A model generated the notes under the pieces. The model worked only from the letters and a program-made list of their open reading frames with translations, was not told the DNA's origin and searched no databases. Below are positions 1 to 64,000 of a stretch of DNA of 64,000 nt, one piece after another. The position numbers and the translations under genes were made by a program. Within the stretch, counting starts at the first letter, position 1. Each line of letters starts with the position of its first letter. Source of the stretch: Yuukianura sp. NJ FZ-2021 (lineage: Eukaryota); the NCBI GenBank assembly GCA_046563655.1, contig CM102288.1:5704001-5768000 (forward strand), written 5' to 3'.

Positions 1-428
1 TCACCAGCAAAAATATCTGAAAAAATCTGCAACGAAAAAAAATTTCTAAGCCGACTATATTTTTTTTACAGCAATCGAAAAGTCGTTGCAGAAAAATGTC
101 AACGTAGAAAAAAAAAGTAGGTATGCAAAGATAGTTGACGGAAATAAAATTAAGTTGTTGCAATTTTGTATTGCTGAAAAAAAAACGGGCTGAAATTTTA
201 CTCCCTTGAATTTTAAGTCCGTCTCAAAATTATTTTCTTCGACTTTTGTTTAGAGTTGCTGTAATTTTGTATTAACTCAATTTTATTTCCGCCGACTTTT
301 TTCTGTAAGTAATTCTTTGCTTCGTTCACTTTTTTTTTCCCGTAGACTTTTCAGTTGCTGTAAAGAAATGAAGTCGATGTAAAAAAAATTTGTTTCGTTG
401 CAGACTGGTTTAAATATTTCTGCTGGTG
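1..428. mobile_element. Degenerate foldback/MITE-like element inside an intron of the RBR gene (may extend left of the window)
   Basis: 1-~170 (caccagcaaaaatat..tctgcaacgaaa..tacagcaa..gaaaagtc..cggaaataaaatt) is an imperfect reverse complement of ~270-428 (aattttatttccg..gacttttc..ttgctgta..tttcgttgcaga..atatttctgctggtg). Confidence 0.7.
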
Positions 429-541
429 GTCTCCTCCATATTTCAAACTTTTTTTTTGATGAAATATAGGCTTTGTTTACTCAAAAAGTATGTTTTTTTC
501 TGTAGATGATTTCATTCATTTTAAGTATTTCTATGTTATAG

Positions 542-1106
542 GTCCATTGCCCTACGCCAGGTTGTGATGCTTTCATCGAACTAGACTTTTCGGAGCCAAC
601 GCGTGGTCACTGTGACCTTTGTGACCTCACTTTTTGCACTAACTGCAACGATCCATACCATGGCAACGGTCCTTGTGACGAATTTGAAAATGAAACGGAA
701 CGTCAAATAATCCTGACACAGTATGCCCAAGGGTCTTCCGCAACTAAGCAGAAGTTGGAACAGAGATATGGGAAGCAGAAATTAGAAAAAGGACTGGAAT
801 CGAATCTGACAAAGACATTTTTGGCCACAAACTGCAAGAAATGCCCAAATTGCAAAGCAAATATTGAGGTAATAGCAACACAATTTAATGCTAACTTGCA
901 AATTCTTAAAAAATTACGGGAAAAATTAACCAAAGAAATTTGTCGGTTTCCAGAAAAATGGCGGGTGCAATCATATGGAATGCTTCAAATGCAAGATTCA
1001 TTTTTGCTGGAAATGCCTCATGGTGTCAACCCGAGATGGCGTGTATGCTCACTTTCGAAACCCCCTTGCTGCTGGGACTAGTACTGCCTGCACTATGATG
1101 GCTTAA
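542..1106 (+). CDS. RBR-type E3 ubiquitin ligase (RNF14/Ariadne-like), last two exons (IBR + Rcat); 5' part lies outside the window
   Basis: Exons 542-868 and 954-1106 (GT-AG) give [29 protein letters not shown] (IBR) and [32 protein letters not shown] (Rcat with catalytic Cys in GCNHM). Confidence 0.9.
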
Positions 1107-1615
1107 CTACGATATTCCACAGCGATGTTCACTTTTCCAACTAAGATTAATATTTATATATTAATATTATTAATACGTATTAACATATATTAATATCTGC
1201 TGCTCATATGATCAGCAAATGCATGCGAATCAAATCATACACTGATCTAACAACATTTTTTGTTGAAATACGTAAAACATGGACTACGCACGAAGTCCAA
1301 GTTTTTTGAGTAACACTTCAAAATATTTTGTGCTTCAAAATTTCAAATTTTTTGATGAGGATGAACAGCAGTTGGGTTGTAAATAAAATTTCCTAAGGTT
1401 TATTAACCTCGGATCCACTATAGTAGTTGATATTTGTGCTAAGAATTGAACCATTATTTATTACAAAGTGGTCCTTATCCAATGATTTTTCGGATTTTTA
1501 TGATAAAGTTACTGTAACAGCATCACTCTCGTAAAATATGAATTCAAAAAGCGTTCTTCTATTTGAAATGTTATGTTTAAATTATACTTAGAAACAAGAA
1601 ATTAACGGTAGATTT

Positions 1616-4600
1616 TTACACATAGTGGCATTGGGCTCTTAGAGGTGTGAAAATTTCGGTCTTCCTGCAAACCAGTTTGTGTTGTGCCCAGTGATCCAAA
1701 ATCATGTCAGCTCCTTTCTCTCCAATCATAATCGCTGGAGCATTTGTATTTCCGTTGACAATCACCGGCATGATGGAAGCATCTATCACTCGGAGTCCTT
1801 TCACCCCCAGCACTCTGAATTTTTCGAAATTTCCAAGTTCCAAATATTAAAAATCACAGATTTTCAGAGAAATCACATTTTTTAAAAATATTTGAAAAAT
1901 GGCCAAAGTTTACCTCAATTTCGAATCAACGACAGTCGACTTGTCACTTTCCTTCCCCATGGCACATGTACCTACTGGATGCCTATGGAAAACCAAAAAT
2001 CAGGAATTTTTTGTTGCATTTTTTTTTTTTTGCAAATTTGCCAATTTTGAAGTTCGTACCAGACTGTTCCAAGAATATGCCGGATGTAGCATTCCCAGTA
2101 AGCATCACTTTTGAATTCATGAGATTTGCAGTCTGACAATGCAGACAGCTCTGACAGTGTGGCTCCAACTTCCTGGAATGCTTTGGTCTCGATCATCCGC
2201 AAACTAAACTTGATCGCTGAAAATTTCGCAGGATCAATTGAAACTTTTCAAATAAAGATTCACAATTTTATGTTTTTTGCTTGCCTGCCAACATTGCCTT
2301 CAGATCCCTCGAATCTTTCAAGAAATTGGGGTCTAGAATCAGACAAAAAAAATTTTTTTTACTACAGATTAGTTTTATTATATTTTTGGAAAATATTTTT
2401 GAAAAAAAATTCATTATTCACCTATCATTGGTTCTGAAAATGGATTTTTGTCTTTGAGCGTCACTTGACCTCTTGACCTCGGTCGAACCAAAATCGGACA
2501 GAGAATGAATCCATCTTGTCCGTCATGCGCATCCAGCAAGTCGCCAGCGACATGTGGCTTAAAAAACAAGGCCCTTATGAGTCCTTCTTTGAAAGCTGCT
2601 GAAGGACCCGCTGGAAAAAACAAAATTTGAATATTCGGCCATTTCCCGCCAAATTCATTCCGCGCCTGCGCAGTACTAATGAATCCTTGTCCAGACATTG
2701 CTGACGGTGAAGTGAGAATTCCTGTACAAAAACAAAAAATTACTCACAACTCGAACTCAAAATGTAAACCAGAAAATTTCGAAATTGAAATCGAATTAAG
2801 TTTTGATTTTAAAATTTAGTTTGACCTTTTCCATTTGCCAAGTACTCATAAAATCCACTCAGTCCAAGGTCACGTTCAAAAACAACGCTGACAGACCGAT
2901 TGACAGTTATTGGAAAAACGTAAATCGTTGCATGATCTTGCAAATTCTTTCCCACAGGGAGATCCACTTTTGCTTTGATCTGAATAAAATGATAGAGGAA
3001 AAAAAGGTGAAATTTCTCAAAATTTGAAAAAGTTTTCAAAAATTTACCCCAATTTTCTTGAGTTCTTCTTTCGGCCCGATTCCCGAGAGCATTAAAAGTT
3101 TTGGCGAATCGTAAGCTCCCGCGCTGACAATAACTTCTTTGGAAGCCATTGCGAGTTTAGTGGATCCATGGTGACTGTAAAACACTCCAACTGCATTTCC
3201 ACTCTTATCCAGTTTGATCTGGAACAACAAAAAAGTGTTGACCTTTGACCTCATCAATATTCAACTTTCATTTTTGAGAAGATTGGTTTCTGACCTTCGT
3301 GGCCTGAGCATACTTGACAATTCGGATGTTTTTGTTGTTGACGAGATGCTGGAGAACGGCAGCATGCGTGGACATGCGTCGTCCATTGTTCTGCGTCACT
3401 TCGATCCCTCCGAATCCAGGAACTTGTGGTCCATTTGCGTCAATGTCATTTGCATAACCCATTTCACCTGCAGCACGCTTGAAAATGTCCAGCATCGGCG
3501 CAAACTCCGATGATTCCACGGTCAGAAAGCCGTAAGGTGACGGTTCGTAGTGTTTTTCTCAAAACAAAACCAAAATTATATAAATTCTCATCAAAATTAT
3601 TAAAACCATTTTTTTAAAAATTACTTACTGTTTGATGCAAACTCTCCGCGATATTGTTTGACCGACTTCTTGAAAAAAGGCAAAACGTTTTCGAATTTCC
3701 AACTTTCGTCGCCAGTTCTATTTGCCCAGTTGTCGTAGTCAAGGGGGTTGCCTCTCACATAGAGCATGTAGTTCAATGTACTCGATCCTCCCTAGGAGAA
3801 TTTTCAAATTCAAATATGTAAAATTGTATTTTAACTCGAATTTTTTTTTAACAAATTTTCAGAAATGGAGCTCAAATGCTTATTGTTGGAGTATACCTAA
3901 TATTAACTACACAAAATTGAAAAGCAAAAGGCCAAATGCAACCAACGCCTACTCATTTTTCCAATATTCAAATTTAAATTTTAGCGAAAAACCTCTCCCC
4001 AAGCAGACAAATTGCATTCACAAGAATTCCGGCAACAGGCGTTCATCTTCATGCTGCAAGTTGTTATGTAAGTAAAAGCCATGAGTTGCTTACCATAACT
4101 TTCCCCCTGTTGGAACTAATTTCCTGAAAAACAAATACGTTTTCCTTATATTATACTCTAAATTTCATATTAAACGTCTACCTTTTTGAAATTTGGGGCT
4201 TTCCTTAGAAATGTAATTTTGAAAAGAATGTTTTTTAAATCTAGTATGATTGTGCTTCATACGTTGTTTTCATATCCGAATCCCACACGCTCCTGTGGAA
4301 CTGTTTTGTACTTCCAGTCGTAAGCCGAGTTTCCTAAAAGTTCCGTAGCAAAAGCCGGAATGCTGTTCAAAAGTATTGGATCTCCACCGGCCTCCAGCAG
4401 CAGTACTTTGTAGGACTGCGCCAATCGAAATGCCACCACCAATCCACTGCTCCCACCACCCACTGCAATAAAAACATAAAAATGTAAGTTTATGTAAACT
4501 GCAATTACATAATTCAAAATTATGTAATTATGTAATCACGTGCTATATAATGTTATGTACATAATTTGCGATCAGTTTTGGCTTACCTACGATGAAGTCG

Positions 4601-4731
4601 TAGATTTCTTTTGTCGGATCGGACTGGACCAAGTGCTGGGCATAGTCTAAGTAGTAGTTGACCGAAGCCAGGAAGTAGATGGCCAGTGGCAACGTTGTCG
4701 TCAACAGCCATACCAGCAACGGTTGTGCCAT
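1616..4731 (-). CDS. GMC oxidoreductase (glucose dehydrogenase-like), copy 1, multi-exon
   Basis: YDFIV|VGGGSSG FAD-binding motif, [58 protein letters not shown] (catalytic His), [16 protein letters not shown] (Asn); hydrophobic N-terminus. Confidence 0.93.
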
Positions 4732-5213
4732 TATTAACCTAAACTAAGCTAATCTTAACAATAACTAACTTTAATTTTAACAAACTTTCAATTAAACACC
4801 GTTTAACCTCACAGTTAAGTTGGAGCGTGCTGCTTATGGAACTGGGTCATTCACATTGCCATTGCAACTCTTACGGCCACTCGATTGTATTTTATGAGAC
4901 TATTTCACTTTTTGATGCTTTTGTTTAGCATTAATCAGACAAACAATAAAAATCCACTCACGACAATTAACCAATCAAATAATAGCGAAAAGCAAAACGT
5001 GGGAAAAGTTCACACGTCAAAGTTAAAGCTTCAAAATCACAGCAACTTTAGTAAAGTTTCAAATTTCGTAGGAAGTCATAAAAATTGGTTATGCTTAAAA
5101 ACTGGTTTTGATAAACTACGTTTGTGCTAAAAACTAATTTTGTGCTAAAAACTAGTTTCTGATTGACTTTTGGTTTGTATAAACTACTTTAGGAAAATAA
5201 AAATTTGTGATGA

Positions 5214-8200
5214 TTAGGCATAATGGCATTGGTCATGTGCGAGTTTAAAAATATCAATTTGGCGGCAAACTAGATTCTGTTGTGCCCAATGGTCCAAAAT
5301 CATGTCAGCTCCCTTCTCACCAATCATAATCGCTGGAGCATTTGTATTTGCATTGACAATCACCGGCATAATGGAAGCATCTATCACTCGGAGTCCCCTC
5401 ACGCCCAATACTCTGTATTTTCAAAAAAAAAAATCAAGATTTTTAAAATTTTGAAACCTTGCATTTTTGAAAGTGAAATTTTCAATATCATTACCTTAGT
5501 TTTGTATCTACCACGGCGGATTTGTCTGTTTTCTTTCCCATGGAACATGTACCGACGGGATGCCTAAATTGAAAACAGAAAACAGTTTTCAAAAATTAGT
5601 TTAAAATTCGAGTTTTTTCAAAAAAGTTTTCGAGAATTGCGGTTCTTTTTACCAAATTGTGCCCAACAAGTGACGAATATGACATTCCCAGTAGGCGTCA
5701 CTTCGAAATTTATGACTCTTGCATACTTCAAGCGGTATGTCGGATAACTTGGAACCAATTTCCTGGAAGGCCTTTGTCTCTTCGATCATGCGCAGTCCGA
5801 ACTTAAACACTTAAAAGATTAAACAAAAACAAGGTTTTAGCCAGTGAAGTTTTGAGTTTCTCCAAAAAAATTTACCCAGTTACATAAAATTTTAGGCCCT
5901 AAGTAACTGGGTGAAAAAAAATTTGTGAAACAAAATCAAATCTGACTTTGTCTCAAAACCTACAATTCTGTATTTTGCTTACTTTCAAGCATGGCTGCCA
6001 TATCCACTGGGTTGCTAAGAAACTGGGGATCTGAAATTTCAAAGTCACAATTTCGAAAAGTGGTTAATTAAAGTTAAAAGTACTAAATTTGGTAAACTAC
6101 ATTGAAGGTTAGGTTCGAAATTTTAAAAAAAGGAAACTTATGTGTACTGTAGTCTCACCAATGAGAGGATCTGAAAACGGATTTTTGTCTTTGAGTGTCA
6201 ATTGTCCAGTGGACTTTGGTCGGACCAAGATGGGACACAGAAGGAATCCATCTTTGCCATCATGCGGGTCCATAACTTGGCTCGCCACTTCCGGTTTTAC
6301 ATGCATAGCTTTCACAATGGATTCTTTGAAAACTTGAGACGGAGCGATAGGAAAAATAAACATTTGAATATTCGGCCACTTCCCGCCAGACTCCTTGACT
6401 GCTTGTGAAGTACTAAAAAATCCTTGGCCGATGACTGCAGTCGGTCCGGTTAAAGGCCCTGATGTATGAAAATCAAAATTCAAAATTTTGAAAACCTTCA
6501 AATTAAAAAAAAAACGGTTGACCTTTGCCGTTTACAAAGTAATCATAGAAACTGTGCAGTCCAATATCACGTTCCAATAGGAAACTGTCTGTGGTATTAA
6601 TTATTACAGGAAAAACAAATACGCCAATGTGATCTTGTAAATTCTTTCCAACTGGCAAATCTACCTTGGATTTAATCTGCAAAAAAAAAAATGTTACGTT
6701 TCAAAAAAAAGTTTCTGAGGAAGAAGAGTAAAAAAGTTCAAAATTCGAAAATCTTTTGAAAAAACTTTACCCCAATTTTCTTGAGTTCTTCTTTCGGCCC
6801 GATTCCGGAGAGCATCAAAAGTTTTGGCGAATCGTAAGCTCCCGCGCTGACAATAACTTCCTTGGAAGCCATTGCGAGTTTAGTGGATCCATGGTGACTG
6901 TAAAACACTCCAACTGCATTTCCATTCTTATCTAGTTTGATCTGGAACAACAACAAAAAAAGTGTTGACCTTTGACCTCATAAATATTCCACTTTCATTT
7001 TTCAGAAGATTGGTTTCCGACCTTTGTAGCCTGAGCATACTTGACAATTCGGATGTTTTTGTTGTTGACGAGATGCTGGAGAATGGCTGCATGCGTGGAC
7101 ATACGTCGTCCATTGTTCTGTGTCACGTCGAATCCCCCGAATCCAGGAACTTGCGGTCCATTTGCGTCAATGTCATTAGCATAACCCATTTCGCCTCCAG
7201 CTCTTTTGAAGATGTCAAGCATCGGAGTCCAATTCATGGATTCAATTGTCAGAAATCCGTAAGGAGAAGATTCGTAATGCTTTTCTACAATGAAAACAAA
7301 ATTGAAAACGAAAAGAAAACTGTAACAACAAAGAAAAACGAAATTCTGCAAGAAAACGTTTTTCTTTCGTTTTCTGAAGAACGAAATGAATTTGAAATGG
7401 AGTGGAGTGATTTTTTCTTACTGTTTGATCTGAACTTCCCGCGGTACTCTTTGATCGATTTTCGAAAAAATGGCAAAACGTTTTCGTATTTCCATCCGTC
7501 GTCACCCGTGACCTCGGCCCAGTTGTCGTAGTCCAGTGGATGACCTCTGAGGTAGAGCATGTAATTGAGAATACTCGTGCCCCCCTATGAACGATTCAAC
7601 AACCAAGTTCTACTGTAGTTACAAAGTGGACAAAACATCAACATACAGAAGAATCTATTTACCAGCACTTTTCCCCTGTTGGATGTGAGCCGCTAAACAA
7701 AGAGAAGACAATCTTTTTTTATGAAGACGAGACACCATCACATGAAAATCTGAGCATACGTCGTTAATTCTTACGTTTTCCTTGACTCCAAATCCAGCAT
7801 GTTTCTGCGGAACTGTTCTGTATCCCCAGTCAAACGCAGGATTCCCGAGAAGGTCAAGGGCCAGTCCAGGAATGTGGTTCAGAAAGAGCGGCTCTCCACC
7901 AGCTTCCAGCAGAAGAACTTTGTGATACTGCGCCAGTCGATGGGCCACAACTGCCCCGCTACTGCCACTTCCAACTGAAACAAAACAAAAACATAACGAA
8001 TCATGAAAAATTGTAACAATAATTGACATTCTAATCGAGTAATATTTTGGTTTACCGACAATGAAGTCATACACCTCCTTGGACGGATCTGACTGAAATA
8101 AATGCTGGACGAAGTCGGTGTAGTAGTTGACTGTTGACAAGAAGTAGATTGTGAAGGGAGTCGTCGTGGCCAGCACCAACAGGAGAAGCGACTTGGCCAT
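5214..8200 (-). CDS. GMC oxidoreductase (glucose dehydrogenase-like), copy 2, tandem paralogue
   Basis: Same motifs and matching exon layout as copy 1 ([50 protein letters not shown]); ATG at 8200 ([11 protein letters not shown]). Confidence 0.93.
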
Positions 8201-10378
8201 TTCGGATTCCAAGTTTTAAGTTATCAACACATGGAATTGAAATTGAGATGTTACTTTAAACACATGGACACCCAATCAGGTTACGGTTTTGATTTTTGCC
8301 TGAAGTCTGAGAAGTGTCCGATTAGATTCTGCTGTCTGTGGTGGTTTGTTAGTAAAGAGAGTAAAGTTGATTCACCGCCAGGCAAGACTTGAATGGGAGT
8401 GGAAGTGGTTTCATAAGTGTTAATAAGTAGTGTATCCACTTTTCCTTCATTTTAGTGTCAGTTTTTTATTGTAGCAACACAGGCAATGTTACGGCAGGAG
8501 ATCACTTCTCTGTGACCTTCAGCATGGTGAACAAAAAATGCTAACAGGGCGCAGCGTAGGCACGCGATGTAAGCATCGAATTACAATCTCTGCATTCTGC
8601 AACATAACAACAGCAATAGAGTACTGTAATAACAAATCCTGGTCATCAGGAAAGTTGGCAGTGTGATACAAGATTGTTGTTTGCTTACCTGTTAACCTCG
8701 AAGGGTCAATAAACCACACATCCAAATCCAATCGACTCAGATTCCATGGAAATCGAAAGTCCAACACCGAAGATTGACGAAATGACGCAATACGTTTTTA
8801 GTAAGACATGTTTTATTAGAAGAGCTCCATCCTACGTGGTTTATATTGACCTTGACCCTTAACATCGCTTTTCTCAGTAGTACGTCCTGACGGAGAAACT
8901 GAAAATACGAAAGTTCGAACATGACTATTAAAATAAAATATTAACATTTGAATTATATTTTTGAGAAAAATTCTTACGCAGTTGACCCTGCTGACGAAGA
9001 CGATGGGTTTACTCCAGCCATTTATTAGCCGTACGAAGGAACCGTACTGTTTGTCACGTAACTCATGTTTTTGAATCAGCTGTCTTTTGTTGTCCTCGTG
9101 GCGGGGGAATTTGCAGGGTTAGCGAGTACGTAGCCCCCATTTTTTTTTTAGAGAAATTTTCATGCAGATTTATGTGAAGAACTAAAGTGGTGGGTAAATT
9201 TGTTAAAATTAGTAGCCGACCACACGGTACAATATTGTTAATATTAGGCTTAATTAGTTGATATTAAGAGAACCGGTGTAGGATGACTTACCATTGAAAG
9301 CGTTGTAGTTGTAGAAGTGCTGATACAAAATTACGACTAATCTTGATTCACCTTACCCTACTCTGACTATTAACGTTGGAGAATAGTTTCGAATTCCGTT
9401 TTACTTAACTACCTATTATTACTATTTATTATTTTAATCATGATTATATATTAATTTTAATAGAATCAATAATTACCCATGGGTATTGTTGTTGATGAAC
9501 CCTGTTCCTGAAAGGGAAATGGGGTGACAACCACCGGCTGATCCATGTGCGAAGATCACGAGAGAGGATGAGTCCACTTGAAAGAGAGAAGAAAGGGAAA
9601 GGCCACGCCCCTTCGCTTTCTCACCCAATTGAAAACCACCCAAAACGTTTTTACACGTTTCGCTCGCTCTTCCGCAAAACAATCTCTGTCCAGCCTTCGC
9701 ACTGATCACACCACACGTCTAAAAGGGAGATCACGCCATTCCGTTAGTACTTTATTCACTGCACAAATTCATAACGGTTCCTATTGTTTGTAAACAGTAC
9801 ACGCACACGTCAGTGACCTTCGACACGTCAGCTCAACCGAATCCTAAACTCAAGAGGACTTCCAGTTCCAATCCAGTGTCGGTGTCATTGTTACTCTCAG
9901 TCACTGTTAACTCTTTCGTGTCTTCGTTTCATGGTAAATCACAACTTGTTACTTTTCAATTCAATTCAAATTTGCAAAGTTACATGTTGAGATGAGAAAG
10001 ACCAATTGTGTTGTTTTAAAAATACAAAACGTTTTGGTTTACTGTAACAGGAAACGGAAGACTGACTCACGTTGTCACGTTGGACGGCATTAATCAAGAT
10101 CTTACATATTAGTTAACTGAATTTGGATTGAATTTGGAAGCATTTCTATTGAAATTGCACTGGAGTGTTGAGAGAAGTCAATGCAGGGGAAACAAGTTTC
10201 AACACGTTTGAGAGGTTCTGATGCACATGAAGGAACAGAAACCAACAACAGTAGCCTCTTGGGATGTATAGAACGGAATCGGGAATTTTTAGAAGGAAAA
10301 CACAAGGAAATCCGGGTCAAAATAGAATCTTTGGGACAAAAAGTAATTCAGATCTCAGGAAAACACGTCACAAAAATA

Positions 10379-12978
10379 ATGCGGGCATTTTTCATGATCT
10401 CCATCCTTATCGTAAGTTTGCTATCAGTTTTTTTTTCGAGTGCATTCAATTTCCTACACAGCGAAAGTGTAAAAATTAAAATCAAATTTATGATTAATCT
10501 ACATTCGTTTCTGTTTCAGTTTCCTCTCATAGCGGTGTCAAGTCACCCGGTTGATTTTACCACCTCAAATGCTCTCATCAATTCCTCTGGAGAACAAAAA
10601 TCTTCGGTAAGAGCATTGCTTACTTACTTCTAAAAATTCCAAAGAAATTAGTGTAATTTAATAATTTAACTTAATTTTATAATTTTTTGTCCTCTTACTT
10701 TTAGTGTTTGCGAGATGATCACTGCGTCGTTGGATTCTTTTGCCACGATCTCACCAAATCCTGTGTTCCTTGCTTGAAGAACGAATGTCTCAAATGGAAG
10801 CGTCGTCCTGGAAGTACTTCCTGTGCCAAATCTCAAGAACACTGTGGAGACTGTCTCCAAGGGTGAGTAACATTTCAGTTACAATTAATCTCAAATTCAC
10901 TAATCGGAATTGGAAAGTGAAGTTAAATTTTGAATGGAGATTAACTCTTGTACATTGTTGCTTGGTTTCTGTTTGATTACAAGCTGCGTCTGGGTGTCAG
11001 GTAACAATATCACCTAAATCAATTGAACCGCTGAAAAATTAAGATAAAAAAGTAAGATTTTTCACTGAAATCTGGAATGAATTTCTTTTCTAAAACTTTT
11101 GGTGTTAAGCTTAGTAAGCGGAGAGAAATGACATTGAAATTGGCGCCGCAAAACGCCATCACTTGGTGGAATGTGGAACTTTGCCATTTTCGTCCATTCA
11201 TTCCCGTTCTTTCTTCGGTTTACCATAAACTCACAATAAGCATCCAGGCGCGTATTCAAAATCTCCGCTCTACTACAGGATAGCGTAATACAGGACGACA
11301 CAAAGTAGTGTAGTCCCTAATAGGGACTACACTACCGTAGAGACTACGATAAGCATCAACCCTCAGTGTAGGGAATACGAGTCGTTCCTAAACTTGGGGG
11401 TTGACGCTTGTTATAATATACCGGCGATTATTAGAAGTTTTACGGTATATTGAATCTGATTTTTTGGTTCTAGGTTCACGGACAACCATGGACACTGCCA
11501 ACCTGTCGCAAGCTCTGCTGGAGGGAGCTCGGAATCTCGTGCTGACCAAGGACAGGGTCCTGGTATACATGAAACATCGGACACAGGTAAAACTACGACA
11601 TATTCGTATTCACCGGCTCACTACATACCACCCACCTCCTACCAATGATAAGGAACCTCGTGCTAAATGAGTTTGCAAAGCATTTCATCACCTTTCTTGG
11701 ACTTTTTCTCCAAAAACTTCTTCACTTTAACTTTAACTTTGGCCGTTATTTTGGAAAGTTGCAGGATTGAATTGGTGGAAGTCAACGGACAGTACTTACC
11801 TCATTGTCGCTGGAGTCGTCGTTTTTTGTCTCCTCGGAACTTCCGCGCCATTTGTTTTCATCTATGCTTTTAAACTGAATAAGCGACATACCCTGATTGG
11901 TTCTAGTGAAGGTAATGGAAAACTGTAATTTTATATTTGAAAACATTCATTTTTTCAGTTTACATTTTCTTTCACTTTTTACAAAATCTTGTTTCTTGAT
12001 TTGTCCATTTTGTTGAAAGTGTCTATGCTCGTATTGTAGGCAAACACAACAGATCTCCTATTGCTCCAGAAGATCTTGCTCAACCTCCGCCATACAACCC
12101 ACGGTATAACAGTCCACTTATGCGTCCTTTACTCAACTTTGACTCTGACCAGAGTCATGACCAAGGTCACAGTATACGCTCCAATGAAACTTCATTTTCG
12201 GAACGTCCGATTCAACACGAAAGTGCTGCTATGGCAATCGCCTTCTCTGCTGGTCAATTTCCGTAAGTCGGGTCACCCACTACAAAAATTTTTTCAAAAA
12301 AAAATATGAACTTACGATTACTTTTTCTTTTATTATAGGACTACTGCTGATGCTGCTGAAGAGGAGACTCCAGCAGAAGTAAATCAAAGTTCTGCTGGAG
12401 ACCGAGTGAGTCCGAATGCTTCTCCGGAGCCACCGAATACTACTCCGGAGCCACCAGACAGTGGGAACCATTCGGAGTAAGATGGCTATATTTTATGATA
12501 TGACAAATGCTTGATTCTAAAACCTACTCTTTCTTTGTTGTAATTAGCAGATTTTGCTAATCTACTAGTTATGCTAATTAATCTATATATGGATTTCAGA
12601 CTGGACACGGAAGAATCTGTAAACGAGAGCACCGATGCTGTTCAACCCGAGCCAGAAGAAGTTCCGGAAGCACCTCCGGCCGAAGGCATTAACCAAAACA
12701 TTCCAGTGCAAATCCACCCACCACCGTTGTTTCAATTGTCGGTTCAAGTCGGTATCAACTTGCAACTCAATAATGGTGATAGAGCAGCCGAAGTTCCTCC
12801 ACCGGTCCAGCACCCTCCTCCTCCAGTCACTCAGCGATTCCGACTGGATCAGTCGTATGTAGATCTGGGAGTTTTTGCTAACTGGAATGGAGATGCTGGT
12901 CCATCGTCTGATTTTGACGAAGAGATTTCTGGTGACATGGAAGAGGATTTGGATGACGACGTCTCATTTTACGACTGA
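10379..12978 (+). CDS. Type I membrane protein: signal peptide, single TNFR-like Cys-rich domain, TM helix, acidic/Pro-rich tail with PPPY and VQVG motifs
   Basis: Phase-compatible GT-AG exons 10379-10411, 10520-10606, 10705-10862, 11474-11586, 11765-11911, 12040-12262, 12339-12476, 12600-12978. Translation: MRAFFMISILIFPLIAVSS (SP); CLRDDHCVVGFFCHDLTKSCVPCLKNECLKWKRRPGSTSCAKSQEHCGDCLQG|FTDNHGHC; TM YLIVAGVVVFCLLGTSAPFVFIYAF then KLNKR. The TNFR assignment is inference. Confidence 0.8.
11305..11335. repeat. Perfect 31-bp palindrome in intron 3 of the receptor gene
   Basis: gtagtgtagtcccta-a-tagggactacactac: 15-bp arms with a 1-nt spacer. Confidence 0.9.
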
Positions 12979-13206
12979 TTTTTTATATTTTGCTCATTAG
13001 GTTCTTACTCATGACAATCTAGGAGATAGTCTGTGGTGATTATTCTTGCAGTTCTTTGTTCTTTTGAATTAAAGTTTATTTAATTGTTGTCACACTGCCT
13101 ACGTTGGTTCATTGTTTTCATTTCAAGGACAATCCAATTTATTGGTTTCGATTCTCAACTTCTCTTACAGTTTAGCAACTTCGGCAGCAGTTGAAGTGAA
13201 GCCAGC

Positions 13207-14705
13207 ATGGCGACTCTCTCGGATGAAGAAATCAACGCCCTGTCTCAAGTAAGTTCACTTTTCAAAAATTTAAAACATTTCAATTTCCAAAAATCTCACT
13301 TTAATTTTTTTTTAAATTTAACCTGTTCTGTTTCAATTGCAGTTCCGAACGTGTTTAGCTGAAATGGAAATTTCGTTGGACGCTCAAGATGCAACCGACT
13401 TACGACTGTTGGCGTGGCTTCGAATTCAAGATTTCAAAATTCCAGCAGCAGCAGCCATGCTCAAGAAAGTAAGAGCCAAACTTATAGTTAAAATTAGTTA
13501 AGATAATCTAACCTTGTTTAACGTTTCATGACTTTTAGTCCCTTGAATGGCGAAAAGAAAACGAGATTTCAACGCTGCTCAGCTGGGAACCTCCGCAGAA
13601 TTTTCCAACTGACTTCCCGTATAACATTTGCGGACGAGATGACGCTGGAAGGGCAAGTAAGAAGATCACGTTTTCTGTAATTTTGCAACTAATTTATTAA
13701 TTGAAGTCACTCTATATGCTATGTTAGCCTACTTACGTTAGTCTGTTATACGTTACGTTAGTATGTTAGTATGTTAACTTAATTGTGTTTGATTTGTAGT
13801 TTTGGTGATGCCGTTCGGATTATGGGAAATTCGCAGAGTAATTGGAGCTGGCGGGAAAGAAGTTTTCCTCAAATTCGTTATGCAAATGTTCGAAAGAATT
13901 CAAGCAGCTTTGCGTTTTACAAGTGAAGAGTTGGGCAAAGAAGTGACGCAGTTCGTGTCAATCGTAGATTGCGACAACTTTTCGATTACGCAAATCTTGT
14001 CGCTTGCAAGTAAGTTTTCAGCGAGAACTAAAGTAACTCTGGATAACGTAACCTTAACACACTTAACTTAATCTGTTTTGTTTTGTGAGTTGCAGCGGTT
14101 GAAGCAATGTTGGAGATGCTGCGGAGATTTGAAGCTAACTACCCTCAATCTCTATATCGAGCATACATCATCAACTGTAAGTATGTATTTATGCATTTGA
14201 AGTACTTACCACATTCTAATTTATGTACTTGAACTAGATAGGTAATGAAACAACAATTTATGTAATTATGTTACAAAGTCTATGTTTATGAGTTATGTAA
14301 TACTAGGACTCGGAATGTACATGTTAAGTTACATAAATGTAATTTTAGGATATGTGTTTGAACTACCGAAGTGTACTTCAGATACGGATATAGTATTTGT
14401 AGCTTAAATGTATTTGAGCAACTTTTAACTAATTGCGACCTATGTTTATGTTCTTTTTGTCCATTACGATATTTGATTTGTGTTGAGAGTAATGGTTGAG
14501 TTGAAGTTCAAACTAAAGTTTGTGTTTTGTTTGTTTGTAAGCGTCCAAAATTTGGCTAATGGCGTTTGAATTGCTGAAGCCAATAATGAGCAAGTATACT
14601 ACGGAGCGACTCGAAATGTTTTCTGACGCTGCTGTCTGGAAACCACGGCTTCTAGAACATCTTCCAGCTGATCAAATTCCCAAAGAATACGGTGGGCTTC
14701 AGTGA
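13207..14705 (+). CDS. SEC14-like CRAL-TRIO lipid-binding protein (no GOLD domain), 6 coding exons
   Basis: TDLRLLAWLRIQDFKI..AMLKK|SLEWRKEN, GRDDAGR, VTQFVSIVDC, FEANYPQSLYRAYIIN, LLKPIMS, LPADQIPKEYGG*. Confidence 0.92.
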
Positions 14706-15151
14706 CCGTTACTAGGCAACCAGTATGTTAGGTTAACATAACTTAACCAGTCAGCAATATAATTAGGCCATGTAATGGCCATCTTAGTTGATGTCATTTT
14801 TAACAATTCTCGACGCAAAGTGAATTCTTAAAATTTTATAATTATTTGTTATATGTTCATGTATTGGTGGCTTCACATTTGACACGAAAAGGGAAAAGAA
14901 GAGGGAATGCAAATATTGTTTTAGTTCTTTTCGTATTTGATCATTACTTCAAGATGGCCTGGAATAATAAATTCCAGGCCAAGCATGAGCATGATGCTAT
15001 TGATCCGTATTGAAAATTATTCAGTTAAATTCTCCACCAAAGCAGGAAAGGAACACCCCTAACAAAGTTCAGTTTTAATAAGTTAAAACTAAGTTTTCAC
15101 ATAGTTTTTCCGTTTATTTTCTCCAGCTTCTAATATTTTGCATGCTTCGAA

Positions 15152-18100
15152 ATGCATCCCAAAGTAATTCTACTCATACTTTTTGCTTCAAATTCTATTG
15201 GCGTTACATTCGGAAGTTCTGCTTTCATTGAGCACATAAACTTGGACTTGTACTTGGGTGGGAGTTTGGCCAGTTGCTACAATCATGTTATTATGTACTC
15301 CAGCTACACAAATATCTACAGTTCATATGCCCTAACACTAGCACAAAATAGGAACATGACATATCCAAAGCGAGCGACAAGCAGCCAATGCAAAAATGTT
15401 ACACGGACTGGAAATGTTACGGACACACGTACTCCGTCATTCTGTGCACAAGACATGCCACACTACAGGACCAAGAAGTGCCCATGTATTGGGGTAACTG
15501 GAATTTTCCCACACACAAGCTCTTTGGAATTTGATGCTTTTGAGTACTTGTTCGTTTATTGGTTTCCAGTAGAATTCAGCATTATACAAGAACGGAATCG
15601 TCCAGCGACGCACAATATAAAATTGGGGTTGAGCCGAATAGCGTCAACTTACAGAATGCAATATATTCGGGTGTTAATTGTACAAGACAGTTGTGGATTC
15701 AATAAAGGCGTACACAAGGCAGGCATTCCCGTGCGATTTCAACCGAGAGCACATCTAGTTGTAGTCAAAATCGTTTACAGAGAATGTAGTATCAGGGCAT
15801 TGAGTAGCAACTACGATATTATACTTGCAGTTCCCGTATTGAGAATTTTGGGGTTTCAAATATTGAATCCCCAGCCTTTGCCGCCTGTGTTGGATTATGA
15901 AGCCTATCAAAGGGGATTTTTGAGACGAATACCAGTTAAGACGTTGACAGGAGCAAAGGATGAAGCGCTTTTAATCATTTCATTTCAGCTATTACTCCGT
16001 TCAATACGGGACTTCGTGCTTGCTCCATACAATCAAAGTCAGGCTTTGGATTCGAAAACAGGTAAAACACAGTAAATGAGCATACACCGGAAAAGAAAGA
16101 CATAAAAACAATGGTTAAAACATCTTAAAAATTCATTTCATAGCTCCCAAATAAGTTTTAAAAAAGATCGTTAAAACCCAGAATTTGTATGGTAACAATT
16201 ACTTTTTTTGTGTCCAAAACAAAAATTACAAGTTTATGATGTAGAACGATGGATACTTCAATTCAAAATGCATCTGCAATATCATTAAAATTACAATATG
16301 TCAAAAAAATACCCCGACTTAGGCTCCAACCCATTGCCCCACTCCTGAAAGTAGAGACAAAATTTTTTTTTTTTTTTTTTATTGTCGCGAACTGTGATGA
16401 ATGATACAACTTTTTTAAATATTTTTAAATATTTTTTATATCAAATTATTCAACAGAAAAAGTTCAGCGTGTCTGGCATAACATCCTAAACACGTTTTTT
16501 TGCTCATTCCTCTGGAGTGAGGCCACGGGTTCGACCCGAGGTCGGGGTAATTTTTTTTTGGCGTTCACAATCGAAACTAGTGCGGAAAATTTTCTTTTGG
16601 CATACAGAAGACTACTGTATTATTTAAATTCAAAAATCCCACGAACGGTTGGAAATGTACCCTCGTAAGTAGGACCCAAGTGGTACCTAAAGTACCGCCA
16701 AGTTGTGCATTGTGAACCAGTTGTAAAGGGAGTACAAACTGTTCACTGCTCTATGTCAGGAGCGGTATTTGGGCACCAATTTCGTGATGCAAATCGTAAC
16801 ACGAATGTTGAAGTACATTGTGCAATTAAGTTATAGTCAATTTGTGCACAAAGCAGGCACAAAAACCCTAACGTAAACCCGGTTTAGAATTCACGTTTCA
16901 GTGCCGCATGAATTCTCTACGTTGAAAACCATTCAAAAACCAACACAAATTATCGTGAAAACTGGTATTCAACGGCTTTGCAGTCGGTCGGACATACGTA
17001 AAAGTCATCAATTCTCGACTTCAACTGCCGGCGATCAACACTTGAGCACCGCCACACCTTGATTTTTAAATTCTAATTTTAGAAAAAATTTGGATAAGAA
17101 TGATGCCTTTCTCTACCGGAGATTCCTGGGATGAACATTGGAGCATTCAGTTCCTGCCAACGCACGAATATGCGGTCCTGTGTGATCAGGAAGGCTTCAT
17201 ACAAATTGGGATAGCTGACTACTTGCAGCCATTCACTCTGAAAACGTGGCTGTCGTTGCTGCTGTGTTGCGTTGCAGTTTCTACATTTTTCGCGGCATGT
17301 CCCAACTACAGAGCCGTAGCATTTCAAGTTCCGTTGTTCATGTACTCTACAGTGTTGGAGGTTGGATTCTCATTGACAAGTATTCCGGGCATGCGTGGAA
17401 AGGGACTGCAAGCATTTACCGTAATATTTCTATTAATGGCTCTAGTCCTAACGAATGGCTACAAAGGGATTGTAACCACATCGCTTGCGCTTCCATTTCC
17501 AAAACATGAAATCAAGTCTCTTGAAGAGGCAATTGATAAAAACTATACTTTTGTAGACGACGCTAGAACTCGCTGGGGGTACAAGGATTGTTGCATGCAC
17601 GCCGCTAAAATGGGCAAAGTCCTCAATGATGTAAACGCTGGTGATCTAAGATTTATAAAGAAAGGACAAACATGCAAGGAGTACCTTACTTCCCAGGCGC
17701 AACTCTATTGGATAAAAAAAATAGGCGTTCATGTAATTCGGAGCACCAAAAATGTGAACACATATACGGACATTGTTCGTGATGCATTGAACCTTATTAA
17801 ACACCAGCATGAAAGGGTTGCATCTTACAGACATCGATTAATACGAGACCTTCGCATCTTGCCGTGCGATGTAACCATTCTCGAGGATTTGGGCCAATGC
17901 AAGAGGTCGATTTATATAATTACCACTGCAGACACAACGGCTGGGAAGAACTATGTTGATCTTTTTACCAAAGCTCAAACTGGTAAGCGTCATTCTAAAT
18001 TCTATGGGTTTATGGATGAATCTATTTTTGCAAGTGATCAAAGCTATGGATTTATACTAACTGCTCCGGATAAATACGACTTGAGAAGGAGTTTGAGACA

Positions 18101-18404
18101 ACTGACTGAGTCAGGCGTAATATTTGGTCGCGGGGCAATATTTGGCGCGGAAGAAAAACGCCGTCAAGGTAGACTAACTCCAAAGTTCGGACTAGCTTCA
18201 CGACTGGAGAAATTAGGTTTGCAATCCCGAGTGTGCTTAATATTTCTTGTTCTGCCATTCGGAGCTGTGTTGGCATTGGTCTCTGCAATATTGGAATCTA
18301 CGCTGCACCCAAACAGTACGTCAATTTGTACCAAAATTTCCACGATTGTTGAGAAAATTAAAGCGAACGTGGATCACTTTCGCCTGTATTTTAATAAATT
18401 GTGA
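15152..18404 (+). CDS. Divergent ionotropic receptor (IR/iGluR-like chemoreceptor), copy 1
   Basis: Exons 15152-16061 and 17083-18404 (phase 1). Signal peptide; DYLQPFTLKTW + TM1; LVLTNGYKGIVTTSL (equivalent of the SYTANL helix); LTESGV; KLGL..C-terminal TM. Confidence 0.8.
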
Positions 18405-18570
18405 GTTTGCAATGACGCAAGATAACCCGGGGCTTTACTCAAAGCACAGCTTCAAACCGTCTCCAGACATTGCACTATCGGTTTCCACGTCATTACTTCA
18501 GTTCAATTACAGAAGTGACATTTATATAAATGCCAAATGCATTAGAGCCAATTCCATCCGTAGTACAAAC

Positions 18571-19343
18571 CGAAGCACGCCATTACATCGAAAAAAAGAC
18601 ATCGACACAAAAGACATCGGCACGAAAGACATCGACACAAAAGACATCGACAATAGAAACACATCGACAATGAAACACATCGACCCAAAAGACATCGACA
18701 ATAGAAACACATCGACAATGAAACACATCGACACAAAGGACATCGACAGAAATTTTATTTTTTATACCCGAAAATGAAATTGGGCTTTTTCTCAAAATTT
18801 TGAAAAAAATATGTCTGGCAATACTGATGACGTGAGCTAGCTTAGCTAGCGGTACCGCGCCGAAGGCGCGGCAATAGGTTTGGTAAAGCACGCCATAGTG
18901 ATTATGGCATAGGCTCTTTTTGAGGCTGTTTTTAATTTTTTACCAGTTTTTTTGTTGGTTTGGCTATTACAACATGGAACCGTTTTTGAGGCAGCAGTTC
19001 AGTATGTTATTTATATACATGTTATATAAAAAAAATGCCCAATTTCATTTTCGGCTATAAAAAATTAAATTTCTGTCGATGTCCTTTATGTCGATGTGTT
19101 TCATTGTCGATGTGTTTCTATTGTCGATGTCTTTCTTCTCGATGTCTTTTGGGTCGATGTGTTTCATTGTCGATGTGTTTCTATTGTCGATGTAACTTTA
19201 CTTCTCGATGTCTTTTGGGTCGATGTGTTTAACATTGTCGATGTGTTTAAACTATTGTCGATGTGTAACCTTAACGTGTCGATGTCTTTTGTGTCGATGT
19301 CTTTCGTTTCGATGTCTTTTTTTCGATGTATTGGCATGGACCC
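18571..19343. mobile_element. Foldback-type non-autonomous DNA transposon with tandem-repeat arms and 8-bp TSD
   Basis: GTACAAAC at 18563-18570 and 19344-19351. Arms of (acatcgac)-based repeats in inverted orientation (18583-18790 vs 19035-19330). GC hairpin core near 18855. Confidence 0.88.
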
Positions 19344-19995
19344 GTACAAACACAGTACATACAAACACATCAGTAGTACATATACTTTCAAGCATACCTC
19401 GAGTTTATTTTTTTTTATATTTTAACTGGTTTATTCACTTTACATGAACATGTTGACATTTCGTGTGGAAGGAATAGTTTCCCATTTCGTGATTACAACA
19501 AGACGTTAGATATGAACTACTAAATTCCAATTATGCTATGGTTCCTTTTTCCGCCACTTTTTAATAATTCAAATCATCCATAGTAAAGTTGAATTTTTTT
19601 TTTCATCTTTCCAAAGTTGCTAATACCAGAGTGGAGAAAATCGTTATCTGTAAAAAGTTCAGCTCACCGATGCGGTATACGGAGAGCTGAAAAGTAAATG
19701 AACCATTTTCAAATTTGTTTACAAGGCTGAGTACAGAAATAGGCCAGAGATAAAAAAGATAATAAAATTCACTTTTCGAAACAATGCATTCTTTTTTGAA
19801 AATTTCTTTATCAGTTTTATCATTTATTTTGTGGTGATTCAAGAGAAAACGAGGAGGGTGTAGCTCATTGTGTGACATTGTATCTTTGTATTGAAAAAAA
19901 AATCAGCGATAAAAGCCGTCACCTTCGACAATGAATCGATTTAAGTTTGAATCACTTTGTTTGTTGTCTAATTCCAAATCAGAGGAAGTGACAGC

Positions 19996-21911
19996 ATGGA
20001 CATACGTAGAGACTCTCTGCCGCTCAGAATCTGTAAGTTTTCGAAATTTCAAAAAAGTCAATTTTCTAAGAAAAGTTTATGAGCATTTCAATCTGAAAAG
20101 TTAAGCTTCAGTTGAGCATTTAAAGTCTGGGTTTGTTTCTTTTTACTTAAAAGTGGCAGAATTGCGCAAGATTTTTAGAATTCCGAATAGTCGAAGACGG
20201 GCGATTGCTCATACGAGACTTTTCGACGTTTCACGAAATGCAACACCAACGACTCCAAGAATTTCAAAAACTTTGCAACTGCCTTCTACACCAGCAAATT
20301 CGTCAAGACAGGCTGACCAATCCTCTGATAGAATCGGAAATGACAGACAGATTCGACTTCCGCCTAGACCACTGACTCCGCTGACTGTTCAGCGACCGTT
20401 TACTAGAGCTGCATCAACAACTGTGATTTTGGCTCCATCAGCACAGCGTCCCGTCACTCCGCGCCCAAGGCGCGCAGAACGAATCAAATCAATTAAACGC
20501 CATCGTCCTCTGAACACACGTTCGGCATCAACGTTTTTCCTGGACATAGGACACAGTCGTCCAGGAACTTCTTCTCAGTTACAAAATCAAAACGCGTCTG
20601 CGCCAAGATCAGCTTCAGCTGACGATTTGCTGGAAACTGCCAATAATGACACTAGTGACGAAGATTTACTAGAACTTTCTACGGAAAATCGTAGAAGCAG
20701 ATTGGCTCTAAATCAATCCGAAGCTCCGCCTACTCAGCAAGTTGCAGTTGGAAGTAGACAAGAGTCTCACGTTGCTCCAATGACTCCTGCTCCGAATCGA
20801 CGCAGCTCAATGGAAATTTTAGCAAACACGTTTTCTAACGTAGTCAGCGTGAACGGATTGCCTCAAGCGTCTGTGCGACAATCTACGCATGAGCGTCCAG
20901 AGTCACGGTCATCAGCATTGTTTGCTTCTACGACGTCGCTGGACACGGTGTCCAGAAGTAGAAGACAATCGTCCGAACCACGCCGCGTTTCCATGGAAAC
21001 GGCTCAACGACACGGTAGTCCTAGCAACACATCTCAAGGTCGACTGAACTCCATTCCTTCAGCGAGCACTGGAACCATGCTTTCCGTAACTTCCATTTCG
21101 AGTAATGGTAATTGTTATAATATTTACTATATTATATATAAATATAAATATATAATAAATTTAAATTATTAGTTGTTTATTATGTATTTATATTTGAAGA
21201 TTTCAACCTGAGTGGACTCAGGTTGCGAGAACGAGTCGTTTGGTTTGCGGAGAACGATGTAGCTCAACCCGGGATAATTAAATGGCTTGGAAAAATCAAC
21301 GGAAAAGCAATAGCGGGAGTTGAATTTGTAAGTTTCAAAAAACTTCATTTTTTTTTTTTTGAAATTTTGAATTTTTGTGTTTCTTTAGGATAACCACGTA
21401 GGAAATTCTTCTGGAAAATGGAACGGACGTCAACTGTTTACAGTTCCACTGACGAGATGGTGTTTCGTACCTATTGCACAACTGATGCTGTACGCCGACT
21501 ATGCTCAACGGTTGCCATGCAACGAACCGGCAAAAATTGAATATCGTACAGAAAGTAACGCAGAATCTTCAGCTATTGCGGCAATCATCTGTGTCATCTG
21601 CCAAGACTCACTTTTAAGTTATGATGGCGAAGAAACGCAACAAACCAAAAGTGACGCAGAGAATTGCACAGTTTCGACACAGTGTGGCCACCTCTTCCAC
21701 AAATCGTGTCTCACGCAGTGGTTCAGCATCAAAAAAATTCCAACGTAAGTTGTAGGTTTTACATTTTGTATGTTATTGTGAGTGTAATATGTTTACATAA
21801 AATTAGTTATACTAATTCGTTTTTACAATTTACAGCCAACCTTGTCCGTACTGTCAACGTCCTATTCCAATCGACAAAGTCATTCGGATTTATCCAGTCC
21901 AAGGAAAATGA
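19996..21911 (+). CDS. Putative E3 ligase: disordered Ser/Arg/Pro-rich N-terminus + CAP-Gly-like domain + C-terminal RING-H2
   Basis: Five exons (approx. 19996-20032, 20154-21107, 21200-21327, 21389-21745, 21836-21911). GIIKWLGKINGKAIAGVEF|DNHVGNSSGKWNGRQLF (CAP-Gly); CVIC..CGHLFHKSCLTQWF..|QPCPYC (C3H2C3). Confidence 0.85.
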
Positions 21912-22333
21912 ATATAAGCAGAAATTTTCTAGAGGTGGAAGCTTTAGTACAAAAAAAATTTGAAACGAAAATTAAAAAAAAAATTCCAGAATTGTGAATT
22001 AAGTGGAGAGTTAAGTTATTTAAATTAAGCGAAAATGTACGCCGCGTCTTCCCCTTTGACGATAAGGAATGGAAATTTTTGAAACGGAGATTAAGGTGTG
22101 CACCGAAAAATTTGTGGTTACAATTTGCAAATATACAAAGAGAATATCGCCATTAGCAACAGGATAACCTTAATTAATGCAAGTTAAATCAAATCCGTTA
22201 GGTTGAATTAAGCAAGTCCCGGAAGCGGTGATAAATTTTCACTACAAATAACGTTACGTATACGTTACGTTCCAGGTTTCAAAACAAAATTTCATTTTTT
22301 TTTAAAAAACTGTTTTCAAGTCAACTGCAAAAA

Positions 22334-23236
22334 ATGAATCCAAAATTTTTCGTGGCGTTTATTTTGACCATCACCTTCACAGGTAAAGAAAAACGTCAAT
22401 TGAAACGGTTACAAAATAGCCAGACTAAAAATTTTTCATAAAATTTACACTTTGTAAAATGCAGTGTAAATTTCAAGTTATATAAAAATTGTCACAACAT
22501 TACAGTCAGAACAAAATCATTAATTTTTTACAACCTAAAGAAAACGCGAAAAATGATCAATAAAATTAATATAAGAAATGATTAATCGCAAAAAAAAACT
22601 ATTTTTTTTTTAGAATTTTAGTTCAAAACGGTTTTGATGTTGTTGGTAAAAAGTTTTTCGTTTTCAGGTGACGTTAGAGCTGATTCACACAGCACACTGA
22701 TTCCGTTATTCAGCGACGTGAATTTCGTCGGCGCAGAAATTACTCTGAATTTGAGTCCAGGATGTAACGATGTTCCGGATGACTGGAATGACTTGACCGG
22801 GTCAATTGGACTTAAATTTCAGGATCAATGTGTCATTCTATTCGAGGACTATGGATGTGGAGGCCATTCAGCACGAATTACGCACTTGAATGCAAAAGAA
22901 CTTAATGACTTGAGCAACGTCGGACTTGGTGGTATGCTCTCGGCTTTAAAACCATGCAACTCAGGTTTGTTTAGAAAAGTTTCAAAAAAATTGTGTTTCC
23001 AGTTTTTTTTTTCAATTTTTCCAAAATTTATTTCAGGAAAATGCGACAAGGTTGGTTTTTTCATTGACCCTGGAAATTGTCACAACTTTTTCAGATGTAT
23101 TGACAACACACAAACAGGACAAAACTTTCAACGCAACGACTTTGCTTGTCCGGAAGGTCAAGTTTTTGATGAAAAGAATACGACTTGCAATTTGCCTGAC
23201 AGGATTCATCCTCCAGTTGTTTGCAGCAATCAATAA
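22334..23236 (+). CDS. Secreted beta/gamma-crystallin-like domain + CBM14 (peritrophin-A) chitin-binding protein
   Basis: Exons 22334-22382, 22668-22964, 23037-23236. SP MNPKFFVAFILTITFT; LFSDVNFVG..CNDVPDDWNDLTGSI..CVILFEDYGCGG..LSALKPC (crystallin Greek-key pattern); six-Cys CDKVGFF..NCHNFFRC..FACPEGQVFD..CNLP..VC (CBM14). Confidence 0.8.
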
Positions 23237-23722
23237 AAAGACAAAGAACATTATTATAAGATAATGTTTACAAAAATGTGAATTCGAAAGTTTCTGATTC
23301 AATTTGTGATTAGGAACCATGAGGCGAAGCCCCAGCAAACCTTACGAAGCATTCTTGTTCAAAATAAATAATTTATTGGCTAAATTGCAAGTTAGTCTTA
23401 GTTTTTTTTTAGTAAATGAGAAGCTCATGACAAATGGTTTAATATTTTTGTTAGTTGTTTCATAATCATAAGTTTTAGTGAAAGATAATTTTAATCGCCT
23501 CCTTGTCTCGTGTCTTTATATGAAGCACAGTCAAAACAGTCAAAGTAGACCGCATAAAATAAGCAAATCTGAAGCTGTCCAGTACCAGTGAGCAACAAAA
23601 AAAAAGGCTCGTGTTGACCTTAAGACTTTTTAGTTTGCAATTTTTGGCTTTAGATTCGATATATTATCCGTTCGGAATGTAAAAAGAGCAGGCAGTTTTT
23701 GGTTTTCTGGCAAAAGTATAGA

Positions 23723-26114
23723 ATGGAGTTAATAGAATTAACTCTTTGTTTCTTTACAATTGGTTTTCTGTGGTGTCTATTTGAAATTTTGGAAACATGG
23801 GGCACCCTACCAGGTGAAAGTTCAATTACTTTTCGATATTAAAAAGAAGAAATTTTGTTATAGTAAATATTATAAGTATTAAAAGCTCCTTTACTGCCGG
23901 AGTCATATCTGTCCGTCTGTCTGTACAGCTCAATTTTCTCAAAAACTACTTTTCCGATTTCTATTCTATTATTTCAAAAAAAAAATCTAAACCTGATAAT
24001 TTTGTGGTTGTATTTGTTTAGGGCCATTTTGTTTTCCAGTATTGGGCAACATTCCGCAACTCTTATGGGCCAGTCCTCACAGTCATTTGGCTCTTCACAA
24101 ATTGGCTAAAAAGTATGGAGATATAATGCAAGTAAAGTTTGGACAAACACGGATGGGTAATTCAAAAAGCAAATTTTCTGTTCTTACTTTTTAGAAATTA
24201 AGTTTAAATGAAATTGGAATAAAGATTAATTTTTCAGTTGTATTATCGTCCGCTGAAGTAGCAAAATCCATTTGCTCCATGGAATCTGTAACTGGGCGTT
24301 TGGTCACACCAGCAATTGCCACCAGAACGTTTGGCAAAGAACTCGGTAAACTATTTTAAACTATATTGTTGTAATGCATATATTATATAAATAAAAATAT
24401 AGTCTATAAAATGATTGTATTTTGAAACTAATACTAATCTGAATCTGTACTACATTAGTTAGACACAGCCGCTTTCGTATATAAATTCCGTTTTTTTTTG
24501 TTTTTGAAAAGTCCAGCTGCAAGTGGAATTCTTTTTTCAAATTTTTAGGAATTATATTCACTGGTGGAGAATTTTGGAAATCTACCAAGAAATTTGTGGT
24601 TCGGAGTCTGCGTGACGTTGGTTTTGGAAAAACAGGAAGCATGGATGTCGTAATTCAGGAACAAGCTGACGAACTCGTTCTGCGCATGCGTCAAGAAATG
24701 AACGCAAAAGGAATGATTAACATGAAAAATCTGTTCAGCATTCCCGTAATCAACGTCTTGTGGAGCATGATGGCCGGAGAGACTTTTCCACAGAATAGTC
24801 AGAAAGTGCAGAAACTACTGGAAATTCAGAACGACATTCTGCAAAGCAGTGATTTCGCGGCTGGATTGGCCGTAGTTTTTCCATTTCTCGTGAAATGGTT
24901 TCCTAACGCTTTAGGTATTGTGGATTTAAATACCGTTTTTCATGAGTTCCTTAAGGTAAATGTATTTTTATTTGTAAAACAAAAATACTAAAAATACATT
25001 TAAAAATTTCCCCCAAAAAAAAAAAAAAAAAAATCAAAATTTTGATTTTTCTCAGCAAGTAATGGACTCTCACTCTGAAACTCTGGGAACAGAATCAACG
25101 TGCTTTATCGACACGATGCTTATAAAGATCAAACAGAGCAAATCCATCGAAGATTCTAAATTCACAGGTTAATATTTTGAAACTTCTGAATTCTAAAAAT
25201 TCAAAACTCTTATTCAAATTATTTTTTAATAGATGAACATGGAATTGTTATACTGATGGACTTGTTTTCTGCTGGTTCTGACAGTACAAATTCTACTCTG
25301 ACGTTTTGTGTGATCTATGCAACGCTGTTTCCACACTTTCAGCAACGAATTCAGGAAGAAATAGATAGTGTACTCAACGGCGGTGTGGCATTAAGTATTG
25401 AAATACTTAACAAGTAAATCTATAATTTATAATTATATATATATATATATAATTATAAATTTTATTATAATTTGACATAAATCGTAGATTTCCGTTCACG
25501 CGAGCTTTTATTGCCGAAGTACTCCGTCATGCCGTTGTTGTTCAAACTGCTCCACCCAGGATTTCCTACGAAGATATCAAATACAATGACTACGTCATCA
25601 AAAAAGTGAGTCAAAATTTTAAGTACGAGTTGCGCGAATTGAAAAACTATTTTGAACTTTTTCATTAAGAAAGTGTTTGTATTGTTTAAAGGAAGTGCCT
25701 ATCCTTGTCAATCTGTATGCAATTCTGCATGACGAACGCACATATACTAATCCATCGGAGTTTTATCCTGAGCGTTTTTTAGATTTCAAAGGAAATTTCA
25801 ACGTCAAAATGGCAGAACAAAGTGGAAACTTTGGATACGGTAACGCAAAAATTCAACTCGATTTTTTTTGTATTTTGGAATTTATTCTATTTCAAATCCG
25901 AAAGCAAACTAACCTTTCTTTATCGTTGGTTTTAGGTCACAGGCTTTGCATTGGCCAACGTTTTGCGGACGCCATCGTTTTTCTATTTTTTATAAAAATT
26001 TGTCAAAATTTTGAAATCAAAAGTATTCCTGGTAAACCAATTGCGAGCATCGAACCCGAAGTTGGTTTCACTCTAACACCAAAACCATGTCACCTTGCGT
26101 TTGAGGCTCGTTGA
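23723..26114 (+). CDS. Cytochrome P450, clan 2 (CYP15/303/304/305-like)
   Basis: PG|PFCFPVLGN hinge, SLRDVGFGK, I-helix DLFSAGSDST, K-helix EVLR, FYPERF, heme motif NFGYG|HRLCIG. Confidence 0.93.
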
Positions 26115-26935
26115 GAAATTTGTATAGAACTCGGCATTTGAAAAAAAAATTCAGAACTAACAGAATCGAACTGTATCTCTGTTTTGAAATGAATCTAACA
26201 CTTGCTTTAAACTCTTGAATGCAAAATTTTCAGTAATGGATGGCTCCGCAGCAATCGTTAACGAAATTTTTTTTCTTCCGTTTCTGTACGTAAAACTTAG
26301 ACGTTTTTGAAATTAATGGTTATCCTATGTTCCAAAAATGTATGTGCAACTAAAATTAGTAAGTGTTTAAGTTGTCTTCCTTCCAGACGTGTGTTTTCTG
26401 CTATTATATTTTTTCGTGCACGTAATGGCTTATTTCGTTAACTGCTGTCATTATTTGCATTTTTAAAAATGATCGAAGAAAAATGAAAAATGCCAAGGTT
26501 TATACCTATTATAATAGCAAAGCTATTATTATAATCTTACAATCCTTATTTAATCAATACTGATTGTCATAAACAAACAACGTATTCTTAAAAACTTTTT
26601 AACTCCTAACTTTGAATTCCCAAGTTCCTGTTTAAGGAATAAGTCCTGAGGGTCGTAAATAAAAAATTGGAGACCAAGGTTTATTGATTTTTGAGTTGCT
26701 GATCGTTCTGCCACATCACCACATACCTACGTTTGCACATTTGAACTTGACGTTATTTTCAAATCCACGATTCTTTTCTCGTAATTCGCAGTTACATTTT
26801 CCACCAAGGTAGGCACGGTACATTCCTAACACAATCTTAGTTTTGTTCGTTCATCTTCTACGGGATCTCGTTTCTCATAGTACTTCACAAAAACACACCT
26901 AATATTAGCACTACTGCAGTTTTACATATTTCAAA

Positions 26936-27475
26936 ATGCCAATATTTTTTGCCGATATTTTTCTGCTGATACTTTTTAGTTTAAATTCTTTTGGCGTTAC
27001 GCACGCAAGTTCTGCCTTTATTGAATACATAAACTTGGACTTGTACTTGGGTGGGAGTTTGGCAAGTTGCTACAATCATGTTATTATGTACTCCAACTAC
27101 ACAAATATTTACAGTTCATATGCACTAACTCTAGCACAAAATAGGAACATGGCGTATCCGAGGCGGCAAAGAACAAGCTTCTGTAAAAGTATTACACAGA
27201 CCGGAAATATTACGGAAACAACTACTCCGTCATTCTGTGCACAAGACATGCCGCACTACATGACAAAGAGGTGCCCATGTATTGGGGTAATCGGCATTTT
27301 TCCACACATAGGCTTTCCGGAATTTGATGCTTTTGATTACTTGTACTTGTATTGGTTTCCGTTGCCATTTCTCATTAGACAAGAACCGAATCGTCCACCG
27401 ACCTTCAATATAGACTGGAAGGTAAGCAAAACCATATCTGCTTATAGGATGCAAAACATTCGAGTGCTAATCGAG
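26936..27475 (+). pseudogene. Truncated IR paralogue (5' part of exon 1 only)
   Basis: High similarity to 15152 and 29144 (INLDLYLGGSLASCYNHVIMYS..) up to YRMQNIRVLI, then unrelated sequence and a stop at 27532; no TM-encoding exon follows. Confidence 0.82.
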
Positions 27476-27957
27476 TGCCAAATTTCTAATAAAAATTGTT
27501 TGCATCAGATGAACACACGGTATTTATATTGATGGAATTATTTTCTGATAGCACTGACAGTGTTAATTCGACTCTTATGTTTTGTGTCATTTATTAACGT
27601 TATTTTTGCACCTTTAATACCAAAACCAAACCCACGACAAAATGGACAGTGTGGCACTATGTATTGCGTTACGGCAGAGCACTTATTACCGCAAGATGCC
27701 GCTTAAGTATTGAAATACTTAAAAGGTGAGCTCGCAATTTATAATTAAAATTACAATTGTTTTTGTAAATTGTAAATATTATTACAGTTTAACATAAATC
27801 GTATGTTTCCGTTCTACATTTGTTCCATGCTCTTTGTAGTTAGGATTAATTATAGTTTAATTTTGTAGTCTAGAAAAATAAGTAATTGCAAATAATTAAA
27901 ACAATATTTGAAATATTAATCATAATTAAACCGAAAATGAGTTATGGACTTGTTCTA

Positions 27958-28262
27958 CTAGCCGCCGCATCCTCCTCCGTCTCCACCGCCTCCGCAATCA
28001 CCTCCACCTCCTCCACAATCCCCTCCACCTCCTCCACAATCCCCTCCACCGCCTCCTCCCCAACCTCCGGAGCCAAAGCCACCACCTCCTCCCCAGCCTC
28101 CGGAGAAATAGTAACGCTTAGTAGAACGTCCCTTCGGGTCTGGCATAGAAACATAAACTTAATTTAATTAAGTTAAGTTAATTAAGTAAAGAAAGCATTT
28201 TACTTAAACGTTAACTCACCCGCCAAATCCCAGGACTCTGACGACGAACAGCAGCAACCCAT
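27958..28262 (-). CDS. 74-aa Gly-rich microprotein with N-terminal MGCCCS acylation motif
   Basis: Exons 28262-28220 (G|gtgagt) and 28139-27958 (ccag|AC): MGCCCSSSESWDLADPKGRSTKRYYFSGGWGGGGGFGSGGWGGGGGGDC(GGGGGDC)2GGGGDGGGCGG*. Confidence 0.72.
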
Positions 28263-29143
28263 TTAGCACAATGCTCGTTGAAATAAAATATTCAACGTTG
28301 CTTCTTGTCTAATAAACTTGGATTCTTTTTAAAAAGAGAGACGGAAGTCACGAGGTAGTTGTTTCGATCAACACTGAAACTGAGAAAGACAAAAGTTTAA
28401 CGTGTATGTGTATGCTATTTTCGAAACTGATGCAAACGCTATTAGCGAGTATGGTCTAATTGTAGGTAAGTGGAGTCCGAATTCTGTAAACTTTAGTCAT
28501 ATGTTATAAACAGAAGATAATCTCAAAACGTTTTTTTTGTTTAGATTCAACGGAAAACAAGAAATTCCGGGTAGCCCATAATAGTGTTAAAAGTTTCAAT
28601 TTATGTCTATTTTGACATTGTCGACGTGAACAAGGAAAGCTATTTATAGAAGTAAATAATTTTTTCTTATCACCTTGCTGATGCGTTCTCTGGATATATT
28701 GTTTTTTTTTTCTTCCAGTAGGTTCCTTCGCTATCAAGTCTGTCATTTTTGTCATTTTTCAAAATTCTAGAAGAAACCCTTATTGCTAAAATTATATATT
28801 TACTTATTCTGTCTTTATTTATTAATTTAGCAAGACTGACTGGCTTGAAGATACTACAACTTTTCGTTTGACACGACAAACGAGAGAATTGAACTATCAC
28901 TTTTATTTTAAAATTTGTGTTTAATCATGACTTCATCATTGTCCATTCAATAATAAGTTGGGGGTCAAGCAAGGTTGCTATTGATTTATGAGTTGGCGAT
29001 GCTAAAATGCATGGTTCGTATTGGACATTATTCAGTTAAATTTTCCACCCAGGCAGAATCGGAACTTCCGAAACCCAACAAAAACTTATCGCTAGTGTTG
29101 TTCGTTCTTTTACTCCGGTGTCTCATACTTGGCATATTTCAAA

Positions 29144-32023
29144 ATGTACCGCAAAGTCATTCTGCCAGTATTTTTAGCCTTAAATTCTATTGGCTTAACA
29201 TTCGCAAGTTCAGCCTTCATTGAACACATCAACTTGGACTTGTACTTGGGTGGCAGTTTGGCCAGTTGCTACAATCACGTTATTATGTACTCCAACTACA
29301 CAAATATCTACAGTTCATATGCACTAACTCTAGCACAGAATAGGAACATGGCATCTCCAAGCCGACGGTCAACTAGTGCCTGTAAAAGTGTCACATGTAC
29401 CGGAAATGCTACAAACGCATACTATGCAGTTGACATGCCACACTACTTGTCAAAGTGTTGCCGATGTATTGGAGTAGCAGGCATTTTTCCTCAGACAGGC
29501 TCTCAGGAATTTGAGGTTCTTGAGTATCTGTTCATTTACTGGTTTCCGTTTCCGTTTCTCAAGAGAGAAGAACGGAATCGTTCAAAGATCAATAGTGAGG
29601 ATGGCAAAATCCCATTGACATACAGAAGGCAAGATATTCGTGTGCAGATTATACAAGATAGTTGCGGTTTCAAAAATGGCGAGCAAATGACAAATATTAA
29701 CTTGACGTCTGTTGTAAAGTATGAGCATAGACCGTCTGTAAATCTAGTTATAGTGAAAGTCGTCTACATTGAATGCAGTGTGAGGGCCCTTACTAGCAAA
29801 TACAAAATTATACTTGCAGTTCTTGTACGTGGAATATCGAATTTTGAATCATTAGATCCCCTCCCTCTTCCGCCGTTGCTGGATTTTGAAGTCTATAAAA
29901 AGCGACTTCTCAAAACATTGCCAGTTAAAGTAGTTTCACATGCAATCGATGAGGCGCATCAGCTGTTATTTCATTCAATACGAGATTTCGTGCTGGTCCA
30001 ATACAACCAAAGTCCGGCTTTCGACGCAGAAGCAGGTAGATGCACGTCTTATAGTTCGAATCAATTGTCAATTGTCTAGAAGACCTTCGCTTAACCATTG
30101 ATCTTAGTATTCATAGCAACCTAACTAACCAACGCACCGAGCGTTCAGCGAAAAGAACGAACGTTTTAGTAGAAATCTCGAACAACACCAAACTACATTC
30201 AGAATTGTTCGAATAATAAGAAGGTAGTTGATGAAAAACGTTAAAAATATTTAAACTGAAGTTAAAGTGAATTATAAAAAAGCAGAAATGGGTTTTAATT
30301 GACTTTGCAGTTTTTTAGATGTCTTTGGAAGCATTTTCAACTTTGTTAATTATGTTGTTTAAACAGTTTCGAATGTAGCTTGGGGTGGTGTGAGATTTTC
30401 GCAAACAAGTTCGCATGCTTTCGGCTGAACGCTAACCAGAAAAACTCCACGGTTTTTTTAGGTTAGGTTGCTATACAAGTCATGTTAGTAGTACTAGTAC
30501 ACCTAACAGTGTTTTGTTTATTTCTCATTTCAGCAAGAATTGATCTGCTTACGTTGTCCTTTTCGTCCAGAATTTCCTGGGCCCAGGCTTGGAACATTCA
30601 ATTCTTGCCAACGCAAGAGTATGTCTTCTTGTGTACTCCAGAAGATTTCCTACAACTGGGGCTAGCCGACTACATCCGTCCATTCACGCTTGCTACATGG
30701 GTTTCTTTGCTGTTGTGTTGCGTTGCAGTTTCTACATTTTTTATGGCCTGTCCCAAGTACAGAGTTGTGTCGCTGCAAATTCCGCTATTTCTCTACTCCA
30801 CACTGCTTGATGTAGGCTACGTGCTTACAGTTATTCCGGGCATGCGTGGAAAGGGACTACAAGCATTTACCGTAACATTTCTGTTGATGGCTCAAGTGCT
30901 AACCAATGGATACAAAGGAATTGTAACTACATCACTTGCACTTCCATTCCCAAAACAGGAAATCCAGTCTCTCGAAGAGGCAATTGATCAGAACTATACA
31001 TTTGTGGACGAGGCTAATAAGTACCGGCAATATCATGATTGTTGCAAACACAATGATCTACTCAACAAGGTCCTGCAGGGAACCAATGACGATAATAGAT
31101 TCATAAGGAATGGGCAAACGTGCAAAGAGTATGTTACTTCCGTTGCACAACTTTATTGGATAATAAAACTAGAAGGTGCTAGGGTACTGCTGGAGACTGA
31201 GGCTTGGCAGTCAATGACAGAAACTGCAAGTGAAGAATTGAGCCAAATTAAGCACCAGAACAAGAAAGATGCAGTTTACAAACATCGGTTGATACGAGAC
31301 CTTCACATACTGCCATGTGATGTAACCGTTAAACAGCATCTTGCCCAATGCAATAAATCTTTTTATATTCAGACCAGCTTTTTAGAGCCCACTGTTGGAA
31401 AGAAATTTTTGGATAATTTAGCAAAAGCAAAGTTTCACAATCCCAACGGTAGAATCTACACTTTTATTGATAAAAGTATTTTTGCATACGATCAAAGCTA
31501 TGGAGTTATACTTCATAGTCCAGATGAATACGACTTTTCAAGGAGTTTGTCACAAATCACGGAGTCAGGCGTTCTGGTTAGTTTCGGGGCAATGATTGCC
31601 GCTCAAGAAAAACATGGCATTTCTAAAGCCACCAAGGGAGTACGAGCAGATGGTGAACCAGAGAAATTAGGAATGAAATCCCGAATGTGCTTAATATTTC
31701 TTCTTTTGCCGCTTGGAACGCTGTTGGCATTTGTTTCTGTGGCAATTGAAGATAATCTCCACCCTAATAGTACGTCAATTTGTACCAAAATGTCTACAAC
31801 GGTTGACAAGATTAAAAGAACAATGGATCGCGTTCTTCTGCATTTCAATGGCTGGGGAGGTTGCGTTAGAAAGGAATTCCTCGAAAGTAAAACTGCACAA
31901 ATCCAAAAGAGTTTAATTGACATTAACAACTTCACGACTTACTTTGCCAGAGAAAATAGTCAATCGACAAAAAAGATTCATGTAGGCACAATTAAAGATA
32001 CACAATCACTACCTGATCTCTAA
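29144..32023 (+). CDS. Divergent ionotropic receptor, copy 3
   Basis: Exons 29144-30035 and 30534-32023 (phase 1, same position as copy 1); DYIRPFTLATW, VLTNGYKGIVTTSL, ITESGV, C-terminal TM. Confidence 0.8.
30114..30473. mobile_element. Degenerate MITE in the intron of IR copy 3
   Basis: tagcaacctaac..agcgttcagcgaaaag is inverted relative to ctttcggctgaacgct..gttaggttgcta. Confidence 0.55.
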
Positions 32024-32059
32024 GCCGAATTAGACAAACGTTTCAAAAATACTTATCCT

Positions 32060-32264
32060 TGTTCCATGCCATTTCACCCAATGAATTCCTGCGAAGCGAA
32101 TTATTGCAAATGAATTACTGCGAAACGGATGACTTCTAAACGTCAGTTACTGAAAAGGGTTAGTCACTAAAAACTAAATTTTTCTTAGAATGAACTTTCT
32201 CATGGATTGATCTTTCGGAATACATCGATTCGCAGTGATTCCTTCGGTGAAATGGCATGCTCCC
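32060..32264. mobile_element. Small MITE
   Basis: TIR catgccatttcacccaatgaattcctgcgaa versus ttcgcagtgattccttcggtgaaatggcatgctccc; no clean TSD. Confidence 0.65.
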
Positions 32265-32438
32265 ATTCATGCTACATAGTTCATTTGCCTTAAAAATAAT
32301 TTATTAGTTATACTTGATAATTTTGTTTGTAGTTTAAACATGGCATTGCCTGTAAGATTAAAATGAAATTTTGAAGGAAAATTGAATTGGATTTCTGCTA
32401 GGTTAAGAAGAATTCGAAGTTTTTGTTGGTCCTCGTGT

Positions 32439-33961
32439 TTAACATTTCTTGAGAGAAGAGACTTGGTCGTTGAAGTCAATGGAGCCGAACCAACGTGAAG
32501 CTTCGTTGAAGGGTCCGTTCAATTCTTCACATCTCCCGCCACAACCGTGGTCAGCACACATCCGAACACAGTGGCCATTAGTGTCAACGGAGGAAGTGAC
32601 ATTGTCAAATCCTTCTGGCAAGTCAAAGCACTCGTCACCATTTAGTGTCACCGGAAATTTTGTGGCTGAAACAAAAAAAGAAATGAAAAAAAAAAGTTTA
32701 AACAGTTTCGCTTGAAAATGTCATCCAAATTCAAAGTTTGCCGCCAATATTTTTCGAATACAGACAGATACTGAGACATCTATGAAAGGCACTATTTAAC
32801 ACACTAACAAAAAACCTACTTACTGCCACCTGTAGCCCCACAATCCAAAAATACAACTTCTAGGAAAGTGATATAAAGGACAGAGTGTCTATTTAATTTG
32901 AATGACACGGGATCGAATCCCACACCTTCTTAGAGATTTTTTATATACAGATTTTTGTGTTTTACCTGAAAAGTACGCATCGGAGTAGAGGTTCACAGTA
33001 ACAGTCTCCTCAGTCTCCGGAAGTTCATCCGTCGGCGGAGTTTCTGTCGTTTCCGAGGATTCGTCGCCTCCTACGACTTGCTGGGTACTGAGGCTTCCCA
33101 AAATGAAAGACAACAAGAGTTCCCGCTGTCTCAATTTAGCGTAGGCGTCCATCGCACGAGCGGCAGCGTCTAGTTCTTCGTCAGAGGCTGTTTGTGGCAT
33201 TGGCGCTTCAGTATTTTCCAGTTCCTTAATCCAGTCTCCATTTTGGCGTGGTTCTTCTTCACTTGGACATTGAAGTGGTGGTGCACATTTAGTCTCTTGT
33301 TGAATCTAAATTAATTAAATTAATTAATCAAAATAACTATACATTTAATAAAATAATAACAATTAAATGAGAAAATCACTACAAGATTCAAACATTGCTC
33401 GAAACATGGCCGATATCACTCACCATTGCTTCAGTCTCGGTAACGTCCACGTCGTCCTCGTTTGCAACTGCCGCAGGATCGGTCGCGGTAGTTTCAAATT
33501 TTGCGACAAAAATCATTAGCACGTTCTATAAGAAAAAAATACGAAAAGAAAAATCAAAAAATAAAATTGTGTATAGCGTTGTAGACATTTTTTAAATCTT
33601 TGATTTAAAGTTTGTTATTCTATTCAGTTTAATAGTTACATTCATGAAACCTTTCAATTCAGGCAGTAATTTGTTACTGTAGGTGTGAGATACCAAGGAA
33701 TAAAATATATTATAAAAATATATAAAATTAATAAAATGATATATTTATTATAATGTGACATACCTTCTGCTCAGTGTTAGGTTCGTTGGATCCAAGCATC
33801 CACATAAGGCAGAAGACAACCAGGAGTCCCAACATGGCCGCCATCAAGCACTTTCTGACTCCATAGCAACGTGTTCCGCCTTGATCCGGATTTGCTGGTT
33901 CGTCCATCCTGGAATAAGGAAGCGACGGTTCTTCCTTGTTTCCAAAATTTAAATTCTTCAT
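32439..33961 (-). CDS. Type II membrane protein with acidic stalk and C-terminal beta/gamma-crystallin-like domain
   Basis: N-terminal cytoplasmic part, TM LMAAMLGLLVVFCLMWMLG, E/T/P-rich stalk, then VNLYSDAYFS|ATKFPVTLNGDECFDLPEGFDNVTSSV..CVRMCADHGCGG..FNDQVSSLKKC*. Internal exon boundaries near 33300-33530 are approximate. Confidence 0.72.
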
Positions 33962-34627
33962 TTTGAAAAAAAAATTAAAGTGGAATTCGAAATTGGTTTT
34001 TAGTTTTTGAAACTTCAAAGCTACGTGTGTTCTCCCTGCAGAAGTTCGACTTGGAATGAGGTGAGTCATTCGAATTTGAGAATTTGATGGCTAAGGGAGG
34101 CAGCGTCAAAAGTTCAAAGTCCAGTAAAACAATGAGAGCATTAGAACGGTTATGCTGAGACTAAAATAAACAATGCAGAGGTCAAAAGGTCAAATTCATC
34201 CAACAAGCTTCTTGTCTTGTCCCTTATTTCTTAACACAACGCTTTTGTTTTACTCTCGTGTTCATTTAAATTAATCTTAACTCAGCAGAAGGTTTAAAGA
34301 TGCATTCTGCATAATCAGCAAAAACTACAGTCAGACTTCGAAAGAAAAATTAAAACGCTGAGAAATCACAAATTAAACATATTTAAAAAAAATTGTAGAA
34401 ATGAATTTTCTTTTTACACAAAAATTTATCCGCCATAAAAACATAGCTTAGAATTTTCATGAAGTTTCCAATTTGACTTTATTTATTCATTCAAAATCAG
34501 CCCACAACCAATTGAATTATGCTCTTTTACAAATTTTAAAACTGAATTCCGTAAATCAATGAGTTTCGTAAATCAGAGTAAATTCCGTAATTCCGTAAAT
34601 TCCAAAATTCCGTAAAATTCAGTAAAT

Positions 34628-35560
34628 TTACGATTTGATTTCCAAGAAATTCCACAAGTAATCTGGATCGCGTTTATACGCAGCCTGCGTGTCACTCGTG
34701 TAGAATTGCACGTACTTCCGGTTGGGTCCGATATCCTGGGATGCGTACGTCACGATACCTCCACTTGGCTGGTACCTGTAACCAGGTTCCAAAAAAATTC
34801 CAAAAAAGAAGAAAAAATCTAAAAACTAAAATTTAAATTTTAAACTCCCGCCACCCTTACCGCTTGTTGTAGATGGCGTACGTTCCAGCAATTCCCTCTC
34901 CAGCCTCAATTTTCCAGAGACAATCATCTCGGTACTTGCCGCCCGGCAAGTAGTCGTGGTCCTTGTTACCGTCAACGTACAAAGCAACGAATTTGCCACT
35001 CGCACTGCCTCCTCCCCATGTCACAACGGAGTTCGGTTGAGCTCGGTTGATGAACTGGTAATACCCGGGTACCTCCGACTCTACCACCTTCCACTGGCTA
35101 TCGTAGTACCACTTTTCACCGGCAGAGTACCATTTTGCTTCAGAATCATACACGATTTGTATGTAATGCAGTTGGCCGCCCAATTTGTCGTTGGACCACG
35201 TCGCGATACCTAAATTTATAAATATATACTAAATTTATTCAAAAATATATTAAGTATATCTAAATATACCTGAATATATCAGTATATCTAAATATACCTA
35301 AATATGTATATCAATATATTTAAATATATAAATGGAATCATGTTTTTTGTATAAAAATAACCTCCACTCTGAAGTACAATCTGGTACCAAGTGTCCAACT
35401 TGAGAGGCGTTCCTTGTACCGTCTGTTGTACTACCGGAAAATGACAAACCGTTGGAACTTGTCCACCAGAAGTACACGTTACGGTGACTTGTGCCGGTTG
35501 AACTGTGGTGATGTGACGCGTAACGGTAGTCGTAGTGCAATGTTGAATTGGTTGAGACAT
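34628..35560 (-). CDS. Cytoplasmic beta-trefoil (ricin-B-like) protein with T/V/Q-rich N-terminal extension
   Basis: Three exons. Three ~45-aa repeats, each [W/Y]Y-x-[I/F]..[I/V]-x-T[W/Y]..[Y/F][I/V]-x-[I/L/F].., ending in DSQW, DCLW and DYLW; no signal peptide. Fold call is by repeat pattern only. Confidence 0.6.
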
Positions 35561-36479
35561 TCTGCAAAATTTGGATTTTGAAGAATTTGGATTTTTAAAA
35601 ATTTGGAAAGAATTCCAAGCACCGTAGCCTCCAATGTGTTTCTGCAAGTGGAGAGCGAGGTATATAACACTTTTTTGGTAATTGGTTTGTCAAATGTGGC
35701 TTTTAATTTTTTTTAATTTCAAATTTTAATTAACCTATCGTGGTGGTTTAAATTCATAGAGTAATTGCTTACCCTGGGTTTTCAAGGTTTTTTTAAATGT
35801 TACTAACTAAAAGTAATTTCCTGAAAAAATTTAAGCGGTTTTTGTCTTATCGAAAACGGACAGTTCCGGGAAAAGGGCTCAACATTTTCAAGGCGACGGT
35901 TTCACAAAGAGATTAAAAAGTTGGTTTAAATATCTGTGGTTACTGGATTGGCTAGTTGAATAGTTTGGTTCTTCATAAGCTCTATGCAAAAACTATCTGC
36001 TAGTGCAGGTATTTTGCAGTGAAAAAAAGACAAACACAATTTCATGAAAACACGGTTGGCGTATAAGCTTGAACGGGCCATTGCTACTATTTTTACTGAT
36101 TGGTTGTTACTTTGAATTTCCTTAAAAAAGTAGTTTTTGTTATAAGTTTTAAACAAAATGACATTTTTAAATCCAACGTACAAACATTTGACTTTCAGTA
36201 TGTATTATCCTTTTCATTTCAATTAAAAATGTCAAACATCATACAACAACACAAAATGCCGTCACGTAGAAGCACTTAATAACATTTCCTGAAAACTTCA
36301 ATTTTTTTCATTCTTCTTTATGGGTGCACTTTTATCAGTTTAACTCTCAAAGGATCCGGTCTATTGTTACGCAAACTCATAAATTTTTCTGTCCAATTTG
36401 AAAGACTTGAGGTTCACTGTGAATAGCAGTTCAAAACTTGCAAAATATTTCGAAGGTTAGTCTATTTGACAATTCAGAA

Positions 36480-37833
36480 ATGTATTCCATAAAATTTTTA
36501 TGTTCAGTTATTGTCATACGTCTTTCTCTAGCTGGTATGTAAGTCTGTACTACTAAACTATATAGTACATAGAAATTTTTTTACATCAAATCCAATTTTT
36601 CTGCACTACTTAAAAAGTATTGAGTAATATGTTTTTAAATTAGGAGCCAACATACAAGAAGAACCTTGTTCAAGTTACCCGGGCGTTTGTAAGTCCAAGG
36701 GTGACTGTCCCCAAGGCTCACTTTCAAAGATTGGCGGTGCTTTTAGTTGTCCGAGTAGTCCTGACGACATTGAATGTTGTCCAACTGGTGGAGGCGGTAA
36801 TTTCAAATATTGTTTAGGTTAGGATTTGAAAGAAGGAAGATGCAGTGCAATGGTGAGAGCGATTACCCCGTAATGGTAATGGTCTGGGTTCCCCTCCAGC
36901 CAAGTATTTTTCCTCTCATTTTCTTGCAATATACATCGATTTCAGTTTTACCGAAATGGCATGGATTTCAGTTTTTGACTGTATTTTCACTTTTTAAATG
37001 TATTAGAAATGGCTTAATAAGTTCAAAATTTTTTCTTTTTTTTATTTTCAGGAGGTTATACTCAAGAAGAACCTTGCAAAAGTTATCCTGGAGTCTGTAA
37101 GCCCAAGGGGGAGTGCCCTCAGGGATCGCTTACAAAAATTGGAGGAGCTTTCAGTTGTCCCAGCAGCCCAGATGACATTGAATGTTGTCCCACTGGAGGA
37201 GGCGGTAATGTCAAATATTGTATTAAAATTATATTAACACATATTACACATACTATACTATAAATATGCTAAATATATATTTCAGGAGGTTATACTCAAG
37301 AGGAACCTTGCAGAAGTTATCCAGGCGTGTGTAAACCCAAGAGAGATTGTCCCAACGGATCCCTTACGAAGATTGGAGGAGCTTTTAGCTGTCCGAGTAG
37401 CCCGGATGACATTGAATGCTGTCCTGGAAACAACGGTGGGGGCAGTGGCGGAGGGGGTGGGGCAATAGTTGCAGCAGCTAGGAGTCAGATTGGTGTTCCT
37501 TATGTCTGGGGTGGTGGGAATCAACATGGCCCCACCAAAGGTGGGTTCGATTGTTCTGGTTTGTCGCAGTATGCTGTGTTCAAGGGAACGGGTCGCCTGA
37601 TTCCCAGAACTGCGCAGACGCAGCATGACTTTATAGGCTGTGCATCCGTTCCTGTTGGATCAAGACAACCCGGAGATATAGTTTTTTGGGGCAACAATGG
37701 AGGTGTGTATCATGATGCCATTGTATCAGGTCCAGATATGGTAATTCATGCACCGGAAACAGGAAAAAATGTGCGGGAAGTACGAATTTTTACAAGAAAT
37801 GAGCTCAAAGGAATTGCACGTAGATGCTACTGA
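36480..37833 (+). CDS. Secreted NlpC/P60 (peptidase C40) peptidoglycan endopeptidase with three N-terminal 6-Cys repeats
   Basis: Exons approx. 36480-36534, 36644-36796, 37052-37204, 37286-37833. IGVPYVWGGG..GFDCSGL (catalytic Cys), IPRTAQTQ, QPGDIVFW, YHDAI (His), VIHAP (third residue). Repeat EEPCxSYPGVCKxKxxCPxGSLxKIGGAFSCPSSPDDIECCP occurs three times. Confidence 0.93.
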
Positions 37834-38238
37834 AATCCCTACAGAAAAAGTGCTACTCTACCGCTTCCGTTTCCACGTGGAAACGAAACGAACCCAAACA
37901 TGAACATTTGTCGTATTGACTAAAAACGTATTTACATATGCAAAAAAAAAATTAAAAATTTGGTATTTCCATGGGCGTGTGAGTGTGAACATGTCATAGT
38001 TGTGTTTCACACGACAGGGTATCTATAGTGGCCATTAGCATAATTTCTTAATCCTCTGCTGCTTTAAATATTACAGGTCAAGGTTTACCGATTTCACAAC
38101 ATTCGCCATTTTCTTTGCTCAAGCAACAAATGTTCTTGCTCATTCCGTTTATTCCGCCGTGTTTATTCGAAACATTCAGTTTTTGTCAAATTTCACACCT
38201 CAATTTCTGCTTATCTTGGCTTATATAAATATTTATCG

Positions 38239-41200
38239 ATGCATCTCAACATCTCTCTCGTCATATTTGTTTTCGTTTTCGTTGGCGTTAATCTCAGCAA
38301 CTCTGCCCTAATGGAACACTTAGATCTGGATTTGTATTTGGGCGGTAGTTGGGCCAGTTGTTACAATCATGTAATCATGCACTCCAAATATACAAATATA
38401 CACAGTTCATTTGCCATAACATTAGGTCTAGGTGGACAAATGTGGAAGCCGAGGCGTAACGAACATAGTTCCTGTGCCAATAAGACGAAAACGGGGGACG
38501 TCGTTGAAACAACAAGTCCTGCGTTCTGTGCAAAGGACAATCCCCACTACACGACAAAGTCAATAGATTGCATTGGTGTCATCTCTATTTTTCCCGAATT
38601 CGGCGCAGAACTTGAAATTTTTATGCACTTGGATAACTACTGGTTTCTTAATTTCTTTTACGCGAAAAGAGATGGAGACTCAGGGAGTCCTGGGACTGAA
38701 AAAATCATTTACACACTACCATCATCGTCATACCGTATGCAAAACACTCGGCTGCAAGTAGTAACTAACATATGCGATTTTGAACGGTTCAATGGAATTT
38801 TTTATCTAATGTTTATCAACTTATCAATGAAGAGGTATTTCCGATATATAAGTCGATTCGTAGTAAGAGTAATCTACGAGGCATGTGATGTTACAGTAAC
38901 CAGCGGTAAATTTCACGTCATGATTGGAGTTCCCGCGAATTTTATATTGACACTTGTTGTGTTAAATATCACAACGTTACCCCTACTACTTGAGTTTCAA
39001 TCATTGCACAAACAAGTGTTGAAAACAATACCGATGAAGATGAAACTTGCCGAAACCGAAACTTTGTCTGAAACTTTGCAGATATCGCAGCTTACTTTTC
39101 CGGCAATATATGAGTTCATGATGGCTGCGTTTAACCGAAGTCTCTCCGTTGACGAAACACGTAAATTCTTGACAGTTTTGAGTTGTTGTATGTAAACTCA
39201 TTTTATCAATCAATTATTATTTTATTATTAGTTTATTGGATTTTGGCCAATGCCCTGTTATCAATAACAGTCCTGGAGTTTGTTTAAAGTATTAAAATTA
39301 TTTTATTGTTTTATAATCTATTGTCTAGCGAAAGCAACTCTACGGTTAGGCTAGGCTACGGCGTTCGCAAATTCAGCGCCATCTTTCGCTACTTACGTAT
39401 ACCAGTTTATGACGGTTTTATCTTCAATTTGTTTTGATACGTTTATGGGGCTTCTTCAAGGTTCTTTCTTCTTTGGCAACCGAATTCTATTTCCTACAAC
39501 AGGTTGTCCAATAATTCGGGGTTTTCAAAAATTTTGCATCAAATAGTTTTCTCCCAATTTTAGTTATACGTTTTCCATCAAGTCTTTTTCAAACTGAATC
39601 TCATCACTCATCAGGAATAGGAACAAAATTGGACTAAGGCCAAAAATTGCCACAGAAATGGAGGTTAAGCGGTTTAATTTTTTTTCCCAAGATATTAAAA
39701 AAAACCTAAGTTATTGGACAACCTGGTGTAGAAAATGTTTTTTCTTTGTTTACAAACGTTGGATCTTCTTGTTCTAGGTACGATAACGGGACATTATATT
39801 ACTTATTCGACTGGGATCGTTGATCCAGGCGATGTGAAGTTCCCTATTAAGCCCATGAAAATGTATGCGGTTACATGCTATCGCGACGCCTCACTGCTCG
39901 GGCTTAAAGACTACACACGTCCCTTTACTGGAAATACATGGATGTGGTTATGCGTATCATTTGTTGTCGCTTTTACGTTTTTTGCGACTTGTACACACTA
40001 CAGGGCTGTATCGCTTCAAGTTCTTGCGTTCATGTACTCAACATCGTTGGAAGTCGGCTTCTCACTGAGTAAAGTGCCAGGCAAGATTGCTATATCGCCC
40101 ATTTATACAAATGTGCTAACAGGTTATGCCATAACTCCGATTTTTTTTTTCTAAAACAAAACACAGCAACTTTTATATCAATTTTATTGAGACGGTAGAG
40201 GTCGCGTGAATTTTCCTCCAGTCAAATACATGAAAAAGTTGATTTTCAATGAATTTTTCGAAATTTCAATTCCTTCAAAAGTAAGTGTAAAAGTGAATTT
40301 TTCAAAATTTTGCCACGTCAAAAAGTTAGAGAACAGGTGAGTTTTTCACGAGACCAACATTTCGACACGGTAGAGGTCACGTGAATTTTCCTCCAGTCAA
40401 ATACATCCAAAAGTCAAATTTCGTCATAGTTTTTATTTCAAATTGCTATCGCAACGCAACAGCGTCAGATGTGCGGTTCTAAAACTTTGAAAACTTGAAA
40501 AAAGGAGTTATGGTATAACCTGTTAAGAAAAATAAAAAAAAATTCAACTTAAACAACCTTGGTTCCAGGCATGCGTGGGAAGGGGCTGCAAGCATTCACT
40601 GCATTATTTCTGTTGATGGCTCTTGTGCTTACAAATGGATACAAAGGGATTGTTACTACGTCGCTTGCGCTGCCATTCCCTGGGAAAGAATTGGATTCTA
40701 TTGAAGATGCATTGGCCCAGAACTACAGTTTTGTCGAAGATGCTGAATTACATCAAATATACCGTGAATGCTGTAACCACCCAAATTTATTGAATCGGGT
40801 CCTAAGTAAGGGTGATACACTTGATACATTGTTTGTAAAGGACGAAGAGACTTGCGGTGAGTATGTTACCTCGTCTGCACAATACCGCTGGATGATCAGA
40901 TTTAAATATTTTGAAATAGAGTTTGTGGGTGCCTCCGACCCAAAGCCAGTTACTGAAAATGTGCATGAACGGCTAAATAAAATTAGAGAGCAAGGCAAGG
41001 CTAGAATGTACGAATACAAGTTGATTAAAAACATTCAAATTTTGCCATGTAACGTAACTTTAGAACAAAAAATAGGACAGCAGAAGAAGGAATTCTTGAT
41101 AAAGTCTACTGTTATGGCCACTTCTTCGTCCAAGAAATTCTTAGATTTGATTTCCCAAGTGGATTTCGAAAGGAATAGTTCTGGTAATTGCTATTCGTTT

Positions 41201-41584
41201 TTGGACAAAACTTTGTTTGCACAGGATCAAATGTTTGGTATCCTATTGCATGTTTACACTACAGGTACTGGTACAGGTGCAGCTAGAGGTTCACACTATA
41301 GCTACGATGTAGCAGATAGTTTGAAACGTCTCGCGGAGTCTGGCATTATGGCTGGTCGTTATAATATTTACGATTACGTAAATATTAAACGAAAGCTTAA
41401 GACGATCTGGTCCTTGGTGGGACATCAAACTGCGGGACCACAAAAATTAAGTTTGGATTCCAGGGTGTGGGTGGTATTTTTGTTGTTGCCGACTGGATCA
41501 ATTTTGGCACTCATTTCGGCTATGGTAGAAGTTGTAGTGATGCCGAACTACATTCATATCAAAGCTCTTGTGACAAGTATGTAA
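38239..41584 (+). CDS. Divergent ionotropic receptor, copy 4 (carries an extra intron)
   Basis: Exons 38239-39160, 39778-40080, 40569-41584; LDLDLYLGGSWASCYNHVIM, DYTRPFTGNTW, VPG|MRGKGLQAF, LTNGYKGIVTTSL, LAESGI. Confidence 0.78.
39497..39728. mobile_element. TA-flanked MITE (Tc1/mariner-like) in intron 1 of IR copy 4
   Basis: TA|caacaggttgtccaataa ... ttattggacaacctggtg|TA. Confidence 0.75.
40119..40523. mobile_element. TA-flanked MITE in intron 2 of IR copy 4
   Basis: TA|acaggttatgccataactcc ... ggagttatggtataacctgt|TA (1 mismatch in 20 bp); internal ~40-bp direct repeat acggtagaggtc(g/a)cgtgaattttcctccagtcaaatacat. Confidence 0.85.
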
Positions 41585-41846
41585 GTGTAACCATATTTGG
41601 AAGGACTCATACCAATTACATTACTAGAATTTGAAAACAATTTGAGTACGTTTTAGTTGAGATTTTAGGTAATTTTTGATAGCTTATTTGACTGATACCT
41701 TAGTATAATCATTGTAGTAACCCGTATTTGTATGTGTTTATTGGGGGAGTAGACATCTATAGTTTAACTGGCACACGTTGGTGTTTCTAACGTTCTTTAA
41801 ATGTAGCTATGTCTAGGTTAACTATTATAAGGTTCTTTGAAAATTG

Positions 41847-42381
41847 GGTCGAAGTAAACTTGGGCCCCCCGCCTGTCCCCACCCGTTCAAATTTTCGCGC
41901 TGCTTCAATTGTCCCCACCCATTGTCCCCACCTGGTGGGGACAAATGTCCCCACTTGGTGGGGACAAATCTGTACCCACCAGCCGTACACCGAGTCCCTC
42001 TAGCGGCTGAAGTGGAACTAGCGAATTCGAGCTGGCAACGTTGTAGCATTGCTCCGTTGTACCCACTCAGGGCAGATGTAATCAACATAGCGAAATTCAA
42101 TAAGTCAAACCTACTGACGTAATCAGTATTGCGTGCTTTACCAAACCTAACGCCGCGCCTTCGGCGCGGGAACATATAACAGGATTTATCAAATCAAAAA
42201 GGAAAAAACGTTGCCAGGTTGAATTCAAAGGTTACTGTATTGCCGCTGGGTGGACGCACTGCTGTTGGTTGTGGTGGGGACAAATGTATCCATCCGGTGG
42301 GGACACTGGGTGGGTACAATGGAGGCAGCGCGAAAATTTGAACGGGTGGGGACAGGCGGGGGGCCCAAGTTTACTTCAACC
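41847..42381. mobile_element. Non-autonomous DNA transposon with ~85-bp GC-rich TIRs and 8-bp TSD (GG termini; Merlin/hAT-like)
   Basis: TSD GAAAATTG at 41839-41846 and 42382-42389; TIR ggt(c/t)gaagtaaacttgggccccccgcctgtccccacccgttcaaattttcgcgctgc nearly perfect. Confidence 0.92.
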
Positions 42382-43099
42382 GAAAATTGGGTAATTGGGT
42401 TGGGTAGTTGGGCAGTTTGATTAATTTGAAACTAAGATTATCTTGCGATTATTCGTCAACAGATTAAATATGTTTGGCATCCCTGATAATAAGATACTTA
42501 ACAGATATACGTGGAAAAAATATTTCCTTAAAACAGGCGAAATATTTCAATATTAAATTTTTGGATCAAACACCTTCAAATATTTACTTAATTAGCATTA
42601 AGGCATGGGAAAATCAATAAATATTTAGTACTAAAAATATTGATTGCGCTAACATCACGGTCATTGCAGCTAAATATTTTTTCCATGCATAAAATAACAT
42701 ATGTAGTTAATTTAACATGTTACAAATGCACTAGTGATAACACTGATTGACTGATTTGAATAAAAAGTTGTGTGTTCACAATTGAGACACCGTCTTTACT
42801 TCAACCCAATCTCGAAATAAGAACAGTCGGAGTAATCCGATGAGTCCTAGGATTGGTGTTACTCCATATAGCATTAAAATACGGTGGAGATCAATTGAGG
42901 GCTGTTGTACCCTACTGCACTTTTTTTTTTGTTTCTTGCAGAAGTTGTAAAGTTAGTACTTCGTCTTTACCTATTGCCCATCGTTCTACAAGGAAACGAT
43001 TCAATTCGAACCAGGGTGAGTGCAGCAACGAAGGAAACTCGGTTGGATATCTTAATTAACAAGGAATCTTCCGTAAAGGATAACCGGAGGGCTGGCAAA

Positions 43100-45718
43100 A
43101 TGGCGGACGAGTTTGATGTGGACGAAATGCTAGAAGCAGCATATGCTCGGAAATCGGTAAGATAAGCGACGTTTCAACGATTATTCATTACGGTTAGTTT
43201 TGACGAAGTTTAGGTATCACTGAAATGATAGCCCTGGTTGGTTGGAATCTTATCCGTTTTTGCCCAATACGCGAGTAATCAAGTCCACTACTATTTTAGT
43301 TTGAGACTTTTGGAGAAAGTAAACCTAATTACGTACGTATTTTCTAGCCTAACTCTAATTCCAAATGGTTGGTTAGGTTCCAGCACTATGGGGTTGGATT
43401 CTATCTTTTTGGCCCAATCCATTTTACTCAAGTTGGTAAAAACCAGTTGGTTTGTCATCAAAATTTTACTAATGCTTTGATTTTTTCTTTTCTTTTTTCC
43501 ATGACCTTGTTTTGTCCCCTCAATCGTTGATGATTTCCTTACTCCTTGTTTTACCTCCCTCCCTACCCTGTTTATCCTTCCTTTGTAAAAAATGAAACGG
43601 AATACTACATATCTGGATGAATTTAGAGTGACGAACACACGAGCTCTAAGAAGAACGGAAGTTATCACCGGGATCGTGGAAATGAATCTGGAAAGTAAGT
43701 GAAAGAAAAATAAATCAGCTGTTGTAGGAATTTTTAACTTTTGGTTTAAACATTGTGTTGTTGTTTTCAGTGATGATGAGGAAGAGGAATACGGCCCAAA
43801 GGTGTTGAGGAAGGACGAAAAAGAATCACGGTCACACAGAAGAAGTAAAAGTCGGGATCGTGATAGGAAGTCACGCAGAAGCCGTAGCAGAGAACGCAGA
43901 CGAAGGAGCCGAAGTCGGGAACATCGCCGGAGTAGGAGCCGGGAGAATCGACGACGAAGTCGTAGTAAGGACAAGGACAGACACCGTGATAAGGAGGGGA
44001 GACGATCTTCGCCGCTGCGTGAGAGTCGTGGTAGGAGACATGAAGGAAGAGGTCGTTCCAGAAGCGGCACACCGACGAGACTTCGGTTGGGTCCGAAACG
44101 GTCACGGTCACCTTTACAACTTGGATCGGACACTCCTTTGTCACCGGAAGAGCGGGACGCTCGAACCGTTTTCTGCATGCAACTTAGCCAGCGGATTCGG
44201 GCAAGGGACTTGGAGGAATTCTTTTCTACTGTCGGGAAGGTGAGAAGTCGAACTTGAGATAAGAGCAAGTTAAAATTAATGTAATTGATAATTGAGCTCA
44301 TCTTTTGTTAGGTTCGTGATGTGCGTATGATCACTTGCAACAAAACCAGACGATTCAAGGGAATTGCCTACATAGAGTTCCGTGACATAGACTCAGTTGC
44401 TCTGGCTCTTGGTCTAAACGGACAAAAACTGCTTGGAGTTCCAATAATCGTGCAACCTTCACAAGCAGAGAAGAATCGTGCAGGTCAACTGGCAAAGGCT
44501 GGACAACTGGCTGCAGCCATGGCTACTTCTACACCAGGACCAATGAAACTTTATGTCGGATCGCTTCACTTTAACATCACAGAAGACATGCTGCGCGGAA
44601 TATTTGAACCGTTCGGCAGAATCGACGAAATCCTTCTGATGAAGGACCATGAAACAGGACGGTCGAAGGGATTTGGATTTATGACGGTAAGTATGCGACG
44701 CAACACAAGTTTAATTATTCGATGCTTCAATTGAATCAATTGAATTGTTACATGATTTAATTGATGGATCGATTGAACTACTTTAGTTTCACGAAGGAGA
44801 AGATGCCAAGAGAGCAATGGAGCAACTGAATGGATTCGAAATTGCTGGAAGGCCAATGAAAGTTGGTTATGTCACGGAGAAGTCAGAGAGTACGTTTTAC
44901 CACAACCCACAAACGTTTTTGGACACAGATGAAATGGATAGAGCCGGAGTCAACTTGGGAGTGACTGGACGACTCCAGCTGATGGCAAAGTTGGCCGAAG
45001 GTAACAATATGCAATATGTTATGCTAGTTAGTTAAGTTAGTTGGATAAGTTAAAACATTGTTTGATTATACTCTTTGACTGAATTGTCGATGCTTTATTA
45101 GGTACGGATTTGAAGTTGCCCGAGGCTGCCACGACTGCTCTCAACATGCAGAACTTACCGTATCAGCAACAAGGCTCTTCCCCTCAAGCTACGCCGATTC
45201 CACCCATTGCAACGCAGTGCTTCATGCTGTCCAACATGTTTGATCCCTTGCAGTAAGAATTTTGAATTTTCCCTCCATTTTTTCACTTAAAATTGTTCAC
45301 ACAATGTAAATCTGGTTGGTATTTTAGGGAACTTGGAAACACACGATTTGAGAGTGAGCTCAAAGATGAAGTTCTGGAGGCCTGTGCACCGCATGGAGGA
45401 GCAGTTCATGTTTTCGTGGACATGAACACACCTTCGGGCAATGTCTATATCAAGTGTCCATCAGTGAGCGCCGCAGTTGCTGCTGTGACGAACCTGCACG
45501 GAAGATGGTTCGGCGGAAGAGTTATCACGGGTAAGATTCTGCCTTAAGTTATAAACTGAAGTTAAGCTATGTAAAGATAACTCAAGACGTTTCACAACGT
45601 TTACTTGACGTTTTTCTTTTCATTTTCAGCTGCCTATGTCCCTCTCCTGAACTACCACAGTTTATTTCCCGACGCCATGGCGGCACAGACAGCAGTCTTG
45701 CAACCTTCAAAGAAATAA
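43100..45718 (+). CDS. RBM39: RNA-binding protein 39 (Caper): RS domain + RRM1 + RRM2 + UHM
   Basis: MADEFDVDEMLEAAY, RS domain, PEERDARTVFCMQLSQRIRARDLEEFFS, PMKLYVGSLHFNITEDMLRGIFEPFG, GRLQLMAKLAEG, IATQCFMLSNMFDP, LHGRWFGGRVIT|AAYVPLLNYHSLFPDA. Confidence 0.97.
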
Positions 45719-46218
45719 GTTACAGGAGCATCTGATCCAGGAGCCAGCAGATCCTGTAATCTGAAATGTTAATTGTATAATCTTAGTTGCACGTTACTTC
45801 CTTCCCTGTTGACTACACGTCCAACATGAGTCAGCATCTTTGCAAAATACTTTACATAAAGAATAAACGTTTAATTTGATATCTCCTCTGTTTTTTGAAG
45901 AAACAATACGCTTTCCAAGAAAGAGGTCGTCTGTGCCCTTTCCGTAGCCTTACGAAAAGCCTTAGGACTAGAACGGTCTATCATTGAATGATAGACAGGT
46001 CTATTATTCAAACTAAATAGCATCATAGAATAATTTTGATGCTATTCAGTTTGAAGCTTTGTGATATCTAGGGCAACCCTGTCACAGCATAATTGTTTAG
46101 GTTCTTCTTTCTTTCTTTTAATTTCTTTTGAGTTCAGTAGCTTTGCGTTGATTGGCGCAAAACGTTGGAATCGTTTGAATCAAATACCACTTCAATTGCT
46201 TGATTCCTATGCATCGCT

Positions 46219-46959
46219 ATGGTTCCTTTACTTCTCATCGTACTTCTGGCTAACTTTAAAGATGTAGCTGAGGCAGCTAGTCTAGGCAACGACACTACTT
46301 TCGAAATGGAAAACTCAAACGACAATCGTAATGTAATAAAAATTAACTTAGGTTAACTATGGAGTATGAATGTAGAAAAATTGAATTTTACACACCAGGA
46401 AGTCTCAAAAATATGTCATAGAAGTTACTATAGCGCTGACTAAATTTTGGGTTTTATAGCTTTTTTTGGAACGAGAGCCGATGTGGTGAAATGTGACGAT
46501 CAGAATCCGTGCCCACCATACGCCTCAGCTTCTAAATACAAGAACGAATGCGTTCTGGGAGTTTGCATTCGTTGTATCAAGTACCATAAAGTGTGTTCTC
46601 GAACGGAAGAAGGCGGGCTAAGTCCATGTTGCAAAACAGCAGGAAAAGAAGACGTACTATGTTATAATTCTCATGATCAAGGTCATAGGGACGCTGGTAC
46701 CTGCAGTGAAGATCCTTGTACCGGACATGAGCTGATAGCGGGCTACGGCATAACAGGTGTTTATAACAATGCCAAACGCTGTAATATTGGTTATGGAAAG
46801 AACCCAGACCGGTACCAGTACGTGTGCGTTGGTAAGGTGTGCACGGAATGCGGAGCGGAAGGAGCCCCTTGTCAGTCGGATTTCAATTGCTGGATTCCTG
46901 GCGCTTCGCTATGGTTCCTTTACTTCTCATCGTACTTCTGGCTAACTTTAAAGATGTAG
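46219..46959 (+). pseudogene. Cys-rich secreted protein copy A, truncated at ~46881 and fused to the 5' flank of copy B
   Basis: Exon 1 46219-46327, exon 2 from 46460. Homology to copies B/C stops at CQSD; the sequence then continues as ttcaattgc(t)ggattcc..atggttcctttac, i.e. the paralogous 5' UTR and exon 1. Confidence 0.8.
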
Positions 46960-47749
46960 CTGAGGCAGCTAGTCTAGGCAACGACACTTTCGAAACGGAA
47001 AATTCAAACGACAATCGTAATTTAAAAAGAAAAAATTACTTACAATAAAAATGGAGTAATGTAGAAAAATTGAATTTTACGCACCAGGAAGCCCCCAAAA
47101 ATTTGTCAACGAATTACTACTTCTAACTAAATTAATGATTTTAGTAGCTTCTTTTGGGACGAGAGCTGATGTGGTAAAATGTGACGAGAAGACTCCATGT
47201 CCAACGTACCCCAAAGGTATTAAATACAAGAACGAGTGCATTCTGGGAGTTTGCGTTCGTTGCATCATGTACAATGAACTGTGTTCTCGAACCGAAGCAG
47301 GCGGGCTTGATCCATGTTGCAAAACAGCAGGAAAGGAAGACGTACTATGTCGTAATCCTAAGCTTACCAATAGTAGGAGTAATGGTAAATGCGTTGAAGA
47401 TATTTGTGCCAGCGAACATATGCTGTTACCGGGCTTCTCCAAGTTAGGGGATTACAACAATGCCAAACGCTGTGACTTTGGTTATGGAAAGAACCCAGAC
47501 CTGTACCAATACTTTTGCGTTGGTAAGGTGTGTACGGAATGTGGAGCAGAAGGGGCCCTTTGTCAGTCGGACGCCGATTGTTGCAAATTTGCGAGGTGCG
47601 AAACGGAAAAGAAAAAGAAAGTTTGCCGACGGAAATGCGGAGATCAAGGGTGGATTTGCACAGACAGACCAGGCTATTGCTGCAAAGGACTCAAATGTGA
47701 AGTGTACGAATCAGGCGGAGGTAGATCAACCAACTACAACTGTGTTTGA
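46911..47749 (+). CDS. Cys-rich secreted multi-knottin-like protein copy B
   Basis: Exons 46911-47016 (SP MVPLLLIVLLANFKDVAEA + acidic linker) and 47148-47749; three C-x6-C-xn-CC-xn-C-xn-C modules. Confidence 0.8.
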
Positions 47750-48330
47750 AAACTATTGGAAATTTTGTAGTGGGGCAAGTGGGAGGTTTTGAAACTATTT
47801 TTAGTAATCTGCTGTAGTTGCTGTAGTTTGGAATTAGCTAACAAAGAAAATAAATTTTACGATCGTATACGCCAAGGAACATGGAACAAGTTAAATTTTT
47901 TCTATTAATTTTGGTAATATATTTGTCAATTTTGAAGACTTGCATGACATTGTTAGGAGAAGGCTAAAATTCTGACACGAGCACCAATGAGTTAAGAAAT
48001 TCAATTTTTAGAGTCAACTTTTAGGTTTAATGGGCACAAGGTCAAGAGATAGAATGGAATACACAATATGTCCCTCCAACAAAATATTATGCTATTTAGA
48101 CTAACATTTTTATTTTACCGTATTTTCTCGCAGACAACACGCTCTTTGCGTATAACTCGCATCCTCAAACTCTCGCATAATGTATACGTTGTCAAAAACA
48201 GGTTTATAAATTCACGAATTTTAACAAAAGTCTATTTCGCTAATTTCCCGAAGTTTCACAGATTACGCGTGCGTTATGTTCGGGAAAATATGGTTACTAA
48301 CAGACATGCCACAAATATTTAGTCTCCATG
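47750..48330. repeat. Duplicated copy of ~50615-51345 (3' flank plus relic of the aminoacylase 3' end and intron)
   Basis: Collinear matches, e.g. tttagtaatctgctgtagtt, atacatttgtcaattttgaa, atgggcacaaggtcaagag, ggaatacacaatatgtc, caacaaaatattatgcta, taccgtattttctcgc; ~200 bp of the last coding exon is missing. Confidence 0.85.
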
Positions 48331-48930
48331 CAGCTAGTGTTATTTTATTTTTCCTCATTTCTTTACTACATATTTTGTGCTTTCTTCATATCTCCAAATA
48401 TTTCGACGTTTTTGAATAAAAGTGCTTAATATTTAAATATTTCCCTGGTTTTTAGAAAATATTTTTGGCACGTTTGGTAATTAGGTTAGGTGTCAAATTA
48501 CGCAGGTATATGTTTAATAGTGACTAATAGTCTCGTATACAGTCTTGTTTTTCAACAAAATCTGGAGTAAGTAAACCCACAAGTTTTTTTTTTTAATTTT
48601 TGCTCGACGGATGCCCGGCCTTGGACCTCAGTGGAGCACGGCCCTGCTTTGTTTTTGTCTCTTTTTTTTTCGAAGAAACCTTAGAAAGAGGTCGTTGTTT
48701 CAATGTGTTCCAATTTTCGTAAAAAAGCCTAACGACTAGAACTGTCCATCATTTGAAGCTATTGAATTTGAAGCTATGCGATATCTAGGGCAATCCTTGT
48801 GACAGAATAATTGTGAATAACAGCAAGGTAGATTTCTTTTCAGTTCAGTAGATTTCAGTTCTTTGACGCAAAACGTTCGAACCGTTTCAACCAAATACCA
48901 TTTGATCTGTTGGATTCCTGCCGTTTCGCA

Positions 48931-50410
48931 ATGGCTCCTTATATTTTACTTCTCATCGTACTTCTGGCTATCTTTAAAGATGTAGCTGAGGCGGCTAGTC
49001 TAGGCAACGACACTACTTTCGAAATGGAAAATTCAAACGACAATCGTAATTGAATAAGAAAAGATAACTTAGACTTAGGTTGTAACTCGGAGTGTACGTA
49101 AGTAGCGAAAGATGGCGCTGCATTCGAAAACGGCTGGTGATGGTGACGGGGGCATATAACTATGAACTATCACGCATTGAGAATGAACTGTAAAATGAAA
49201 AAAGTTGACCTTTGACCCGGAAGGGGGTCAAATTATGTACGAAAAAGTTGTTGATCTGGATGAGATAAACAGCTTTTGTGGAGCGTATTTCTCGTATTAC
49301 TGTCTATGAGAAACCGAAGCACACCATTGGTACTAAAATGGATTACTTCTAAAGGCAAATTGCTTCTAAAAATTTGTTCCTAATAATGTTAAAGGATAGG
49401 TTTTTTTTTATAAGGAATTTTTAGAAACTTTTCCGTTATAAGCAATTCACTTGAAACGATGGCTGGAACCCTATGAAACAGGTTGACCTTAAACTTTTAT
49501 AGGAGGGAGTTGACCCGCCGTAGTACTATTTAGTTAGTTGAACATTCCGGGGTCACTAGTAAAGTCAATAGTAAAACAGAGCCGTTTCCAAGGTAGCAGC
49601 ACGGCCAAAACATCCGGCCGGCCAGACAGACAGACAAGGCCAAACCAATAAGTAGCTTACGCCACTTACTAAATGGAATACGAGTGTACAAAAATTGAAC
49701 TTTGCGAACGACCTAGAAATGCAACTAAACTTTTTTGAAAAAATAAAAAAACTTCAGGAATTACGCTACTTTAAACAAAATTATATCAACAAACCTTGAC
49801 TACGGGTGACTAAATTTTGGGTTTTATAGCTTCTATTTGGACGAGAGCCGATGTGGTAAAATGTGACGACCAAACTCCGTGTCCACCGTACACCAGTGAT
49901 CAATACAAGAACGAGTGCGTTCTAGGAATTTGCGTTCTTTGTGCCAAATACCATTCATCGTGTTCTCGAACCGAAGAACGCGGGCCTAGTCCATGTTGCA
50001 AAACACCAGGAAAAGTAGACCTACTATGTCGTAACACTCTGGATGAAGGTAACAGGCGAATTGGTATGTGCATTGAAGATCCTTGTACCGGACATGAGCT
50101 TATAGCGGGCTACGGTATAAAAGGGGTTTACTACAATGCCAAACGCTGCGACATTGGTTATGGAAAGAACCCAGACCTGTACCAGTACGTTTGCGTTGGT
50201 AAGGTGTGTACGGAATGCGGAGCAGAAGGAGCCCCTTGTCAGTCGGACGCCGAATGTTGCAAATTTGCGACCTGCCAAACGGAAAAGAAAAAGAAAGTTT
50301 GTCGACGGAAATGCGGAGACCAAGGGTGGATTTGCACAGACAGGAAAAAATATTGTTGCTCAGGACTCAGCTGTGCACAGTACGCCTCAGGCAAATTTAG
50401 CTGTGTTTGA
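48931..50410 (+). CDS. Cys-rich secreted multi-knottin-like protein copy C
   Basis: Exons 48931-49045 and 49830-50410; same Cys framework as copy B. Confidence 0.8.
49098..49669. mobile_element. Insertion in the copy C intron with short inverted ends and a (CAGA)n tract, DINE-1/Helentron-like or MITE
   Basis: Absent from the short introns of copies A and B; gtaagtagcgaaag ... cttacgccacttac inverted; gccagacagacagac near the right end. Boundaries approximate. Confidence 0.55.
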
Positions 50411-50892
50411 AAAGTTTTAAATTTTGTAGTCGGGCAAGCACCAGATTTATAATAAGCCACTTAGAAATCTGTTTTAGTTTGGGATTAGCTACGAAGAAAA
50501 TAAATGGTTGTACCTCAAGGAACAAAAAAAAAACAAAGTTAAAATTTCTAGATATTGATTTCACACCAGTCGGAATAGGTAAAATTTTACAATCAATAAG
50601 TCGAAATTTCTTTTGGAAATTTTATAGTCGGGCAAGTAGATTTTGAAACCACTTTTAGTAATCTGCTGTAGTTTGGAATAGCTACAAAAAAATAAATTGT
50701 ACGGTCGTACGCCAAGGGACAAGGAAGAACAAGTTAAATTATTTCTATTAGTTTTGGTAATACATTTGTCAATTTTGAATAATTGCATCACATTTTTAGG
50801 AGAATTTAAAATTCTCACACGAGTAGCACCAATGGGTTAAGAAATTCAGTTTTTAGGGTCAACAGGTTGAATGGGCACAAGGTCAAGAGGGC

Positions 50893-53113
50893 TCAAGGGC
50901 TTTCCGCTCTGGAAACGGAGGAAACAGTTGAAATAAATGTAACATATCGGTCAATGCCATCCAGAAAGACTTGTTCATTGAGATATTCGTTATCCATGTG
51001 GGCCGTGCTCAAAGCGTTGGTAAATGGATTCACACCGAACGTATCAATTCCAACACTGCGTACGTATCGTCCATCCGTAGCAGCATACAAGTAGAACGGA
51101 ATACACAATATGTCTCTACAATATACAACAAAATATTATGCTAAGTTAGACTAACATTTTTAGGTTACCGTATTTTCTCGCCTGTAACGCTCTCTCGCTC
51201 TCAAATTCACTCATCCTATACTGTATAGCTAAAAAAAACGTCTACAAATTCTTGAAAAAAAAACAAAAGAAAATTTCTTTTCCGCTTCCAAATTTTCCAT
51301 AACGCAAGATTTCTATAGCGTTATGTTCGTGAAAATACGGTAATTAGGGTAGGTGTAAAATTATGCAGGCATGTTTAATATTGCCTTACAATTCAGTACA
51401 TCCGTTTTTGAGTGCTCTCCACCAAGGATTGGTGTCATCGTGCGTAGTTTCACCAGTTTCCATGCTTTTTGAAATGAAAGTGTAGGAAACGTATTCAGGT
51501 CCAGCCTCTTGCACGATACTGTCCAGAAAAGCCTCAACGTCTGAAAATGTCCATTCTGGAGTGACTCTAATGCGCATGTCAAAGGAAGCCCACAATTCAT
51601 CGGCAATGATGTTGTCAGCTAGACCACCCTACAATAATAGAACAACTTAACTTGAATTAGATTAGGCTATGTTAAATCCAGGTTAATCAATGTTAATTTA
51701 AGGCTTAGCCTAACTTACACCCATTTTGGCAAGGTTGAGGGAAGTAACATCAGAAATTGTTGTTCCAGGCTGCTGCATAAGTTCATACTGCTCAGTTCGG
51801 TATGCCATGAGTCGATCAATTACAATTTGAATTCTATGGGCTGCCGTTACTTCCGGCATGTTCGACCCATGTTCAGAAATGCCTCTAGCAGTAAAATTGA
51901 ATTCTGAAAATTTAAATAAAAAATGCCGGCTGAAATACTGCTTGTCATATAATTCACACGCGAATGCACACCTAAACATGTGCACTAAAAGTTAACGTCA
52001 TTTGAAGGTAAAATCTTACGCCAATTGGATTTCTGGCCATACTCAAATCCAATTGCTCGAATTGGACTTGATCCCATTTCGTCCATGTCAAATCCCACAT
52101 TTAGATTTTGAAATTCAGCACTCTGTACAAATACTTTCATTCCTTTGTCTCCGCCGTCTTCTTCGTCTGTAAATGATGATATTCAATTATGAAAAAGACG
52201 TCAATGCACGTCATTTAGACGTCAAATAGAAGTAAATAAACGTCAGGCGTCAGAAAACTTGCCAGGCATGACACAGATGTGGATTGTTCTGAGCGGTACA
52301 AATCCAGTGGCTTTTAATTTTCGAACGGCTTCTAGCGCAGCCGCAGTGGAAGACTTCATATCACTTGCACCACGGGCAAAAATATTTCCTTCTGCGTCCT
52401 TGTACGCTTCAAACGGCGGGTAGTCCCATTTGCTCTAAAACGCAAAAACGAAACGTGAAAACGGAAACGGAAAAACGGGGAACGTAAAAACTGGAAAAGT
52501 TGAAACGGGAAACATAAAACCAGGAAAAGTTAAAACGGGAAACGGAAAAGTTATAACGTAAAAACCAGAAACGGAATAGTTACAACGTGAAAACAGAAAA
52601 GGTTAAAACTGGAAACATGAAAACGGGAAACGTGAAAACTGGAAAAGCTAAAACGGGAAATGTAAAATTGTGTAACGTAAAAACTGTTTTTGTAGGATGA
52701 TTTATTGACCTCATCAACTGCTACTACATCCATATGTGAATTGATGAGGATTGATTTGAGTGTAGGATCGCTTCCAGTCCATGTTAGCCAAATAGCAAAT
52801 TCAGCTGGTGGATCAAAATCCAATCGATGAAATTCAAGGCCAATTTCTTCGCTTTGACTTTTCAACCAATCAATAGCACTTTCTATTTCAAAAAAGTGAA
52901 TGTTAATTTTTTACAAAGGTTATAATCTTCTTTAAAAAAAAATATTTTTAACTTACCGTAGTCTGGATTTGGATAATTTGTTGGAATTCTGAGGTAATCT
53001 CGAAACCGGGTAATAGCAGGATCCTCATCATCAAAATTTACTAAATTTGAAATTGCTTTTGAATCAATTTTTGAAATCAAAAAGAGCAGAATAATTGTAA
53101 CGAAAATGTTCAT
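50893..53113 (-). CDS. Aminoacylase-1-like M20A metallopeptidase with predicted signal peptide
   Basis: RFRDYLRIPT..PNPDY, GSDPTLKSILINSHMDVV, NIFARGASDMKS, VMP|DEEDGG, SFDMR, AATDGRYVR, GVNPFTN..AHMDNEYL; N-terminus MNIFVTIILLFLISKIDS. Confidence 0.9.
51168..51340. mobile_element. TA-flanked Tc2/pogo-like MITE in the last aminoacylase intron (duplicate near 48118-48295)
   Basis: TA|ccgtattttc ... gaaaatacgg|TA. Confidence 0.7.
52440..52690. repeat. Degenerate (GGAAAC/GAAAAC)n tandem array in an aminoacylase intron
   Basis: Repeated aaacgggaaacgtgaaaactggaaaagt-type units. Confidence 0.8.
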
Positions 53114-53732
53114 TTTTGGATCTTTTTATCGTTATGTTATGCGTTGCAACTACATATTCCCATTAGATGCAATCAATGCATTTAAGGCCCGGTAAACGTT
53201 TTACCCCTATCATGTACTATCATATCAAAAATTTATCTTAAATTTAAAACAAAAAGTACTTCAATTAGAACAATACTGCTGACGTCGTTGATCGCTATCT
53301 ACAAAATTTATATTTGTATCACCTCTTTCATCTTCATCTAGAAGCACTTTAAAAAATCAATCAACCTTCCTACAAATATTGTTTGTTGAATTTTTTGTTC
53401 AAAATTTCAGCCATTTTTCCGCTTTGAAAAAATTTATGATTGCGTGCCGAAACCTTTTTAATTTGGAATATTCTTATTAACATTATTCAATACGGTTGAC
53501 ATTTCATGTGGTAGAATACATTTAGAACGGGGTGGGTTGCAAAGCAATAGTTATCTCATGCAAATCCATTTAAGAAATTAATTTTTATATGAAGTTTCGT
53601 ATAGTTCTTTGAATTTTTTTTCGAGTTTTTCAAATCCAACCGTATCTGCCCTCAATCCTGACGCCTTGTCACATTGTCACAAGCTACCGCACATATAGGA
53701 ATTAAGCAACAGTGAAATTTTTAAACTAAATC

Positions 53733-56700
53733 ATGGCCAAAACTCTAATTGCAGAAACGTTGCGCCTGGTTTGGGTTTTAGCAGCAACAGTTTTGACTTT
53801 ACTGGTTTCAGCAAACTCGGAGAAATATTTCGCTATTAGGAATCTACATGAAGTGATAGATCAGTTTCCACATAGTGACAACTTGGTAATTGCTGAAAAC
53901 AACCGACAATTCCAAATTACTACAAGTTTTGCCGCTCCAATAAAGCTGCACTACATGTATCATCGCCATGGAAACTGTGAAAAGTTTGATTTAACCAAGT
54001 GCTTCTTAAACGACTGGATTTTTGGTAGATTGCCTTACACGGAAATTTTTTTCATATATCCCAACAGTGTCTTTAACGACCAAGAGTACAATGGGGTGTA
54101 CGAGTCCTGTTTTAACTCATACAATGGAGATTTTTGGTATAATGGTAAAGATTTTCGGTCCGGTATCTCCGGTCACATAATTCTTCACGCTAACTTTGAT
54201 AGCATTCCCAGTATACCGGTAGCATTCTCTGGACTAGTTGTATTTTTTTACAAGCTGACTCCTCACTATCGAAGTGATAACAGGACAGAGTTTGTAATAC
54301 CCGAGATATGCGAAATATCCTGCGTTGGTGTGTCGTACACAATGAACATAACACGAGCCCTGAAGTTGAAACAGTTTCGAAAAATGGTACCAACTTTGAA
54401 GGTGGTTCAAACAATTGGAACAAATGAAACCGGGAAGACGAAACTATTGGACGAGCGCCAATTTTTAAATCCTTTCAAAAGCCATGAAGCCTTTAAACAT
54501 GTACAACTGGACGTACATATTGCAGCACTTCTGTTTGACAAACTCGAAGTATTTTTTCCGGTAAACAGGACGGAATGGAATCCGTATTCCATGAACCGTC
54601 TTAACGCTATAATTAACCCAATGCGCTGCGGGAATTTTTTCGTACCTACTGCTATGGACAACATAACTTTCTTAACTTGTGACGGAACAGCTGATCTCCT
54701 AAGTTTTGAAATTTACACAAAACCGTACGATACATACTCATGGAGCATAGCATTGGCAACCGGAGGTTTACTCACACTCTTTGCTACTTGGGCAATCCAT
54801 GCCCAATCACTCACACATTTTAAGTTTAAGGAATCCGTTTCAATTTACTTAGACTTTTTTATGGTATTCTTTGCAAGTCTTTTTGAAATTTCTTCCGACC
54901 CGCAGCAGAAAGTAGCCCGAAATCGTAGAATTTTTGTCCTCAGTTTGTGGTTCTTGTTGACTGTTATTCTGACAAATGCTTACAAGGGAGTTGTCGTTTC
55001 GTACTTGACTACTGAGAAACCCATTACACAAAAGTATCACAAATTAGATCAGTTAGAAGACTTTGTAATACTGAGAGACAGGCAAGTTTATAAGCAAACC
55101 TTAAACCGAGCATACTGGCGATACCCATATGGTGAATATATCACGCCAGAACTTTTGCCTCTTTTTTCTTGTCAGTGTAAAACAGACAGGCCGATTGGTT
55201 TGGTGAATTCCACTGACCTCCCTCTACAAATATCTGGGAATCCGGCGTTTAGGCGAATGTCGCACTACGTTAATTCGCCAAAGTTCAAATGTTTGAATAT
55301 TTCATATAGTGATCAGAATCACAGAGAAGTGCCGGAGTGGGCTTATTGCAGAGAATGGTTTTTGTATTTTGACCGGAAAAGTAAAAAGAATCGCACATTT
55401 TACGGAGATGAAATCGACAAAAAATAGGCCTCAAATTTCCTAAAACATTTGTACTCGGTACATTTCCCAATTTCGACATCATACATAAATCCAGTAGAAT
55501 CAGGGATGTACTTAACATAGTTTCGGGAGCCGAGAGCTGTCCTTCCTGATTAGATTAGGCAATAGCTTAATCTACTCCTAAGCAAAAGAAAAACCGGGTT
55601 TTATTTGGAGATCATACTCCAAAAAGAGTTTAGATTAAGCTAATTTTTGGCTTAGCTTTAATCCAACTTTCCGTTCCCCCACGTAGCGCGCCGGACAGTG
55701 TTCCCAGTGGAAACTTTCTCTTAAGGGAGACGACTGTGAGTTCAAAACCTGCAGCAGATGTAATTTTTTTATTTTGTCCGAACATGCCCACTCATATAAT
55801 ATTGCCTTTCAGGGATGGCAGGTGACCCCAACATGTCCAAGAAAGGTCAAAGGTCAAGCCAAATTCGGTTGACCCCACGTGACCTCAAATATTAACTGCA
55901 CAAAAGGGTTTCCTTAAGAAAACACTCACCCTACGCATAACACAAGAACATGCGTGACCCAGCTGAGGTCAACAGGTCATTCTTAACTTGAAGTGACCTG
56001 ACCTTTGACCTTGAAGGAGTGTAACTAGCTCGTGCATAGCATTGAACAACAAATTGAGACAGACCAGCATTAAAGCACTCATTTTAGATGCCAAGTTGGG
56101 TCATTCGCTGTTGACCTCACGTTTGACCTCAACAAGGGGTGGCGGGAATATGTATCGTACACAAGAAAGATTATCTAGTTAATGGAAACAAGTTTTGTGT
56201 AGGTCATTTCATAAGTCAAAGGCGTCAAATTCGCCAATAAACGAAAGTTTTTGCCTTAACCCAAAAGATAAAGCTGGTCCGGAGTGGTTTTTGTTTTAGC
56301 ATCAAAATCTGATTAGATTTGTGAGGTGTGATCTCTGAAAATCTTAAACCGTATTAACTTTCCGGGTGATCACACCCTAATCACTTTTTTTTGTGTTAAC
56401 ACAAGATTATCTCGAGTTTAGCGAAAATCAGAAAAAAAGAGATTAGCGGTTTTGGTGTGCTCGTCGTTTCTTCTTAATCCGGAAATAAATTTCGCTAATA
56501 CAGGCACAGCTCTCGGCTCCGGAAATACTTTCTTCTTGTTCTAAAATAGCATTTTTATGGACCGAGTCAAACTTAGACTTGTTTTTGGCACAATACGAAA
56601 ACAGAATACAAAGTGATGGAATGTCATCTGTTGGGAATGTACATTTCCGTAAAGGAACTGAGCCAGTTGGTACGACTGTTTCAGGATACAAGTTTAACCA

Positions 56701-57067
56701 ACATCTCTACTACAGAAAAATGCAACTACTCATGTCTTCTGGAATTTACAATCTATGGAAAAAGTGGTTTCCACTAACTAGACCTAATCAACGAGACAAA
56801 AATTTGCACGAACATGGAAAGACGAAGTGGTTAAGTAAGCTACCACAAAAACTAAATTTGACAGGAAATATTATTACGTGTTTCTATTTGATGTTATTTT
56901 GCTTGGGGTTATGCAGTTTAGTATTCGTTTACGAAGTAAAGTTGATAGCTTGTGGTAACGTAGTTCGTGTAGCAGGAAATGTACAGCAAGAGTTTAAAAT
57001 TAAGATTGCACGCCATGTGAAGTTAGGAAAAACAAAAATTTATCCGTTTAGTACTCCTGTTGGCTGA
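53733..57067 (+). pseudogene. Divergent ionotropic receptor (different subfamily) with a 1-bp frameshift and a 1-kb transposon insertion; pseudogene or spliced gene
   Basis: FLTC..IYTKPYDTYSW, LTNAYKGVVVSYL, LMSSGIY..W, KLNLTGNIITCFY + TM. Adding one A to the A6 run at 55419-55424 and removing 55520-56527 restores ..RDVLNI|LSSCSKIAFLW.. in frame with ORF 56579. Confidence 0.75.
55520..56525. mobile_element. ~1-kb TA-flanked non-autonomous TIR element inserted in IR coding sequence
   Basis: TA|gtttcgggagccgagagctgt ... acagctctcggctccggaaa|TA; precise removal restores the reading frame. Confidence 0.88.
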
Positions 57068-57526
57068 GAAATTCAAAACTAAAAGCTTAACAAAGGAACT
57101 TACATAGTAGCTGAATCACAATAAACAGCAAGGTTGCTATAGCAACCAATTTGCAATTAATCTACAAGATGTAGCTTTAATTATTGTTTACCCACCTTGA
57201 TAAACAGTATGGTAGGAATAGTTTTTTAATGTTAATACGTAAAAAACATTTGCTTTTTCTAGATAAAATTTTCAACTATTGAGGAATTCATTAACTTGGC
57301 AAAAAATTAATTTCCATTTTTGCTCCAAATTCATCGTTGCAATTCCATTTCGAAATTACACAATGGTGCCACCCCTACTGCAACACGCAGCCTTACCTCA
57401 CAAAATCTCACCTTCGACATACAGCTTTAGACAGTTTGTACACTTTTGATTACTACATTTCGTTTTATTATTAAAAAATATTCTTTTTTCAAAAAGTACA
57501 AAGGTGAAATTATTTTAAAAAATACT

Positions 57527-60500
57527 TTATGGCTGCTGTCTTTTTTCAAAATTTTTAGGCTGTTTTTGTGACGATCGGAATTGAAAGGTACTGTCGATGT
57601 TGCTGATTTTCGTTGATTTCGAGTTTCCCGGGAGAAAATCTTCTCTCGACAAAAAGGATTTTGTTGTTACCGTTTCATCTGTTGCATCCTCGCCATCTTC
57701 ATCAATGGTTTTGAAAAATCGTGCTGGGAAAACCGATTTGGATGAAACCGGTTTCGGAATACCGAGTATTTTCCGCATTTCTTCAAAACTGAATTCACTT
57801 TCATCATTTTCAACTTTCCCGGGCATTCTGTGAGTGGACACAATTCCATTGGTGTTTTGCCTAACCAATCCGGGCTGAGTAATTTCCCGCTTTGAATTTG
57901 AAATGATTCCCGCGAAGTCGTCTGTCTCAGCTCGAGCGGGAAAATTCGAATCAGAAATTGGCCTTTTCTTGAGCGTTTTCAGTCGATGTGAAAATGAACC
58001 ACTCGGAATCCTTCGTGCTGGTTTTCGGTTAATGAGGACGTCGCGTGGTGATAGCAGAACTGACGAAGGAAGATCGGTGACCTTGACTTTTAACCTTGTA
58101 AAGTCGTTAACCTCTGACCCCGAGGGGTCGTTGACCTTTGACCCCGATGCGTCGCTTACTGGAATAGTAGTTGTGAGTCTGCGTGGAGCAGAGAAAAATG
58201 GACTTGCCGCGTTTGGTTTTCGAGATTCAAAATCCGCGCCATTATGTAATTTGAAGTTCCCGCCATTTTCAGGCGAAAGTTCGAGCGTTGGAATCGTCGT
58301 GGGTAAAATTTGAGCTGCTTCTGTTCTAAAACGGCTGCTGTACTTCATAGGAAATTTAGTCGGCTTGAATTTTCGCGGCGCAGAATCTGTGTTGCGGGAA
58401 AATTCCACGACAGTTTTCCGCGTACGCATTTTTTTAACAATTATTTTTTTTGGTGAGTCACTTCGCCTGAGGGCTGCTGGGGGGTCGGTGACCTTTGACG
58501 GGTTGAGGTCATTGACATTTGGATTTTGAAGGTCACTGACCTTTTCTATTTGGAGGTCACTGACCTTTTGGGTTTCAAGGTCGCTGACCCCTGCTTGTGG
58601 GGATTGAACCCGTGACCGATGTCTGGTGATCAGGTTTCTTAGTCCAATCGGCCTCCGGAGTAGCGTCTGAGTTGATACAGCTGATTTGTTCGGGATAGTT
58701 TCGGGAGTTGTTGTCGTGGAAAATTCAAACGCTGGAGTCGGTGGAGCCGATTTCAAAATTTTCGGTTTTTGAATTTGAACTTTTTCGTTTCTTACGGAAT
58801 CAAAATTTTGAAGTTCCAACTTTTTAGGTGTTTTTGATTTGACCTCTGACCTTGACAGTGTTATTCGTAAATGCATTGGTGTGTGTTGATTATTGATTGG
58901 AATACCATATGAGTGATACTCTGGAAAAACTTGCATTGCAGAAAACAGACCACCGAATTTTCCGAGTGATTTTCCTTGGAAGTAAAGTGATTTACCGACA
59001 GGTTTCGGTTTTTCCGAGAACGAGTCTGAATTCAAAAAATCTTGTTCGGAAATTTTCGGTTTTACGTTTGTTAGAAAGGTGTTGAAGTTTCTGTTATTTG
59101 GAAATGCATTTGCGGTAAAAATTTGCGGTAACCTTTGGAGTGGATTGAGTTGGGGTCTTGGAAAACCGGGATTTTGAAATTGGTGGGAAGGATTTTGAGA
59201 TTGGCGGGAAATGTGATGGGGGTGTCTAATCCTCTGGTTCTGATGAAAAGGAACTTCATCGGCTCCATTTTGAATTTCTCTTTGTGGAGGTAAGTCAGCT
59301 TGTTGATTTGAAATTAGCGGCTGCATGGCGAATGGTTTTGAAATTTCCCGCCATAAATTTGGTTGTATTTGCCCAAGGTTTGCTAGATTCTGAGCAGTAT
59401 TTCTTTGATTCAGGCTCTGTGGATGAGAACGAGGAGCTGATGTTAAAGATTGCAAACTTTTGGATTGCCGAGTTCTTTCTGATGGTTGCATTCGAAGTGC
59501 AAAATTTTGAAAATCCTCCTTTTCCCCTTTTTTCTCAAAATCTTCATTTTCTCGTCTTTGTTCAAATTCGTAATTTTCGTACTTTTGTTCTTCGTCTTCA
59601 TCCTCTTTCAAAGATTCCTCCAAAATCTGAGGTCGAATTTTTTGAATTGGAACCACAAAGTGATTTGGGTTATCATTCAAATCTTGGCGCGAAAAAGTTT
59701 GAATTGGAGGCGGAGTCAGCATTAGCAGATTTGCATCAATTTCTTCATACTCATCTCCTGCGTCATTTGAGTTTGACCTCGTGTTGACCTCGACGTTCGG
59801 TCTTTGTCGATGTCCATTATTTGCAAGATTGTCTAAGTAACTTTGGTAGAGATACGAAAGCAAATTTTCCCGCCCAAAATCTCTCGGCTCATGCGCTGGT
59901 GGTGCCCGAGATCTACCCCGCGCATACGTGTTTTTGTTTCCTTGTCTAACAGTTCTATCTTGATGGCGTCGATGTTGCTGAAGTTCAATATCATCTTGAA
60001 TGTCTAAAAACAGTTGAGCTGGAGCTGGAACATCCAGAGGATGACGCTGATTGGGCAATTTCTTCGCCGAAGCATCCTGATTGGTGAATTTTTTTGTAGG
60101 AAGAATCTGATTGGTCAACGTCTGAGTAGGTCTCAACTGAAATTCATCGTTGGGATGCTGACCAACATACTGCTGGTTGGAGTCGTTCTGCACATGAGCG
60201 ATGTGAATGTTCAATTTTTTCGCAGAAGGCACCTGATTGGTCAATTTTTGCCTACGGACGTTCTGATTGGCTGGCTGAAAGTTGACGTCATCATTCCTTA
60301 TAGGAGTGGGGTCAGGAGGTGAAGGTCGAAATGTTTTATAAGGCTGCTGCACAGGAGTCACTTCTTGATGGGATTGGTAGTGCCCAAAAATATTGAGTGG
60401 TCTGGAGCTGCGCAGTGCTTGAAAATCGTCGTTCTGCGCAGACGAAGCTTCGTAGCTTTGAGACTGGAAAAACGCGGGAAACGCTGTTAACACTTTCCGT

Positions 60501-62542
60501 TTTTCGTCGTTTTCGTCGTACAGGATTCTACGCAGTCGCTGCGGTGCCTCAAATGCTGTTTCGCTCTGCACAGACGCAGCGGAGTCCAAATCCAAAGGAT
60601 ACTGCATACTGGTCACCACGGCGGGAATCCAACTTTTCAAAATTATGCAAATCACAAGGAAATCTGTGGGGAGCAAAGAAAAAGCTATGAGACATGAATT
60701 ATTCAAATTTGAATTGCAAAGTATCCCGCTGTTTTACGAATATTTCAAACTTTTCGCATTTCCTTTATCGTTTTCCGCCTAAAAAATTGTATCAATTGTT
60801 TTTAAATTTTCTACATTTCCTTTGTACTGCGTACATGAAAAATGGAAAAAAAAATTTTTTGCTACATTTGCTACATCAGGATTTGAACCAACGGATTTGA
60901 TGAAGTTGTTTGTAACTTAAACCGTGGCGCTCATAAAATTGAGGAATCGTGCTTTACGCATGTGCTAAAAAAAGTGAAGATTGATGAAAAGACGTCACGG
61001 ATGGAGGAACAAGGAGAGCGTAGAAGAGGAAATTAATCTACCAATGCTTGACAATTAGAACACGCAAAAAGTGTGCAGCAGAGATGAACTCACAATTACT
61101 TCAACCGGAAGTTATGCAACATCATCCCTAACTTTAGCTTACGCTACTATAACTTATTATTTGTTACATGATACATCAATTATTTATCATTACATAAACT
61201 ATTTCATGTAGTTATGTTATATGTTACGTAAATACATTAATTAACAAACCAATTTTAATACCTTCGCTTCTATCAGTCGCCTTCTTTTGTCTAAGATGTC
61301 TCAACCTTGTTTTCGACATCGCCTGACTAAAGTTGAAACAAGATCTATTTTTTATGCGTGTGTGCGTTATGCAAACGTTGGTAAACTGAATGTTCACCTT
61401 AGGCGTCATGTTATGAAAAGTTTATTTAACATAACATGTTTTAGTATAACTAACTTATTCCAGCATAACGTAAGTTAAAGTAACTCATCCGAGACAAAAA
61501 GTTTGTTGCCGTTGCAAATTGCATAATTCTTAAACTTAAATGAAAGTGTGACAATGCAAAAGTGAAGTGAAAGATTTAAATTAATTGGACATGGCCGAAG
61601 ACATGCAGTTGTGTTATGTGTAGTGTCCTTGTCACTGCACATGCGCAATACAATGCCTAATAATACAATTCCAATATTAACATGTCTGTGTTCATTAACA
61701 AAAGAACTGAATCAATATACTGTAAATTCACCAAAATTTCTCAAATTGGAACACATTAGTGTTACAATTAATTCAGTTAAATATGATTTTTGTGAATGGT
61801 TCATACCTAGAACAATAAATTAATTATTATTGATTGATTTTTAGGAACAAAATACCAAAAAAATCATAACTACTTGGGATTACTAATTGAATTGTATAAA
61901 CAAATAAATAGCAAATCAGAATAAGTATTGATGCCTGATCATGTATCAAATAAAAAGACATTTCGAAATGCCTTTTGTAAGAGTTATTTTTTGAATGCGG
62001 TTGGGTGGAGTGATTGATGTTAAATTGTTATGCTAACCTTGGATTTAAACTCTTTTCGATTAATAACTAATCACTTGTCATGAATCGGTCTGATTTTAAA
62101 AATATAAAATATATTATAGTTAAAAATCATAATTATATTAATAATACAAACGATCAATCTGTTCAACAGTCAAGGTTGTTCTGATTTCCCTCTACAATTT
62201 TTGTCGTTTCAAGGTTCTCATAAACAGGATCTGAATACGAAAATTGCAAAAATTCCATTTGGAAACAACTCTAATTTGAGAATAATGGAACATCAAAATA
62301 ATTGAATTTCAAAAATTTTAAACTTTCAAAATTTAAATGAATACGTGATAATAATAAGCAAACTTCTAAATTTCCAAAAATTCAAAATCTAGAAATCTGT
62401 ACAACTGCTTTAAGTATTGTCAGTACAGTATAAGATGTAAAGTAAATAATAATTAAATTTCAAAAGAATGTTGACACAATTTCATTAAAATGCTACCAAT
62501 TTCGGTTTGCCCCAAAAAAAAAATCTTACCTTTTAGTATCAT
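57527..62542 (-). CDS. Large secreted low-complexity (Q/N/P/S/T/K-rich) protein of unknown function, ~1049 aa
   Basis: A 13-nt coding exon 62542-62530 (ATG ATA CTA AAA G|gtaag) splices in phase to ccacag|AT at 60663, giving SP MILKDFLVICIILKSWIPAVVTS; 3.1-kb open exon; no recognisable domain. Confidence 0.7.
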
Positions 62543-62997
62543 TTCTGCAAAAATTCTGGTGGAATATTTTATTGATCAGGCTGGGAAAAAAAATCACAAA
62601 ATTTGGAAACTTCTAATTTTGACAGCTCACAAAGGAAATACTTTCACAAATTCTTTCTGTTTCAAAAAGAACACTTTAGTTTGTAAATTTTGTAAATAGA
62701 TAGAGAGGGCTTTTTCGCCTAACAGATATTGTGCCAGATTTGATGCTAATTTTACAATTGACGTTACTCTGCAGACGGTAACAATTGAACAAAGAACCAA
62801 AGCAAACGAATTGAGTCTGTCTTTTCAAAATTGAATCTGAAGTGAGCGAAACAGATTCATTCCCCTGTGATTCTCAATTCATTGCAGCCGTGAAGCATAA
62901 GATCATTTTTCACACCTCTACCGACACTTAAAACTTCAATGATACTAAGCAAATAACTCAATACTAACATTGTCTACACAAAGCGTAGAGCAGTTCG

Positions 62998-63362
62998 GGT
63001 AGCACGCTATTGCTCCGAATAAAACGCTCCGAAAGCAATTTTTTCGAATGAAATGCTCCGAACGCAATTGTTTCGAATGAAATGCTCCGAAGCCAGTTGT
63101 TCCGAATGAATTGCCATGAAGCCAAAGCATGAAGGTAAATTGTTCCGAAAGATCGGCTCCGAAATTAAATAAACCTACTCTAATGTGTTTAGCGTTGTGT
63201 ATTCAGGTTATAAATAAAGTTGTTTTGTTAGACTAGCAATAAGGAAATTACGCTTGGTTGAGTTAGTCCATTTAGTCAGAGCAATTTGCGTTTCGGAACA
63301 ATTTACCTTTCCGAGCAATTGGATTCGTGGCAATTCATTCGGAAGAATGGCTATAGAATCCC
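62998..63362. mobile_element. Degenerate foldback MITE with (tccgaa)-based subrepeats
   Basis: ttccgaatgaattgcca(t/c)gaa..aaggtaaattgttccgaaa (63101-63150) is inverted at 63291-63344; no TSD seen. Confidence 0.7.
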
Positions 63363-63568
63363 ATATTTATATGGAAAAGTTCTAAACTCAAAAAGTGAAG
63401 TTTTTGTGTATAAAACTTTCATTACCTTAACCTTAGATAACAAATTTGAGCGGCATTTGATTTGTTTTAATGTCAACTATAACGTGAATACTAATATATG
63501 TAATATGAACAGCAAACTGTGTTATAATTGTATAACTTTGCGCAGGAGTTGAGGTATTCCAATGTGTT

Positions 63569-63760
63569 TTAGTACCAGCGGTCCAAGCACATGCGCCGGC
63601 AGTCCCTCGGAGCTTCCACTTGTTCTCCGTAGTCTCGCATGCACTCTCTGTAGCAACCTTTGTACGGCAAACTGCTCTCTGTGAATCCAAACACCAACGT
63701 TTCGCAAAAAATGCACACGAGCAGTGTCCAAACCAAAAACTTCCAAAAATTTGGCGCCAT
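63569..63760 (-). CDS. 63-aa secreted peptide with C-x3-C-x13-C-x3-C motif
   Basis: MAPNFWKFLVWTLLVCIFCETLVFG (SP) then FTESSLPYKGCYRECMRDYGEQVEAPRDCRRMCLDRWY*; a donor (G|gtaag) at ~63905 suggests an upstream UTR exon. Confidence 0.72.
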   Translation of the reverse strand: MAPNFWKFLVWTLLVCIFCETLVFGFTESSLPYKGCYRECMRDYGEQVEAPRDCRRMCLDRWY

Positions 63761-64000
63761 TTTCCGGTAAAAACGAAAATTCCAAAGTTCTTGTATCAGG
63801 AAAGTCTGAAAGTTTTTGGGAAATCGGTTGATTTCAAATAAGGTAACAACATTCAAACTATTTTTTTTTGAAATTTCCAATTTTTTAAGTCGGTTATTTA
63901 CTTACCGTCGTGGTGTGTTGTTTCACTGCGACCAAAGCAGTAATGATACTAGACGTAGTCAACAGCCTTCAATTTCTAATGCTTGAAATAACCACTTCCT

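What the first reader, a model, noticed from the sequence alone, without database searches (positions are those of the whole stretch)
36480..37833. Animal-encoded NlpC/P60 cell-wall hydrolase, probable domesticated horizontal transfer
Seen: intact Cys-His-His triad, signal peptide, three spliceosomal introns and clearly animal neighbours, so contamination is unlikely; the catalytic domain is intron-free. Established: C40 NlpC/P60 peptidoglycan endopeptidases with PYxWGGG..GP..GFDCSGL are typical of Actinobacteria (RipA/RipB-like), with transferred copies known in fungi, mites and Trichomonas. Inference: an antibacterial or bacteria-digesting enzyme acquired by HGT.
Basis: partly seen in the sequence, partly recalled or inferred. 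Interest (0 to 1): 0.72.

Follow-up and report, generated by a model that had tools for sequence, protein, structure and literature searches.

The report
Springtail bacterial-wall enzyme with defensin-like repeats
A soil animal, almost certainly a springtail, has a real, intron-containing gene for a secreted enzyme of a type that cuts bacterial cell walls, probably borrowed from a microbe, and it carries three small cysteine-rich modules that the same genome also uses on a second wall-cutting enzyme and as free peptides.

Summary
The gene is real: 4 exons, 3 phase-1 GT-AG introns, 302 aa, NlpC/P60 domain with Cys210-His263-His275. DNA contigs, some from a second study, bridge every intron and reach the next gene. 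Folsomia candida has an orthologue, 70% identical. This module occurs 9 times in 4 genes here: this one, a GH184-like muramidase, and two free secreted peptides. A similar design is known from fungi. A microbial origin is likely, but the nearest named relatives are mites and fungi, not Actinobacteria. Trees favour one eukaryote clade weakly, and a direct bacterial donor is not rejected (AU p 0.078). No RNA or activity data exist here. The scan had noted the muramidase gene before (e1-7495623) but had no note matching this gene. Verdict: new variant of a known kind (mite LytFM / allergen group 38); interest 0.55.

The parts
36480..36534 (+). Exon 1: start codon and probable signal peptide (residues 1-18)
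   Evidence: model; hydrophobicity compared with F. candida and Blomia
36535..36643 (+). Intron 1, phase 1, GT-AG, 109 bases
   Evidence: bridged by DNA contig X1 record 2
36644..36796 (+). Exon 2: six-cysteine module 1 (Cys27-Cys64, spacing 6-5-13-8-0)
   Evidence: dN/dS against the other modules 0.03-0.07
36797..37051 (+). Intron 2, phase 1, GT-AG, 255 bases; its first 17 bases match intron 3 at 16 positions (tandem exon duplication)
   Evidence: bridged by X2 record 13
37052..37204 (+). Exon 3: six-cysteine module 2 (Cys78-Cys115), 153 bases like exon 2
   Evidence: AlphaFold model pLDDT 67 with weak beta-defensin-fold matches
37205..37285 (+). Intron 3, phase 1, GT-AG, 81 bases
   Evidence: bridged by X5 record 25
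37286..37422 (+). Start of exon 4: six-cysteine module 3 (Cys129-Cys166), with no intron between it and the catalytic domain
37423..37455 (+). Glycine-rich linker
   Evidence: low pLDDT
37456..37833 (+). NlpC/P60 (peptidase C40) domain and stop codon; Cys210 at 37552-37554, His263 at 37711-37713, His275 at 37747-37749; extra cysteine pair Cys239/Cys301

Best explanation
A single-copy, domesticated gene of microbial origin in a springtail (probably an isotomid or near relative), encoding a secreted peptidoglycan D,L-endopeptidase. Inferred mechanism: the papain-like Cys210-His263-His275 site cuts the stem peptide after gamma-D-Glu, loosening the walls of ingested or invading soil bacteria (digestion, defence or both), as proposed for mite LytFM. 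The three acidic six-cysteine modules are disulfide-bonded accessory domains of probable beta-defensin-like fold, more likely for binding or stability than for membrane killing. Most likely history: a bacterial NlpC/P60 passed through a soil microbial eukaryote (fungus or protist) that already carried such a module; it reached springtails before this species split from F. candida as 'module + catalytic domain' in one exon; the module exon was then duplicated in tandem. Shown: gene structure, purifying selection on the modules, linkage, orthology, family and predicted fold, reuse of the module in three other genes. Inferred: splicing, secretion, activity, the module's role, the donor. Component odds: real gene 0.97; non-vertical origin 0.88; active hydrolase 0.75; microbial-eukaryote donor 0.55; modules bind cell wall 0.4.
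For: Gene model and phase symmetry. dN/dS 0.03-0.10 among the module exons. F. candida orthologue with 2 modules, 70% identical over 232 aa. GC3 of exon 4 is 0.36 against 0.38-0.41 in 5 neighbouring frames. DNA contigs bridge all three introns, and a 1,673-base contig from a second study runs from the catalytic domain into the next gene. Foldseek to RipA E 7e-11, rmsd 1.9 A. Of 120 listed hits, 51 carry an organism name: 1 springtail, 39 fungi, 11 Actinobacteria. The 73-row tree puts springtails, mites, Jimgerdemannia and ascomycetes in a 50-row clade with no named bacterium (94/88). With 44 bacteria among 75 rows, holding the 31 other rows together gave a tree 3.4 log units better than the free search. 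Lichen and other fungi have the same module + NlpC/P60 layout. Other fungi have an SH3-type domain in that position (PF08239 on P0058), and a fungal SH3-like domain is a shown wall-binding module (PMC10394673 passages).
Against: No activity or tissue data. The backbone of the bacteria-rich tree is unresolved (all deep forks under 80), and moving springtails to the bacterial side is not rejected (AU p 0.078). The F. candida orthologue and its unnamed relative P0003 have Tyr at the third triad position, and this protein has an unusual Asp264 next to the catalytic His. Module similarity to fungal modules is weak (hhalign probability 65%; HMM 5-12 bits), and the named module-bearing lichen proteins nest among ascomycetes, not next to springtails. 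In Coprinopsis, deleting the defensin-like domain did not change lysis by LYS2 (PMC6461984 section 21).
Confidence: 0.62

Rival explanations
1. Direct transfer from an actinobacterium to a springtail ancestor, followed by fusion to the animal's own defensin-like peptide module by exon shuffling; the likeness to fungal module + NlpC/P60 proteins is convergent.
For: Best bacterial hits are Streptomyces and Rhodococcus at 44-51% identity. AU p 0.078 does not reject this placement. Free peptide genes with the layout signal exon, phase-1 intron, module exist on contig 3. Six-cysteine modules are short and converge easily; similarity to fungal modules is weak.
Against: The bacterial-side tree is 20.4 log units worse. 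The Cys239/Cys301 pair is in 0 of 11 named actinobacterial proteins and 0 of 80 bacterial loci, but in 14 of 16 mite rows. No intron separates module 3 from the catalytic domain. Mite and fungal domains outscore bacterial ones (up to 129 and 123 bits against 111).
Confidence: 0.18
2. One acquisition shared by mites and springtails: either an arthropod-to-arthropod transfer in soil, or an old arthropod gene lost in most lineages.
For: The shared cysteine pair; Tang 2015 reports that the mite cysteine positions are not mirrored in other sequences they sampled (PMC4600878 section 11). A springtail + mite clade is not rejected (AU p 0.46).
Against: Mite proteins in these alignments lack the modules, and all but one mite-like row (P0153) carry the RipA-type insertion that springtails lack. 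The free trees put Jimgerdemannia and unnamed proteins closer (88/90; 55/72). Xiong 2022 found only an E 6e-5 hit in other arthropods and none in other arachnids (Table S33), so a vertical history needs many losses.
Confidence: 0.12
3. The protein is a weak or non-catalytic peptidoglycan binder or sensor rather than a lytic enzyme, or its acidic modules damp the basic catalytic domain.
For: The third triad residue is Tyr in 3 of 4 springtail rows, and Asp264 is rare. Modules have pI 4.3-5.0 against 9.45 for the catalytic domain. Non-catalytic NlpC/P60 proteins exist (RipD, listed).
Against: This copy keeps Cys, His, His, the upstream Tyr and the Asp-Cys-Ser motif. The third position varies widely among homologues (His, Asn, Glu, Gln, Asp). 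The same module sits on an unrelated enzyme, so a specific inhibitory fit is unlikely.
Confidence: 0.15
4. Contamination or a chimeric assembly (fungal or mite DNA placed in the contig).
For: Nearest non-springtail relatives are soil fungi and mites, and fly-labelled records inside a Tyrophagus cluster show that such contamination happens. No single laid contig spans the whole 11.5 kb tested.
Against: Orthologue in F. candida; host-like GC3; a second-study contig links the domain to a gene family repeated elsewhere in the window; the module is shared with genes on contigs 3 and 7.
Confidence: 0.02

Closest known systems
Folsomia candida XP_021966771.1, automatically named 'peptidoglycan endopeptidase RipA'
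   Same: Orthologue: signal peptide, six-cysteine modules, glycine linker, NlpC/P60; 70% identity over 232 aa.
   Different: Two modules instead of three; Tyr instead of His at the third triad position. A second gene model (OXA38281.1) fuses it to unrelated sequence. No paper in the library describes it.
Mite LytFM / group 38 allergens (Tyr p 38; Tang 2015 PMC4600878; Tang 2017 PMC5586350; Xiong 2022 PMC9113151)
   Same: Secreted, basic NlpC/P60 in a soil or dust arthropod, reported as horizontally acquired and bacteriolytic; same extra cysteine pair; Jimgerdemannia RUS28352.1 is a near relative of both.
   Different: Described as single-domain and carrying a RipA-type insertion; the springtail protein has three modules and no insertion. 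Monophyly of the two is undecided.
Fungal NlpC/P60 proteins with N-terminal six-cysteine modules (cf. Caloplaca, Blastenia, Gallowayella, Cladonia, Coniosporium)
   Same: Same domain order: signal peptide, one or two modules ending in CP...CC, linker, NlpC/P60 without the insertion.
   Different: The catalytic domains nest in the ascomycete clade with a different cysteine pattern and Asn as third residue. Module similarity is weak.
Coprinopsis cinerea defensin-like peptides (DLP1-10) and DLP-GH24 lysozymes (LYS1-5), Kombrink et al., PMC6461984
   Same: A cysteine-rich defensin-like domain present both as free secreted peptides and fused to a peptidoglycan hydrolase; the authors knew no precedent for that dual use. 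A listed DLP peptide carries the GYCPGP motif of the fungal modules.
   Different: Fungus, GH24 enzyme, 12-cysteine domain. Here an animal uses the module on two unrelated enzymes (C40 and GH184-like). I could not align the C. cinerea sequences (figures not held).
Mycobacterium RipA/RipB, Enterococcus SagA and Trichomonas NlpC_A1/A2 (PDB 3s0q, 3pbi, 6b8c, 6bim; bioRxiv 10.1101/320382)
   Same: Same fold and triad; the Trichomonas enzymes cut D-isoGlu-mDAP (passages).
   Different: About 22-38% identity; other accessory domains; not the nearest relatives.

Membership tests
NlpC/P60 (peptidase C40, PF00877) | Profile score above the curated cut-off | tested here: met
   61.5 bits against 23, E 8e-17
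NlpC/P60 (peptidase C40, PF00877) | Cys-His-polar triad with upstream Tyr and Asp-Cys-Ser, in the non-permuted order (not LRAT-type) | tested here: met
   Tyr193, Asp209, Cys210, His263, His275 by alignment; side-chain geometry was not inspected
NlpC/P60 (peptidase C40, PF00877) | Papain-like NlpC/P60 fold | tested here: met
   Domain pLDDT 91-98; Foldseek RipA E 6.9e-11, rmsd 1.9 A over 131 columns
NlpC/P60 (peptidase C40, PF00877) | Hydrolyses the peptidoglycan stem peptide | not testable with these tools
   Needs an assay
Mite LytFM / group 38 | Single-domain protein | tested here: not met
   Three N-terminal modules; mite proteins described as single-domain
Mite LytFM / group 38 | RipA-type insertion before the catalytic motif | tested here: not met
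   Absent in the 3 springtail rows of alignment A2, present in P0006, P0007, P0013, P0143
Mite LytFM / group 38 | Mite-type extra cysteine pair | tested here: met
   4 of 4 springtail rows, 14 of 16 mite rows, 0 of 35 ascomycete, 1 of 7 Mucoromycota/Mortierella, 12 of 174 unnamed (window of 2-3 residues)
Mite LytFM / group 38 | One clade with the mite proteins | tested here: inconclusive
   AU p 0.46; the free tree joins them only together with fungal and unnamed rows, 86/64
Beta-defensin-like (trans-defensin) fold | Six cysteines ending in CC, on a small beta-sheet fold | tested here: inconclusive
   Spacing 6-5-13-8-0; model pLDDT 67; 5 of the 6 chains with Z >= 2 among 48,161 are beta-defensins or defensin-like peptides, Z 2.0-2.7; Foldseek E >= 2.9
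Beta-defensin-like (trans-defensin) fold | Disulfide connectivity 1-5, 2-4, 3-6 (recalled) | not tested
Cationic antimicrobial beta-defensins | Net positive charge (recalled) | tested here: not met
   Module pI 4.3-5.0, charge -1.3 to -3.3
Fungal DLP-type module (Coprinopsis DLP / lichen NlpC modules) | Sequence homology | tested here: inconclusive
   hhalign probability 65%, pairwise E 6e-5; 11 of 14 springtail modules beat all 50 cysteine-fixed shuffles, but the fungal set was picked by a motif that includes GxC and CP
Fungal DLP-type module (Coprinopsis DLP / lichen NlpC modules) | Occurs both free and fused to wall hydrolases | tested here: met
   2 free peptide genes and 2 fusion genes in G000
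Domesticated horizontal transfer | Physical linkage to host DNA, introns, host-like composition, orthologue in a second species | tested here: met
Domesticated horizontal transfer | Nests with support inside a donor lineage | tested here: inconclusive
Domesticated horizontal transfer | Expressed and spliced | not testable with these tools
   Only DNA runs were offered

The most novel reading that the evidence does not exclude
Springtails run a modular antibacterial kit of a kind so far described only in a mushroom. A defensin-like six-cysteine module entered with this NlpC/P60 gene from a soil fungus or protist. It was then spread by phase-1 exon shuffling onto a second borrowed enzyme (a GH184-like muramidase, four modules, each on its own exon) and into free secreted peptides. 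One new cell-wall-binding module would then aim a peptide-cutting and a glycan-cutting enzyme at the same bacterial wall.
Probability: 0.25. Interest if true: 0.75.

Novelty: new variant of a known kind. Interest (0 to 1): 0.55.

Why it matters
Borrowed peptidoglycan hydrolases in animals are known, and springtails carry hundreds of foreign genes (809 in F. candida), so one more enzyme is not surprising. The added value is the shared module. It links two unrelated borrowed wall hydrolases and free peptides in one animal genome, which shows how a foreign gene is rebuilt after capture. It also offers a small, testable candidate for a new cell-wall-binding domain whose role is still open in fungi. 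The cysteine pair shared with mite group 38 allergens and the fungal neighbours in the tree make this a case for testing eukaryote-to-animal rather than bacterium-to-animal transfer.

Tried and rejected
Paralogues: protein and Pfam searches of G000 found one NlpC/P60 gene; the second family hit is an LRAT-type protein and the third was below cut-off and not examined. RNA: no RNA holder was listed, which says nothing either way. Depth was not used to rank genes. Module libraries: no Pfam family; only a 0.76 hit in the ESM Atlas; a module-profile search of longer proteins found 2 hits among 3,856 candidates, both of springtail type, a weak negative. Metagenome scan: best identity 52% among 80 loci kept of 551; no close springtail-type contig, not used further. 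Literature: 'NlpC' with 'Folsomia' gave 1 paper, the mite genomics study. Its Table S32 marks springtail presence by shading that the text copy does not keep, so a prior mention cannot be excluded. The phrase search and the loose search were uninformative. The F. candida genome supplements gave no NlpC, P54 or peptidoglycan match, but one file was cut and genes are listed by locus tag. The supplement of the metazoan HGT compendium could not be read. Rows dropped before trees: domains under 60 bits or under 75 aligned positions, plus two duplicates of query and orthologue; 73 and 75 rows were then hand-picked. Bootstraps had not fully settled. No complex prediction was run, as binding between module and catalytic domain is not claimed.

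Full report
Observation. The coordinates hold a clean four-exon gene: 36480-36534, 36644-36796, 37052-37204 and 37286-37833, with three GT-AG phase-1 introns of 109, 255 and 81 bases, giving 302 aa. Exon 4 matches Pfam NLPC_P60 at 61.5 bits against a cut-off of 23. Cys210, His263 and His275 fall in the catalytic columns. An AlphaFold model of exon 4 has pLDDT 91-98 over the domain and matches RipA at E 7e-11, rmsd 1.9 A. The N-terminus has a hydrophobic stretch like those of the F. candida and Blomia proteins; no signal-peptide predictor was available.

Residues 20-170 are three copies of a six-cysteine module (spacing 6-5-13-8-0), one starting each of exons 2-4. The copies are 78-86% identical as protein while synonymous sites are near saturation: dN/dS is 0.03, 0.07 and 0.10 for the three pairs. 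This is good evidence that all three exons are translated. Introns 2 and 3 agree at 16 of their first 17 bases, as expected from tandem exon duplication. Module 3 shares an exon with the catalytic domain. The modules are acidic (pI 4.3-5.0) and the catalytic domain is basic (pI 9.45).

Is it the animal's own? The window lies on contig 6 of a 98.7 Mb, 22-contig assembly with one NlpC/P60 gene; the other family hit over cut-off is an LRAT protein. The best database hit is F. candida XP_021966771.1, with two modules and 70% identity over 232 aa, which places the host among springtails (inference). GC3 of exon 4 is 0.36 against 0.38-0.41 in five neighbouring frames. Four of the five listed DNA runs were laid on 33500-45000. 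Contigs bridge each intron, and run X5, from a second study, has a 1,673-base contig from 37453 to 39099 that enters the next gene. X1-X3 are one sample and may be the source of the assembly. The next gene belongs to a family repeated at 15134, 26909 and 29096 (read). CBM_14, P450 and RBM39-like genes lie in the window, though the immediate neighbours have no Pfam match over cut-off.

Relatives and origin. Of 956 hits, 120 were listed and 51 carry an organism name: 1 springtail, 34 ascomycetes, 5 Actinomortierella and 11 Actinobacteria (higher taxa recalled). Cluster look-ups of 30 proteins named further top hits as mites (Blomia, Tyrophagus including Tyr p 38, Oppiella) and the fungi Jimgerdemannia, Coniosporium, Cladonia and Hortaea. 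Two fly-labelled records sit inside the Tyrophagus 90% cluster and are probably mite contamination (inference). The unfiltered search of 1.84 billion representatives showed no further close protein beyond the unnamed P0003 among the best 150, though its 50% clustering can hide relatives. The best of 80 bacterial genome loci kept (of 570) are Streptomyces and Rhodococcus at up to 51%. So no broad animal family appeared; Xiong 2022 likewise found only E 6e-5 in other arthropods for the mite enzyme (Table S33).

Trees (about 125 columns, rough bootstraps). With 73 rows the three springtail-type domains form a clade (99/86). Their sister is Jimgerdemannia plus three unnamed proteins, two of them module-bearing (88/90); mites join at 86/64; all lie in a 50-row group with ascomycetes and no named bacterium (94/88). 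A springtail + mite clade is not rejected (p 0.46). Moving springtails to the bacterial side costs 20.4 log units but is not rejected either (p 0.078). With 44 bacteria among 75 rows the backbone is unresolved; holding the 31 other rows together scored 3.4 log units better than the free search, which had one Corynebacterium inside them (p 0.59). A cysteine pair (Cys239/Cys301) is in 4 of 4 springtail and 14 of 16 mite rows, 1 of 7 Mucoromycota/Mortierella, 12 of 174 unnamed, 0 of 35 ascomycete, 0 of 11 named actinobacterial rows and 0 of 80 bacterial loci. The RipA/mite insertion is absent. A eukaryotic intermediate is therefore favoured but not shown.

The module elsewhere in the genome. Three reciprocal searches find nine copies in four genes (lower bounds). 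On contig 7, a secreted protein has an intronless catalytic exon followed by four modules, each behind a phase-1 intron. Its domain resembles actinobacterial proteins and weakly the GH184 muramidases 8b2h and 8b2e (E 9e-4 and 4e-3). The unnamed JGI protein P0123 has the joined form with three modules (54% identity). On contig 3, two genes encode a single module; the one read in full has a signal exon, a phase-1 intron and the module followed by a stop. The module has no Pfam family. Its model is modest (pLDDT 67), and 5 of its 6 matches at Z >= 2 are beta-defensins or defensin-like peptides, all under Z 3.

Fungal parallel. Lichen and other fungi carry one or two CP...CC modules before NlpC/P60. 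Similarity to the springtail modules is weak: hhalign probability 65%, and 11 of 14 modules beat all 50 cysteine-fixed shuffles, with a selection bias in the fungal set. Coprinopsis cinerea has bacteria-induced defensin-like peptides and GH24 lysozymes that share such a domain. The authors knew no precedent for the dual use, and deleting the domain did not alter lysis (PMC6461984: passages, section 21 and supplement passages). In other fungal wall hydrolases an SH3-like domain in the same position binds bacterial cells and raises activity (PMC10394673 passages).

How it most likely works. The secreted enzyme cuts the peptidoglycan stem peptide, as shown for the Trichomonas enzymes (10.1101/320382 passages) and proposed for the bacteriolytic mite LytFM (PMC4600878 abstract and section 11; PMC5586350 abstract). 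It would serve digestion or defence against soil bacteria. The modules probably aid binding or stability. Against this: the F. candida orthologue and P0003 have Tyr at the third triad position, and this protein has a rare Asp264. Activity, splicing and tissue are all inferred.

Novelty and verdict. The enzyme class in arthropods is known from mites (PMC9113151: passages and supplement part 8), and foreign genes are common in springtails (PMC5490193 and PMC4987106 passages). A search for 'NlpC' with 'Folsomia' returned only the mite paper. Its shaded table and two unreadable or cut supplements could hide a prior listing. The scan has no note matching this protein. This is a new variant of a known kind. 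The reuse of one defensin-like module across two borrowed hydrolases and free peptides in an animal is the part worth following. Interest 0.55.

Noticed in passing
G000 C7:3897548-3899042 (L013:4549-6043, +): Secreted GH184-like muramidase gene with four copies of the same module, each on a phase-1 exon; single copy; joined-form relative P0123 in JGI data.
   Followed up: partly
G000 C3:2058145-2058288 and C3:2045127-2045272 (L014, L015, -): Two genes for single-module secreted peptides, each beside an alcohol-dehydrogenase-like gene in what looks like a duplicated block.
   Followed up: partly
window 34631-35560 (-): Head-to-head neighbour: a small three-exon gene with a weak ricin-B lectin signal (Pfam E 3e-4, below cut-off; PDB hits only E about 0.1). 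Possibly another lineage-specific or foreign gene.
   Followed up: partly
window 15134-18404, 26909-27532, 29096-32023, 38068-41584, 53730-57067 (+): Repeated two-part genes that look like divergent ionotropic receptors; only the 53730 frame has a weak Lig_chan hit (E 1.6e-4).
   Followed up: no
window 46444-50410 (+): Three tandem cysteine-rich secreted-looking frames; the one scanned has no Pfam match.
   Followed up: no
window about 39260-40795 and 41564-42715: Very high contig depth and many loose ends in all four runs: high-copy repeats, probably small mobile elements.
   Followed up: no
window 37697: All four runs read G where the assembly has A (Asn258 to Ser), so the assembly may carry a rarer allele.
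   Followed up: partly
P0290, P0292: 'RipB-like' records labelled Rhagoletis zephyria fall in the 90% cluster of Tyrophagus Tyr p 38; probably mite contamination of a fly assembly.
   Followed up: no
P0139 (OXA38281.1): The GenBank model of the F. candida orthologue is fused to an unrelated downstream sequence, unlike the RefSeq model.
   Followed up: no
G000 C3:12474306-12474938 (L003): LRAT-type permuted NlpC/P60 gene, the ordinary animal branch of the superfamily.
   Followed up: yes
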